From assembly GCA_028687715.1 (NCBI GenBank), contig JAQTZP010000003.1:73521-122340 (forward strand): a stretch of DNA of 48,820 nt, in the 5' to 3' direction. This document shows positions 1 to 48,820 of this stretch, one piece after another; the stretch's first letter is position 1, and every line of letters begins with the position of its first letter. This stretch comes from Minisyncoccota bacterium. Lineage in GTDB: Bacteria > Patescibacteriota > Minisyncoccia > Minisyncoccales > GWA2-38-27. The notes beneath the pieces were generated by a model. The model was not told the origin of the DNA, made no database searches, and was given only the letters and a program-made list of their open reading frames with translations. A program made the position numbers and the translations under genes.

Positions 1-401
1 TCTGTAATTTTCAAAGACTTGGGCTGACTTTTTTCTTTAATCTGATTTAAAGATTTGCCTTTTAATTTCTTGCCGACTCCGAAATCTCTTCCAAAACCAA
101 AGCTGAATACCTGGAAGCCGCCGGAATCGGTCATAATCGGCATATTGCAATTCATAAACTTATGAATTCCTCCTGATTTTTTAATAATCTCTTCAGTGGG
201 TCTTAGATGAAGATGAAAGGTATTGGCAATTAAAATCTGAGTTTTAGCCTCTTTTACCTCCTTGTTTGTCAAGGTCTTTACAACTCCCTGGGTAGCCACC
301 GGAACTAAACATGGGGTCTCAACTCCCCCATGTTTTGTTTTCAAAGCTCCTAATCTAGCTTTGCTTTTTTTTGATTCTTTTAAAACCTTAAATTCAATCA
401 T
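1..401 (-). CDS. tgt: queuine tRNA-ribosyltransferase, N-terminal part (gene runs off the left edge)
   Basis: Own translation of the minus strand from ATG at 401-399 gives MIEFKVLKESKKSKARLGALKTKHGGVETPCLVPVATQGVVKTL..ILIANTFHLHLRP..IMTDSGGFQVFS. These match conserved Tgt N-terminal motifs (ETP.(F/L).PV.T, NT(F/Y)HL, TDSGGFQ). The ORF is absent from the track because it is truncated. Its start overlaps the upstream gene's stop by 8 nt. Confidence 0.85.
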   Translation of the reverse strand, partial: MIEFKVLKESKKSKARLGALKTKHGGVETPCLVPVATQGVVKTLTNKEVKEAKTQILIANTFHLHLRPTEEIIKKSGGIHKFMNCNMPIMTDSGGFQVFSFGFGRDFGVGKKLKGKSLNQIKEKSQPKSLKIT

Positions 402-1050
402 TTAGAAATCCCTTAATCTTTTTAAAAATGATATAGGAATAAACTATGGGAGTAAAGGCGCCCAATAATGCTGAAACAATAAAAATCCAAAAAGAATAAA
501 GCGGCATCAGAACAGAAATTAAAGCAACTACTCCCACTACGATAAAAACCTTTCCCCCGAATCTATGAGTTTTATCCCAAACCTCTTCTGAATGAATTGT
601 CCAAGGAGTCCTGATTCCTACAAAATAGTTTCTTTTTATCTTTGGCAGAAACAGCCCTATTATTATAAAGAATAAAGAGAGGGCTGGTAGAATAAAGTAA
701 TTTATATTCAACTCTGTGTTAAAAGCCGCCCAAAAGGTATAAAGATAAAGGCCTGTTAAAAATACCACAAAAGAGGTTCTGAATATAAAGTAGGGGCCTC
801 TAAACTGATAATAGTTTTCTCTTAAAGGGTCTATTAAAGGAAGAAATGTCATTAGAAGATAGATAAAAAGCGTTAAACAGGGAAAGAAAAAAACAGCAAA
901 GTTTTTATCCACCCAGCTATCAACCTCTCCGTAGATATTCCAATGACTCGGCAGTCTCTCAGGAAGATTCGGGTAGATAAAAAGACCGATAGAAAAAGAA
1001 AAGAGAATTAAAATAATTGGGATAATTTCTTTTTTAGTTATAATTTTCAT
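394..1050 (-). CDS. SdpI/DUF1648-family integral membrane protein
   Basis: 218-aa ORF. The N-terminus LPERLPSHWNIYGEVDSW is DUF1648-like. NYFVGIRTPWTIHSEEVWDKTHRFGG is typical of SdpI/YhfL-type proteins. Several TM helices are present. Confidence 0.7.
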   Translation of the reverse strand: MKIITKKEIIPIILILFSFSIGLFIYPNLPERLPSHWNIYGEVDSWVDKNFAVFFFPCLTLFIYLLMTFLPLIDPLRENYYQFRGPYFIFRTSFVVFLTGLYLYTFWAAFNTELNINYFILPALSLFFIIIGLFLPKIKRNYFVGIRTPWTIHSEEVWDKTHRFGGKVFIVVGVVALISVLMPLYSFWIFIVSALLGAFTPIVYSYIIFKKIKGFLND

Positions 1051-1056
1051 AATTAT

Positions 1057-1653
1057 TTATTTTTTAATAGACGCAATCTTCATTACGTCATATATGTAAT
1101 AAATTCCTGAAACAGCTCCTATTATTCCAGTAAGAATAGAGAGAGATATTGAGAAGTTAAAAAAGCTGTATGAAGTACTGAGCATTATAGCCGGGAAAGA
1201 AACTCCTTGAAGAGAAGTGGTAAGCTTCCCTATAAATCTTACTTCAGGAACTCCTGTTTTCATAAATAAAGCAATTAATACCATCGGAAAGCTTATTATC
1301 TCTCTTGAAAGGATGAAAAATACCTCAAAGATATTGTTTCTTGATAGAATTCCAGAAGCAGTGAACTTTATCAAGAATGAGAAAGCGGTTCCAATCAATA
1401 AAATCCTGTCAGCTATCATATCAAACTGCCTGCCAAACTCAGTCTTTATCTTGAATTTTCTGGCTGCTATCCCGTCAAAGAAATCAGTAAGCATTCCTAT
1501 TATAAATAATAAAACGATATAAATGATGTTAAAACCAGAAAAAATAAGGTAAGAGATAACAAAAGTGATTATTACTCTTGAAAAGGTTAAAATATTAGCT
1601 AAGTTCAAGATATTTGTTTTCTTCATCTCATCAATCATATTATTTTTATTCAT
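1057..1653 (-). CDS. CDP-alcohol phosphatidyltransferase family protein (PgsA-like)
   Basis: Carries the signature D-x2-DG-x2-AR-x8-G-x3-D-x3-D as DFFDGIAARKFKIKTEFGRQFDMIADR, plus multiple TM helices. I chose the internal ATG (MNKNNMIDEM, 1653) because the longer ORF to 1740 would overlap the upstream gene by ~95 nt. With 1653 the overlap with the upstream stop is 8 nt. Confidence 0.8.
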   Translation of the reverse strand: MNKNNMIDEMKKTNILNLANILTFSRVIITFVISYLIFSGFNIIYIVLLFIIGMLTDFFDGIAARKFKIKTEFGRQFDMIADRILLIGTAFSFLIKFTASGILSRNNIFEVFFILSREIISFPMVLIALFMKTGVPEVRFIGKLTTSLQGVSFPAIMLSTSYSFFNFSISLSILTGIIGAVSGIYYIYDVMKIASIKK

Positions 1654-2650
1654 AGCTTTTTTTAATAAGCCAATACATAACCCCAATAAACCCAAGCCAT
1701 AATAAGACCCAGAGATACCAGGTTTTAACAAGCCAGACAAAGAAGGATTGTTTGGACTCAGAAGGCTCTAAGGTCAGCTTTAAGGCATCAGAGCTTTTAA
1801 AGTCTTCTATCCTTATATCAGATAATATCTCTTTATCTGTTTTGGATTTAATGTCTTTTGAGGCTTCTATATCAAGTGTTATTCTCTTTTCTGAATTAGA
1901 AGATACATACCCTATATTTATCTCTTGAGAGATATCCTGTTCTATTTGATTATCTGCTATCTTTATAATCCCCTTGTATCCAATCTCTTTGGGAAGCTCT
2001 AGTTTAAGGTAGACATTGTCTATATCTTCTGACTTATTGTTTAAAACTATTATTAGTATCTCTGCTTTTTCACCTGATTTTAAGCTTAGAGATTCCTGCC
2101 ATTGAGAGAGATCTGATTCTTTCTTTGCGAATATGGATACAGATACGTCTATTTCCCTGCAGTCTTGAGGGCAGGTTGTTTCATCTTCATCGCAGTTGCA
2201 GATATTATCAGGGCAGTGCTGCTCGTTATTGCAGTAGTCTGTGGAGGAGCCGTCATCGGGGGGAAGCTCAGGCTGAGACGGAGGCTGAGGCTGAGGAGGC
2301 TGGGGCTGAGGATTGCAGGTCTCATCGTCTATACAGCTGTAAAGGCATTCACCGCCCGAACAATACCAGCTTGGTCTCTGGGTATTTGAGCAATTTTCAT
2401 AACCGCAGGAATTATCTATCAAGCAGGATATAGGTTCAGACCACTCAAAACAAGGGTCATCATCATAGTTTTCCCCGCAAATCTGCTTCTGGGTGCTTGA
2501 AGCGCATCTTTTCTGGCCGATAAAAGAGCATTCATCATAGCAGAGAGCAGAAACATCTATCATAAGGAAAAAGCTTAGAATAAAGATAAAGATGAGATTT
2601 AAGGCTAAAAACCCTTTGTTAATTTCTAACATTTTAGAACCTATAATCAT
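1646..2650 (-). CDS. cysteine-rich repeat surface protein, paralog 4 (1 module, Pro/Gln linker, C-terminal TM anchor)
   Basis: 334 aa with an N-terminal hydrophobic signal/anchor. It has one Cys-rich module (CYDECSFIGQKRC..QICGENYDDDPCFEWSEPISC..NSCGYENCSNTQRPSWYCSGGECLYSCIDDETC) followed by a PQPQPPQPQPPSQPELPP linker. The C-terminal ~195 aa are essentially identical to those of 6120-7868. Confidence 0.85.
   Translation of the reverse strand: MIIGSKMLEINKGFLALNLIFIFILSFFLMIDVSALCYDECSFIGQKRCASSTQKQICGENYDDDPCFEWSEPISCLIDNSCGYENCSNTQRPSWYCSGGECLYSCIDDETCNPQPQPPQPQPPSQPELPPDDGSSTDYCNNEQHCPDNICNCDEDETTCPQDCREIDVSVSIFAKKESDLSQWQESLSLKSGEKAEILIIVLNNKSEDIDNVYLKLELPKEIGYKGIIKIADNQIEQDISQEINIGYVSSNSEKRITLDIEASKDIKSKTDKEILSDIRIEDFKSSDALKLTLEPSESKQSFFVWLVKTWYLWVLLWLGFIGVMYWLIKKSYE
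1670..2265 (-). repeat. 596-bp near-identical dispersed repeat, copy 1 (3' coding end of paralog 4)
   Basis: Direct comparison with 6144-6739 at a constant offset of 4474 nt. I saw one mismatch (a/g near 1685/6159). Identity stops abruptly at 2265/6739. Confidence 0.9.
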
Positions 2651-2655
2651 TAAAG

Positions 2656-5358
2656 TTATTCAGATTTTTTAAATAATTGATAAAATAGAAAGGCTAAAAC
2701 TAATAATATCAGTATCAAAAGATAATACCATTTCTTTATAAATCCCCAAACGCCTTCATCTTTTTTCATCTCTTCAATAGCAACGTTCATAGAATCAGAA
2801 CTTAAAAAGTCAGCTACCCTAGCGCTGCCGATAAGCTCTATCTTGGTGTTTAAAACAGCATTTGGAGAAACCTCTCCTTTGAAAGTAATTCTCTTTTCTG
2901 AGTTGGCCGACAAAAACCCTATATTTATCCCCTCTGTAATATCGCCCTCTATCTGGCTGTCTCCAATCTTTAACTCTCCTTTATAAATTATTTCCTTGGG
3001 AATATCTGCTTTTACAATGACGTTATCAAAATCTTCAGTAGTATTATTTAAAACAGACAATAAAATATCTACTTTCTCTCTCAGCCCCAGACCAATATCT
3101 TTTTTCCATTCCAAGGGATCCTGTTCTCTTTTTCCGTAAAGAAGGATATTTAGACTTAAAGAGCCGCAGTCATTGGGACAGCTGTTGTTATTCTCTCCGC
3201 AATTGCACATGCCGTCCCCGCAATGGTTTTGTTTCTGACAATAATCAGAAGAATCTCCTCCTTTCTTTGCGACACAGCTTGAATCGCTGACGCAGTTATA
3301 ACTGCAGGTTCCGTTAAAACAATACCAGCTCGGTCTTTGGCTGTCAGGACAAACTCCGTATCCGCAGGAAATATCTCCTGTGCAAGCCTGATTTGCGCCC
3401 CATTCCAAGCAGGAATCCGTATCGTAATTTCCGCAGGTCTGTTTATTATTGCCTGAACAGCGGGTTTGTCCGCTTGGAGAGCATTCGCTGACGCAGGAAG
3501 AAGGAGGGAAGGCGCAGGTTGAATCCTCGACACAATTATACAGACAGCTCCCTCCTAAGCAGTACCAGCTGGGCTTCTGGGAGTCTGAACAATTCCCGTA
3601 TCCGCAGGAAGTATCGCCGACACAGGAAATAGTATTGCCCCATTCCAGACAGGAATCAGCGTCATAATTGCCGCAGGTCTGCTTATTTGAACCCAAACAT
3701 CTTAGAATCCCTGATTGAGAACATTCATTAACGCATAAGGTACCGCAGGTTGAATCACTTACGCATCTGTAATAGCAGGCTCCTGAAGAACAATACCATT
3801 GAGGTTTTTGGCTGTCAGAGCATGTTCCGTAGCCGCAGTAAGTATCTCCTGCGCATAAATCAGGCAAAGACCACTCAAGACAGGTATCTGAATCATAGTT
3901 TCCGCAAACTTGCCTGTGGCCGTCATCAGAACATCTAGTTTGGCCAGAAGAGCATTCTGAAGAACAGCTTTCATTACAGGTTGAATCATCAACGCAGGTA
4001 TAAGCGCAGCTGCTGCCCGAACAATACCAGCTTGGCCTTTGGCTGTCATTACAAGTTCCGTATCCGCAGGAAGTATCGCCGGTACAGGCTGTTGTATTGC
4101 CCCATTCCAGACAGGAATCAGCGTCATAATTGCCGCAGGTCTGTCTATTATTTCCGGAACACCTGGTAGCGCCTATTGTAGAACATTCATTTTCGCATGA
4201 AGGAGCACAAGTTGTATCATAATAACAGCTGTATAAACAAGTGCCTGAATCGCAAAGCCATCTTGGTCTTAATCCGGTAAAACAATCTGGTCCGCAGCCG
4301 CATCTTCCATAACCGCAGGAAGTATCACCAGTACAAAGTATGGGAGCTGACCACTCCAGGCATTCATCGCTGTCATAATTGCCGCAGGTCTGCTTATGAG
4401 TTTCGTCAGAGCATCTAATCTCAGTGGCAACGCATTCATTCTGGCAGGTTATAACGCAGCTCGGGTCATTAGTGCAATTATACGTACAGCTTTTTCCAGA
4501 ACAATACCATATCGGCTTTTCACTATCAGTGCAGGTTCCGTACCCGCAGGAAGCATTGCCGGTGCAAGTTATAGGGTCTCCCCACTCAAGTTCAGGATCA
4601 GAATCATAGTTCCCGCAGATTTGATATTTTGTATTATCAAAACACTTAGTATCGTTTAAAATAGAGCATTCTCCCTCTGAAGGAGTACTGCATAAAGCAT
4701 CGTAACTGCAGTCATAATAACACTCTGCCACATCTCCCATTTGAGAACAGCGCCAGGTAGGCTTTTCTAAATCAGAACAAGTTCCGTACCCGCAGGATGT
4801 ATCAGTCCCGCAGGGCTGAGATGGAGACCATTCCCAGCAGTCGTCATCATCATAGTTTCCGCAAGTCTGCTTATTGTAGCCGTCAACGCACCTTATTCCT
4901 CCGACAAAAACGCAATCATCTATGCATACGCCGTCATCTGGAGGGCTTGGACTGGAAGTCACTAAAACATTTAAAGAGATAATTTGAGAATATTCTTCCA
5001 GCCAGCCGTTAAAATACTTGCCTACAACTTGAGCTTGATAGGTATAAAAGCCGGGAGCGCTTTCAGTTATTACCCACTGCCTTTCTGTTTCAGCGCCGGA
5101 TACATTAACCCAGTGCCAGCTGCCCTGATAAGATTGTCCTATTCTATTTAACCCGTTGCAGTCTTTTCCTCTTATGGTGATTGTTATCGGTTCTCCAACC
5201 GCAACTGTTTGAGTGGGCGGAGAAACTGACCCGTAAATCTCAACAGCGTATTCTAAATTTGGAGAAGGAGGCGTACAAAGATATTCAGCAGAACAAAAAC
5301 TATCTGCGTAAAACAAAAGGATTAATAATGATAAGAATATAAGATTAGATTTTTTCAT
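2656..5358 (-). CDS. cysteine-rich repeat surface protein, paralog 3 (7 modules)
   Basis: 900 aa. Order of parts: signal peptide, ~100-aa beta-rich N-domain (VGEPITITIRGKDCNGLNRIGQSYQGSWHWVNVSG..PGFYTYQA), seven ~75-aa Cys-rich modules, a CGDGMCNCGENNNSCPNDC knot, a ~110-aa beta domain, then a C-terminal TM helix with tail KKSE. Confidence 0.9.
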   Translation of the reverse strand: MKKSNLIFLSLLILLFYADSFCSAEYLCTPPSPNLEYAVEIYGSVSPPTQTVAVGEPITITIRGKDCNGLNRIGQSYQGSWHWVNVSGAETERQWVITESAPGFYTYQAQVVGKYFNGWLEEYSQIISLNVLVTSSPSPPDDGVCIDDCVFVGGIRCVDGYNKQTCGNYDDDDCWEWSPSQPCGTDTSCGYGTCSDLEKPTWRCSQMGDVAECYYDCSYDALCSTPSEGECSILNDTKCFDNTKYQICGNYDSDPELEWGDPITCTGNASCGYGTCTDSEKPIWYCSGKSCTYNCTNDPSCVITCQNECVATEIRCSDETHKQTCGNYDSDECLEWSAPILCTGDTSCGYGRCGCGPDCFTGLRPRWLCDSGTCLYSCYYDTTCAPSCENECSTIGATRCSGNNRQTCGNYDADSCLEWGNTTACTGDTSCGYGTCNDSQRPSWYCSGSSCAYTCVDDSTCNESCSSECSSGQTRCSDDGHRQVCGNYDSDTCLEWSLPDLCAGDTYCGYGTCSDSQKPQWYCSSGACYYRCVSDSTCGTLCVNECSQSGILRCLGSNKQTCGNYDADSCLEWGNTISCVGDTSCGYGNCSDSQKPSWYCLGGSCLYNCVEDSTCAFPPSSCVSECSPSGQTRCSGNNKQTCGNYDTDSCLEWGANQACTGDISCGYGVCPDSQRPSWYCFNGTCSYNCVSDSSCVAKKGGDSSDYCQKQNHCGDGMCNCGENNNSCPNDCGSLSLNILLYGKREQDPLEWKKDIGLGLREKVDILLSVLNNTTEDFDNVIVKADIPKEIIYKGELKIGDSQIEGDITEGINIGFLSANSEKRITFKGEVSPNAVLNTKIELIGSARVADFLSSDSMNVAIEEMKKDEGVWGFIKKWYYLLILILLVLAFLFYQLFKKSE
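3260..4925 (-). repeat. in-frame tandem coding repeats, period ~230-250 nt (seven Cys-rich modules)
   Basis: The landmark ccgcag(g/a)tctg (encoding Q(T/I)CGNY on the minus strand) recurs near 3433, 3671, 3900, 4131, 4381, 4610 and 4858. The protein repeats are clearly visible in the translation. Confidence 0.8.
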
Positions 5359-6115
5359 ATTTTTTAAAGAAAAAATAAATAATAAATATAGTTAATGAAA
5401 ATAGAATAAAATACCAGTAATTAGTCAAGAAGCTAAATATATCTATTTTTTCTTTGCAGTCTGAAGGACAGGTGTTTTTATCTTCATTAGAATCGCAGAT
5501 ATTATTACCGCATTTAGAATAAAGAGATTCTGATGATTTATTCTGATTCTCACAGCTTGAATCATTGATGCAGTGGTATTTACATTCTCCTTCAGCGCAG
5601 TACCAGTTTGGTTTCTGATTATCCCTGCAGTCTCCGTAACCGCAGGAAGTATCACCGGTGCATAATTCATCATCGCTCCATTTTATACAAGGGCTGTCAT
5701 CTTTTAACTCGCAGACCTGCTTATTTCTATTGTCAGAACAGCGGGCCTCTCCAATATTAAAACATTGATCTCTGCAGACATCAACGCTTAGGCATCTTTC
5801 TACATAATCTGAACCGTTGTTAATATGAGCGCAGTACCTGTAAACAGCTGGAAGACTTTCTGTAAATGTCCAGCTCTTTTGAGCGTAGAGGTCAGAAACA
5901 TTATCCCAGTGCCAGACTCCTTGATAGTAAGCACCGATTTTTATCAAAGGTTTTGAACAATCAGGGCAATAGCCTCTGACATTTATTGTTATCGGCATGC
6001 CTATCTTAACCTCCAAAGGAACCACTTCAAAACTCATTGACATCTTAGCAGAACAGATATCTGATATAAAGAATAAAGATATTATTAAAAATAGAATTAA
6101 ATTATTAAGCTTCAT
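5345..6115 (-). CDS. cysteine-rich repeat surface protein, paralog 2 (1 module)
   Basis: 256 aa with a signal peptide and the same N-domain (GMPITINVRGYC..IKIGAYYQGVWHWDNVS..PAVYRYCA). It has one module (CRDQCFNIGEARCSDNRNKQVCELKDDSPCIKWSDDELCTGDTSCGYGDCRDNQKPNWYCAEGECKYHCINDSSC), a CGNNICDSNEDKNTCPSDC knot and a C-terminal TM helix. Its stop overlaps the start of 2656-5358 by 14 nt. Confidence 0.85.
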   Translation of the reverse strand: MKLNNLILFLIISLFFISDICSAKMSMSFEVVPLEVKIGMPITINVRGYCPDCSKPLIKIGAYYQGVWHWDNVSDLYAQKSWTFTESLPAVYRYCAHINNGSDYVERCLSVDVCRDQCFNIGEARCSDNRNKQVCELKDDSPCIKWSDDELCTGDTSCGYGDCRDNQKPNWYCAEGECKYHCINDSSCENQNKSSESLYSKCGNNICDSNEDKNTCPSDCKEKIDIFSFLTNYWYFILFSLTIFIIYFFFKKYEKI

Positions 6116-6119
6116 AATT

Positions 6120-7868
6120 CTATTCTTTGCTTCTTCTTAACATCCAATACATAACCCCGATAAACCCAAGCCATAATAAGACCCAGAGATACCAGGTTTT
6201 AACAAGCCAGACAAAGAAGGATTGTTTGGACTCAGAAGGCTCTAAGGTCAGCTTTAAGGCATCAGAGCTTTTAAAGTCTTCTATCCTTATATCAGATAAT
6301 ATCTCTTTATCTGTTTTGGATTTAATGTCTTTTGAGGCTTCTATATCAAGTGTTATTCTCTTTTCTGAATTAGAAGATACATACCCTATATTTATCTCTT
6401 GAGAGATATCCTGTTCTATTTGATTATCTGCTATCTTTATAATCCCCTTGTATCCAATCTCTTTGGGAAGCTCTAGTTTAAGGTAGACATTGTCTATATC
6501 TTCTGACTTATTGTTTAAAACTATTATTAGTATCTCTGCTTTTTCACCTGATTTTAAGCTTAGAGATTCCTGCCATTGAGAGAGATCTGATTCTTTCTTT
6601 GCGAATATGGATACAGATACGTCTATTTCCCTGCAGTCTTGAGGGCAGGTTGTTTCATCTTCATCGCAGTTGCAGATATTATCAGGGCAGTGCTGCTCGT
6701 TATTGCAGTAGTCTGTGGAGGAGCCGTCATCGGGGGGAACGTATCCGCAGGAAACGCTGTTCTGACAGCTGTATTTGCATTCTCCATTAGAGCAATACCA
6801 GCTCGGCTTCTGAACATCGCTGCAGATTCCATAGCCGCAGGAGGTATCACCAGCACATACCTCATCCTGGCCCCATTCCAGACAAGAATCAGCATCATAA
6901 TTGCCGCAGGTCTGAAGCTTTCCCCCGCTGCATCTTGTCAGGCCGCTCACAGAACACTCATTAGCGCATAAAGGGGCGCAGATTGAATCAGCTACGCATT
7001 CATAGACACAGTTTCCCTGAAAACAATACCAACTGGGCTTTTGGCTTTTATCGCAGTCCCCGTAGCCGCAGGAAGTGTCACCAACGCAGCTCTGAAGTTC
7101 AGTCTTCCACTCAAGACAATCATTTTCATTTCTGTCGCAGATTAACCTGTAATTTCGGTCATAACACTTAGTTTCTCCCTCCCTAAAGCACTTATTATTT
7201 GTATCGCAAGCCTGCAAAGGACTTCCCGGGACACAGCTGTAGCTACAGCTGTTATTGGAACAGCGCCATAAAGGGACATAATAAGAAATGCCTCCGCTTG
7301 AAGGACAAGACCAGATAGAGCCGATGCTCCCGCAAATTATAGGATTTGACCATTCAAGACACAAATCGGTGTCATAGTTGCCGCATCTTTGATAATACTT
7401 ATCATCATAGCATCTAACTTGAAAGTAAACTTCAGAACATTCATTGGTGCAGCTTGAACCTAAAACAGTTAAATCCAAGCACCTTTCCTGGGACTGCTCC
7501 TCGGTTCTATCCAGCAAAAAGCCGATTGCCTTAGCGCAGTAGCTGTAAGTTCCTGGAGAATTTTCAATTACGGTCCATGTCCTTGAAGCAATTGTTCCAG
7601 ACACGCTTTCAAAATGCCAGCTGCCCTTGTAAAAAGCTCCTATTTTCGAAAGTCCGTCCTTATCTTTTCCTGTGACTGTGATAACAACAGGCTCTCCGGG
7701 ATTTACAAACTTCTTACTTAAAGAAAATTCAACGTAAGTTTCATCGTTAGCGGCATAACAATATGAGATATAAAAAAAGCTGGCAATTAAAAAACAGCTG
7801 AATAAAAGAATTCTAAAAGTTCTTTTTAAACAAAGAATGTTTTCTCCTGTCAGATATTCTATTTTCAC
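6120..7868 (-). CDS. cysteine-rich repeat surface protein, paralog 1 (3 modules, first degenerate)
   Basis: 582 aa starting at GTG (revcomp of cac at 7866-7868). It has a signal/anchor, the N-domain (GEPVVITVTGKDKDGLSKIGAFYKGSWHFESVSG..PGTYSYCA) and three Cys-rich modules. The C-terminal block is shared with 1646-2650. Confidence 0.85.
   Translation of the reverse strand: MKIEYLTGENILCLKRTFRILLFSCFLIASFFYISYCYAANDETYVEFSLSKKFVNPGEPVVITVTGKDKDGLSKIGAFYKGSWHFESVSGTIASRTWTVIENSPGTYSYCAKAIGFLLDRTEEQSQERCLDLTVLGSSCTNECSEVYFQVRCYDDKYYQRCGNYDTDLCLEWSNPIICGSIGSIWSCPSSGGISYYVPLWRCSNNSCSYSCVPGSPLQACDTNNKCFREGETKCYDRNYRLICDRNENDCLEWKTELQSCVGDTSCGYGDCDKSQKPSWYCFQGNCVYECVADSICAPLCANECSVSGLTRCSGGKLQTCGNYDADSCLEWGQDEVCAGDTSCGYGICSDVQKPSWYCSNGECKYSCQNSVSCGYVPPDDGSSTDYCNNEQHCPDNICNCDEDETTCPQDCREIDVSVSIFAKKESDLSQWQESLSLKSGEKAEILIIVLNNKSEDIDNVYLKLELPKEIGYKGIIKIADNQIEQDISQEINIGYVSSNSEKRITLDIEASKDIKSKTDKEILSDIRIEDFKSSDALKLTLEPSESKQSFFVWLVKTWYLWVLLWLGFIGVMYWMLRRSKE
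6144..6739 (-). repeat. 596-bp near-identical dispersed repeat, copy 2 (3' coding end of paralog 1)
   Basis: Partner of 1670-2265; see that entry. Confidence 0.9.
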
Positions 7869-7943
7869 GTTAAATGATATTAACTTGTTATTATGATTAT
7901 TATAACATTATAAAGATAAATTAGAAGTTAATAAAGATATAAG

Positions 7944-7975
7944 AAAAAATCCCACCTGATTTGGTGAGATTTTTC
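7944..7975 (-). terminator. Rho-independent terminator downstream of the SIMPL gene
   Basis: The minus strand reads aaaaatctcacc-aaatc-aggtgggattttttc: a ~10-bp stem with one mismatch followed by a T-run, about 20 nt after the stop at 7997. Confidence 0.6.
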
Positions 7976-7996
7976 ATACTATAGAATCATCTTTAG

Positions 7997-8830
7997 CTAT
8001 TCTATCTCATAAACAATGCTAACATTTGAGCTTATTTTGCTTTCTCCTGTTTCAATATCAGGAGCAGGAACCGCTCCTCCAAGTCCGTAACTTGAATCCT
8101 TTACTGCTTCAAGACCATAGCTGTAAAAAGGAGGGACATAGCTGTCTTCCTGGAAATTAACAATCTTTACTAATTTTATTCCTAAAGCTGAAGCAAGCTC
8201 GTTTGCCTTATTCTTAGCATTTTCAATTGCTTGAGTCCGCGCTTGATTCTTGAATTCATCTTCTTTATCAATTTTAAAATAGAGGCTTCCGACTTCATTT
8301 GAACCGGCAGCTGCTGCCTTTTCAATAACCTTTCCTATATTCTCCATATTTCTGATTTTTACTTCAATCTGCTGGAATACTTCATAGCCTGTTAGAACTC
8401 TTTTGCCCGGAGGATAAGGATAGATTTCTATTTCTACTCTTTGGTATTCATAGCGGGGATAGATGCTAAAAGATACTGTCTTTATATCTTTGTCCTCTAT
8501 GCCTTCTCCTTTTACGGCTTCAATTACTTTATTCATCTTCTGGGTGTTTTCCTCTATTGCTTTATCCACGGCAGCTCCTTCTGTTCTTACTGAAAAATCA
8601 ACTACTGCTAAATCAGGCTTGGCATATACCTCGCCCTTGCCTGTTATTGTAATTGTGTCTCTCATTCCTGCCTGACGGCCCAAATACTTTCCTTCTTTTA
8701 TCTTATTGGGAATCTCAATTAAAGCAGAAACTGTTATAACGGCTAGAAAGACGCATAAAACTATTATTAAAATAAAGATGGGACTCTTATGTTTTTCTTT
8801 TATTTCGCTTAGAAGATTTTGATTGTCCAT
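7997..8830 (-). CDS. SIMPL/DUF541 domain protein (periplasmic immunogenic protein-like), N-terminal TM anchor
   Basis: 277 aa. ITITGKGEVYAKPDLAVVDFSV..KMNKVIEAVK..GIEDKDIKTVSFSIYPRYEY and the C-terminal ..SSNVSIVYEIE are typical of the SIMPL family. Confidence 0.75.
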   Translation of the reverse strand: MDNQNLLSEIKEKHKSPIFILIIVLCVFLAVITVSALIEIPNKIKEGKYLGRQAGMRDTITITGKGEVYAKPDLAVVDFSVRTEGAAVDKAIEENTQKMNKVIEAVKGEGIEDKDIKTVSFSIYPRYEYQRVEIEIYPYPPGKRVLTGYEVFQQIEVKIRNMENIGKVIEKAAAAGSNEVGSLYFKIDKEDEFKNQARTQAIENAKNKANELASALGIKLVKIVNFQEDSYVPPFYSYGLEAVKDSSYGLGGAVPAPDIETGESKISSNVSIVYEIE

Positions 8831-8896
8831 AGATAATATAAATTTAAATATAAAGAAGCGACCTTTGATTCTAATTTAAATATAAAGGAATGAAGT

Positions 8897-9613
8897 TTAA
8901 AAGTCAAAATAGTTTTCAGAGATTAAATCTAAACATTTTAGATAATCCTCTTTTATTTTCAGCCTTAATGCTGTTTGACAATTATGCGATGTTAAAATCC
9001 TTATAACCTTAATAACCTCAGGGCTTACTGGTTCAATTCTTTTAAATCCTTTGTCAGAGAATCTTTTAAAACATTCCTCGTCAATTATTCCCTCTCCTAG
9101 AATAAAATAGAGCTTGTCTGGATTAAGTTTTCTGCCGCATAAAAGACAATGATAAAGGTCTATCTGATAGCCAAGTATAGATATAAGGTTCCAGAAGAAA
9201 TAATGATATATAATTTCTGATTTAAGATTTTCTGAATCATTCAATCTTCTAAATGACTGGGCTATAAGAGACCAGACTTTTTCATCGCGCTCCTCTTCCT
9301 TTATCAAATCATTCAAAGTTTTAACTATTTTATAGCCTGTCTTAGCCTTATCTAAGTTCTGCCTGACATCTTTAAAGCTATCAATAACAGAAGCATCAGT
9401 CATTGTCTTGTAATTCTTTCCCTGGATAAACTCAATTTCAGAGAGATTAAAAAGCTCTGCCTGGGGCCTGAGTTTTGAAGCAATCTTTCTTACAGCCTTG
9501 CCCAAGATTTCAAGTTTGCCGAAATTCTCTGTATAGACAGTAAAAAAGCGGTCAGCTTCCTGAAAGTCATCCTTAGATATTATAAAACCCTGGGTTCTAT
9601 AATGAACAGCCAT
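8897..9613 (-). CDS. recO: DNA repair protein RecO
   Basis: 238 aa. The N-terminal OB-fold pattern (TQGFIISKDDFQEADRFFTVYTENFGKLEILGKAVRKIASKLRP) and a central CLLCGRK zinc motif match RecO. Confidence 0.8.
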   Translation of the reverse strand: MAVHYRTQGFIISKDDFQEADRFFTVYTENFGKLEILGKAVRKIASKLRPQAELFNLSEIEFIQGKNYKTMTDASVIDSFKDVRQNLDKAKTGYKIVKTLNDLIKEEERDEKVWSLIAQSFRRLNDSENLKSEIIYHYFFWNLISILGYQIDLYHCLLCGRKLNPDKLYFILGEGIIDEECFKRFSDKGFKRIEPVSPEVIKVIRILTSHNCQTALRLKIKEDYLKCLDLISENYFDF

Positions 9614-9615
9614 AA

Positions 9616-9909
9616 TTATTTCTCTCCTGAAACTCTTTTTAGATATTCTATCTTTTTTTCTATCTCTTCTTTTTCAACCCTATCCCTGGCCTTAAATGCT
9701 TGAGACTTTAATTTATGCAAAGCATCTCTATAGTCTGATTTAGAGATCTGACTGCCGTATTTTGCTCCGAAGACGTCTCTTTCTATTCTTTTTCTTTCCT
9801 CTTGGTAGTATTTTTTGCCTCCAGTTTTTGGAATTACGCCGCTGTCTTTTTCAAAAACCTCTCTAAGCTCTTGTCTTGATAGGGATTGTTTTTTATCAAA
9901 AAGACCCAT
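9616..9909 (-). CDS. hypothetical small basic protein
   Basis: 97-aa ORF packed tightly between ileS and recO (1-2 nt gaps). It is Lys/Glu-rich and contains no motif I recognise. Confidence 0.5.
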   Translation of the reverse strand: MGLFDKKQSLSRQELREVFEKDSGVIPKTGGKKYYQEERKRIERDVFGAKYGSQISKSDYRDALHKLKSQAFKARDRVEKEEIEKKIEYLKRVSGEK

Positions 9910-9910
9910 A

Positions 9911-12853
9911 TTATTTGTTCCAGCCTATCCAGGCCTGATGTGAATCTATTTTAATCTCTTTTGATATTTCTATATCTTCTAACTCTTTCTCAATAACTTC
10001 AATCTCTAAAATGCCAGTTGTGTCTAAGATAACTTCTTCATTGTCTTTAAAAACGCTTATTATCTCCTTTGGAGCTTTTACCAATAGCTTTTTTATCTTA
10101 TCTTTTGGCTGGTAACTGAATTTCTTTCTTAAATCCTGGATATTTCTGATTATCTCCCTTGCCATCCCTTCTTTTTTCAACTCTTCTGTAATAAAAGTAT
10201 CAAGCTCAACTTCTTTTTCAATCTTATCATCAAAAACTATTTCTTTGACATTAACTTCTTCTTTAATAAGAGAATTAAGCTCTTCTTCTTTTATTTTTTT
10301 ATCTTTTATTTTTAACATAGCTAATGGTTGACGTATTTTTATTTTCGCCTCCGTCCTTTTAGAAAGAACAAGTTCGACAATCTTTCTTATATGCCTCATC
10401 TTTTTCTCAATTTTTTTGTCTATTAAACCACTATTGGGCTTCGGGTAATCACAGAGGTGAACCGATTCTGAAGAAACTATTCTAAGTTTCTGCTTACTGG
10501 TTTTTGCATCCATCTTGAGTGACTGATATATATATTCAGACATAAAAGGAATAAAAGGAGCCATTAATTTACTTATAGTAACTAAAATTTCATAAAATAT
10601 TTGATAATTTTCGCTTTTTTCTTTTTTATTCTTAGGATTCTGAAACTTTTTGCGCGAACGTCTAATATACCAATTTGAAAAATCATCAATAAACTCATCG
10701 AAAAGTCTAATTGCTTTTGTAAGCTCATATTGTTCCAAGTAATAAATTACCTCTTTATTTAATCGATTAAGCCGAGAAATTATCCATCTATCTAACAGAT
10801 TAATTCTTTTAACTCTAAGAATATCTTTAGGTTTAAAATCTTTATCTTTATAAGTATTAAAGAAACAGAAACTATGCCATAAGGTACTAATAACCTTTCT
10901 GAAAACTTCTTCTACTCTTTCAGAAGAAAAACGATAATCCTCGCCGACGGGAGTTGAGGTCAAAAGAAAATATCTTAAAGAATCTGCTCCATAACGATTG
11001 AAAATCTCGCTAGGCTCAGGATAATTTTTTAATTTCTTGCTTAATTTTCTTCCCTGAGCATCTAAAATTAAGCCATTAACAATAACATTTTTAAAAGCTG
11101 GTTGCGATTTTTTTAATCCTATATTTTTTAAAGTAAGTGCGGTTGCAATAACATGAAGTGTGTAAAACCAACCTCGGGTTTGATCTATCCCTTCGGCAAT
11201 AAAATCAGCAGGAAATGTTTCTTCAACTAAACTCTTATTCTTGAAGGGATAATGCCATTGCGCGTAAGGCATAGATCCCGATTCAAACCAACAATCAAAA
11301 ACCTCAGAAACTCTTTTCATTATTCCTTTATTGCAATTTCCGCATTTAAAAGTAATCTCATCAATATAGGGACGATGCGGATCTTTTATTTTTCTTTTGC
11401 TCAATTTTTCTAATTCCTTAAAAGAACTAATTATCTTAATATTTTTGCATGTCTTACATTGCCAAATTGGTATTGGCGCTCCCCAAAAACGATTTCGGGA
11501 AAAAGCCCAATCTTTTACGTCTTCCAACCACATACCAAATCTTCCTTCTTTAACATGATAAGGTACCCAAAGAATTTTTTTATTGTTTTTAATTAATTCT
11601 TTTTTAATTTTTTTAACTGCAATATACCAGGTTTCTAATGCGTAATAGATTAAAGGAGTATCACAACGCCAACAAAAAGGATAGGAATGTAAAACTTCTT
11701 CCTCATTATATAAAAGAGCTCTTTTGGATAAATCATCAATAATTTTAGAATCAACATTTTTAATAAATTGTCCAGCGAATTTACCTGCTTCTGTTTTGAA
11801 GAATCCTGATTCATCTATAAGATGAATTAAAGGTAAATTAAATTTTTTCCCTAACTGAAAATCATCATCACCATGCATAGGTGCTATATGAACGATACCG
11901 GTTCCCTCTAATAAACTTACGAAAGAAGCGGGTAAAACCTTAAAACCATTCTCTATATTTTTAATCTTTGTTTTTTTAAAAAAATCAAAAATAGGTTCGT
12001 ATCTTAAGCCAATAATATCCCTGCCTGAAATTTTTTTAATCACTGAATAATGCCCTTTTAAGACTGATTTTCGTGATTGAGCTAAAATTAAATTTTCATC
12101 TCCTTGTTTAACTATAATATAATAAGATGTCGGATTAATTGCTAAGGCCAGGTTGTTCGGTAACGTCCAAGGTGTTGTTGTCCAAACTAAAAAAAAGGAG
12201 TTTTTAAAGCTTGAATCCTTAATTTTAAACTTTAAATAAATTGAGTTTTCTTTTATCTCTTTATATCCTTGATTAACTTCAAAGTTAGAAAGAGGAGTGC
12301 CGCACCTAGAACAATAGGGAGAAACCTTATAATCCTTATAGACCAAGTCTTTTTCCCAAAGCTGGTACAAAACCCACCATACTGATTCGATATAATCTCT
12401 TTCCATAGTACTGTATGCTTTTCTATAATCAGCCCAACGACCAACCCTTTTTAATATTAACTCAAAATCTTTGACACAGCGGAAGACAGAAGCCCTGCAT
12501 GCTTGATTGAACTTCCCGATACCGAATTTTTCAATCTCTCTTTTGTTTTTAAAGCCGAGTTCTTTTTCAATTAAATTTTCGACAGGAAGGCCATGACAAT
12601 CCCATCCAACACGACGGCTAACATTATATCCTCTCATTGTTTGATAACGTAAAACCGTGTCTTTAATAGTAGTTGCTAAAATATGACCATAATGAGGTTT
12701 ACCGGTAGCAAAAGGAGGTCCATCATAAAAACTAAATTTTGAGCTGTTTTTCCTTTGAGAAATTGATTTCTCAAAAATCCTATTTTCCCCCCAAAATTTA
12801 AGGATTTTTTCTTCTATTTCAACAAAAGATAAGTTTTTATTTTTATTCAACAT
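9911..12853 (-). CDS. ileS: isoleucine--tRNA ligase (type 2-like)
   Basis: 980 aa. The HIGH region is PPFATGKPHYGHIL and the KMSKS-like region is RKLSKKLKNYPEP. An editing domain and Zn-like CxxC pairs are present. Confidence 0.9.
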   Translation of the reverse strand: MLNKNKNLSFVEIEEKILKFWGENRIFEKSISQRKNSSKFSFYDGPPFATGKPHYGHILATTIKDTVLRYQTMRGYNVSRRVGWDCHGLPVENLIEKELGFKNKREIEKFGIGKFNQACRASVFRCVKDFELILKRVGRWADYRKAYSTMERDYIESVWWVLYQLWEKDLVYKDYKVSPYCSRCGTPLSNFEVNQGYKEIKENSIYLKFKIKDSSFKNSFFLVWTTTPWTLPNNLALAINPTSYYIIVKQGDENLILAQSRKSVLKGHYSVIKKISGRDIIGLRYEPIFDFFKKTKIKNIENGFKVLPASFVSLLEGTGIVHIAPMHGDDDFQLGKKFNLPLIHLIDESGFFKTEAGKFAGQFIKNVDSKIIDDLSKRALLYNEEEVLHSYPFCWRCDTPLIYYALETWYIAVKKIKKELIKNNKKILWVPYHVKEGRFGMWLEDVKDWAFSRNRFWGAPIPIWQCKTCKNIKIISSFKELEKLSKRKIKDPHRPYIDEITFKCGNCNKGIMKRVSEVFDCWFESGSMPYAQWHYPFKNKSLVEETFPADFIAEGIDQTRGWFYTLHVIATALTLKNIGLKKSQPAFKNVIVNGLILDAQGRKLSKKLKNYPEPSEIFNRYGADSLRYFLLTSTPVGEDYRFSSERVEEVFRKVISTLWHSFCFFNTYKDKDFKPKDILRVKRINLLDRWIISRLNRLNKEVIYYLEQYELTKAIRLFDEFIDDFSNWYIRRSRKKFQNPKNKKEKSENYQIFYEILVTISKLMAPFIPFMSEYIYQSLKMDAKTSKQKLRIVSSESVHLCDYPKPNSGLIDKKIEKKMRHIRKIVELVLSKRTEAKIKIRQPLAMLKIKDKKIKEEELNSLIKEEVNVKEIVFDDKIEKEVELDTFITEELKKEGMAREIIRNIQDLRKKFSYQPKDKIKKLLVKAPKEIISVFKDNEEVILDTTGILEIEVIEKELEDIEISKEIKIDSHQAWIGWNK

Positions 12854-12930
12854 AATTATTCATATTATATTCTATTTAAAAAATAATTTCTTGTGTCCCC
12901 AATTTAAAAAATATATAAAGATATAGAAAA

Positions 12931-14108
12931 TCATTCATTTGAATATGCCGCGCAAGCAAATGGATCCTTTCCATAAATATTACCATTTAAATAGGCTCGT
13001 CCCCTACATCCTCCATGACAAATATCAAATTTGGAACATTTACCACAAATAGTATCTTTATAAATGAAATTCTTAATAGGATTAAAGATTCTACCCGGTT
13101 TTTTATAAATATTGATTAATTTTCTTTTATTTATACTTCCTAGTTTAAAATTAAATAGCAAAGGACAAGGATAAACATTGCCCTCTGAAGAAATGTAAAG
13201 AACATCTTTACCTGCTTTACATAACATTTCAGAGCTACAATTTTTCGGCAAAATAGATTGATCATATCCGGAATTATAATAATTTTTTAATTCTTTTTTA
13301 AGTAATAATAAATCTTTATTCTTATTAACTCTGCCCATTTCTGTAATTGGAGCTGTTACTAATAACTTTACCCTTATTCTCTTACAGAAGTTTCTAAACT
13401 TTTCGTAGGAAGGAATACTTTTTTTATAATACATCATTCTTACAACTACTTCTATATTATTCTTCACTAAAGACTTTATATTATTAACAGTTTTATTAAA
13501 AGTATCCTTACCTCTAATATATTCATGGCTTTTTTTAAAACCATCTAGACTTACTATAATTCGTGCAACTTTAAACTTCTTAAAGTTGTTAATTAATGAA
13601 TTATTAATTAATAATCCATTCGTAGAAATTGTAATTTGAAAATTTAGATCTCGGCAAAATTTTAAAATCTTAGAAATATCTCTATGTAAAAAAGGTTCTC
13701 CTCCTGTAATACTAATTAAAAATCCTCCTAATTTTTGAAATCGAAGAGAATTTCTTTTATTTTATCATAGCTCAATTCTGTAATCGGAAATTCACTCCAT
13801 AGACAGTGACGACAATTTAAATTACATCTACTAGTAATTTGCAAATCAAGTTTTTCTAACTTTCCCTGATTATAAGGTAAATCACTAAATCCCTTTCGAA
13901 TAAATTCATATTTTTTTAACTCGTTATATAAAAATATTTCCTCTTTATTTAATTTATTTAATGATTTTTTAGCGATTTTTTCTAATAATTGAAGAGTATA
14001 AGGATTTATTTTAATAACAACATTTGATGTTAATCCATACAAATAGTAGTCTTTACCTTTTCGTTTTATTAAAAAATTTAAATATCTCATAAATTTTAGA
14101 GAAAACAA
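12931..14108 (-). pseudogene. radical SAM/SPASM peptide-modifying enzyme with RRE-like N-terminus, interrupted by a 1-nt frameshift
   Basis: ORF 13728-14108 carries a PqqD/RRE-like N-terminus (DYYLYGLTSNVVIKINPYTLQLLEKI..EEIFLYNELKKYEFI) and the radical SAM cluster motif CNLNCRHC. The -1 frame continues without stops (LGGFLISITGGEPFLHRDI..ITISTNGLL..VSLDGFKKSHEYIRGKD) into ORF 12931-13467. That ORF ends with a SPASM motif (CGKCSKFDICHGGCRGRA). The break lies at the T5 run 13732-13736. Confidence 0.8.
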
Positions 14109-14220
14109 AAAAAATCCGTCAATAAAAATGATTTTGACTATTAATTTTTAAATTAAGTTTTTCAGTTGTATTAATAACTATTTCTTCTAAATCAGAAATA
14201 TTATATTATGATAAAAAGTT

Positions 14221-14373
14221 CTAGCAAGCACACCCAAAGGCATCGCAACCAAAGACTATCATTGATCTTTTTTGTTCAAACCTTTCTTCTATTTTTTCAA
14301 ATACAATTTTTCCTTTTTCTTCCTTATCATTTAATCTTGTCTTCCTATCTGGCTTTTTGTTTGTTGTACTCAT
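14221..14373 (-). CDS. candidate RiPP precursor peptide (50 aa, Cys-rich C-terminus)
   Basis: Own translation gives MSTTNKKPDRKTRLNDKEEKGKIVFEKIEERFEQKRSMIVFGCDAFGCAC*. It is below the length cut-off of the ORF track. It lies 112 nt upstream of, and co-directional with, the radical SAM/SPASM gene. No clear SD precedes it. Confidence 0.55.
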   Translation of the reverse strand: MSTTNKKPDRKTRLNDKEEKGKIVFEKIEERFEQKRSMIVFGCDAFGCAC

Positions 14374-14465
14374 AATAATTTGTTAATTATTTTTTATTAA
14401 TCGACTTTATTTAAAGAAAATATCTTTTTCTATTCTTTCTAATTTTGGAAAATCAAGCATGGATT

Positions 14466-15035
14466 TTAGTTAATTCTTCGAAATTGTCCTGTTTTGATTA
14501 ATTTATCTGATGTATACACTCTGAAGATATCCAAATCATCAATATCTTTTATCTTAGCTTCAATAAAAGTAAGGGGTATCTGGTGACTGATGATAAGAAT
14601 CTTTTTATTGGTGTATTTTCTATCTGTATCAGTTAGAAAATCCATTACTCTTTCTATTATATCTTTATACGTCTCTCCTTTTTGAGGCTTTTTTTCAAAG
14701 CGCTCTTTAGGGTTTTTTAGAAATCCTTGGTATTCATCAATAGGCCTTGCATTAAAAACCCCGACATTATACTCTCTCAGCCTTTTATCATATGTTGGTT
14801 TTATTTCAAGCTCATAAGAAACAATCTCGGCTGTTTGCTTTGTCCGCAAAACATCTGAAGAAAAAATTAAGTCTATATTCTCCTTTTTTAATTCCTTTGC
14901 AGATAACTCTGCCTGTTTTTTCCCTTTTTCAGTTAAAGGAAATACTCCTTTTTCAGGCCAGGAAGATATAATGTCCTTTACATTAGACAATGCCTCTCCA
15001 TGGCGCATAATGTAATAAGCGTTTTTGAGTTTCAT
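14466..15035 (-). CDS. histidine phosphatase (phosphoglycerate mutase) family protein
   Basis: 189 aa with the N-terminal catalytic RHGE motif (YIMRHGEALSN) and a later SH motif (LIISHQIPL). Confidence 0.8.
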   Translation of the reverse strand: MKLKNAYYIMRHGEALSNVKDIISSWPEKGVFPLTEKGKKQAELSAKELKKENIDLIFSSDVLRTKQTAEIVSYELEIKPTYDKRLREYNVGVFNARPIDEYQGFLKNPKERFEKKPQKGETYKDIIERVMDFLTDTDRKYTNKKILIISHQIPLTFIEAKIKDIDDLDIFRVYTSDKLIKTGQFRRIN

Positions 15036-15072
15036 ATATTAAACAATATCATTTTATTATTATTATTTCAAT

Positions 15073-15098
15073 AAGCCCCGAATAACTATTCGGGGCTT
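15073..15098. terminator. perfect 12-bp palindromic hairpin between genes
   Basis: aagccccgaata-ac-tattcggggctt lies ~30 nt after the stop of 15126-15683. The T-tract is weak, so terminator function is inferred. Confidence 0.45.
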
Positions 15099-15125
15099 GA
15101 TTTATGTCTATACCAATCAGTTATT

Positions 15126-15683
15126 TTACTCGGTGAATTTAAAAGTAGAGAGCATCTGGTTTAAAACATTATCTTGTTCAACAAAATTACGTTCATCTGG
15201 TTTATAAATTATTTTAGGGAAAAGTTTATAAGCAATTCCATCACGGATAGCGCAATATTGCACCTCGTCATAAGGTTCACATTTTAATCCGCAGCCAATT
15301 CCTTTAAATGTAATTCCACCTAAAGAAATATCCTGAGCATCTGCGCTCCAAGCGGTTTTATAACATTCGTCAGATTGAGCTCCTGTTACTACTTCTATAT
15401 TAAGTTGTCTTTGTCCATCTGCAAAAATAAAAGAAATACTTTTATCAAGTTCTTTTATTTGAGTGCCGATTAGATATTCTATTGAGAATCTGTAATTAAC
15501 GTTTGTGTATGTCTTCCAGTCAGATGTCTGATCTATTTCGGTATTTGAGGTTTTTGTTGGTTCTTGATTTAGAACATAGTAATACTGATAAGCTAAAGTT
15601 ATCCCAGCTACTATTACAGCTAAGACTAAGATAATTCCTATTGCTAAAGGAGTAGATATTCCTTTGTTTAGATAAGATTTCAT
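15126..15683 (-). CDS. secreted/anchored hypothetical protein with conserved KG-ISTPL N-terminal cassette (family member 1)
   Basis: 185 aa. The N-terminal 34 aa MKSYLNKGISTPLAIGIILVLAVIVAGITLAYQY are identical to those of 16287-17123 and 28259-29392. The C-terminus ends NQMLSTFKFTE. Confidence 0.75.
   Translation of the reverse strand: MKSYLNKGISTPLAIGIILVLAVIVAGITLAYQYYYVLNQEPTKTSNTEIDQTSDWKTYTNVNYRFSIEYLIGTQIKELDKSISFIFADGQRQLNIEVVTGAQSDECYKTAWSADAQDISLGGITFKGIGCGLKCEPYDEVQYCAIRDGIAYKLFPKIIYKPDERNFVEQDNVLNQMLSTFKFTE
15581..15683 (-). repeat. 103-nt 5' coding cassette, copy 1
   Basis: Identical over 103 nt to 17021-17123 and shows 2 mismatches to 29290-29392. The ~6 nt upstream of the ATG (aaacat) are also shared. 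Confidence 0.9.
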
Positions 15684-15710
15684 ATGTTTTTATTTTGTTA
15701 TTTTATAGAT

Positions 15711-16286
15711 TTATCTTTCTGTAATATCTTCTAAATTTCCTTCGCAAACACACCGGAGGTATCTTTTATTCTTACATACCGTTGCAAAAGATATCCCGGC
15801 CCAGCCGTCTGAAGCAAATAAATACTCTTTTTCCACTCCTCCAATTGTACCATGAGGACCTTCTCCGGTTTCTGTACTTCCTCCATTAGATGTCCATTGA
15901 TTGCAATTATCACCCATGCTGCCTGTCCAAGGAAAATCTCCCGTCCATTCGCCTTTTCCAGTACCTTCTAACTGACCGTTAAGAACATCGGACCCAAATC
16001 CGTATCTATCAATACTTGTCATTTCAGTCCAGTTATTAGCTAAAATTAATGTTCTATTATTTGAACGATTATACCAAAAAATAGACGTATTATCGCTAAG
16101 TTTATAGTTTCGAGCCATATTTGCTATTGAGTCATTATTATCAACAGTAATTAAGGCATGAACATTTCCGTTTTCACAAACCAAACCATCTGGCGGACTG
16201 CACTTTGCATCAGCTCCCTGCCTTCCTCCAAGATTTCCATCATATTTCTCACTAGTTAAATAAACAAATAACGCTTTAGTCTTGCT
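15711..16286 (-). CDS. DUF1554-like (GNLGG..GAD..C) Cys-containing domain ORF without its own start or signal; in frame behind the TAA of the upstream gene
   Basis: The frame is open for 191 codons directly after the stop at 16287-16289: SKTKALFVYLTSEKYDGNLGGRQGADAKCSPPDGLVCENG...CNQWTS...VCKNKRYLRCVCEG. The first start-like codon (TTG 16184) lies after the conserved motif. Confidence 0.5.
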   Translation of the reverse strand, partial: SKTKALFVYLTSEKYDGNLGGRQGADAKCSPPDGLVCENGNVHALITVDNNDSIANMARNYKLSDNTSIFWYNRSNNRTLILANNWTEMTSIDRYGFGSDVLNGQLEGTGKGEWTGDFPWTGSMGDNCNQWTSNGGSTETGEGPHGTIGGVEKEYLFASDGWAGISFATVCKNKRYLRCVCEGNLEDITER

Positions 16287-17123
16287 TTACGGAGTATTAA
16301 ATAACTCAATCGTAGAAACTATCTTATCAAAGGTATTATACCAGATCTCAGCTTCTGTTTCAGAAGATATAATTCCATTGGCTAAATCGTTATAAAATTG
16401 ATTTTGATTAGCCCAGATTAAGCTGTCACCGCAACTTTCTTGGTTAGTTTCAAAATATTGCGGCAATTCAGTTTTAATCTTATTTATCGCCCATGCCTGA
16501 AGACTTACAACGATTTTATAGCTATTTTTAAAGAATATGAGTTCTCTTGTTGGAAGTACATTGCAAATATCAATCTGACCCAAGGTCGTAAATTCTTTAC
16601 CCCATATCTTGTCGTCAATTTTTACCACCTTTTGTGATGCTTTCAGAGAAAATGGAGGCGAGTATCCAAATTGTCCATTTTTCAAACTTTCTTCATCTTG
16701 TAAAGCTATTTCCTTAGTATATCCAAGTATAGAAGGAGGATATTCATCACTCATATCGCTTATTTTTTCTCTATCAATACTAAAAACTAAATAATCTGAT
16801 TTAAACCCCCAAGTATTTGGCGGCAGTCCAGCTGCAGATACCGCTGGCAAAATAATTCTTGTAATATTCTCACTTATTTTATTTGCGCTTACTTGTTCTG
16901 CTTTTAAGTCAGGAGGATATTTTAAAGAATAGCCAACTTTATCATCTGTAAAAACCTTCCAATCTGCAAATTCATCTTTTTGAGTTTCTTCAAGTTCGAT
17001 CTCTGCCTTAGGAACCCACCAATACTGATAAGCTAAAGTTATCCCAGCTACTATTACAGCTAAGACTAAGATAATTCCTATTGCTAAAGGAGTAGATATT
17101 CCTTTGTTTAGATAAGATTTCAT
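16287..17123 (-). CDS. secreted/anchored hypothetical protein with conserved KG-ISTPL N-terminal cassette (family member 2)
   Basis: 278 aa with the same 34-aa N-terminus. It ends FDKIVSTIELFNTP, equivalent to the ..LSTFKF motif of the paralogs. Confidence 0.75.
   Translation of the reverse strand: MKSYLNKGISTPLAIGIILVLAVIVAGITLAYQYWWVPKAEIELEETQKDEFADWKVFTDDKVGYSLKYPPDLKAEQVSANKISENITRIILPAVSAAGLPPNTWGFKSDYLVFSIDREKISDMSDEYPPSILGYTKEIALQDEESLKNGQFGYSPPFSLKASQKVVKIDDKIWGKEFTTLGQIDICNVLPTRELIFFKNSYKIVVSLQAWAINKIKTELPQYFETNQESCGDSLIWANQNQFYNDLANGIISSETEAEIWYNTFDKIVSTIELFNTP
17021..17123 (-). repeat. 103-nt 5' coding cassette, copy 2
   Basis: See 15581-15683. Confidence 0.9.
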
Positions 17124-17152
17124 ATGTTTGTTTGTTATTTTGTATCTAATGA

Positions 17153-20100
17153 TTATTTAAAAATAAACTCTTTAACTCTTTTAATAAACTCATTAACAGC
17201 AGTAAAGATACTTGCGAATTGATTCTCTAAGTTATTTAACTCTACTGTCTGATTAGGCTTTTCAATAAACCCATAAGTGGGAACATTTTTAACGCCGTAA
17301 ACCTGAATCTCATTTACATGCCTCCAGTCTCTTCCTGACGATGCCTCTATGGTAATCTTTCTTACTTTAGCTTCATAAGGAAGCTTTTCTGAAAAGGGAA
17401 TGCTGTTTGCTGAGTTATAGGGACGAGATAAAACCGTATTGCCTGATGAGTCATAAAAATAAATGGTTCCAGAATTGCCTCCATTTGTTCCCTGGCACAT
17501 TATTGAATAACCAGAGACCCAGTATTCATCCATTAAATCAATATACAAGTGGGCTTTGCCGGTATTAGTGTCTGAAGTATCTCCGTATCCTTCTGCGCTC
17601 CACCAGGTAGAATTATTGCCGTCTACTGCATATTTAGGACTTTCAGGCTTTCCGTAATCAGAGGCAGCTGGCTTGTTCAAAGCTATGTTAATATTGTAAG
17701 ACTTGTAATCATTCTTTATCTCTTCTGCCGTTAAACCATAATTATATAATTTAACCTCATCTATTAACCCATCAAAGTAATTGCTTCCTATGAGTCCTCC
17801 TATGGTTAAAGATGAACCTTTATCAGTATATGAGTAGTATTGGGTAAGTGTTTGGGAATATGCTCCGTCTATATAGATATGCCAAGCCTTAGAAGTATTA
17901 ATATTAACTGCCACTATATCATATTTATGCCAGTTAGTGTCTATAGCAGTATTAGTGCTTCTGGTTGAGACAAGCTTGTATCCTCCATCAGAGCTTGTAA
18001 ATATGCTCCATTTATCAGTTGAAGCAGGAATATATACAGCCCACATTCTCTTGTTTGTGGCATAATCCCACATAGAGATGGGATAGGAGTTAATAGCATA
18101 ATCACTCTTGTTTGATTTGGCCCAGAAGCTGATGGTCATTATGTCTGAATATAATGAGGGGTGGTATGGGATCTTTACATAATCATCTATTCCATCAAGC
18201 TTTATTGCTTTGCCTGATTTGCCTTCTGTATATTCTGGATTCCCAGAGGCTGTTCCGTGGTTTGAACCAGAAGAATCTTGGGTGTTGTTTTCGAATTTGT
18301 AGTGAGAGACTAAAGAAGAGCCTAAAATTGTAAAGGGCATCTCATTGCTTTTTCCTCCTGAAGGCGTAGTAACGCTTATGTATTTTATCTCTGGCTTTGC
18401 ATCAGCTGAAATTATATACCTGGCGCTCATTTCTGTATCAGAGATTTCCCCGCATAACTCAAGCTTAAAATCTTTATCAAGCAAAGGAGAAAGTCCGCAG
18501 CCATTAAGAGAACCTGCTCCTTTGAAATTCTCTCCCCTTATCGTAATATCCACCATTGTTCCTTGTTTTGCCTCTGATGGCGAAATACCTATTATTTTTG
18601 GCTGTTTAGTAGGACCTGCCGAAGCCTTAGTTAATCTGCCTGCTTGTATGCCTCCTCTAAATATTATATCGGCATGGTTATAAGGACCATAGTTAGAATC
18701 TCCCTTAATAATTCCCCAGCTGATGTTATTGGGCGAATCGTCTATAAGGGATAGTTGAATAGAATCCCCTTCATCTTCAAATTGTTCCATATTTCCATAA
18801 ACATATATTTTCCTGACTTCATAATCGGGAATAATAATGCCGTTTTGCTCAAAATTAAAGGTAATAGTACCGGTTACTATTCCTCCTGCCAAATGAACGT
18901 TTCCTTCTGTTGAATCAAGCGTTTGACCATTCTCGTCTTTAAGGGTAAAACTTAATGGCTGATAATCTGTATCTCTAACACGACCTTCTACATCTATTGT
19001 TATAAGGCTATTCAATAATTTATCAAAAATGATGCTATCTCCTTTACCTCCTGCCTCTATACCGATAGCCACCCCCCTGTTTGCTATATTAAAAACAGCT
19101 AAAAGAGTATCTTTAGCAGGGATAAAATCACCGCTTGGCGAATCAGCGCTTTTTGAGAGATAAGGTCTAGTACTGTATACATACATTAAATCAGCGCTGG
19201 CAGTATCATTTGAGTCTACTGATCTCCCAGATGTTATTTTAGTTGCTTCAACTTTAGAAATAGAGACTTGGATAGAAGTTCCGTTCTTCACGATATCGTT
19301 ATCAGTATATTTAACAATGCCGGCTATTGTAATTACCTTACTTTCATTAACAGGAATAGTAAGGGCATTATTCTCAAAACTAACAGAAACGTAATCATCG
19401 GAAGAATAAATCGATTCTAATAATTTATTCCCGTCATAGAAAAATAATCTATCAATAGCTAAACTATTTAATACATTCAATTGAATCTTATCTAAATCCA
19501 ATGCTTCATCAGAATTATTAGAAATATTAAATTGTCCTAAAATAGCATAATATCCTCCCATTATTATATCGCTTAAAGGTGAAGAACTGTCTGTTTTAAC
19601 AGATAAGCTATGCTCAATATCAACACAGGTCCCATTGTAGCAGGCTTTGCCTTCAGGACAAGAACCGCAATTAATCTGATTTCCGCAGCCATCATCCCAA
19701 CTTCCGCATTCTTTGTTTAACTCTAAACATGTTTTAGAATAACAGAAGCCTTCATAATCTTCTTTAATTTTTTCTGCTGTTAAACCATAATTATATAACT
19801 TTACCTCATCTATTAATCCATCAAAGTAATTGCTTCCTATAAGTCCTCCTATGGTTAAAGATGAACCTTTGTCAGTATATGAGTAGTATTGGGTTAATCT
19901 TTGTAAGTAAGAACCGTCAATGTAGAAATCCCAGGTCTTGTTAGTATTGTTTACAACTATATCGTATTTATGCCAGTTAGTGTCTATAGCAGTATTAGTG
20001 CTTCTGGTTGAGACAAGCTTGTATCCTCCATCAGAGCTTGTAAATATGCTCCATTTATCAGTTGAAGCAGGAATATATACAGCCCACATTCTCTTGTTAG

Positions 20101-23100
20101 TGGCATAATCCCACATAGAGATGGGATAGGAGTTAATAGCATAATCACTCTTGTTTGATTTGGCCCAGAAGCTGATGGTCATTGTATCTGAATATAATGA
20201 GGGGTTGTATGGGATCTTTACATAATCATCTATTCCATCAAGCTTTATTGCTTTGCCTGATTTCCCTTCTGTATACTCTGGATTCCCAGAGGCTGTTCCG
20301 TGGTTTGAACCAGAAGAGTCTTGGGTGTTGTTTTCGAATTTGTAGTGAGAGACTAAATTACTGGTATATCTTCCGGTGCGCTGATTATCATGCATAAAAC
20401 TAGGCCAAGTAATATTTTTGCTTTTATACTCTCCATCTAGTTCCCATACATATATACTATTTCTTAATTTACTTTTTACGAAATCACGATCACCATCAGA
20501 ACTTGCAATTAATTCTAATTTTCCATCATTATCAATATCAGCTATTACAGCAGGAGCTTCAGCCCAAATTTCTGCATATTTTGGAAAACCATTTACTTCA
20601 GTTCCATTAAAATTCCAAGCATAAACATCAGTCCCAGTAGTTGTTAAAATATCTAAAAGATTATCATTATTTATATCTCCCATAATAGATGAATAATAAC
20701 TGTCCCATCCAGTATATTCAGGCCATCCATTTAATAAAGTTCCATCATGGTGAATTAGATACGTGCTATAACCTAATTGATTAACTGCAATCTCTAAATC
20801 CCCATCGTTATCGATATCGCCCAATGAAGGAGTAGACCAAAATAGCTCACCTTTTCGAAAAGGAAATCCAGGAAGAATATTACCGTTTCTATCAAAAGCA
20901 TAAAGTCCTCCGTATCTCGGATCATACCCTACATTGCTTGAATATAATAACCCGACAACAATATCTTCCTTTCCATTATTGTCAATATCAGCGACCACTG
21001 GAGAAGAAAAAATCTCTCCTGGCACCAGACGCGGCCACCCAGATACTATGGAGCCGTCTAAGTTATAAACATAAATTATTCCTTCATTTATCCATTCATT
21101 CTTGCTGTAATCAAAACCTGCTTTTTCAGAAGGACCTGCTGAAACAATTTCTAATTCTGGATCATTATCAAAATTACCTACTGCAGGAGAAGAAACTATC
21201 GCTGCACCAAAGGTAATGGGAGGTAAATTCCATTGAGAAATTATATTGCCATTTTTATTAACAATAACCATTTTTTCGCTTTTAGCGTCATTGCCTTTAA
21301 ATACAATCTCTTTGTTGCCATCTAAATTCAAATCAGCCATAAGCATTGTTGGTTTTAATTCCTCTGAAGGCATTGAGGCAGACCACAATAAAGAACCATC
21401 ATGATTATAGACATATAATCTTCTTTGCGTATAATTATATTCAATAATCTCATCATAGCCATCATTATCAATATCTCCCACTAAAGGAATAGGGATATTT
21501 AGGCCTGTCAGATATTCATTGTTAGCGCCAAATACAGCCTTCCATAATAAGTCTCCTTTATGATTATAAACAAGAATTTCAGGCTTTCCTCCTTTCGCTA
21601 CAATTATTTCTTTATAGCCGTCTTTATTAATATCCGCTGCAACCGGTTCAAGAAAACCTGCCCAATGATAATTTGTACTGTAGTAGTCTGTTAAATTAAT
21701 ATTTTTAGATTCATCAACTTTTATTGTATTTACACTATTTGAATTATTAATTCCATTTTTATTATTGGAAATTAAAGTAAAAAATTTAGAATTAGTCAGT
21801 ACCTGACTTCCAAACTGTTGGTTGTAAAAATCATAATTAACATATTGAGGCCAGCCTTTTTTTAATGTAGGATCTAAATGAATATAATCTATATATTTTA
21901 AAAAAAATGTGTTATCATTTTTAATTAAAGTTAACTTTATCTTATAATAACCAGCAGTAGTTATTTTTGAAGTATCCCAACTAGCCAAAACGCCTTCAAT
22001 AATAGGTTTTGTCCCTCCGTCTATAAGGGTTATTCCTTCAGAACTCCAGACTGAATAAGATATATTTTCATATTCAATTTTATAATTCTTAAAATTAGGA
22101 CCTGGTGCAGTTCCTCTTATTTGGATTATATCTCCCGCCCTAAAAACATCATTGTTTAAAGGAAAAATTAACTTAGGAGCTAAATCCAAAGTTATATTTG
22201 AAGTTGTAGTTTTTTCCGAGGTAATAATTACCTTTGTAGTTTTATCTAAATAATCTTCTTTTGTTACTTTCAAATCCCTCATCCCTGGAAGCAGTTCGGT
22301 TAATAAAGGAGTTTTTCCCAGATAAACAAATTTTCCTGTATCTAAATGTTTAACAAAAACATTGGCATCTGAGGGCTTAGAGGTTATAGATAATTTTCCC
22401 GTATTTAAATAATCTATCTCTAAAGCCTTATTTATATTCACCCTTCCAGCGCCGATATAATATCTATCTTCATTTGAGGCATCAACGCCTTCTTTTAAAA
22501 TCATTTCTACCTGGTTAACCGTCCAATTAGACTTTTTAGATAAGATTAATCCAGCTAATCCAGCAACATAAGGCGTTGCCATTGAAGTACCAGATAACTT
22601 CCAGTAGCCATTAGCAACTTTCGAAAAAGGATTCTTAATCGCTATTTGACTGTCGTCTTTCATTGTTGAGATAATATCTACTCCAGGAGCAGCAACATCG
22701 GTTAAGTAGCCGAAACTGGAAAACCATGCCCTTTTATCCTGCGAGCTGGTAGCTGCCACAGAAATAACGCCGTCATAACACGCCGGATAAAGTACAGATT
22801 CGTAACTATCGTTTCCTGCAGCAGCAACTAATACTACATTTTTACTATACGCATAATCTACAGCGTCTCTTATTGTATCCGAATCATCATACCCTCCAAA
22901 ACTCATGCTTATCACATTAGCCCCATTGTCTGCGGCATAATATATTGCATTGGCAATCTCAGAATCTGCTAAGCCCGCTGCCCTCAAAGACATAATTCTA
23001 CAATTATGACAAACCCCTGCTATTCCCTTTCCATTATTTGAAACTCCTGCGGCAATACCCGCGCAATGAGTTCCATGGCCATACTCATCCATTGGATTAT

Positions 23101-23839
23101 TATCTTCTCCTAAACAATCATCTATGCAATAACTTTGCCTGGAAGTATTTGTAAAGTCCCACCCCATAATATCGTCTATATATCCATTATTATCATCATC
23201 AACTCCATTATTTTGAATTTCGTCTCCATTAGTCCAAATATTATTTATTAAATCTTCATGCTGCCAATCAACCCCTGTATCTATTATCGCGATTACAATA
23301 TTGATATTTCCTTTTTCAATATCCCAACCAAACTCTGCTTTTGTAATCTGATGAGCCCATTGTTGAGAATATAAGGTATCATTTGGGGTAAAAAGAGTAT
23401 TGTAAGTATAATTAGGTTGGGCATATTCAACATTCAAATCTTTTTGAAGCTCTTTTACAATATTTAAAGTGTCAGAAGAATTAACTTCTATTAAAACTAC
23501 TTTATTTAAGTTTACTTTTTTTGTTTTCTCAAAAATTCTTTTGAAACTTTTAGCTTTATACTTATCTAAAACCTGATTGATTGATTTTTTATTTGTCTGA
23601 ATTAAGGCACCGGAATAAGACTCCTGCACTGCTTTTTTGCTGATAAGTATATCTTCTTTGAATTTGACTATTATCTGGCCTTCAATATATTCTTTTTTTG
23701 ATTCTTTAACCTCAGTTATATTACTAGATGTCTGCCCTTGCGTAATAACCGCTTTCACATCTAAAATACCCATAGTTAATAAATAAAAAGAAACTACTAA
23801 AAAAGCAGTAAATAAAAAAATAGGTTTGAGATTTTTCAT
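17153..23839 (-). CDS. giant secreted multidomain protein: subtilisin-like S8 peptidase + FG-GAP/VCBS repeats + 2x LamG + IPT/TIG + F5/8 type C (discoidin)
   Basis: 2228 aa with a signal peptide. The S8 triad motifs are IIDTGVD, HGTHCAG and SGTSMATP. At least seven D.(D/N).(D/N)G..(E/D)I calcium-loop FG-GAP repeats are present (for example GDIDNDGYDEII, GDIDNDGDLEIAV, DIDNDGKLELIA). Two LamG-like blocks run from LVSHYKFENN to LIDEVKLYNYGLTAEE. An IPT-like block reads PKIIGISPSEAKQGTMVDITIRGENF. The C-terminal discoidin-like block reads NIALNKPA..YAVDGNNSTWWSAEG. Confidence 0.85.
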   Translation of the reverse strand: MKNLKPIFLFTAFLVVSFYLLTMGILDVKAVITQGQTSSNITEVKESKKEYIEGQIIVKFKEDILISKKAVQESYSGALIQTNKKSINQVLDKYKAKSFKRIFEKTKKVNLNKVVLIEVNSSDTLNIVKELQKDLNVEYAQPNYTYNTLFTPNDTLYSQQWAHQITKAEFGWDIEKGNINIVIAIIDTGVDWQHEDLINNIWTNGDEIQNNGVDDDNNGYIDDIMGWDFTNTSRQSYCIDDCLGEDNNPMDEYGHGTHCAGIAAGVSNNGKGIAGVCHNCRIMSLRAAGLADSEIANAIYYAADNGANVISMSFGGYDDSDTIRDAVDYAYSKNVVLVAAAGNDSYESVLYPACYDGVISVAATSSQDKRAWFSSFGYLTDVAAPGVDIISTMKDDSQIAIKNPFSKVANGYWKLSGTSMATPYVAGLAGLILSKKSNWTVNQVEMILKEGVDASNEDRYYIGAGRVNINKALEIDYLNTGKLSITSKPSDANVFVKHLDTGKFVYLGKTPLLTELLPGMRDLKVTKEDYLDKTTKVIITSEKTTTSNITLDLAPKLIFPLNNDVFRAGDIIQIRGTAPGPNFKNYKIEYENISYSVWSSEGITLIDGGTKPIIEGVLASWDTSKITTAGYYKIKLTLIKNDNTFFLKYIDYIHLDPTLKKGWPQYVNYDFYNQQFGSQVLTNSKFFTLISNNKNGINNSNSVNTIKVDESKNINLTDYYSTNYHWAGFLEPVAADINKDGYKEIIVAKGGKPEILVYNHKGDLLWKAVFGANNEYLTGLNIPIPLVGDIDNDGYDEIIEYNYTQRRLYVYNHDGSLLWSASMPSEELKPTMLMADLNLDGNKEIVFKGNDAKSEKMVIVNKNGNIISQWNLPPITFGAAIVSSPAVGNFDNDPELEIVSAGPSEKAGFDYSKNEWINEGIIYVYNLDGSIVSGWPRLVPGEIFSSPVVADIDNNGKEDIVVGLLYSSNVGYDPRYGGLYAFDRNGNILPGFPFRKGELFWSTPSLGDIDNDGDLEIAVNQLGYSTYLIHHDGTLLNGWPEYTGWDSYYSSIMGDINNDNLLDILTTTGTDVYAWNFNGTEVNGFPKYAEIWAEAPAVIADIDNDGKLELIASSDGDRDFVKSKLRNSIYVWELDGEYKSKNITWPSFMHDNQRTGRYTSNLVSHYKFENNTQDSSGSNHGTASGNPEYTEGKSGKAIKLDGIDDYVKIPYNPSLYSDTMTISFWAKSNKSDYAINSYPISMWDYATNKRMWAVYIPASTDKWSIFTSSDGGYKLVSTRSTNTAIDTNWHKYDIVVNNTNKTWDFYIDGSYLQRLTQYYSYTDKGSSLTIGGLIGSNYFDGLIDEVKLYNYGLTAEKIKEDYEGFCYSKTCLELNKECGSWDDGCGNQINCGSCPEGKACYNGTCVDIEHSLSVKTDSSSPLSDIIMGGYYAILGQFNISNNSDEALDLDKIQLNVLNSLAIDRLFFYDGNKLLESIYSSDDYVSVSFENNALTIPVNESKVITIAGIVKYTDNDIVKNGTSIQVSISKVEATKITSGRSVDSNDTASADLMYVYSTRPYLSKSADSPSGDFIPAKDTLLAVFNIANRGVAIGIEAGGKGDSIIFDKLLNSLITIDVEGRVRDTDYQPLSFTLKDENGQTLDSTEGNVHLAGGIVTGTITFNFEQNGIIIPDYEVRKIYVYGNMEQFEDEGDSIQLSLIDDSPNNISWGIIKGDSNYGPYNHADIIFRGGIQAGRLTKASAGPTKQPKIIGISPSEAKQGTMVDITIRGENFKGAGSLNGCGLSPLLDKDFKLELCGEISDTEMSARYIISADAKPEIKYISVTTPSGGKSNEMPFTILGSSLVSHYKFENNTQDSSGSNHGTASGNPEYTEGKSGKAIKLDGIDDYVKIPYHPSLYSDIMTISFWAKSNKSDYAINSYPISMWDYATNKRMWAVYIPASTDKWSIFTSSDGGYKLVSTRSTNTAIDTNWHKYDIVAVNINTSKAWHIYIDGAYSQTLTQYYSYTDKGSSLTIGGLIGSNYFDGLIDEVKLYNYGLTAEEIKNDYKSYNINIALNKPAASDYGKPESPKYAVDGNNSTWWSAEGYGDTSDTNTGKAHLYIDLMDEYWVSGYSIMCQGTNGGNSGTIYFYDSSGNTVLSRPYNSANSIPFSEKLPYEAKVRKITIEASSGRDWRHVNEIQVYGVKNVPTYGFIEKPNQTVELNNLENQFASIFTAVNEFIKRVKEFIFK
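17712..18313 (-). repeat. internal LamG-coding duplication, C-terminal copy
   Basis: Aligns with 19755-20356 at an offset of 2043 nt (in frame). The segment 17925-18313 has about 7 mismatches in ~385 nt by eye; the remainder is more diverged and has a 1-codon indel. Confidence 0.85.
19755..20356 (-). repeat. internal LamG-coding duplication, N-terminal copy
   Basis: Partner of 17712-18313. Confidence 0.85.
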
Positions 23840-23910
23840 AGTGTTTATTTAATTAACTTTGCTCATTATTTAATAATATCTCTACTATCAATAAATATCA
23901 ATCTAACTAC

Positions 23911-25476
23911 CTACATCTTCTCAACAGCAGAAACACCCATTAAGTCTAAAGTGTTCTTTAAGACTATTTTTACCGCTAAAACCAATAATAATCTTTCCTG
24001 GCTGACCCTTATATCCTCTGATATCACTTTGCAGTTTTCATAGAATCTATGAAAAGCGTCTGAAATATCAACTGCGTATTGAGGCAGTTTTGAAACAGAA
24101 TAATCTTTTAAAATATCCTCTATAACCTCATCAAACCTAATAACTTGTTTAATAAGCTCTAATTCTGATTTATGGTGAATCAGATTAAAATCAGTCTTCT
24201 TCAGCCTTATCTTTGATTTTCTTAAAATGCTTGATATTCTGGCATAAGCGTACTGGACATAATAAACAGGATTGTTTTTTGACTCCTCTTTTGCCAAGCT
24301 CATATCAAAATTAAGATGGCTGTTGTAGTCTCTTGTTAGAAAGAAAAACCTTGCTGCGTCTAATCCAACCTCGTCAATTACTTCGTCTAAGGTGATATAA
24401 TCTCCTGTTCTCTTAGACATCCTTACTTCTTTTTTATCCCTAATAAGTCTGACAAGCTGAAAGATTATAATCTCTACATCTTCTTTATTATATCCTAAAG
24501 CTTGAGCTGCTGCTTTTAATCTGTTTACATATCCATGATGATCAGCTCCCCAGAAAAGTATCAGCTTTTTAAATCCTCTTTTGAACTTATTTAAAAGATA
24601 AGCAATATCAGATAAAAGATAAGTTTCTTCTTTGTTTTCTTTTATCAGGACCCTGTCTTTATCATCGCCGAATTCTGTTGATTTAAACCATAAAGCATTA
24701 TCTTTTTGATAACTTAGCCCCTTATCTTTTAATATCTTTAAAGCTTTGTCAATCTCTTTGCTTTTATACAAGCTTTTCTCTGAACTCCACTTGTCAAACC
24801 TTATCTTCATCTTTTTCAAAGACTCCTTAATCATCTCTTTTAAAATAATCTTAGCTGCTTTCTCGCCTGCCTTATCTCTGTCTTTTTCTTTAATCCTTTT
24901 TTTCAGCTCTTCAATATACTTTCCCTGATAGACTGCTTCTTTATCGCCAACAACAGAATGGCCCAGTTTTCTAATCTGCTCTCCTTTGTCATTTACATAA
25001 TACTCTTTTGTCACATTATACCCTGCTTTTTTCAAAACATTGGATAAAACATCCCCTGAAAATCCTCCTCTGCCGTTTCCCAAGGTTAAAGGACCTGTTG
25101 GATTGGCAGAGACAAACTCCACATTTACTTTTTGGCCCTTTCCAATTTTAAGGCTGCCGAACTTGTCTTTTTTCTTTAAAACCTCTTTTAAGCTCTTTTT
25201 TAAATAATCTTCAGACACAAAGAAATTAATAAAGCCGGGAGAGACAACTTTAACCTCTTTTACAACTCCCTGCTTCTTTATCTTTGAACTTATCATTTCT
25301 GCTGTATCCATCGGGCTCTTATTTAAATTCTTAGCTATCTTTAAAGCTATATTTGTCGAATAATCCCCATAGATATCATTTTTAGGATATTCAACCAAAA
25401 TCTCAGGGATTTTAAATCCCTTTAGGTTCTCTTTTATTGAATCTTCTATTATCTTTTTTATCTCATTTTTTATCAT
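23911..25476 (-). CDS. argS: arginine--tRNA ligase (HIGH signature replaced by TLGN)
   Basis: 521 aa. VEFVSANPTGPLTLGNGRGG aligns with the canonical SANPTGPLH(I/L/V)GH. The MSKRTGDYITLDE region and the DALR anticodon-binding end (YVQYAYARISSILRK) are also present. Confidence 0.85.
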   Translation of the reverse strand: MIKNEIKKIIEDSIKENLKGFKIPEILVEYPKNDIYGDYSTNIALKIAKNLNKSPMDTAEMISSKIKKQGVVKEVKVVSPGFINFFVSEDYLKKSLKEVLKKKDKFGSLKIGKGQKVNVEFVSANPTGPLTLGNGRGGFSGDVLSNVLKKAGYNVTKEYYVNDKGEQIRKLGHSVVGDKEAVYQGKYIEELKKRIKEKDRDKAGEKAAKIILKEMIKESLKKMKIRFDKWSSEKSLYKSKEIDKALKILKDKGLSYQKDNALWFKSTEFGDDKDRVLIKENKEETYLLSDIAYLLNKFKRGFKKLILFWGADHHGYVNRLKAAAQALGYNKEDVEIIIFQLVRLIRDKKEVRMSKRTGDYITLDEVIDEVGLDAARFFFLTRDYNSHLNFDMSLAKEESKNNPVYYVQYAYARISSILRKSKIRLKKTDFNLIHHKSELELIKQVIRFDEVIEDILKDYSVSKLPQYAVDISDAFHRFYENCKVISEDIRVSQERLLLVLAVKIVLKNTLDLMGVSAVEKM

Positions 25477-25519
25477 TATTTCAGTTTAGCCTATTTTCTG
25501 CTAAAATGTAAGTGAACGT

Positions 25520-25969
25520 ATGAAAATCTTTTCCGAAAACAAAAAGGCATATTTTAACTATAGAATTCTTGAAGAATTTGAGGCAGGAATGATTTTAACA
25601 GGCCATGAAGTAAAATCAATAAAGTCTGGGAAAATAAGCTTGGACGGCTCTTATGTTGTTTTAAAAGACCAAGAAGTCTACCTTATCGGAGCCAACATCG
25701 CTCCTTATCAAGCCAAGAATACGCCCAAAGACTATGACCCTGAAAAAGCTAGAAAGCTTCTTTTAAATAAATCAGAGATAAATTATTTAATAGGAAAAAC
25801 AAGGCAAAAAGGTCTTGCCCTAGTTCCCTTGAAAATATATACTAAAAATGCTAAAATAAAGATGGTTTTTGGCATTGCTAAAGGCAAGAAGAAGTTTGAT
25901 AAAAGGGAGGATATTAAAAAAAGGGATACAGAGAGAGAAATCAAAAGAGAGATTAATTTAAGGGGGTGA
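25520..25969 (+). CDS. smpB: SsrA-binding protein
   Basis: 149 aa. ENKKAYFNYRILEEFEAGMILTGHEVKSIK..GANIAPY is typical of SmpB, and the basic C-terminal tail is present. Confidence 0.9.
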   Translation: MKIFSENKKAYFNYRILEEFEAGMILTGHEVKSIKSGKISLDGSYVVLKDQEVYLIGANIAPYQAKNTPKDYDPEKARKLLLNKSEINYLIGKTRQKGLALVPLKIYTKNAKIKMVFGIAKGKKKFDKREDIKKRDTEREIKREINLRG

Positions 25970-26315
25970 AAGGATTCGACAGGAATATTTTCTTAAATTA
26001 GGCAAGCCGAGTATTCTCAAATCTCGCAAAACTTTGAGAAAAGAATATAAGTGCCAACTTATTTTCAAACAAACTTGCTTTAGCTTACGCTTAAGGCAGC
26101 ATCGGTTCAAGCGATTCTCGATAGCTTGAAACCGGTGTCATATTTATCGAGATAGACAATTTCTTTCTCCTTAAAGAAACTGCTCGAAAGAAAAAAGGAT
26201 AGGATATTGGAATTTTTCTTATTTTCTATCCAATATCTTAAAAATAAGATAAGATAAGCTTGTAGAATAATTTAGGTTAAATTTCTGGATACGAGTTCAA
26301 TTCTCGTCACCTCCA
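25962..26315 (+). ncRNA. ssrA: tmRNA (SsrA), standard one-piece
   Basis: The 5' end GGGGGTGAAAGGATTCGACAGG and 3' end GGATACGAGTTCAATTCTCGTCACCTCCA form an acceptor stem with a G3:U pair. GCAAGCCGAG and CTCGCAAAA boxes match the E. coli layout. The tag ORF GCC AAC ... GCT TAA (26053-26094) encodes ANLFSNKLALAYA. CCA is not encoded. The RNA overlaps the last 8 nt of smpB. Confidence 0.85.
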
Positions 26316-26328
26316 CATTATAAATTTA

Positions 26329-26856
26329 ATAGATAAAAACATCTTAAAGAAACCCTATATCAACAATCAAATAAGGGCAAAAGAAGTAAGAGTTATTGAT
26401 GAAAAAGGAGCTCAAGCAGGAGTCTTGCCTCTGGAAAAAGCTTTAGAAATGGCAAGGGAAAAAGAATTAGACCTGATTCAGGTAACTGAAAAGCTTGAAA
26501 TCCCTGTCTGCAGAATAATGGATTTTGGGAAATACCTTTATCATCTTAAAAAAAGAGAAAAGGACTCAAAGCCAAAAGGAGGAGAATTAAAAGTCATAAG
26601 ACTTACTTTTTCAATCTCAGAACACGATATGGAGACAAGGGCTCATCAGACAGAGAAATTCCTCAAACTGGGAGACAAAGTAAGAATAGAAATGAGACTA
26701 AGAGGAAGAGAAAAAGCCTTGTCTAATTTCGCCAAAGAAAAGATAGATAAGTTCATTGAGATAGTCAGGAGAATAATTCCTGTCAGAATTGAAAATCCTT
26801 TAAAAAGAGAGCCGAGAGGCTTGACAATGATAATATCTTACGATAAACAAGGTTAA
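26329..26856 (+). CDS. infC: translation initiation factor IF-3 (non-AUG start; exact start uncertain)
   Basis: The track ORF starts at TTG 26425, but the conserved IF-3 N-terminus (INNQIRAKEVRVIDEKGAQAGVLPLEKALEMA) lies upstream in the same frame, which is open from 26281. Candidate starts are ATT 26317, ATA 26320/26329 and ATC 26341. IF-3 genes classically use AUU/AUA starts. Confidence 0.8.
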   Translation: MDKNILKKPYINNQIRAKEVRVIDEKGAQAGVLPLEKALEMAREKELDLIQVTEKLEIPVCRIMDFGKYLYHLKKREKDSKPKGGELKVIRLTFSISEHDMETRAHQTEKFLKLGDKVRIEMRLRGREKALSNFAKEKIDKFIEIVRRIIPVRIENPLKREPRGLTMIISYDKQG

Positions 26857-26859
26857 TAT

Positions 26860-27048
26860 ATGAAAACCAGAAAATCTATTAAAAAAAGGTTTAAGATAAC
26901 TAAGACCGGAAAGATTCTAAGAAGAGCTTCCGGTCAAGACCATTTTAGGGCTAAAAAATCAGGCAATCTGAAAAGAAAGAATAAAAAATGGGTTATTGTT
27001 TCAAAAAATGAAGCGAAGAAAATAAGGAAAATGATAGGGAAAGTCTAA
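26860..27048 (+). CDS. rpmI: 50S ribosomal protein L35
   Basis: 62 aa. MKTRKSIKKRFKITKTGKILRR..H matches L35, and the gene sits in infC-rpmI-rplT order. Confidence 0.9.
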   Translation: MKTRKSIKKRFKITKTGKILRRASGQDHFRAKKSGNLKRKNKKWVIVSKNEAKKIRKMIGKV

Positions 27049-27061
27049 AATATTCAAATCT

Positions 27062-27409
27062 ATGGTAAGAGTAAAAAGAGGAAAAACCGCTCATAAAAGA
27101 AGAAAGAATCTATTAAAGCAGACAAAAGGATTCAAATGGGGAAGAAAATCAAAATACCGTCTGGCAAAAGACGCCCTAACTCATGCTTTAAAATATTCAT
27201 ATATAGGACGCAAAAACAAAAAGAGAGATTTCAGGAGACTCTGGCAGATTCAGATTAATGCCAAAGCAAAAGAACTGGGCATTTCCTACAGCAGATTGAT
27301 TCATAAGCTAAAAGAAAAGAAAATAATCCTTGACAGGAAAATCTTGGCGGAACTGGCAAAAAACAATCCTAAGATATTTGAGAAAATTGTAGAGAAATCA
27401 AAAGAATAA
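27062..27409 (+). CDS. rplT: 50S ribosomal protein L20
   Basis: 115 aa. MVRVKRGKTAHKRRKNLLKQTKGFKWGR matches L20. Confidence 0.9.
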   Translation: MVRVKRGKTAHKRRKNLLKQTKGFKWGRKSKYRLAKDALTHALKYSYIGRKNKKRDFRRLWQIQINAKAKELGISYSRLIHKLKEKKIILDRKILAELAKNNPKIFEKIVEKSKE

Positions 27410-27411
27410 AG

Positions 27412-27436
27412 AGCGCTTAGTGAAGCGCTTTTTATC
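27412..27436 (+). terminator. Rho-independent terminator after rplT
   Basis: agcgctt-agtg-aagcgct is followed by ttttatctt. It overlaps the stop of the convergent gene at 27432. Confidence 0.65.
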
Positions 27437-27710
27437 TTACTATCTTATCTTTTATTATTTTTACTCCTTCTTTTCTTAAAATAGATATCTTTTTATTCTT
27501 CCCCTTATTATATCCTCCTATTTTCCCATCGCTTCTTATAACCCTGTGACAGGGAATCATACAATCTCTATTTTTATTTAAAACATTTCCCACGGCCCTG
27601 GATGCTTTAAAAAAACCAGCTCTTTGGGCCACTTCTCCGTAGCTTAAAACTTGTCCTTTGGGAATCTTTCCAACAACATTATAAACCTTTTTTAAAAACA
27701 AAGAATTCAT
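27432..27710 (-). CDS. MGMT-family methylated-DNA--protein-cysteine methyltransferase, DNA-binding/active-site domain only
   Basis: 92 aa with the PCHRV active-site motif (MIPCHRVIRSDGKIGGY) and the helix VLSYGEVAQRAG. Confidence 0.8.
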   Translation of the reverse strand: MNSLFLKKVYNVVGKIPKGQVLSYGEVAQRAGFFKASRAVGNVLNKNRDCMIPCHRVIRSDGKIGGYNKGKNKKISILRKEGVKIIKDKIVR

Positions 27711-28134
27711 TTGCTTTTTTCAAGACTCTTTTTGCGTTTTTATGGGTAAGCTGTTTTAAAGCCTCATCATATCTAAGCCATTTATACCCAGTATGCTCAA
27801 AAGAAATACTCACATCTTTAGTTTTAGTTTCTGCCAGATAAAAAACAACTATTTTAAAAACCCAAGGAGCCTTGTCTTTTTCCTCCTTTTTAAAATTATA
27901 GCTCTTTCGGAAGAAGTACTTTATCTGTTCTTTAAAGCTGTCTGATATAATAATATCTTTAATCCCTGTTTCCTCCTCTACTTCTCTTTTTACCGTATCT
28001 TTATCTGATTCTTTATTTTCAATATGACCTTTGGGAAAATCCCAATGACCTGATTTATAATGTAAAAGAAGATAATAGTTTTCTCCTTTCTCTCTTCTAA
28101 AAATTACAGCTCCTGCTGATTTTTCTTTAGGCAT
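27679..28134 (-). CDS. NUDIX hydrolase (Ap4A hydrolase/NUDT2-like)
   Basis: 151 aa with the Nudix box GHWDFPKGHIENKESDKDTVKREVEEETGI. It overlaps the downstream MGMT gene start by 32 nt. Confidence 0.8.
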   Translation of the reverse strand: MPKEKSAGAVIFRREKGENYYLLLHYKSGHWDFPKGHIENKESDKDTVKREVEEETGIKDIIISDSFKEQIKYFFRKSYNFKKEEKDKAPWVFKIVVFYLAETKTKDVSISFEHTGYKWLRYDEALKQLTHKNAKRVLKKANEFFVFKKGL

Positions 28135-28170
28135 ATATATTAAGATTATATCAGGTATGGGAAATAAGAA

Positions 28171-28195
28171 AACACCCCTTTAAATAAGGGGTGTT
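28171..28195 (-). terminator. Rho-independent terminator after 28259-29392
   Basis: The minus strand reads aacacccctt-attta-aaggggtgtt followed by ttcttatttcc. Confidence 0.6.
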
Positions 28196-28258
28196 CTAAA
28201 TTCGGGCAATTGGGTTTATATAAATTTAGAAGTAAGAGTGATTTAGTTTATTTATTTT

Positions 28259-29392
28259 CTATAATCCAAATCTTTTAATCGCTTCTTCATTAGATTCATC
28301 ATATGTCTTATTCAACCATTCCGGCTCAAGGTTTATAGCTTTTTCTGCCACAAATTTAGATAAACTATTATCCCATTTATATAAAATATACCTTAAGCCT
28401 GCACTTGGACAACAATTAGCATCGCCTGATTTGTAGAGGGGAAAATATTTAATCAACCTACTCTTAACGATGAAAAAGCTAACATGACCCCAACTTGAAC
28501 CTATTTCTTCAGAAATAGGAGGGTCTGAATCTATTTTTAATTGCACTGGAACATTATTTTTAAGTTTAACCACAAATGGTCCAAAGGAACCGCTCGAACC
28601 CCCACTAAAAGCAGTGAAAGCTGCTTCTTCCTTTCCGTCGTTATCTAGATCAGCATATTGGGACGCATTGATTTTCTGACTCAATTCCGGAACCGCAATA
28701 CCGGCTTCAACTGCGAATTTACTTAAATCAATATTTCTTATGTCATCTTTTAAAACATTAGAGGCTTGAGTTTTTATAAACTTAAACGTAGAAAGCATCT
28801 GGTCAAAACGAAGAGTATCATAATCTTTTACTCTGCTATTTTGCGTAGTTTTATTCATGCAGAAAAACTCATAAATATTATTATCTTTTACAATAAATAT
28901 TGATGTAGCATTTGTGATTGTATTTTCTGGATCAAGATCAGTCGGCAAATAATCAATAACAAGCTTTTTTCCTTCAATTCCTTCAATATTTATATCTGTT
29001 ACAACTTTATTTTGATTTTGAGAACCCCTAAATATTTGTTCAACTCGTTGATCGGCAGTTAATCCTGCAGTATTTTTCAAAACTTCAATTCTCCACTCTG
29101 CTGGAGCTGCTGAATCATTTGAAGTTATCTCAAGGCTGTCTATAAAATCAGGCCAAGTCTCACCTGCTTCAGCAGTGGTATGTTTTATTGATAAATCCGA
29201 TGGAATAATTACTATATATCCTCCATTTTCATTGCGGTAAATATTTGATGATGTTTCTTCTATCTCTACTTCCTGATCAGGTACCCACCAATACTGATAA
29301 GCTAAAGTTATCCCAGCTACTATTACAGCTAAAACTAAGATGATTCCTATTGCTAAAGGAGTAGATATTCCTTTGTTTAGATAAGATTTCAT
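28259..29392 (-). CDS. secreted/anchored hypothetical protein with conserved KG-ISTPL N-terminal cassette (family member 3, two-domain)
   Basis: 377 aa with the same N-terminal 34 aa. The first domain ends at RFDQMLSTFKFIKTQ. A second domain follows, containing an FG-GAP-like loop DLDNDGKEEAAF. Confidence 0.75.
   Translation of the reverse strand: MKSYLNKGISTPLAIGIILVLAVIVAGITLAYQYWWVPDQEVEIEETSSNIYRNENGGYIVIIPSDLSIKHTTAEAGETWPDFIDSLEITSNDSAAPAEWRIEVLKNTAGLTADQRVEQIFRGSQNQNKVVTDINIEGIEGKKLVIDYLPTDLDPENTITNATSIFIVKDNNIYEFFCMNKTTQNSRVKDYDTLRFDQMLSTFKFIKTQASNVLKDDIRNIDLSKFAVEAGIAVPELSQKINASQYADLDNDGKEEAAFTAFSGGSSGSFGPFVVKLKNNVPVQLKIDSDPPISEEIGSSWGHVSFFIVKSRLIKYFPLYKSGDANCCPSAGLRYILYKWDNSLSKFVAEKAINLEPEWLNKTYDESNEEAIKRFGL
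29290..29392 (-). repeat. 103-nt 5' coding cassette, copy 3
   Basis: See 15581-15683. Copies 2 and 3 additionally share the next ~9 nt (acccacca, encoding WWVP). Confidence 0.9.
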
Positions 29393-29448
29393 ATGTTTTA
29401 ATTTTTAATTATTAACTTATTATTAAATGATACCCCCCTGAATTAGTG

Positions 29449-31164
29449 TCAATATCTGAAATTCTTTAATAATCTATTTAGCGGTTCTGTATTTATAATA
29501 TCTTTCTTTTCCGCCCAGCCCCGTCTTGCCTGGCTGATTCCGTATTCAATAAGCTTTAATTGGTCTTTATGGTGAGAATCAGTGTTAATCACCATCTTGA
29601 CCCCAGCTTCTTTCGCTCTTCTGATGTAGAAATCCTTTAAATCAAGCCTCTCTGGATAAGAATTAATCTCAAGTATTGTTCCCGTCTCTTTTGCTGCCTT
29701 TAAAATCTTGTCAAAATCAATCAGATACTCGTCTCTTTTCTGTATTAATCTGCCTGTTGGATGAGAAATAATGTCAATATTAGGATTTCTCATTGCTTTA
29801 ATTATCCTTTCAGTCATCTTTTCCTTTTCCATCTTAAAGCTTGAATGAACCCCGGCAATAACAAAATCAAGCTTTTTTAAAACTTCATCCTTTATATCTA
29901 TTAAACCATCGTTTAAGATATTTGCCTCACAGCCTTGCAATATCCTAAACCCTGATAATTCAGCATTAAGCTTTTCTATCTCTTTTCTTTGCCTTAATAA
30001 TTGTTTTTCATCTAGGCCATGCTCTATTTTCAAGAATTTCGTATGGTCTGCTATGCCGATATAATCATAACCCATACTGCGGGCTGTCTCTGCCATTTCC
30101 TTTATTGAGTTTGCTCCTCCGTCCCAGTCAGAATGAGTATGAAGGTCTCCTTTTATATCATTGTAGCCTATGATATCAGGAAGGCTGTTCTTTAAAGCAA
30201 GCTCTATCTCTCCTTCATTTTCCCTCATCTCCGGAGGAATCCAAGCCATGCCTATTGCCTTATAGACTTCTTCTTCTGTTTTCCCGGCTATCATCTTAGA
30301 ACCTTTAAATACTCCGTATTCATTAAGCTTTAAACCTTTATCCATGGCAGTGCGCCTGGTAAAGATATTATGCTCTTTTGAACCGGTAAAATACTGGAGA
30401 GCAGAACCGTAGCTTTTCTCAGGCACTACCCTTAAATCAACGTCAAATCCTTTTCTCATTCTTATTGAAGAACGGGTTGTCCCTTTACTCCATATCTTTA
30501 CAACTCCCTCTAAAGATACGAAGAAATCCATGACTTTTGAGGGATTCTTTGAAACAATCAAGATATCAACATCTCCTATTGTCTCCTTCATTCTTCTTAC
30601 AGAACCAGCAGTGCTTATTCTATCAACTTCTTTTAATCTCTTTAAAGAAGATATTATCTTTTTTACATCAGGCATTATTTCACCCAACAAGAACCTGCCT
30701 TTATCTCTTTTTAGAAACGCTATCCCTTCTATGATATTCTTTTCAGTTTTTTCCCCAAAGCCCCTTAAACCTCTTAACTTTTTGGCCTTAGCTGCTTTCT
30801 CTAAATCTTTTAGATTCTTAACCTTTAACTTCTCATAAAGAATCTTTGCTTTTTTAGGGCCCATCCCCTCAACTCTTGTAATCTCGTCCAGCTTAATAGG
30901 AAGCTTCTTTTTTAAATCGTCATAATATTTAATCTTTCCATGCTTTAAATATTCTTCTATTTTTAAAGCAAGATTCTTGCCGATCCCGGGAATCTCCTCT
31001 AGGGCTTTTAATCCGCCTTTTCTATAAACGTCTGATACATCTTCTTCTATAGTTTCTAAGGAAAGAGCTGCCTTAGAATAAGCATAAGGCCTAAAGGCAA
31101 TCCTTTCGGTTTTAAGATATTCAGCAATCTCATAAAATATCTTGGAAATCTCCTGATTCTTCAT
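29449..31164 (-). CDS. DNA polymerase X family protein with C-terminal PHP phosphoesterase domain
   Basis: MKNQEISKIFYEIAEYLK..RPYAYSKAA..IPGIGKNLALKIEEY (HhH motifs), a nucleotidyltransferase core (GSVRRMKETIGDVDILI) and PHP (GDLHTHSDWDGG). I chose the internal ATG at 31164; the longer ORF to 31242 would overlap the upstream gene. Confidence 0.85.
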   Translation of the reverse strand: MKNQEISKIFYEIAEYLKTERIAFRPYAYSKAALSLETIEEDVSDVYRKGGLKALEEIPGIGKNLALKIEEYLKHGKIKYYDDLKKKLPIKLDEITRVEGMGPKKAKILYEKLKVKNLKDLEKAAKAKKLRGLRGFGEKTEKNIIEGIAFLKRDKGRFLLGEIMPDVKKIISSLKRLKEVDRISTAGSVRRMKETIGDVDILIVSKNPSKVMDFFVSLEGVVKIWSKGTTRSSIRMRKGFDVDLRVVPEKSYGSALQYFTGSKEHNIFTRRTAMDKGLKLNEYGVFKGSKMIAGKTEEEVYKAIGMAWIPPEMRENEGEIELALKNSLPDIIGYNDIKGDLHTHSDWDGGANSIKEMAETARSMGYDYIGIADHTKFLKIEHGLDEKQLLRQRKEIEKLNAELSGFRILQGCEANILNDGLIDIKDEVLKKLDFVIAGVHSSFKMEKEKMTERIIKAMRNPNIDIISHPTGRLIQKRDEYLIDFDKILKAAKETGTILEINSYPERLDLKDFYIRRAKEAGVKMVINTDSHHKDQLKLIEYGISQARRGWAEKKDIINTEPLNRLLKNFRY

Positions 31165-31171
31165 AATATAG

Positions 31172-31807
31172 TTAAAATATTTTAGAAGGAGGAACAGGAT
31201 GAGGAATATTCTCTTTTGGAGATATCTCTTTTCTGATAACAAATAAAAGCAAAGCTGAAATCAGGTTGATTATTCCTGCCAAGAAAAATATCACCCTAAA
31301 CCCTAAAATACCCACCAATACTCCGCCCACAGCGCTCATAATGCCTGCTCCAAATCCTAAAACAGTGCTGTCAGTGCCCCATTCAAAAGCCTCTTTGTCT
31401 TTATCTACATGCCTTGAGAAAATAGCATACCAGGGAGGAACAAGCATTGCCATGCCTAATGCATGAATTACTTGAGACAGGTAAATATGCCATGAGGAAT
31501 AAGAAATCATAAAGCCGAACAAAGATAATGCTGTTAAAAAAGTGCCTATTGTCATAAACCAGAAATCATCTTTTTCCCCATGATTCTTATCCAAGTATCT
31601 TCCGATAGGCACCTGAAGAATTGATTTTACAACCCAGTAGTATAAGGTGGCAAAACCCACTATCTTAGCTGCTTCTACGGCATTATCATTGGTGATATTT
31701 TGAACAACGAATATGGCAAATATGGGAGATAAAAGCCCCCAGGCTGAGTTCAAAAAGAAATCACTGATAATTAGCGTCCTTATAATTTTATTGATAGGCT
31801 TAAACAT
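31172..31807 (-). CDS. six-TM membrane protein, MFS-like half-size
   Basis: 211 aa and hydrophobic. The loop motif PIGRYLDKNHGEK resembles the MFS 2-3 loop. The family assignment is tentative. Confidence 0.5.
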   Translation of the reverse strand: MFKPINKIIRTLIISDFFLNSAWGLLSPIFAIFVVQNITNDNAVEAAKIVGFATLYYWVVKSILQVPIGRYLDKNHGEKDDFWFMTIGTFLTALSLFGFMISYSSWHIYLSQVIHALGMAMLVPPWYAIFSRHVDKDKEAFEWGTDSTVLGFGAGIMSAVGGVLVGILGFRVIFFLAGIINLISALLLFVIRKEISPKENIPHPVPPSKIF

Positions 31808-31876
31808 ATATTTAATCTAATAATTTATATTCATTAATTATAGCTTTAAATTATCTATCCAACAACATCCAAGGTA

Positions 31877-31904
31877 TTGATTCTTTGAAAATAAAGAGTA
31901 TTAT
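31877..31904 (+). promoter_or_regulatory. candidate sigma70-type promoter for cdd
   Basis: TTGATT (31877-31882), a 16-nt spacer, then TATTAT (31899-31904), ~45 nt upstream of the ATG at 31948. In AT-rich DNA this has low specificity. Confidence 0.35.
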
Positions 31905-31947
31905 AAGGTAAGCTCCCTTGATGCTCTTTCTAATAAGGAGACTGAAA

Positions 31948-32412
31948 ATGAAAAAGACGTCTTATCATCATTTAAATAGAATCCAAGCAGAACTTTTAGA
32001 CAAAGCTGAAAAAGCAATGAAGATGTCATACTGCCCTTATTCTGGATTCTCTGTCGGAGCGGCAGTGCTTACAAAAAACCATGAAATAGTTGCCGGAGCC
32101 AATGTTGAAAATGCCGCCTACGGTTCAACCATCTGCGCTGAAAGAGCAGCTCTTGTATCAGCCAATGCAAAAGGACACCAGAGGGATGTTATAAAAATAG
32201 CTGTTATTGCTAAAGGAAAGAATCATCCAAGTTCAGAAATTACAGCTCCCTGCGGATCCTGCAGGCAGATGATTTTTGAATCAGCCCGGATATCTGGCTG
32301 CGACATAGAGATAATTATGTCTGACCCAGAGAAAGAAAACGTTATGATTTCTGCCATCAGCGAACTTCTGCCCTTGGCTTTTGGCCCTAATAGTTTAAAG
32401 TCTCCAAGCTGA
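31948..32412 (+). CDS. cdd: cytidine deaminase
   Basis: Zinc motifs are CAERAA and PCGSCRQ, and the N-terminal region reads SYCPYSGFSVGAAV. The ATG at 31948 is preceded by AGGAG at suitable spacing; the track ORF starts earlier at TTG 31918. Confidence 0.85.
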   Translation: MKKTSYHHLNRIQAELLDKAEKAMKMSYCPYSGFSVGAAVLTKNHEIVAGANVENAAYGSTICAERAALVSANAKGHQRDVIKIAVIAKGKNHPSSEITAPCGSCRQMIFESARISGCDIEIIMSDPEKENVMISAISELLPLAFGPNSLKSPS

Positions 32413-32417
32413 AACAA

Positions 32418-32460
32418 AAAGCGGCTTCCATAATGGATTGAGAAACCGCTTTTATTTTTT
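32418..32460. terminator. hairpin plus T-run between convergent cdd and HD genes
   Basis: aaagcggctt ... aaaccgcttt forms a stem with one mismatch and a 15-nt loop, followed by tatttttt. Confidence 0.45.
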
Positions 32461-32461
32461 A

Positions 32462-33103
32462 TCAGTTTTTTGGCTTTTTATTCTTGTAAAAACTCTTATC
32501 TATTCCGTCAATAAACTCTATTAAAACCGGGTCATCAATAAGCTCTTTTGCTTGAAGCCACCAAGGCCTTTGAGCCGGCTTTTTATATCTCTTCCAATAC
32601 TCTACTGCCTGCATAAAGCTTTCTATTCTATCGGTCTGTCTGAAAAACCTTCCTTCAGGGCTTAATCCTTTTTCATAATCAAACCAGAGATTTCTTATTT
32701 CTTCTTTCAAACGCGCCGGCAGGTTTTTTACCAATTTCTCCAGGCCTTTCTTTTCTCTGTTATATTTCTCTTTCATCAGCCTCTTTTTTTCTTCTTCTGA
32801 AAAACGGGGCCAGCTCTTGGTAAGTTCAACCTGCTTCTTTTTATCTTTGGGAAGCAGAGAATTATAAGGAGTTGTATCTCCGGCATATACCTCGCACAAA
32901 TCATGAATCAAAGCCATTTTTAAAAGCTTTTCAATATTAAGATTTGTTTTTTTTCTCTCTCCCAATATCCAAGCCATTATGGCGACTCTAAAAGTATGCT
33001 CGGCAATGCTTTCAGGATTTTTAATATTCCTTATAACCCATCCCTTTCTGGGCATGCCTTTTAATTTTCCTATTTCGCTGAAAAAATTAATAATATCATC
33101 CAT
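32462..33103 (-). CDS. HD-domain phosphohydrolase (YfbR-like 5'-deoxynucleotidase family)
   Basis: 213 aa. ESIAEHTFRVAIMAWIL and ALIHDLCEVYAGD supply the H..HD..D metal ligands. Confidence 0.7.
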   Translation of the reverse strand: MDDIINFFSEIGKLKGMPRKGWVIRNIKNPESIAEHTFRVAIMAWILGERKKTNLNIEKLLKMALIHDLCEVYAGDTTPYNSLLPKDKKKQVELTKSWPRFSEEEKKRLMKEKYNREKKGLEKLVKNLPARLKEEIRNLWFDYEKGLSPEGRFFRQTDRIESFMQAVEYWKRYKKPAQRPWWLQAKELIDDPVLIEFIDGIDKSFYKNKKPKN

Positions 33104-33180
33104 AATTTAATTATACCTAAGATTTCACCAAAATAATACCCTCCTTAGGACAAAGGAAGGCTAAGAAAATAAATATTAAC

Positions 33181-33654
33181 CTAACTGTATCTGATTTTCT
33201 TTATTTTATAAATAGTTTTAATGGGAGAAGAAACTATAATCTCATCTCCGGACCTGTGCCCCAAAAGAGCCTTTCCCACTGGAGACTCGTTGCTGATTCT
33301 TCCCAAAAAAGGGTTTGCCTCAATGGTGCCTACAATCTCAAACTCATCATTGTCTTTGCCGTCTATTTCTACCAAAACTTTGGCGCCGAGAAATATCGTA
33401 TTCTGATTTTCTTTTGATGGCGGTTTAATTAGAACTGCATTCTTTATAATATCTTCTAGTTCAACTAATCTTGTTTCTAAAAAACTTAAGTCTTCCTGAA
33501 AAGAAATATATTCGGGGTTTAAATCTTCTGACTCCAAAATCTTAGGCGCTTCACCCTTGGTTTTTAAAAGCCTGAGCTTTTTTAATTCCTCATATTCTTT
33601 CTTAATATCCTCTAGTCCTTTTAAAGTTAGATAGAATTTCTTCTCTTGGGTCAT
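33181..33654 (-). CDS. greA: transcription elongation factor GreA
   Basis: 157 aa with an N-terminal coiled coil (LTLKGLEDIKKEYEELKK) and the C-terminal domain ISNESPVGKALLGHRSGDEIIV. Confidence 0.85.
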   Translation of the reverse strand: MTQEKKFYLTLKGLEDIKKEYEELKKLRLLKTKGEAPKILESEDLNPEYISFQEDLSFLETRLVELEDIIKNAVLIKPPSKENQNTIFLGAKVLVEIDGKDNDEFEIVGTIEANPFLGRISNESPVGKALLGHRSGDEIIVSSPIKTIYKIKKIRYS

Positions 33655-33660
33655 TTTTTC

Positions 33661-33691
33661 AAAAAAACTAACCTTTTTGAAGGGTTAGTTT
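33661..33691 (-). terminator. terminator-like hairpin in the greA leader, ending ~7 nt before the ATG
   Basis: The minus strand reads aactaaccct-tcaaaa-aggttagtt followed by tttttt and then gaaaaaATG. Confidence 0.4.
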
Positions 33692-33849
33692 CTTATCTTT
33701 TGATAAAGATTTCTCTTTTAACTAACCCGCTTTAAAAAATGATAATTTTAAACAATAAATATCACAATTAAAAACTACTGTCAATTCTGGACAAATCTTC
33801 TTTGAAATATAAATTTTTCTAATTCTTATTAACTTCATTTTACAATTTA

Positions 33850-33879
33850 ATTATATAACTTTAAAAAAGTTTATGTCAA
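33850..33879 (-). promoter_or_regulatory. near-consensus sigma70-type promoter (TTGACA-18 nt-TATAAT) upstream of greA
   Basis: The minus strand has TTGACA at 33879-33874 and TATAAT at 33855-33850. An alternative pairing is TATATA with a 16-nt spacer. The element lies just downstream of the groEL terminator. Confidence 0.5.
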
Positions 33880-33892
33880 GAGGCGCATCATC

Positions 33893-33917
33893 AAAAAATC
33901 CGCAGGGTGCGGATTTT
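33893..33917 (-). terminator. Rho-independent terminator of groES-groEL
   Basis: The minus strand reads aaaatccgca-ccc-tgcggatttttt, starting ~7 nt after the groEL stop. Confidence 0.7.
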
Positions 33918-33923
33918 CTGACA

Positions 33924-35603
<1,680 letters not shown>

Positions 35604-35616
35604 TTATAGCTGTTCG

Positions 35617-35907
35617 TTATTCTATAATCGCCAAAATATCTTCTTCTTTGGCTATAAGATAAACTTTATCTTCTATTTTTATTTCATTTGGGCTGTATTT
35701 GGTGAATAATACTTTCTGTCCGGGCTTTAGCTCCAAAGGAATTACTTTGCCTTGGGATGTTTTTCTGCCCGGTCCCACCGCTATTATTGTCCCTTGTTCG
35801 GGCTTTTCTTTTTCTGCGGTTTCAGGAAGCAAAATACCAGTCTTGGTTTTCTCTTCTTCTTTTGCTGGCTGAATGAGAATGTGGTCTGAAAGAGGTATAA
35901 CTTTCAT
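35617..35907 (-). CDS. groS: co-chaperonin GroES
   Basis: 96 aa. [41 protein letters not shown] is typical of GroES. Confidence 0.95.
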   Translation of the reverse strand: [96 protein letters not shown]

Positions 35908-35975
35908 AGATTAAATTGCAGAAATAAGTTAAGATAAATAAAACGTATTTATTTAAATTCCCTTATTTTCTGTTT

Positions 35976-36002
35976 TTAGCAAATAATGATATAGAGCGCT
36001 AA
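35976..36002. promoter_or_regulatory. degenerate CIRCE-like inverted repeat upstream of groES
   Basis: TTAGCAAAT-aatgatata-GAGCGCTAA compares with the consensus TTAGCACTC-N9-GAGTGCTAA. The N9 spacing is correct, one half matches 8/9 and the other 6/9. It lies ~70 nt upstream of the groES ATG. Confidence 0.45.
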
Positions 36003-36097
36003 TTAACGCATATTTTAATTTAGATAAACCAAGGCAACTTGTCAAGAGCTTAATTAAGGATTGACTCTTTTTTAGACTCTGATATGATGATATAATA

Positions 36098-36466
36098 ATG
36101 ACTGCTAAGTTAATTTTTAATATTATTTCAGGGATTTTAGGGATTTTCTTAGCCACTAAATTTGTTCCTAATATAGAGTTTAACGGTTCGGTGCCGATTT
36201 TAATTGCGGCGGGGACAATTTTGGGGGTTTTTAATTTTTTCATAAAACCAATCTTAAAAACAATCACCCTGCCCTTGAGAATAATAACTTTCGGGCTTTT
36301 CACCTTAGTGATAAATATGTTTTTAATTTGGGTGGTTGTTGATATTTTGTTCTACAAAGGATTTGAAGTCTACGGAATCATTCCTCTTTTATGGACTGCA
36401 GTCATTGTAGGACTGTTAAACTTAATCTTTGATTCTTATTCTCCAAAAAGGAAATACAGATACTAA
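36098..36466 (+). CDS. DUF360/YvlD-type four-TM membrane protein (phage holin 4_2 superfamily)
   Basis: 122 aa. GILGIFLATKFVPNIEF..FFIKPILKTITLPLRIITFGLFTLVINMFLIWVV is typical of the family. Confidence 0.7.
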   Translation: MTAKLIFNIISGILGIFLATKFVPNIEFNGSVPILIAAGTILGVFNFFIKPILKTITLPLRIITFGLFTLVINMFLIWVVVDILFYKGFEVYGIIPLLWTAVIVGLLNLIFDSYSPKRKYRY

Positions 36467-36471
36467 AAAAT

Positions 36472-36687
36472 ATGAATCCTATATTACTATTATCTCAAGC
36501 AATTGCATCTGTGGTCTTGATTGTTTTGATTCTTCTTCAGCAAAGAGGGACTGCTTTAGGTTCTGCTTTCGGAGGAGAAAGCGGATTCTACACTACAAGA
36601 AGAGGCATCCAAAAGAAAATCTTTTGGGCCACAGTAGTTGTCGGCGTAATCTTTGTAATCTTAGCAGTATTAAACCTCTTATTTTAA
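36472..36687 (+). CDS. secG: preprotein translocase subunit SecG
   Basis: 71 aa with two TM helices and the LLQQRGTALGSAFGG motif. Confidence 0.8.
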   Translation: MNPILLLSQAIASVVLIVLILLQQRGTALGSAFGGESGFYTTRRGIQKKIFWATVVVGVIFVILAVLNLLF

Positions 36688-36712
36688 TTCACAACCTCTA
36701 CTAAGATAATTA

Positions 36713-38728
36713 ATGAATTTTCAGTTTTTTAAAAAAGCTTTTGAGATTAAAAAATGGCCTGCTAGGCATCAATGGGGGCAGTTTTTTAAAATATTAAGCA
36801 AAAAAGAAAAAGTCTATTTCTTTTTGCTTTTTGTTGTTTTTATTTCTTCTTTCATATATCTTTTAAGGAATTTCTATTTAGAGAATACAACAATTACGCC
36901 TGCTCAGGGCGGAATTCATATTGAAGGAGTCATCGGCCAGCCGCGATTCATCAACCCAATCTACGCTAACTCCGATACTGACAGAGACCTGGTTCAGCTT
37001 ATCTTCTCCGGACTTATGAAATACGATGATAATATGAATATAGTGCCTGATATGGTTCAGAATTATGAGATTGAAGAAGAAGGAAAAACATATAAATTCT
37101 ATTTAAAAGAAAATCTTTTATGGCAGGACAAAACTCCGATTACCTCAGACGACATTATATTCACGATTAAAACAATTCAAAACCCTGATTACAAAAGCAC
37201 GCTCAGAGCAAACTGGGTAGGAGTGGAGGTTGAGAAAATAAGCGAGCTTGGAGTTAAATTCAAGCTTAAAAAACCATACGGCGCATTTTTAGAAAACTGC
37301 ACCTTAAAGATTATTCCAAAGCATATCTTAGAGAGCATACCCCCTGAAAACTTCCCTTTTGAATCATATAATTTAAAGCCGATAGGCTCCGGTCCTTATA
37401 AAATAAAGGAGATAATTCAGGAAAAACCCGAACGATTAAAATCATTGACTTTATCGGTAAACTCTCTCTATTATGACAAAAGACCCTATATACCTGAAAT
37501 AAAATTTCTCTTTTTTGACAATAAAGAAGAATTAATTGAGGCGGCTAAAAACGGCAAAGTTAAAGGATTAGGCATTGACTATAATAATGAGATAAATCAG
37601 AAATGGCAGACATATGACATTCTAATGCCGAGATATTTTGCTGTTTTCTTTAATCCGGACAAATCACCTGCTTTAAAAGATAAAAATGTCAGAATAGCTT
37701 TAAACTTAGCTACTGATAAGAAAAAGATTATTAAGAATGTTTTAAAAATTGACGAAGACTCTCCTGAATTTGAAAAAGTAATTGTTGATTCCCCTATTTT
37801 GCCTCAAGTCTACGGATATGAAGCTCCTTTGGAGATTTACCAATATGATACTGAAAAAGCAAAAGAGATTTTGGAAAAAGCGGGATTTAAAGATGAAAAC
37901 GGAGACGGATTAAGAGAAAAAATCCTTGAGAAAAAAGCCGCTTTTCAGTTTAAAAGCGATCTTAGATTAGGGTCCAGAGGAACAGAAGTTGAAGAGCTTC
38001 AAAAATGCCTGGCTAAATTCTCTGATGTTTATCCCGAAGGAGAAATAACATCATACTTCGGCAAGAAAACCGAAGAGGCGGTAATTAAATTCCAGGAAAA
38101 ATACGCCTCAGAGATTTTAGCTCCTTCAGGCTTGACAAAAGGAACCGGAGAAGTCAGTAAAAATACAAGAGCGAAATTAAATGAAGTTTGTTTTGAAAAG
38201 CCTGATGAAAGCATTCCTTTGAAAATATCTTTGGTTACAGTTAATCAAGCGCAATTGGTTGAAGTTGCCGAAGAGCTTAAAAATCAATGGAAATCAATAG
38301 GCGTTGAGCTTGAAATTGAGAAAATCAATGTCTCAAGCCTTGAACAGGATTTCATCAAGCCAAGAGAATACCAAAGTCTGCTTTTCGGAGAAGTTTTAGG
38401 CGCGATACTTGATCTTTTGCCTTTCTGGCATTCCTCTCAGAAAATAGACCCCGGCTTAAATCTTGCTGTCTACCAGAACAAAGAAGCTGATAAACTGCTT
38501 GAAGAGATTAGAGTTTCTTCAGATTCTCGGCTTAAAGCTGAAAAACTCAATCAGTTCCAAAACATCCTAATCAAAGAAGCTCCGGCAGTATTCCTTTACT
38601 GTCCAGACTATATCTATCTTGCTTCAAAAGAGATAAAAGGAATAGAAACAAAAAAGATAACAGACCCTTCAAAAAGATTCTCTTGTATAGAAAACTGGTA
38701 TATTAAAACAAAAAGAGTATGGAAATGA
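36713..38728 (+). CDS. family 5 solute-binding protein (peptide/nickel type), N-terminal TM anchor, inserted PG_binding_1-like domain
   Basis: 671 aa. SBP_bac_5-like segments include GQPRFINPIYANSDTDRDLVQLIFSGLMKYD, YKIKEI and YNLATDKKKII. An insert, LRLGSRGTEVEELQKCLAKF..YFGKKTEEAVIKFQEKYA..GEVSKNTRAKLNE, resembles a peptidoglycan-binding domain. Confidence 0.7.
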   Translation: MNFQFFKKAFEIKKWPARHQWGQFFKILSKKEKVYFFLLFVVFISSFIYLLRNFYLENTTITPAQGGIHIEGVIGQPRFINPIYANSDTDRDLVQLIFSGLMKYDDNMNIVPDMVQNYEIEEEGKTYKFYLKENLLWQDKTPITSDDIIFTIKTIQNPDYKSTLRANWVGVEVEKISELGVKFKLKKPYGAFLENCTLKIIPKHILESIPPENFPFESYNLKPIGSGPYKIKEIIQEKPERLKSLTLSVNSLYYDKRPYIPEIKFLFFDNKEELIEAAKNGKVKGLGIDYNNEINQKWQTYDILMPRYFAVFFNPDKSPALKDKNVRIALNLATDKKKIIKNVLKIDEDSPEFEKVIVDSPILPQVYGYEAPLEIYQYDTEKAKEILEKAGFKDENGDGLREKILEKKAAFQFKSDLRLGSRGTEVEELQKCLAKFSDVYPEGEITSYFGKKTEEAVIKFQEKYASEILAPSGLTKGTGEVSKNTRAKLNEVCFEKPDESIPLKISLVTVNQAQLVEVAEELKNQWKSIGVELEIEKINVSSLEQDFIKPREYQSLLFGEVLGAILDLLPFWHSSQKIDPGLNLAVYQNKEADKLLEEIRVSSDSRLKAEKLNQFQNILIKEAPAVFLYCPDYIYLASKEIKGIETKKITDPSKRFSCIENWYIKTKRVWK

Positions 38729-39324
38729 AAAAAAGACCGGATATAAGGCGGATAGAAGATATGAAAAAAGTTCTCTATGACAAAGAATGGGCTAAAAAAG
38801 CCAATAACTTTGAGTTGTATTATATGTATAGAGGGCTTAAAATAAAGAAAGATTTAAGATTTGACATAACTGTAATTCCCTCAAGAATGCTGGGCGAAGA
38901 ATTCGTAAAAACAAAAGGTCATAATCATTTAAACAATTACAAAGAATTATATATTATAATAGAAGGAGAAGCCATTTATCTAATGCAGAAAACTAATAAT
39001 GGAAAGGTGGAAGATGTTTATGCGGTTAAAACGAAAAAGGGAAATGCGGTAATAATCCCTTACGGCTACGGCCATGTCACTATAAACCCGTCTAAAAAAG
39101 ATTTGAAAATGGCAAACTGGATTTCAAAAAAGTGTAAAAGCGGCTATAGTTTATTTGAAAAAAAACAAGGAGCCTGCTATTACTATACTAAATCAGGCTG
39201 GGTTAAAAATAAAAGATATAAAGAGACGCCTCCCTTACGTTTTGAAAAGCCTCTAAAATCAGCGCCGAGCAATCTTGATTTTTTAATAACTAAAGCGGGC
39301 GTGGCGGAACAGAAGACGCGCTAG
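38719..39324 (+). CDS. cupin-type (archaeal-type) glucose-6-phosphate isomerase
   Basis: 201 aa. The cupin PGI motifs are TKGHNHLNNYKELYIIIEGEA and VIIPYGYGHVTINP. The last ~10 codons are encoded by the 5' part of tRNA-Leu, giving a 30-nt overlap. Confidence 0.7.
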   Translation: MEMKKRPDIRRIEDMKKVLYDKEWAKKANNFELYYMYRGLKIKKDLRFDITVIPSRMLGEEFVKTKGHNHLNNYKELYIIIEGEAIYLMQKTNNGKVEDVYAVKTKKGNAVIIPYGYGHVTINPSKKDLKMANWISKKCKSGYSLFEKKQGACYYYTKSGWVKNKRYKETPPLRFEKPLKSAPSNLDFLITKAGVAEQKTR

Positions 39325-39377
39325 GTTCAGGACCTAGTGGGAGCAATCTCGTGGAGGTGCAAATCCTCCTGCCCGCA
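39295..39377 (+). tRNA. tRNA-Leu (anticodon CAG), class II with long variable arm
   Basis: The acceptor stem is GCGGGCG/TGCCCGC plus discriminator A. GTGGCGGAA..AGACGCGCTAGGTTCAGGACCTAG closely parallels E. coli tRNA-Leu(CAG). The anticodon loop is TTCAGGA. The T arm is GGAGG-TGCAAAT-CCTCC; the loop reads TGC where TTC is usual. CCA is not encoded. Confidence 0.85.
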
Positions 39378-39384
39378 CTAATTT

Positions 39385-41073
39385 ATGATAAAGCAAGAAA
39401 TCAAAAAAGAAGAGTATATAAAAATAATTCCCTTGGGCGGATTAGGCGAAATCGGAAGGAATATGATGATCCTTGAATACAAAGGAAAGATTCTTATCAT
39501 TGATATGGGTCTTCGCTTTCCAGAAGAAAATATGCCCGGAATAGATTATATTATTCCTAATGTCAGCTATCTTGAAAATAAAAGAAGAGATATTTTAGCC
39601 GTAGTCATTACTCACGGCCACTACGACCACATCGGAGCAATACCTTATTTAATTGAAAGAATTGGAAACCCGCCCATTTACGCCTCTAATCTTGCCAGAG
39701 GAATAATACTTAAACGACAGGAAGAGTTTAATACTAACTCAAAGCTAAAAATTACAATCGTAAAGAATGAATCTCATATAAAGGCAGGACCTTTTGAGAT
39801 TGAGTTTTTCCGTCAAAACCACAATATCCCTGAAACCTTGGGCCTTTTTATTAAAACTCCTATCGGCAATTTTATTTATACCTCTGATTTTAAGTTTGAT
39901 AAAAACCCGATAAACGACCTGCCTACTGATTTTAAAAAACTGAAAGATATCGGAAAGAAAAACATTCTCTGTCTTATGGCTGACTCAACCGGAGCTGAAG
40001 AAGAGGGCCATTCCCTTTCTGAAAAAACAATTGAAAAGAACTTAGAAGAAATATTCAAGAGCGCAAAAGGAAGAATTATCGCTGCCACCTTTTCTTCCCT
40101 TTTAAACAGAATCCAGCAGCTTATAAACCTCTCTGAAAAATACAAAAGAAAAGTCTGCATTGAAGGCTATTCAATGAGAACTAACGTAGATATTGCCAAA
40201 GCCTTAGGCTATCTTAAACTTAAAAGCGACACTTTCATTAACGTAAAAGAAATAGACAAATATCCAGATTCAAAGATAACAATTCTCTGCACCGGCGCTC
40301 AAGGAGAAGACCATGCAGCCCTTATGAGAATTGTAAATAAGGAGCATAAGTTTCTAAGATTAAAAAAAGGAGACGAGGTAATATTTTCATCTTCTGTAAT
40401 CCCGGGAAATGAAAGAACTGTCCAGGCTGTCAAAGATGAGCTTTACCGCCAGAAAGTAAAAGTTTATCATTATAAAATAATGGATATTCATGCTGGAGGC
40501 CATGCCCAGAAGGAGGAATTAAAAGAAATGATTAAAATAATCAGGCCTAAGTTCTTTATGCCTGTTCACGGACAGGTTTCAATGCTGGCAACCCACGGAG
40601 AAATCGCTGAAGATGCAGGCGTTAAGAAGGAAAATATAATAATTGCAAACAACGGCCAGATAATAGATGTCAACCAGAATGAATTCAGCTTTGAGAAAAA
40701 AACAGCGCCTTCCAACTACATTATGGTTGATGGGCTGGGAATCGGAGATGTCGGAGAGATTGTTCTAAGGGACAGACAGATGCTTTCAAAAGATGGAATG
40801 TTTGTCATAGTGGCTGTGGTAGACAGATTAACAGGCCAGGTAAAAGGTTCTCCTGATATAATATCCAGAGGATTCATTTATTTAAGAGAATCCAAAGACC
40901 TTCTCTCTCAAACCAGAAAGAAAGTAATAAATATCATAAACAGCACAGCTGGGAAAGGAGGAGCGGTTAACTGGACTTATGTTAAAAATGAAGTAAGGGA
41001 CAAAATAGGACAATTTCTCTTCTCTAAAACAGAAAGAAGGCCTATTATCCTGCCTGTAATAATTGAGGTGTAA
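39385..41073 (+). CDS. rnj: ribonuclease J
   Basis: 562 aa. It has the metallo-beta-lactamase motif ITHGHYDHIG, a beta-CASP domain, the N-terminus IIPLGGLGEIGRNMMILEY and an RNase J C-terminal domain. Confidence 0.9.
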   Translation: MIKQEIKKEEYIKIIPLGGLGEIGRNMMILEYKGKILIIDMGLRFPEENMPGIDYIIPNVSYLENKRRDILAVVITHGHYDHIGAIPYLIERIGNPPIYASNLARGIILKRQEEFNTNSKLKITIVKNESHIKAGPFEIEFFRQNHNIPETLGLFIKTPIGNFIYTSDFKFDKNPINDLPTDFKKLKDIGKKNILCLMADSTGAEEEGHSLSEKTIEKNLEEIFKSAKGRIIAATFSSLLNRIQQLINLSEKYKRKVCIEGYSMRTNVDIAKALGYLKLKSDTFINVKEIDKYPDSKITILCTGAQGEDHAALMRIVNKEHKFLRLKKGDEVIFSSSVIPGNERTVQAVKDELYRQKVKVYHYKIMDIHAGGHAQKEELKEMIKIIRPKFFMPVHGQVSMLATHGEIAEDAGVKKENIIIANNGQIIDVNQNEFSFEKKTAPSNYIMVDGLGIGDVGEIVLRDRQMLSKDGMFVIVAVVDRLTGQVKGSPDIISRGFIYLRESKDLLSQTRKKVINIINSTAGKGGAVNWTYVKNEVRDKIGQFLFSKTERRPIILPVIIEV

Positions 41074-41080
41074 TAAACCT

Positions 41081-42055
41081 ATGAGAATTCTAAGCGGAAT
41101 CCAGCCAACTGGAGCTATCCATATTGGGAACTATTTGGGAGCTATAAAGCAATGGATTGAGCTTCAAGAAAAAAATGAATGCGTCTTTTTCATTTCTGAC
41201 CTTCATTCTTTAACTATCCCGTATAAGCCAGAAGAGCTAAAAGAAAAGATTCTTGAAGCAGCCATAATTTATCTTGCCGCTGGGATAAACCCTGAAAAAA
41301 GCATTTTCTTTGTCCAGTCTCATGTTAAAGAGCATGCTGAACTCTCTTGGTTTTTAAATACTGTTTGTCCGGTGGGCGACCTTATGAGAATGACCCAATA
41401 CAAAGAAAAATCAAAAGAGTTTAAGAAAGATATCAATGCCGGACTCCTGAATTATCCTATTTTAATGGCTTCTGACATCCTTCTTTATAAAACAGATAAG
41501 GTTCCGGTGGGAAAAGACCAAGTTCAGCATGTTGAACTTGCCAGAACTATTGCCAGAAAATTCAACCAGAGATTTGGCAAAGTATTTGTTGAACCAGAAG
41601 CGCTTATTTCAAAAAGCGGGGCGAAAATAATGGCCCTTGATAATCCAAAGAAAAAAATGTCTAAATCTTTGGGCCCTCAGAACTACATCTCTCTTTTTGA
41701 CGAGCCGGAATTAATTAAAAAGAAAATAATGTCTGCCCTAACAGACACTGGAAAAAACATTAAATATGACCCTGTTAAAAAACCAGGCATTTCAAACCTT
41801 TTAAATATCTTCAGCCTTATCACCGATAGAGAAATCAAAAACCTAGAAAAAGAATTTAAAAGCAAAGGATACTCTCTATTTAAAAAGTCTTTAGCAGATA
41901 GTCTGATTAACTTCTTAGAGCCGTTCAGAAGAAAGAAAAAAGAGCTTCTATCCAGAGAATTATACGTTTACGAGACCCTTAAACAAGGTGCTAAAAGGGC
42001 CCAGATAATTGCAGGCTCAACAATGGAAGAAGTTAAAAAGAAAATGGGCCTATAA
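41081..42055 (+). CDS. trpS: tryptophan--tRNA ligase
   Basis: MRILSGIQPTGAIHIGNYLGA is the HIGH-type motif and KMSKS is present. The ATG at 41081 is preceded by GAGGTG; the track ORF starts at GTG 41063 inside the rnj end. Confidence 0.9.
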   Translation: MRILSGIQPTGAIHIGNYLGAIKQWIELQEKNECVFFISDLHSLTIPYKPEELKEKILEAAIIYLAAGINPEKSIFFVQSHVKEHAELSWFLNTVCPVGDLMRMTQYKEKSKEFKKDINAGLLNYPILMASDILLYKTDKVPVGKDQVQHVELARTIARKFNQRFGKVFVEPEALISKSGAKIMALDNPKKKMSKSLGPQNYISLFDEPELIKKKIMSALTDTGKNIKYDPVKKPGISNLLNIFSLITDREIKNLEKEFKSKGYSLFKKSLADSLINFLEPFRRKKKELLSRELYVYETLKQGAKRAQIIAGSTMEEVKKKMGL

Positions 42056-43390
42056 TTGATTTACAAATGCAATGAGCTCCTTTTGCTTTTCATAAAGGAG
42101 CTTTTTTGTTTCTGCCTCAACGGTTAATCTCATAACAGGCTCTGTCTGAGACCCCCTTATATTAAACCACCAGTTATCATATTCAACAGTAACTCCGTCC
42201 AAATAATCCTGAACTCCGTCTGAATACTTCTCCTTTATTTTCATTAAAACAAGTTCTTTATCCTTAACCTTGAAACTAATTTCCTGACTCTTGGCATAAA
42301 TTGAAAACTCTTTTACAATCTCTGAAACCTTTTTACCGCTCTCGGAAATAAGCTGGACTAAAGATAAAAAAGCTATAAAGCCTGAATCAAGATAAAAATT
42401 ATCCCTAAACGAATAATGGCCTGACAGCTCTCCTCCCAATATGCCTTTTGATTCAATAAGAGCCCGAGAGACATTTACAAATCCCACCTGGGTTCTTATC
42501 GGCCTGCCTGACCATTTTTTAATAAACTCCGGCACTGCTTTTGAACACAAGACATTATATCCAACAGCTTGTCTTGGATATTTCTTTAGAAAGTGTTTTG
42601 CCAAAAGAAGAAGAGTTATATCCGCCTGAACAAACTTCCCTTTCTCGTCAAGTAAAAAAACCCTGTCAGCGTCTCCGTCAAAGATAAAGCCGAAATCAGC
42701 TTTTTTCTCTTTAATTTCTCTGCTTAACTGATTAGTTGACCCGGAAGCTAAAGGATTTGGCGGATGAGCTTTAAAATTCCCGTCTATTTTAAAATTTAAG
42801 GGAATTATTTTAAACGGCAACCTCTTATTTATCTTAGAAAGAACCTTAGAAGCCATTCCATTTGAAGCATCTATGACTATTTTGAAATTCTTTATCTTTT
42901 TAAGCTCTGCAAAAGATAAGATATGCCTTAGATATCTCTGCCAGAAGTCCAATTTCTTAACCTTCCCTTTTTTAACTGAATGATTATATCTGTTATTTAC
43001 AGCTGCCTCTGAAAGATCCCTGCCTCTTATTACATTGATAGCATTGCCCTTATTTTCTACCATCTTAAAGCCGTTGTATTCTTTCGGATTATGGCTGGCA
43101 GTTATCATAATTCCAGCGCAAAGATTATACGAAGAAACAGAAAAATAAAGACACTCTGTAGGCGCTTCTCCGATATCAAAAACATCGGCTCCCGAATCAG
43201 TGATGCCTTTTACAAGAGATTTAAATAAGGTTGAAGACGAGATGCGTCCGTCTCTTGAGACAGCTACTTTTTTAGCTTTTGTATAAGCTATAAAAGACCT
43301 GCCTATGATATAAGCAGAATCCTCATCAAGCTCCAAAGGATAAATGCCTCGGATATCGTAAGATTTGAATATTAAAGGATTGACTGGCAT
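42050..43390 (-). CDS. phosphoglucomutase/phosphomannomutase family protein
   Basis: 446 aa. The active-site loop is TASHNPKEYNGFK and the Mg loop is FDGDADR. The sugar-binding GELSGH motif is also present. Confidence 0.85.
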   Translation of the reverse strand: MPVNPLIFKSYDIRGIYPLELDEDSAYIIGRSFIAYTKAKKVAVSRDGRISSSTLFKSLVKGITDSGADVFDIGEAPTECLYFSVSSYNLCAGIMITASHNPKEYNGFKMVENKGNAINVIRGRDLSEAAVNNRYNHSVKKGKVKKLDFWQRYLRHILSFAELKKIKNFKIVIDASNGMASKVLSKINKRLPFKIIPLNFKIDGNFKAHPPNPLASGSTNQLSREIKEKKADFGFIFDGDADRVFLLDEKGKFVQADITLLLLAKHFLKKYPRQAVGYNVLCSKAVPEFIKKWSGRPIRTQVGFVNVSRALIESKGILGGELSGHYSFRDNFYLDSGFIAFLSLVQLISESGKKVSEIVKEFSIYAKSQEISFKVKDKELVLMKIKEKYSDGVQDYLDGVTVEYDNWWFNIRGSQTEPVMRLTVEAETKKLLYEKQKELIAFVNQL

Positions 43391-43457
43391 AGCTTTTTAT
43401 TATAATATAATTATATCGTAATTATAGCATATAAAAGAGCGCAAAAGAACATGAAAT

Positions 43458-43486
43458 TTGACTATTTTCTTTCTGGTTGTTAGAAT
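43458..43486 (+). promoter_or_regulatory. candidate sigma70-type promoter of rpsF-ssb-rpsR
   Basis: TTGACT (43458-43463), a 17-nt spacer, then TAGAAT (43481-43486), 20 nt upstream of the rpsF ATG. Confidence 0.5.
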
Positions 43487-43505
43487 TTAAGACATAAATA
43501 AAAAC

Positions 43506-43913
43506 ATGAAATTCTACGAATTAAGCTATCTTATCCCTTCTGATATATCCCTTGAAGAAGCTAAAATCTTTTCCCAAGAATTAGCTGATTTTATCTCATC
43601 GGAAAAAGGATTGGTTAAAAAGATAACAGACCCGATAAAAAGAAAACTTGGTTATTCTTTAAAAAATAAAAATGAGGCTTATTTGATTTCTTTGAGTTTT
43701 GACCTAAATCCAGAAAACTTAAAAGAGCTTGAAAAGAAATTAAAGACTGATCTTTTAATTCTTCGCTATTTAATATTAAATAAAAAAGAGCAAAAAGAAC
43801 AGGTGAGAAAAAGAATGCCTCTTAGAAAAGAGGGCAAGGAGAAGCCTGTTGAAATTAAAAAAGTCGAGTTAAAGGAAATAGATAAAAAAATTGAAGAAAT
43901 TTTAGGACAATGA
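43506..43913 (+). CDS. rpsF: 30S ribosomal protein S6
   Basis: 135 aa. The MKFYELSYLI... pattern matches S6, and the gene sits in the rpsF-ssb-rpsR arrangement. It has a long Lys/Glu-rich C-terminal extension. Confidence 0.85.
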   Translation: MKFYELSYLIPSDISLEEAKIFSQELADFISSEKGLVKKITDPIKRKLGYSLKNKNEAYLISLSFDLNPENLKELEKKLKTDLLILRYLILNKKEQKEQVRKRMPLRKEGKEKPVEIKKVELKEIDKKIEEILGQ

Positions 43914-44374
43914 ATTTAAATAAGGTTTTTTTAATAGGAAGACTGACTCAAAATCCTGAAATAAGAACTACTGCCAATGGACAAATGGTTTCCAGCTTTT
44001 CCATAGCCACCAATAGAATTTGGGTTGATTCTAATACAAAAGAAAGGCAGGAAAGAACTGAATACCACAATATTGTTCTCTGGCGGAAATTAGCTGAGAT
44101 TGCCTCCCAATACTTGACAAAAGGAAGCCTTGTTTTAATTGAAGGCAAAATACAGACAAGATCCTGGCAGGACCAAAACGGCAATAAAAGATACAAAACA
44201 GAAATTATCGCTGACAATATCCAGCTCGGACCCAAGCTTTCTTCTCAAACGCCTTCTCAAAACAGAGAAATAAAGGAGATTAAGGCTGATTTTGCCAGCA
44301 GCAAATCGGAAGAAGAAATTCCAGTGATAGAAGATAAGGAAGAAGAAATAGACGTAGAAAACATACCTTTTTAA
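43910..44374 (+). CDS. ssb: single-stranded DNA-binding protein
   Basis: 154 aa. The OB fold reads MNLNKVFLIGRLTQNPEIRTT..G..V..FSIA..R, and the acidic C-terminal tip is EEIDVENIPF. Confidence 0.9.
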   Translation: MNLNKVFLIGRLTQNPEIRTTANGQMVSSFSIATNRIWVDSNTKERQERTEYHNIVLWRKLAEIASQYLTKGSLVLIEGKIQTRSWQDQNGNKRYKTEIIADNIQLGPKLSSQTPSQNREIKEIKADFASSKSEEEIPVIEDKEEEIDVENIPF

Positions 44375-44402
44375 TAAATTAAAGAAATAATATATCATTA
44401 TT

Positions 44403-44600
44403 ATGGATTGTTATTTTTGCCAAAAAAACAGCAAAGAAGTAGATTTTAAAAATGTTGAAATTCTTAAAAAATTCATTTCTGGCTTGGGGAAAATAAAACC
44501 TAAGAAAAGAAGCGGTCTTTGTTCTAAACATCAGCGCCAGTTTGCCAAAGCTGTGAAAAGGGCAAGACATTTAGGTCTTCTTTCTTCAGCTAAAAAATAA
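44403..44600 (+). CDS. rpsR: 30S ribosomal protein S18
   Basis: 65 aa. CYFC..VDFKNVEILKKFIS..GKIKPKKRSGLCSKHQRQFAKAVKRARHLGLL matches S18. Confidence 0.9.
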   Translation: MDCYFCQKNSKEVDFKNVEILKKFISGLGKIKPKKRSGLCSKHQRQFAKAVKRARHLGLLSSAKK

Positions 44601-44602
44601 TT

Positions 44603-44632
44603 AAAAACAGGTCAATTTAAAACCTGTTTTTA
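44603..44632. terminator. bidirectional Rho-independent terminator
   Basis: aaaaacaggt-caatttaa-acctgttttt lies between convergent rpsR and the 1305-aa gene. Confidence 0.65.
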
Positions 44633-44651
44633 ATTACCTGAATAATATTAT

Positions 44652-47600
44652 CTATCTCCCCCTCAACTCCTCTTGAAACATATCAATAAGCTGGGTTAAA
44701 AGCTCAGCAATCTGTCTTTGAATCTCAAGTATCTGAGTCTTAATCTGCTCTATTAATTGTAATCTTTGGGTATCTTGGGTTTGAATAGGGGTAAAATCAG
44801 TGTTTAAAGCTAATTCATTGAGCTTTTCCCTTGTTTTAGGCCCTACTATGCCGTATCCTGGTATTCCTGCTCCTACAATATTGTATTTATCCTGAAAACT
44901 CTTTACTGCATTAAGAGTATTATCCCCAAAGAAGCCTGATATGACAGAAGAGTATAGTCCTTCATTGGTTAACATTGTCTGAAGCTTTCTTACTTCTTCA
45001 TCTGTGGTTCCATAGGTAAGCTTCTTGGTAAATTCCAAGGTAATAGGGGTTGGAGTTGTACTTGGAGTTTGAGGAGAACCAGTTGCTGGCTGACTAGTTC
45101 CAGTTGTCGGGGTTGTATCTTGATTGGTTGTCCCTGATGGACTTGTTCCAGATGAAGTATCTTGATTGGTTGTTCCTGAACTTGTATCTTGGACTACTAT
45201 AGATGTCCTTGCTTCAGCCTGAAGTGTTCCTCTTTCTACAATAACCTTGGGAGTATAGGTTCCTAAAGAGGAATAGGTGCAGGTATAGGTTCTGGTGTTT
45301 GAAGAGATATTGTCGTATTTGCCGTTAATAGGAGCAGTGATAGTGGTTAATGAGTCATTTCTATTGCAGTAAAAGGTATAATTTATGTTTCCTTGAGCTG
45401 TTCCAGACACTTGGGCTGTAAGTGATACTGACAAGGCAGGCTGTCCTTGGGAGACACTGGGAGTTAAAGATACTGATAAGGTGGGAGTATCTGATGATTG
45501 AGTGGTTAGAGATATTACATTGGATAATAATGAGCTGTTGTTGTTTTCATCTTTAGTGATCATAGCAAAGTAATAGCTGGTATTGGGATTTAAGCCAGTT
45601 ACAAGATATGACTGATTAGTTCCAGCTGTTAAAGGAGTTGGCTCATTTAAGAGCTCTATAGCGCTATTGAAGTTAGATGATGTAATAGGTGAGCTGGAGT
45701 ATCTAATGTCATATATAGAGGCTGTGCCAGTGTTTCCATCATCTCCAGGAGCTGTCCAGGTTAAGGTTAATGAGTTCTGGGTGATGTTTGAATAAGATAG
45801 GTTGGTTATTTGAGAAGGAGGAGCAGTATCTGGGGAAGCTATTTGAAAGCTAATAACATAATCTGTGGTATTTACATTAGATGATGCATCTTGGCATCTT
45901 ACATAATAGACATAGCTTGTTCCGCTTAAAAGGCCTGTTAATGGCTTTGAATGGGAGGTTGAGCCAGTGGTGGTAAAGGCAGTATTCATTGAGCTGTATG
46001 GGGTATTAGGGATGGTTGAGTACTTGCAGGTGGCATTCTCATTGGTAGTCAATGATAGATTAGCAGTAATAGTAGATGAAGACAGGGTTCCTGTTGGAGA
46101 GCCTGATGATAATATGGGGGGAGTGGTGTCTGGTTGGGATAAAAGGCTGAAATTAGCAGTAATAGTCTTGTTAGAGTTCATTGTGATAGTAACTGGATTG
46201 GTTGTTCCAGTTAAGTCTCCAGACCAGTTATTAAAGGCATATCCTGTATTAGGGTTAGCTGTAAGGATTACAGATGTTTGTGATGGATATGATGATTGAT
46301 TGGGATTCTTTGTAACTGAACCATTGGTTGATAAGATATTCAGGGTGTAGGTTATTGGAGAGGAAGAAGAACTAAGATTTATTGTTAATTGAGAAGCTTG
46401 AGTTAGGTTTAAAGACTGGGTATATGGGGTATAGCCTGATAAAGAGATGCTTAATGTATGAGGATAGAGATTATCTGTACTAATAACACGATAATCTGTG
46501 CCTAACTGCTTGTATATAGTATTGATTACCTGGATATCTGATATATTACCGCTTGAGTTGGTTGTTCCAGAGAATACCTGGTTGTTATTCTTATCTTTGA
46601 TTATTACATTTGCCCCAGAAAGAGCTTTACCTGTATTGTCTTCTACTCTTAATCCTAAGATATGGCCAAAGGAGACTTCTTTGGTTCCTGAACCCTGCCA
46701 GGTGATGGTTTCAGTGGCGCCTCCAGAGTAGGTGGGGCTGAGGATGCGGACGCCGGAGATCTTTCCTGTCCAGTAGCCGAATTGGTAAGGCTTATACGTT
46801 CGTGACGCACCTTCTGAAGATTTTTTGATGGTATTTGACTCGAAGTAGCCCGAGTAGACTTGCGTGCCATCGGCACCGCCTAAAACCAATGAAATATCGT
46901 TACTTTCAAAAGTGTTGCCAATGAAGCGGAATAGATTTCCCTCCCACACATCTTCAATACTTGCGGCGCATGCCGAATAACTGCCATTACTCGTTCCCAC
47001 AATCGCCTTGAACAAGTTATCCTTAATAAGGACATTGTAATCTTCGGTCTGATTTACGGTCGCCGTAACCCGTATAGTATCGCAGCTGATCGTGTAACCT
47101 TCGCCGCTATAGGCCGTAAAGCTGTTATCATGGATGTTTATATTGCGGAATCCGCCGTCCACATAAGTCCGCATTCTCAAAGCGACTGCCTCCATCCCCG
47201 CGCCGTACTCGCGATTCGGCTGTTCTCGTACAGACACTGTATTCCCGTAAACCTCGCCATTCTGATTCGGATCCCCTTCGGTTCCGATTATAATGCCGCG
47301 GCCACTCTTGCCTTCTGCGACGGTAATCGTATTATTATAAACGGTGAATCCATTCACTCTCCCGCCGATGTTGATGCCGTAAGGGTTCGTACAGACCGCA
47401 TCGAGCGTAATATTATTCCCGGAGATTGTTACATTATTGCCGCTTGCTATGTAAATCCCGCCCTGCGGCGAGTCGATAATAGTATTGCCAGTGAACACAA
47501 ATGGTCCTGCTGTGTTGCCGTAGCTACCGCAATAGATTGTCGCTAACCATCCCATTCGCGCTGAAATATCATCTATATCGCTTTTTGCAGTACAATTAGT

Positions 47601-48569
47601 AACGCTAATATAGCTAGACCATTGGGCGAAAATTGTGTAGCTGTCCGGTCCTTTAGCAAATAATGTTACGCCATCTACTGTGATACCTGATTTCTGTCGG
47701 TCAGTTGAAGCGTAAACTACATCAGACGCAAAACCGCGCGCCTGGCCTTGAATGACAGAACCGCCACCCAGTAGTTTAAAATCCTTGCAGGGGGTAGTAT
47801 AGTAGCTGCTCAAATGGACAGGGAAGTAATAATTATCTGGAGAAGCGGCAACTCCGTAGTCACGCGAATGGAGCAGACGGGCATAATCAATATATGCTGT
47901 ATCTGTAATTCCTGATGCTGGAGTTAAAGTGATTTTAATATAGACATTATTAGTGGTGGCTGGAACAAACTTCGCCACTGTCGAAGGACCTCTGTCGCTT
48001 CGCGTCGTGGCAGTACCGAGCACTTCTTGAGTAACCGCATCAATAACTTCCAGCTTTAACTCTGTATCCCAGAGAGCCTTATGGGTAATAAGGGCTGCAT
48101 ATTCTCTATTTGCCTTAGGAATAGAGATAGGGTCAGATGTGATGGATTGAGCATTATTGAAGTTAGTGAACTTTAGCAGGTAATTGCCCCATAGATACTG
48201 GTTATTGGAAGCAACTGAAGCATTTGGAGCGTTTGATGTATCCCATCCTGTAGTGTTTCCTGTCTCAAAACCTCCGTTAGTAACAGTAATAGGTGAGGCA
48301 TTGCCATATATGATAGTATGGCCATTTAAGTTCAATGTTATATTCTTATTACCTATTATTATAGCTGTTTCATCTACTGTGATATCGGTATCTAAGGTAT
48401 ATGTGGTATCTGCCTGATTTAAAAAGTAAGGGGCGGGGCCATTGGCATTAAGCCACTGTTGGTTTATCCTTATTTCAGCTCCGTAAGAAGTATATGGGAA
48501 AAGTAGAAAGAGGGAAAGCATAAAGAATAGGGTGATATCTTCTTTGTTTTTAAATAGATATGTTTTCAT
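44652..48569 (-). CDS. giant secreted surface protein: right-handed beta-helix + CarboxypepD_reg-like + InlB B-repeat-like + FN3/PKD-like domains + Thr/Ser/Pro linker + PG_binding_1 + C-terminal coiled coil
   Basis: 1305 aa with a signal peptide (..PYTSYGAEI). Beta-helix turns include GNTIIDSPQGGIYIASGNNVTISGNNITL, VYNNTITV, NINIHDNSF and IGNTFESN. Further blocks are RVEDNTGKALSGANVIIKD..SGTTNSSGNI and YTLNILSTNGSVTKNP..ANPNTGYAFNNWSGDLTG..ITMNSNKTITANF. An FN3-like block reads APPSQITNLSYSNITQNSLTLTWTAPGDDG. The PG-binding block is LTYGTTDEEVRKLQTML..FGDNTLNAVKSFQDKY, followed by the heptad-like tail QRLQLIEQIKTQILEIQRQIAELLTQLI. Confidence 0.85.
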   Translation of the reverse strand: MKTYLFKNKEDITLFFMLSLFLLFPYTSYGAEIRINQQWLNANGPAPYFLNQADTTYTLDTDITVDETAIIIGNKNITLNLNGHTIIYGNASPITVTNGGFETGNTTGWDTSNAPNASVASNNQYLWGNYLLKFTNFNNAQSITSDPISIPKANREYAALITHKALWDTELKLEVIDAVTQEVLGTATTRSDRGPSTVAKFVPATTNNVYIKITLTPASGITDTAYIDYARLLHSRDYGVAASPDNYYFPVHLSSYYTTPCKDFKLLGGGSVIQGQARGFASDVVYASTDRQKSGITVDGVTLFAKGPDSYTIFAQWSSYISVTNCTAKSDIDDISARMGWLATIYCGSYGNTAGPFVFTGNTIIDSPQGGIYIASGNNVTISGNNITLDAVCTNPYGINIGGRVNGFTVYNNTITVAEGKSGRGIIIGTEGDPNQNGEVYGNTVSVREQPNREYGAGMEAVALRMRTYVDGGFRNINIHDNSFTAYSGEGYTISCDTIRVTATVNQTEDYNVLIKDNLFKAIVGTSNGSYSACAASIEDVWEGNLFRFIGNTFESNDISLVLGGADGTQVYSGYFESNTIKKSSEGASRTYKPYQFGYWTGKISGVRILSPTYSGGATETITWQGSGTKEVSFGHILGLRVEDNTGKALSGANVIIKDKNNNQVFSGTTNSSGNISDIQVINTIYKQLGTDYRVISTDNLYPHTLSISLSGYTPYTQSLNLTQASQLTINLSSSSSPITYTLNILSTNGSVTKNPNQSSYPSQTSVILTANPNTGYAFNNWSGDLTGTTNPVTITMNSNKTITANFSLLSQPDTTPPILSSGSPTGTLSSSTITANLSLTTNENATCKYSTIPNTPYSSMNTAFTTTGSTSHSKPLTGLLSGTSYVYYVRCQDASSNVNTTDYVISFQIASPDTAPPSQITNLSYSNITQNSLTLTWTAPGDDGNTGTASIYDIRYSSSPITSSNFNSAIELLNEPTPLTAGTNQSYLVTGLNPNTSYYFAMITKDENNNSSLLSNVISLTTQSSDTPTLSVSLTPSVSQGQPALSVSLTAQVSGTAQGNINYTFYCNRNDSLTTITAPINGKYDNISSNTRTYTCTYSSLGTYTPKVIVERGTLQAEARTSIVVQDTSSGTTNQDTSSGTSPSGTTNQDTTPTTGTSQPATGSPQTPSTTPTPITLEFTKKLTYGTTDEEVRKLQTMLTNEGLYSSVISGFFGDNTLNAVKSFQDKYNIVGAGIPGYGIVGPKTREKLNELALNTDFTPIQTQDTQRLQLIEQIKTQILEIQRQIAELLTQLIDMFQEELRGR
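44684..44865 (-). repeat. shared 3' coding tail, copy 1
   Basis: 182 nt with 4 mismatches to 48639-48820 (offset 3955). The similarity runs to the window edge, so the true extent is unknown. Confidence 0.9.
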
Positions 48570-48600
48570 AATATTTATTATTTTATTGAATTAGAATCCA

Positions 48601-48820
48601 TTATAACCCTCTTGTTCTTAACTCCCCCTCTAATATACCAATAAGCTGTGTTAAAAGCTCAGCAATCTGCCTTTGAATCTCAAGTATCTGAGTCTTAATC
48701 TGCTCTATTAATTGCAATCTTTGGGTATCTTGGGTTTGAATAGGGGTAAAATCAGTGTTTAAAGCTAATTCATTGAGCTTTTCTCTTGTTTTAGGCCCTA
48801 CTATGCCGTATCCTGGTATT
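48601..48820 (-). CDS. C-terminal end of another surface protein with the same PG-binding/coiled-coil tail (gene runs off the right edge)
   Basis: Own translation of the minus strand gives ..IPGYGIVGPKTREKLNELALNTDFTPIQTQDTQRLQLIEQIKTQILEIQRQIAELLTQLIGILEGELRTRGL*, with stop TAA at 48603-48601. Confidence 0.75.
   Translation of the reverse strand, partial: IPGYGIVGPKTREKLNELALNTDFTPIQTQDTQRLQLIEQIKTQILEIQRQIAELLTQLIGILEGELRTRGL
48639..48820 (-). repeat. shared 3' coding tail, copy 2
   Basis: Partner of 44684-44865. Confidence 0.9.

Follow-up and report, generated by a model that had tools for sequence, protein, structure and literature searches.

Little is known about host attachment and recognition by CPR bacteria (Patescibacteria) beyond type IV pili. 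The closest described counterparts of the locus analysed here are clustered Cys-rich extracellular proteins of CPR Peribacteria, for which attachment or rigidity was proposed and which vary between strains (Anantharaman et al. 2016, PMC4736985). Since these proteins were published in 2016, the general phenomenon is not new. TIGR02232, a Cys-rich tandem repeat of secreted proteins, was cited as a weak match for them (PMC4736985). That study defined no domain, and our array is set beside the Peribacteria proteins by description only. Both sets belong to CPR bacteria, carry signal peptides, contain ~7% Cys, are encoded by clustered genes, have no functional annotation, have been proposed to serve attachment or rigidity, and vary between strains or genomes. 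The Peribacteria proteins, however, are much larger (~1,650 aa) and come from the Peregrinibacteria lineage, whereas the genome carrying the array is Parcubacteria-type.

The variant-specific surface proteins of Giardia and the Cys-rich region of the Entamoeba Gal/GalNAc lectin offer functional analogues: like the array proteins, they are type I membrane proteins with ~10% Cys and a very short basic tail. The array shares with them a C-terminal transmembrane (TM) helix and the form of a multigene surface repertoire, but they are eukaryotic and CXXC-based and show no detectable homology to it. Proteins with DUF11 repeats include archaeal surface proteins and Chlamydia OmcB, which is itself Cys-rich. 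A cell-envelope context is common to these and the array proteins, whose membrane-proximal C-domain is probably related to DUF11, yet the former carry DUF11 in tandem and the latter a single such domain. The dominant element of the array, the 12-Cys module presented below, is to our knowledge absent from previously described DUF11 proteins.

Organisation of the gene array

Coordinates are positions in the whole stretch of DNA that was analysed, 48,820 nt in length and referred to as the window. Four genes (g582, g256, g900 and g334) are tightly packed on its minus strand. The ORF coordinates reproduced both the sizes and the spacing foreseen for four co-directional, near-abutting reading frames: g582 and g256 lie 4 nt apart, g256 and g900 overlap by 14 nt, and g900 and g334 are separated by 5 nt.

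7997..8830, minus strand: SIMPL (PF04402) gene, upstream flank and conserved anchor of the slot
7944..7975, minus strand: terminator-like hairpin with a 13-bp stem and a T run, shortly after the end of the SIMPL gene
7899..7904, minus strand: TATAAT, -10-like box, ~30 nt upstream of the GTG start of g582
6120..7868, minus strand: g582, 582 aa, GTG start, 3 modules
5345..6115, minus strand: g256, 256 aa, 1 module
2656..5358, minus strand: g900, 900 aa, 7 modules, 10.3% Cys
1646..2650, minus strand: g334, 334 aa, 1 module
1057..1740, minus strand: CDP-alcohol phosphatidyltransferase (CDP-OH) gene, downstream flank
394-1050: SdpI gene, next after the CDP-OH gene

The best named matches of the arginyl-tRNA synthetase (ArgRS) were from Nealsonbacteria, Parcubacteria and Pacebacteria (~60-63% identity), and every full-module homologue came from Patescibacteria, in agreement with the CPR-type genome that had been proposed. 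With four abutting paralogues, signal peptides and a Cys content of 5.4-10.3%, the array has the features of the clustered Cys-rich proteins of CPR genomes.

The position of the hairpin just past the SIMPL gene suggests that a new transcription unit begins there. In addition, the motif GT(T)ATAATAATC of the box upstream of g582 also precedes the CDP-OH gene in L085, a relative without the array. Transcription of the array probably starts at the promoter that serves the downstream CDP-OH and SdpI genes in relatives. The listed TTG start of the CDP-OH gene overlaps g334, and an ATG at 1653 or 1638 is a likelier start. A secreted subtilase of 2228 aa is encoded 9 kb from the array.

Domain architecture of the array proteins

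The four proteins were divided into the following segments.

7455-7751, minus strand: g582 N-domain, after the signal/anchor
7203-7454, 6975-7202 and 6744-6974, minus strand: g582 modules m1, m2 and m3
6633-6689, minus strand: g582 knot
6216-6632, minus strand: g582 DUF11-like C-domain
6138-6215, minus strand: g582 TM helix and basic tail
5783-6046, minus strand: g256 N-domain, after the signal peptide
5549-5782, minus strand: g256 single module
5456-5512, minus strand: g256 knot
5363-5434, minus strand: g256 TM helix (g256 has no C-domain)
4930-5289, minus strand: g900 N-domain, after the signal peptide
3268-4929, minus strand: g900 seven modules
3166-3222, minus strand: g900 knot
2755-3165, minus strand: g900 DUF11-like C-domain
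2662-2754, minus strand: g900 TM helix and tail
2312-2545, minus strand: g334 single module, after the signal/anchor (g334 has no N-domain)
2266-2311, minus strand: g334 linker, PQ-rich, from a (GCTGAG)n repeat
2159-2215, minus strand: g334 knot
1742-2158, minus strand: g334 DUF11-like C-domain
1661-1741, minus strand: g334 TM helix

Hydropathy segments and sequences gave all four proteins a hydrophobic N-terminus predicted to act as a signal, and, at the C-terminus, a single hydrophobic helix that leads into a basic tail. This is the make-up of type I membrane-anchored surface proteins and bears out the surface topology of the original prediction. The TM segment is conserved in the family as [KR]WY[IFL]W...Y[WL]..[KR][KR]. 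A sortase or exosortase/archaeosortase-type sorting signal was rejected, since the C-termini contain no LPXTG, PEP or PGF motif and gave no NCBIfam CTERM match. The array proteins showed no recognised adhesin or carbohydrate-binding domain. As anticipated, the N-domain is common to g582, g256 and g900, and the C-domain to g582, g900 and g334. The knot, too, was found in all four, but the CG(D/N) start ascribed to it is not general, g582 and g334 reading CPDNICNC... instead.

Foldseek placed the N-domain near Sec63/Brr2 Ig-like, PKD, CARDB and macroglobulin domains at E-values of 1e-4 to 1e-2 (PKD 4xed, TMt 0.70; CARDB 2kl6, TMt 0.56). Its sequence had no Pfam match, and the best PDB sequence match was a bacterial Ig domain (E 0.031). 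At the level of the predicted fold, the N-domain is an Ig-like beta-sandwich that matched no specific sequence family. This Ig-like tip is absent from g334 and from the two corresponding proteins of a relative, L001, which implies that it is not essential to the family. The C-domain of g900 scored 14.9 bits against DUF11 (PF01345; E 0.034), below the Pfam cut-off of 24.6 bits. The equivalent domain of the homologues P0163, P0158, P0059, P0174 and P0073 scored 25.9-31.9 bits, and a C-domain HMM connects these passing domains to the window copies. Judged via its homologues, the C-domain is probably a divergent DUF11, the g900 copy in the window itself being sub-threshold.

A 12-Cys module outside the curated families

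The module comprises ~77 aa with twelve conserved Cys columns. A profile built from its copies recovered exactly the expected 3, 1, 7 and 1 modules in g582, g256, g900 and g334 (E 1e-24 to 1e-34 per copy) and no copies elsewhere in the window. The Cys spacing had been called invariant but proved not to be strict, as four copies deviate. In the degenerate g582 m1 there is an insertion, C8 is absent and C12 has shifted; insertions also occur in g900 m1 (4 aa) and g900 m3 (6 aa, with 2 extra Cys), and g900 m2 lacks C1 and C5. Mean identity among the window modules is 51%, and we read them as old.

Among 89 distinct long modules, 76 retained all 12 Cys, while C1 and C5 were lost together in 5, C6 and C10 in 3, and C8 and C12 in 1. 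This paired loss indicates that the module cysteines form putative intramodule disulfides, the co-loss covering three of the six presumed pairs. The conserved residues (Cys, Trp, Tyr, Gly, Pro) resemble a structural core rather than a reactive loop.

A module counted as a member of a curated family if its HMM score reached the cut-off set in Pfam-A 2025 or NCBIfam 20.0. No match at that level covered the modules of the four window proteins, or those of 10 and 8 homologues with long and short module types. The Myxococcus cysteine-rich repeat TIGR02232 was rejected on the same grounds, matching neither the window proteins nor 8 homologues, and is a separate family. The only sub-threshold module matches, to CAF1A and Tobravirus_2B, were spurious. 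A PDB sequence search with the module gave 0 matches at E≤10.

The AF2 model of the module (pLDDT 94.6, pTM 0.71) has four strands in two hairpins with long loops between them, and the model of a one-module cassette showed identical secondary structure for the module. With Foldseek, which is weak for small domains with little secondary structure, the module model matched nothing in the PDB at E≤0.001 (best E 6.7, TM 0.24) and had no fold neighbour in BFVD (best E 0.9). The known disulfide-rich folds considered (EGF/laminin-EGF, LDLa, TNFR, Kazal/follistatin, granulin, hevein) were dismissed, as there was no structural match in PDB or BFVD. The placement of the module outside named families thus withstood the family, PDB-sequence and Foldseek searches. 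At E≤1e-3, the module family counts 980 cluster representatives. On these searches and models, the module is a real, unnamed domain family with a confidently predicted, apparently new fold. It is cleanly delimited, uncurated, and ready for definition and experimental structure determination. The top PDB Foldseek match, which was not significant, was the Entamoeba Gal/GalNAc lectin, with follistatin at E 9.5; scorpion toxins appeared as weak PDB sequence matches (E 0.08-0.35, not significant).

A recombination tract and a variable slot

The 3′ halves of g334 and g582 form a direct repeat of 625 bp.

1641..2265, minus strand: copy A, 3′ half of g334, spanning linker, knot, C-domain and TM
6115..6739, minus strand: copy B, 3′ half of g582

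All 11 mismatches lie in the last ~45 nt (tail and stop codon), leaving 580 bp that are 100% identical (1686-2265 and 6160-6739). A repeat of 596 bp had been reported; it exists as 1670-2265 with one mismatch, but its full extent is 625 bp. The identical tract points to recent gene conversion or duplication, as had been suggested for these tandem paralogues. Outside it, module copies share 62-80% DNA identity.

The slot between the SIMPL and CDP-OH genes holds four genes here, two in L001 with 12 and 7 full modules (about 19), and none in L085, where SIMPL is followed after a 24-nt gap by CDP-OH and SdpI. These differences show that gene and module copy number vary among genomes, as the original prediction had supposed. 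The slot, which bears a very recent recombination tract, offers a natural example of such variation. The notion of a fast-evolving array was not borne out: its proteins and their counterparts in L001 share 38-40% identity, close to the 44-50% of the flanking housekeeping genes, and the modules are old. A phase-variable or DGR-diversified locus found no support either. No phase-variation simple repeat or invertible element was found, the only in-frame repeat being the hexanucleotide of the g334 linker; the window has no inverted repeats of at least 60 nt, and no reverse transcriptase was noticed in the scanned subset of window proteins.

Distribution of the module and its architecture

The full 77-aa module was found only in Patescibacteria and, among GTDB species representatives, at only ~20 loci, in a scan limited by exact-pattern seeding. 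Patescibacteria MAGs repeatedly show the architecture of module(s), knot, DUF11 and a TM helix with the conserved WY.W motif. Most relatives have a single gene of this kind, and in many homologues a long module follows immediately after the N-domain. This architecture, restricted in its full form to Patescibacteria, is a candidate surface or contact factor.

The first ~50 residues of the module recur in DPANN archaea and Myxococcota/Bradymonadales. In lipoproteins of the latter and surface proteins of the former, a ~50-aa Cys repeat matches profile positions 1-52 (core motif C..EC..G..C.....Q.CG.YD.D.CLEW....C..G..C..G.C), with as many as 16 copies in tandem in a single protein and E-values down to 1e-92. 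This repeat is likewise absent from Pfam and NCBIfam. The DPANN proteins also carry the knot CG..IC..GE....CP.DC, as here. In contrast to the Patescibacteria module, the ~50-aa repeat proteins lack the second hairpin (SCGYG.C...QKP.WYC..G.C.Y.C..DS.C), and they have other partners (PPC, PQQ propeller, PKD, LamG) and lipoprotein or other anchors. That CPR, DPANN and predatory Myxococcota share this core is an intriguing distribution, possibly reflecting a set of surface building parts common to all three.

Proposed function and alternative explanations

We favour, with a probability of roughly 0.55, a lineage-specific tandem expansion of Patescibacteria type I membrane-anchored surface proteins that serve as disulfide-stapled stalks for contact. 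A Sec-type signal would export each protein and the TM helix would anchor it, leaving the short basic tail in the cytoplasm. Outward from the membrane, the TM helix is predicted to be followed by the divergent DUF11-like beta-domain, the 4-6-Cys knot and 1-7 modules, with the Ig-like beta-sandwich at the distal tip in three of the four proteins. Stapled by disulfides, for which CPR bacteria have MdbA/VKOR-type extracytoplasmic machinery (bioRxiv 10.1101/335083), the modules probably form rigid, protease-resistant stalks of differing length, on which the tip domain, or else the module chain itself, would reach past the cell wall to a host cell or substrate. Recombination between repeated segments, exemplified by the 580-bp tract, would alter the number of genes and of modules as well as the way domains are combined. 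Secreted Ig-like and PKD proteins were proposed as host-adhesion factors in Paceibacteria parasitising methanogens (PMC10936435), and we infer an adhesin or host-contact role for the array proteins.

Flank-like divergence, old modules and the lack of a phase-variation signature are as compatible with a structural role in the envelope as with a contact repertoire. Conceivably, the proteins are membrane-anchored stalks or spacers that hold up or anchor an S-layer or wall, in the manner of the SlaB-type stalk proteins of archaea, with module number setting spacing instead of binding. We regard this as a tentative possibility: the TM motif and the membrane-proximal knot-plus-DUF11 part are conserved in many Patescibacteria and most relatives have one such gene, but the slot is empty in at least one relative (L085), the seed-limited scan above placed full modules at only ~20 loci, and the window yielded no S-layer partner. 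A farther-reaching reading, which we consider unlikely, takes the ~50-aa core and knot as an unrecognised disulfide-rich fold and a cell-contact block exchanged among ultra-small CPR and DPANN episymbionts and contact-dependent predators of the Myxococcota/Bradymonadales; its 77-aa form, specific to Patescibacteria and expanded to 12 copies in a hot-spot locus here, would be a host-recognition apparatus.

It is very unlikely that the cysteines are metal- or redox-active clusters, with thiols for metal binding or extracellular sulfur/redox chemistry in place of disulfides. The very high Cys content (5-10%) and the anoxic habitats of many family hosts would suit such clusters. Small Cys-rich 'dark' archaeal domains are, moreover, often taken as metal binders (PMC13607799). 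The disulfide-forming machinery of CPR bacteria (bioRxiv 10.1101/335083) argues in the other direction, as do the predicted signal peptide and extracytoplasmic location. Furthermore, the Cys count is even, loss is strictly pairwise, and the conserved His/Asp ligand patterns of metal sites are absent. Small disulfide-rich repeats are frequently inhibitors, and with the 2228-aa subtilase 9 kb away and the non-significant scorpion toxin matches one might think of bioactive units (multi-headed protease inhibitors or toxins), displayed or released. This seems most improbable for membrane-anchored proteins with no evident processing sites, core-like conserved residues and no sequence or fold match to inhibitor or toxin families. 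An assembly artefact (a collapsed repeat or chimeric join) is more improbable still: although the contig is metagenome-assembled and the perfect 580-bp repeat exceeds short-read length, the remaining module copies are divergent enough to assemble uniquely, and each repeat copy is bounded by unique sequence of its own, the two diverging over the final 45 nt. As the repeats are direct, the linear order would be the sole path through all segments, and an independent contig, L001, has a like locus in the same slot.

The module is a twelve-cysteine domain outside named families

The window belongs to a Patescibacteria genome. It contains a bacterial tmRNA and is therefore of bacterial origin, its GC content is about 33%, and its ArgRS shares about 60-63% identity with proteins that bear the names Nealsonbacteria, Parcubacteria and Pacebacteria. 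The tmRNA lies at 25962-26318 on the plus strand (154 bits), and one tRNA at 39295-39377 on the same strand. Within this stretch, ORFs, an alignment of segments around the P.W.C motif and a module HMM bore out the predicted array of four co-directional genes, here named by protein length, that carry 12 copies of a module of ~77 aa.

Genes of the array
7868..6120, minus: g582, 582 aa, GTG start; 3 modules; 7.7% Cys
6115..5345, minus: g256, 256 aa; 1 module; 8.2% Cys
5358..2656, minus: g900, 900 aa; 7 modules; 10.3% Cys
2650..1646, minus: g334, 334 aa; 1 module; 5.4% Cys

g582 and g256 lie 4 nt apart, g256 and g900 overlap by 14 nt, and g900 and g334 lie 5 nt apart. In a six-frame translation of the whole window, the HMM detected each of the 12 copies at 1e-24 to 1e-34 and matched nothing outside the array. 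The copies share twelve conserved Cys columns (C1-C12), but the strictly invariant spacing of the original prediction did not hold, as the first module of g582 is degenerate, the first and third modules of g900 contain insertions, and the second module of g900 lacks C1 and C5. A comparison of 89 distinct long modules shows the full set of 12 Cys in 76. The losses are mainly paired, with C1+C5 missing in five cases, C6+C10 in three and C8+C12 in one. Since Cys are lost in pairs, structural disulfides within the module are strongly predicted from these alignments.

The claim that the module falls outside any named family was confirmed. No Pfam-A or NCBIfam model matched it in the window proteins or in long-type (full-module) and short-type (first ~50 residues) homologues. 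A module-profile search of PDB sequences returned zero matches at E<=10, and PDB sequence searches with g582 or a profile of the cassette (N-domain plus module) gave nothing significant. An AlphaFold2 model built from alignment A2 (53 sequences; pLDDT 94.6, pTM 0.71) consists of two beta-hairpins (residues 12-23 and 54-71) linked by long loops, and an independent model of the cassette recovered the same secondary structure. With the module model, Foldseek found no neighbour in PDB (best E 6.7, TM 0.24) or in BFVD.

Domains flanking the modules

Each of the four proteins begins with a hydrophobic segment, ends in a hydrophobic helix and a K/R-rich tail, and carries a short Cys-rich knot, C[GP][DN].[IM]C...E....CP.DC, after the modules. 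The knot was modelled with low confidence (pLDDT 44-60) in a region devoid of alignment depth. The N-domain, common to g582, g256 and g900, has no assignable sequence family in Pfam or PDB sequence searches. It was modelled as an eight-strand beta-sandwich (pLDDT above 90) that matches Ig-like domains in Foldseek (Sec63/Brr2, PKD, CARDB and macroglobulin; E 1e-4 to 1e-2). The top Foldseek match of the cassette was the archaeal fusexin Fsx1 (7p4l; E 4e-5). We rejected this likeness as meaningful, since its TM of 0.32 and rmsd of 8.6 Å are no better than those of Ig-domain-only matches and the cassette lacks the class II three-domain architecture.

The beta-rich C-domain (~135 aa) is present in g582, g900 and g334. 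In g900 it scores 14.9 bits against DUF11, under the 24.6-bit cut-off, and its equivalent passes that cut-off in five homologues (25.9-31.9 bits). On these profile scores we treat it as a putative divergent DUF11, the window copy being sub-threshold. Across the family, the TM segment shows unusual sequence conservation ([KR]WY[IFL]W..LLW....Y[WL]..[KR][KR]); in g582, g334 and g900 and in the homologous proteins P0003, P0005, P0026, P0156 and P0138 the motif reads [KR]WY[IFL]W.LLW....Y[WL]..[KR][KR]. No known sorting signal in NCBIfam matched this C-terminal helix, which might act in sorting or oligomerisation as a signal not previously recognised.

The whole module was found only in Patescibacteria

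An exhaustive module-profile search of 1.84 billion cluster representatives returned 980 proteins at E<=1e-3, 342 at E<=1e-10 and 80 at E<=1e-30; a word-indexed protein search with the same profile gave only 2 matches, a misleadingly sparse picture. The locus scan used a narrower 6-sequence alignment; the broad alignments (A2, A1) contained no sufficiently conserved stretch. The homologues fall into two classes, one covering the whole 77-position profile and a larger one covering positions 1-52 only, in which a protein can carry as many as 16 tandem copies. Judged by source names and by scanning GTDB species representatives, only Patescibacteria MAGs contain the whole module; their labels are Paceibacterota, Parcubacteria, Wildermuthbacteria and, generically, 'Saccharibacteria'. 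These relatives usually have a single gene in which 1-6 long modules are followed by the knot, DUF11 and a TM helix; the N-domain often lies directly upstream of a long module, which makes the cassette a conserved unit.

The 50-aa core extends to DPANN archaea (Woese-, Pace-, Nano-, Aenigm- and Micrarchaeota) and to lipoproteins of Myxococcota/Bradymonadales. The apparent full-length modules in DPANN loci are low-scoring alignments (30-40 bits) in which the second half is different, and the long form in archaea was rejected for this reason. DPANN proteins carry the same knot, and by their sequences knot and core module appear to travel together across two domains of life. In one Woesearchaeota locus (L027, 7901-11038; MAG JACQSR010000018.1), a single surface protein has a large N-terminal region followed by a CGNSICETGETPQNCPGDC knot, a pair of short modules and another knot, and it ends in a TM helix. 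A viral origin was rejected, as no viral homologues were found in IMG/VR or BFVD.

A variable chromosomal slot

Upstream of the array lies a SIMPL gene (7997-8830), and downstream a CDP-alcohol phosphatidyltransferase (CDP-OH) gene, which is followed by SdpI. Three other contigs were compared between or near these flanks.

Content of the slot
Window: 4 genes, 12 modules
L001 (JGI; flanks 50% and 44% identical): 2 genes, 1332 and 829 aa, with 12 and 7 full modules, lacking the N-domain
L085: SIMPL, 24-nt gap, CDP-OH, SdpI; no array
L020: one gene with N-domain, module and DUF11 between SIMPL and SdpI, among unrelated genes

Since gene and module numbers differ among these four contigs, the slot is variable, and the predicted variation in copy number was upheld. 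Rapid sequence evolution, also proposed originally, was not supported: identity of the array proteins between the window and L001 is 38-40%, a level similar to that of the flanks, so it is gene and module number that vary, and not sequence at an unusual rate. Within the window the paralogues are about 50% identical in amino acid sequence, and the modules average 51%, with a younger cluster (modules 4-7 of g900 and the third of g582) at 65-73%. Here SIMPL is followed by a strong terminator-like hairpin, and a TATAAT box precedes g582 by ~30 nt. In L085 a near-identical motif, GT(T)ATAATAATC, stands in front of CDP-OH, and this promoter-like similarity suggests that insertion placed the array behind the downstream operon's promoter. 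Array and downstream genes are packed as one operon whichever CDP-OH start is used; the listed TTG start overlaps g334 by 95 nt (1646-1740), and an ATG at 1653 or 1638 is more plausible. Composition gives no decisive sign of foreign origin: GC3 is only mildly raised (0.34-0.42 versus 0.25-0.33), and the GC excess of the array stems mostly from codon position 2, reflecting Cys, Gly and Ser content.

A 625-bp repeat (1641-2265 and 6115-6739) links the two ends of the array. Its identity is perfect over 580 bp, where there are no substitutions, and all 11 mismatches fall in the final ~45 nt, the stretch coding for the cytoplasmic tail and stop codon. Unequal recombination and gene conversion would drive the evolution of this locus, with the 580-bp identical tract as the presumed latest event. 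At the protein level the junction of the tract is the motif PPDDG, which may be a recombination junction because it recurs between the N-domain and first module of g900. Directly adjoining the tract boundary, an imperfect (GCTGAG)n hexanucleotide repeat (2266-2312) encodes the PQ-rich linker of g334. We found no simple-sequence or invertible element suggestive of switching in the window.

Proposed role and alternatives

The best-supported reading is that the array encodes Sec-exported, disulfide-stapled surface-contact stalks. The products would be type I membrane proteins whose ectodomains form stalks of differing lengths, with DUF11 at the base and, in three of the four, an Ig-like tip at the end. 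Of the elements of this reading, the topology, the domain order, the disulfide pairing and the variability of the locus are either shown or predicted strongly. That the stalks are rigid, project beyond the wall and adhere we infer, in part from published work on CPR surface proteins and disulfide machinery (PMC4736985; bioRxiv 10.1101/335083; PMC10936435).

The main rival is a purely structural role, in which the same stalks would belong to the envelope or an S-layer. Metal binding by the modules, in place of the predicted disulfides, is less likely, as is an inhibitor or toxin function. It is also less likely that the array is an assembly artefact.

Proteins of this kind were already known, since clustered cysteine-rich extracellular proteins that vary between strains, proposed for attachment, were reported in CPR bacteria in 2016 (PMC4736985). 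The new elements are the 77-aa domain, which is uncurated and precisely delimited and has a confident model for which no fold neighbour is detectable; the finding that it is restricted to Patescibacteria; the relationship between its first ~50 residues and a repeat of DPANN and Myxococcota; and the documentation of a chromosomal slot with variable content.

Other repeats in the window

Further repeats occur elsewhere in the window.

15126-15683, 16287-17123 and 28259-29392, minus: three otherwise different genes with a near-identical N-terminal signal-anchor of ~35 aa (MKSYLNKGISTPLAIGIILVLAVIVAGITLAYQY...)
17153-23839, minus: 2228-aa secreted protein with subtilase S8, PEGA, FG-GAP repeats and LamG
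44652-48569, minus: 1305-aa protein with InlB B-repeat, fn3 and PG_binding_1; GC 42%

The signal-anchor copies in the first three genes (146 nt, 84-90% identical in DNA) suggest a targeting or anchor cassette common to these genes, or gene conversion at their 5' ends. The subtilase gene contains an internal repeat of ~500 bp (17706-18197 and 19755-20240; 85-96% identical). The C-terminal ~65 aa of the 1305-aa protein recur with 95% DNA identity at 48617-48820, the C-terminus of the next upstream gene at the window edge, and the two are a second case of tandem paralogues with a homogenised 3' end in common.

Follow-up and report, generated by a model that had tools for sequence, protein, structure and literature searches.

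The locus lies in a window of 48,820 nucleotides, the whole stretch of DNA that was analysed, and its features are encoded on the minus strand. A gene for a 50-aa precursor peptide (14221..14373), recognised by its translation and by homologous ORFs upstream of orthologous radical SAM (rSAM) genes, is followed by a spacer of 130 nt (14091..14220) and by a maturase gene that is split in two. The 5' fragment (13728..14090) carries an RRE-like N-terminal domain (~14090..13866) followed by the first part of the radical SAM core, CNLNCRHC included, and the 3' fragment, in the -1 frame (12931..13741), carries the remainder of this core (GGEP and further motifs) and the SPASM domain.

An argS-HisPhos-ileS operon is the site into which this cassette is inserted. 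Upstream, the site is bounded by His_Phos_1 (phosphoglycerate-mutase family, 14466..15035) and downstream by ileS (9911..12853), both outside the cassette. The observation, first made from the sequence alone, that ileS comes next and that no transporter or leader protease is adjacent holds for this window, and a search of the neighbours found neither function in any locus, these neighbours being aaRS and HisPhos genes only. Judged by the relatives of its ileS, the host is a Paceibacteria/Minisyncoccales-like bacterium, in line with the CPR origin implied by the same reading.

The precursor ORF and its non-coding surroundings

The translation originally quoted for the small ORF, MSTTNKKPDRKTRLNDKEEKGKIVFEKIEERFEQKRSMIVFGCDAFGCAC, is exact. 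Its leader covers residues ~1-40 and includes a conserved block, IVFEKIEERFEQKRSMIV, for which the consensus across the peptides of six lineages is I-x-F-x-E-I-K-E-x-F-E-Q-K-R-S-M-I-V. Alignments place the putative core, FGCDAFGCAC (14224..14253, residues ~41-50), directly before the stop codon. Across the peptide family the C-terminal core motif is C-x-x-F-[G/A]-C(-A-C), with C43, F46 and C48 invariant and with the variants CDAFG, CSAFG, CSEFA and CKDFA; the terminal A-C is absent in two lineages, the C-terminus reads ...GCAC or ...FAC, and each precursor holds 2-3 Cys.

Given that an open stretch of 50 codons starting from ATG has a chance probability of ~0.026 at the local base composition, the ORF by itself is weak evidence, and it is conservation that lifts it above chance. 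In the conserved block of the peptide, pN is 0.19 and pS 0.69 with saturated synonymous sites, while all indels among lineages are in frame and the position of the stop is kept. Moreover, the ORF was called independently by gene prediction in more than one assembly, several in all, and a profile search of 5.8 billion proteins matched only loci of the same cassette family. NCBIfam and Pfam gave nothing significant or meaningful for the peptide, and no further precursor copies were found across the window.

The distance between the two genes depends on the start codon chosen for the maturase. The gap of 112 nt proposed in the sequence-only reading applies with a TTG start at 14108; all homologues, however, start at the site equivalent to the ATG at 14090 (MRYLNF/MKYL...), which gives 130 nt. 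In relatives the spacer measures 90-157 nt and its sequence is not conserved. It contains a promoter-like TTGACG-18-TAAAAT at 14122..14093, although such sites are no commoner than chance, and on the relevant strand a scan for promoters and terminators did not outperform shuffled sequence. A conserved box, AAATAAAGTCGATTAAT (TAAAGGTCGA in relatives), lies upstream of the precursor (14396..14412), 33-53 nt before its ATG, and may be a 5'-UTR or operator element. In three of the six lineages this box falls within the loop of a hairpin, the arms of which vary in sequence while their complementarity is kept; no stable hairpin forms at the box in the window.

Domains and disruption of the maturase

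Both cysteine motifs initially read in the enzyme are present: CNLNCRHC of the radical SAM core at 13826..13803 and the C-x2-C-x5-C-x3-C of the SPASM domain, CGKCSKFDICHGGC, at 13047..13006. Pfam recovers Radical_SAM (PF04055, E 4e-22) and SPASM (PF13186, E 6e-7). The 7-Cys SPASM pattern (C-x9-15-G-x4-C ... C-x2-C-x5-C-x3-C ... C) is complete, and conservation throughout the family extends to CKAGK...EGNVYPC, CGKCSKFDICHGGC and the last FAC. The AlphaFold model of the maturase (pLDDT 90, pTM 0.90) contains a radical SAM TIM-barrel core, and among PDB folds it is matched best by SuiB, SkfB and CteB (E ~1e-19 to 1e-20), with PqqE and anSME behind. The same three enzymes give the best PDB sequence matches (SkfB 4e-17, SuiB 9e-15, CteB 2e-13).

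The NCBIfam search proposed at the outset to place the enzyme in a subfamily reached no curated cutoff, the best score being that of WgkB (134 bits against 650). The sactipeptide StsB family NF045574 scored 92.6 bits against a cutoff of 625, and the SCIFF/ranthipeptide maturase models were not among the best 25 matches. The enzyme is thus not placed with anSME, heme, PQQ or mycofactocin enzymes, the scores being far below the cutoffs, and its closest solved relatives are the RiPP maturases SkfB, SuiB and CteB.

The N-terminal ~80-85 residues are conserved across the family and adopt a beta3-alpha3 topology in the model. When this domain was compared in isolation, roughly half of its top 20 PDB fold matches were RRE domains from six RiPP systems, including McbB, TbiB1, lasso B1, MccB, PbtF and CteB; these matches are weak (Foldseek E 0.13-1.7, probability up to 0.94, TM 0.5-0.6). 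At the sequence level there was no match to Pfam PqqD even at E<=10, hhalign against PqqD-bearing homologues returned a probability of 1%, and a PDB profile search gave no RRE signal. The PqqD-like N-terminus of the sequence-only reading therefore finds some support in the predicted fold and none in sequence searches; on balance the evidence leans towards an RRE, and the domain may be called RRE-like on its predicted fold only.

The word "repaired", used of the enzyme in that reading, merely hinted at a break, which we identified as a 1-nt deletion in the maturase gene. All homologues have one base more at an A5 run (13732..13736), where they read AAAAAA, AAAAAG or AAGAAA and encode F-K-K-L/M-G-G. 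In the window the run is followed by a premature TAG (13730..13728), and the enzyme gene is thus not one ORF. The identical A5 sequence occurs in an independent Logan contig (L012), seen in two samples. Programmed -1 frameshifting or transcriptional slippage at this site was rejected as a default explanation: C-AAA-AAU-UAG is not a canonical X-XXY-YYZ heptamer, and an A5 run is too short for efficient slippage. Re-initiation after the stop was likewise rejected, as there is no ATG, GTG or TTG near an internal GGAGG and the first start of the second frame is the GTG at 13467.

The window is not alone in this respect: a sister lineage has disabling changes of other kinds, and such lesions occur in three of the seven distinct enzyme alleles seen. 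Besides the frameshift, allele L001 has a Cys-to-Tyr change in CX3CX2C, and allele L016 combines a nonsense codon with a GGEP-to-EGEP change. For two of the six lineages, present-day activity of the enzyme is accordingly in doubt. Because its maturase is frameshifted, the locus in the window is probably not functional as it stands, and judging from these lesions the cassette is probably dead or dying in this organism.

Inheritance of the pair and its interpretation

The sequence-only reading would have fallen had the small ORF not been conserved beside the enzyme or had the enzyme belonged to a non-peptide subfamily, and neither turned out to be the case. The bacteria with the cassette are a few CPR lineages from groundwater. 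In public metagenomes (~25 contigs), a homologous small ORF lies directly upstream of every orthologous rSAM gene found, in six of six lineages, with precursor and rSAM gene always in this order on one strand and 90-157 nt apart. Some lineages have the pair in the opposite orientation with respect to ileS and HisPhos, and in the closest ileS relatives the cassette is absent and HisPhos and ileS are separated by only 4-11 nt, which indicates that the pair moves as a unit. A repeat search around the cassette for scars of insertion or inversion returned only AT-rich chance matches. The enzyme is under purifying selection, with a dN/dS of 0.08-0.18 between lineages, and another lineage holds an intact cassette (17 contigs). 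A scan of GTDB representative genomes found no close relative, only rSAM enzymes 26-29% identical in Acetobacterium and in a Leptospirales MAG. There are also distant relatives of ~390 aa with the same architecture, likewise located behind small Cys-containing ORFs (e.g., 3x AAHCDSCDSVKY). Our literature searches found no description of this peptide-maturase family.

Overall, these findings support the original proposal of a precursor followed by an RRE-rSAM-SPASM enzyme. We consider it likely that the locus is a two-gene RiPP-type cassette, a precursor with a single RRE-like/rSAM/SPASM maturase, most likely inactivated recently in this organism.

An alternative that we regard as clearly unlikely is that the peptide gives rise to an intracellular cofactor or to a small redox or metal-binding factor, according to a mycofactocin- or PQQ-like logic in which the C-terminus is modified and the product stays inside the cell. 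The absence of an exporter and a leader protease from all loci would fit, as would the location of the cassette within a housekeeping aaRS operon. The invariant residues of the peptide are at the extreme C-terminus, where MftA likewise has its key residues, and among the NCBIfam models it is MftC whose alignment spans the full rSAM and SPASM length (residues 89-383). MftC scores 101 bits, however, where the cutoff is 265, genes resembling mftB/D/E/F or pqqB/C/D are absent nearby, and the peptide has neither a C-terminal GVY nor E-x3-Y. Moreover, the enzyme has been inactivated repeatedly and the cassette is missing in the closest ileS relatives, which argues for a dispensable accessory trait rather than a core cofactor.

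It is very unlikely that the small ORF is instead a regulatory uORF, or simply a conserved stretch of non-coding RNA or DNA that controls an rSAM gene with some other substrate. The conserved box just upstream, together with the hairpin in three lineages, indicates that regulatory RNA features exist in the region, and the ORF has no Shine-Dalgarno motif; this absence is nevertheless usual in the genome, where only 3 of 27 genes have one. Conservation acts at the amino-acid level (pS 0.69 against pN 0.19), with the in-frame indels, the constant stop and the independent gene calls described above, and a spacer of 90-157 nt that is not conserved is at odds with attenuation coupling. The least probable reading, again very unlikely, would assign the enzyme to a subfamily outside the RiPP maturases, either anaerobic sulfatase maturase or the heme/d1 type of AhbD and NirJ, and would make its place beside the small ORF an accident: AhbD, NirJ and TIGR04053 are among the top NCBIfam matches (111-116 bits) and anSME is a clear fold match (E ~1e-13 to 1e-14), but those three scores are 3-5 times under the curated cutoffs, anSME/AhbD/NirJ-type enzymes lack the ~85-residue N-terminal domain conserved here, SuiB, SkfB and CteB rank higher by both fold and sequence, the C/S-x-P/A-x-R sulfatase motif is absent from the peptide in six of six lineages with cores devoid of Arg, and the pair is co-inherited through inversions.

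For the favoured precursor-maturase cassette, we infer how an intact pair would work, from leader binding to the fate and role of the product. The N-terminal winged-helix domain of the maturase would dock the conserved leader block, and the [4Fe-4S] cluster held by CX3CX2C would cleave SAM to a 5'-deoxyadenosyl radical. Hydrogen abstraction by this radical would take place at a residue of the C-terminal core, and the two SPASM auxiliary clusters would help to form an intramolecular cross-link. Our best guess for the type of cross-link is a Cys-sulfur thioether, sactionine- or ranthionine-like and possibly made onto the invariant Phe.

CPR/Patescibacteria have tiny genomes. A conserved minimal pair in a narrow Paceibacteria clade would offer a tractable two-gene entry to the peptide natural products, or peptide-derived factors, of uncultivated episymbionts; one recent MAG study reported zero biosynthetic gene clusters in its Patescibacteria genomes (PMC11613949). 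On so short a core, the cross-link made by the rSAM enzyme might prove to be a new one, and the cassette provides a picture of gain and decay, with insertion in an aaRS operon, orientation flips among lineages and independent inactivation in at least two of them. This inactivation tempers any claim that the organism of the window makes the product. A bolder possibility, which we think rather doubtful, is a new RiPP class of CPR/Patescibacteria in which a minimal core of 6-8 residues would receive a new type of cross-link from one RRE-rSAM-SPASM enzyme, for instance a Cys-Phe thioether or a macrocycle closed via the C-terminal Cys. Release of the product would involve no dedicated protease or exporter, its target would be the host of these episymbionts or their competitors, and the repeated independent maturase knock-outs would be a sign that selection switches a costly interaction factor on and off.

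Comparison with known systems

The best overall fold match is SuiB (E 6e-20, TM 0.70, ~450 columns), the SuiB/StrB maturase of the Lys-Trp C-C cross-link in streptide (PDB 5V1Q/5V1T), whose RRE-rSAM-SPASM layout our maturase would share through its RRE-like domain and which likewise has a short precursor. Its substrate differs, since the core described here is invariant at Cys and Phe and has no Lys/Trp pair; the SuiB-related NCBIfam model is WgkB, with the 134 bits against 650 given above.

CteB, the SCIFF-type ranthipeptide maturase of thermocellin (PDB 5WGG/5WHY), is a single polypeptide in which an RRE precedes the radical SAM core and a SPASM domain carrying two auxiliary clusters follows it, a build to which our maturase with its predicted RRE-like domain would conform. 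Its short Cys-bearing precursor CteA is encoded alongside. The likeness extends to fold (E ~3e-19), to sequence (2e-13) and to the presence of the CteB RRE among the matches of the N-terminal domain. Identity is only ~14-20%, however, and the SCIFF/ranthipeptide NCBIfam models were not matched at cutoff. The SCIFF precursor has six Cys in ~45 residues, whereas the peptides described here have 2-3 and no SCIFF signature, and thioether formation is a putative activity of the present maturase.

Mycofactocin offers a similar case, in which the SPASM rSAM enzyme MftC modifies the short peptide MftA at its very C-terminus. Our maturase aligns to TIGR03962 over its full length, but with 100.9 bits against a cutoff of 265. 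The mycofactocin RRE is a separate protein, MftB, unlike the fused RRE-like domain here, and the system has mftD/E/F genes, absent from the cassette, and an MftA ending in ...G-V-Y, where our peptides end in ...F-[G/A]-C(-A-C).

Finally, SkfB of the sporulation killing factor, which acts on SkfA to form a Cys-Met sactionine thioether (PDB 6EFN), is the best PDB sequence match (E 4e-17) and a top fold match. Its N-terminal domain is different, and in place of a full SPASM it has a twitch-like auxiliary domain; the exporter, immunity gene and protease of the skf operon have no counterpart at the cassette. SkfB makes a single thioether in a short core, and by analogy it may be the best model for what the C-x-x-F-G-C core could undergo.

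Conservation of the putative precursor gene and its upstream box

The 50-residue Cys-rich peptide proposed by the sequence-only reading is the exact translation of 14373..14221 (-), and the window contains one copy of its gene. Given that an open 50-codon ORF has a probability of ~0.026 per ATG at the window's base composition, which is only mildly low, conservation is the test that matters. Contigs of the five close relatives of the downstream radical SAM/SPASM enzyme and two further JGI/ENA contigs were retrieved, and every one carries a small ORF upstream of the enzyme gene, on the same strand and at a distance of 90–157 nt. The association with orthologous radical SAM genes, on which that reading had staked its proposal, is thus kept throughout the retrieved contigs.

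The C-terminal parts of the precursors are KIVFEKIEERFEQKRSMIVFGCDAFGCAC (window lineage), KIIFEEIKESFEQKRSMIVAGCSAFGCAC (L001/L016), KIVFEVIKERFEQKRSMIVAACSAFGCAC (L022), KILFEKIRENFEQKRSMIVLNCDAFGCAC (L011/L020), EILFREIKESFEEKKSMIVSKCSEFAC (L002-L009) and KIMLKEIKQNFEQRRSTIVIKCKDFAC (L010), where L numbers denote contigs. They share an invariant S-[M/T]-I-V-x-x-C-x-x-F-[G/A]-C, which ends at the C-terminus or two residues before it, and the N-termini are Lys-rich and variable between lineages. Synonymous change has reached saturation (pS about 0.69), pN in the conserved block is low (0.19), and indels between lineages are in frame. Among 5.8 billion proteins searched with a profile, only cassette peptides matched. 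Since only 3/27 large ORFs in the window have an SD-like motif ≤25 nt from the start, this genome largely initiates without SD, and SD absence before the precursor is uninformative.

A conserved box, TAAAGGTCGA, lies 33–53 nt before the start codon of every precursor compared (window, L001, L002, L010, L011 and L022), downstream of promoter-like hexamers resembling TTGACA/TAAGAT. The window version is AAATAAAGTCGATTAAT (~14396-14412 (-)), with no further copies elsewhere in the window. The box sits in a hairpin loop in L001, L022 and L011, whose arms (TCGTTG/CAACGA, CTCATTAG/CTAATGAG and CTATATATTA/TAATATATAG) differ in sequence and keep their complementarity; no stable hairpin was found at the box in the window or in L010.

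The enzyme and its relatives

The motifs read from the sequence alone are in place, CNLNCRHC at 13826..13803 (-) and the SPASM C-x2-C-x5-C-x3-C (CGKCSKFDICHGGC) at 13047..13006 (-), and the only Pfam domains detected are Radical_SAM (E 4e-22) and SPASM (E 6e-7). The 112-nt gap after the precursor holds if TTG 14108 is used; all homologues start at the ATG equivalent to 14090 (MRYLNF...), which gives 130 nt. To that earlier observation we add that the window's enzyme copy is frameshifted. The gene is split across two frames: frame 1 terminates after KEILFDFKN at TAG 13730..13728 (-), and the protein resumes in the -1 frame with KLGGFLISITGGEP. At the break, where the window reads TTCAAAAATTAGG, homologues encode F-K-K-L/M-G-G with one extra base (TTTAAAAAGTTAGG, TTCAAAAAAATGGG, TTCAAGAAATTAGG, TTTAAAAAACTAGG). 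The gene caller likewise divided the enzyme on Logan contig L012 (two samples), which is 100% identical to the window over 2.3 kb and whose reads may be the window's own.

With the repaired enzyme as query, just five close relatives were recovered (61–75% identity, 385–390 aa, one cut to a 316-aa fragment by an assembly gap), and identity falls to about 30% at the next hit. The dN/dS of 0.08–0.18 between lineages indicates purifying selection on the enzyme. Membership of a non-peptide family, considered in the sequence-only reading, finds no match at cutoff among anSME or cofactor families, and no NCBIfam model attains its cutoff (bits/cutoff: WgkB 134/650, AhbD 116/500, NirJ 111/515, MftC 101/265, StsB 93/625, PqqE 81/381).

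AlphaFold models the intact homologue P0002 with high confidence (pLDDT 90.3, pTM 0.90), and the model's best PDB fold matches are SuiB, SkfB and CteB (E about 6e-20 to 4e-19; SuiB and CteB alignments span 420–450 columns), ahead of PqqE (9e-16) and anSME (about 1e-13). A PDB sequence search likewise places the RiPP maturases SkfB (4e-17), SuiB (9e-15) and CteB (2e-13) before anSME (5e-12).

Residues 1 to ~80, conserved among family members, are predicted to fold into three strands, then two long helices separated by a short one. When this domain alone was searched against the PDB, the first matches were RRE domains (McbB, leader-bound TbiB1, lasso-peptide B1, MccB, the PbtF RRE and CteB), albeit weakly (E 0.13–1.7, probability up to 0.94, TM 0.5–0.6), and sequence-level methods gave no RRE signal on it. 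The RRE-like N-terminus previously claimed is therefore supported for the predicted structure, at fold level only.

Searched exhaustively with an HMM, 1.84 billion representatives yielded one cluster at E 4.5e-211 and then a second tier (E 1e-72 to 1e-54) of ~390-aa enzymes matched over their full length, N-terminal domain included. All three second-tier loci retrieved (L027-L031, enzymes P0246, P0247 and P0248) carry a short ORF ahead of the enzyme gene with Cys close to its end, which favours Cys-based chemistry. The peptide ends in LPILCRPGIGCDYPPG at L027 (L027-L029) and in DSDYCT at L030, where a GNAT acetyltransferase gene lies downstream; at L031 it consists of three repeats of AAHCDSCDSVKY and a second radical SAM gene adjoins. 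rSAM-RiPP families in which each subfamily has its own precursor usually look like this. In P0246, the L027-type enzyme, the CX2CX5CX3C motif is lost.

Genomic setting and decay of the cassette

The window's IleRS has a best database identity of 66% at most, and its named relatives (Nealsonbacteria, Minisyncoccales, Pacebacteria/Paceibacterota, Microsyncoccus) place the host among the Paceibacteria, within the CPR. Of the ileS relatives, the two nearest (among L023-L026) have an argS-HisPhos-ileS operon with a HisPhos-ileS gap of 4–11 nt and no cassette at that junction. Where present, the cassette is found at this junction or next to it, in one orientation or the other: in the window (12853-14466) it separates HisPhos from ileS and is co-oriented with both, in L001 and L011 it is inverted at the junction, and in L002 and L010 it is convergent with ileS. 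Together with the cassette-free relatives, this shows an insertion into a housekeeping operon, within which the gene pair, given its differing position and orientation, behaves as a two-gene unit that is mobile or invertible. Flanking repeats were looked for around the cassette and not found. As had been noted for the window, no protease or transporter adjoins the cassette, at any locus.

Several neighbouring features were also recorded. The products of two neighbouring window genes, 15126-15683 (-) and 16287-17123 (-), begin with the same ~34 residues, MKSYLNKGISTPLAIGIILVLAVIVAGITLAYQY, which resemble a hydrophobic anchor or signal; from there on the two diverge entirely. A giant 2228-aa subtilisin-like ORF with S8-type motifs (17153-23839 (-)) has a long internal duplication, the segment starting SLVSHYKFENNTQDSSGSNHGTASGNPEYTEGKSGKAIKLDGIDDYVKIPY occurring twice. 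Also in the window are a tmRNA at 25962-26318 (+) and a tRNA at 39295-39377 (+). L002 (1978-7954) has two tandem ileS-like class-I aaRS genes (973 and 963 aa), and upstream of the cassette it has a third gene of aaRS-like type. The ileS product of L010 (1791-5212) includes a His_Phos_1 domain, and an overlapping gene, called separately, covers its C-terminal DUF5915 part; either a fusion or a frameshift could account for this.

L001 (810-1976) and L016 (421-1587), from a sister lineage, are near-identical contigs (99.5%) with 7 differences in the enzyme gene, all non-synonymous or nonsense and 6/7 of them G:C-to-A:T transitions. L001 has Tyr in place of the third Cys of CX3CX2C (CX3CX2Y), and L016 has a CAA-to-TAA premature stop and GGEP changed to EGEP. 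Across ~1.6 kb of flanking sequence the two contigs are separated by just 4 substitutions and a single small block of indels, and the precursor gene is identical. By our own calculation from enzyme site counts, 7/7 non-synonymous differences have a probability of ~1e-4 under a historic omega of about 0.1, so constraint on the enzyme is relaxed in this lineage. The L002-type enzyme is intact and identical in 17 contigs from many samples. Set against it, these lesions and the window's frameshift indicate that some populations keep a functional cassette and that in others it is decaying, the window's copy most probably being among the latter.

Proposed product and relation to known systems

The cassette layout and the closest structures suggest a mechanism in which the N-terminal domain would bind the precursor leader, reductive SAM cleavage would yield a 5'-deoxyadenosyl radical that abstracts a hydrogen in the core, and the SPASM clusters would assist an oxidative cross-link there. 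Two Cys and one Phe are the only residues of the core that never vary, and 2/3 of the nearest solved enzymes make Cys thioethers, so our tentative best guess, somewhat short of an even chance, is a thioether linking Cys-S to a carbon, with Phe as a possible partner. Subtilosin-type sactionines have a Cys thioether onto Phe. A cyclophane on F-[G/A]-C, or an MftC-type reaction at the C-terminal residue, could also be formed.

With the precursor conserved and RiPP maturases as best structural matches, what the sequence-only reading observed holds, and its interpretation is supported: the locus is a very narrowly distributed cassette of a precursor and an rSAM-SPASM enzyme with an RRE-like N-terminus, in CPR bacteria. 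Cassettes of this class are well known; the narrowly distributed CPR locus is new within the class.
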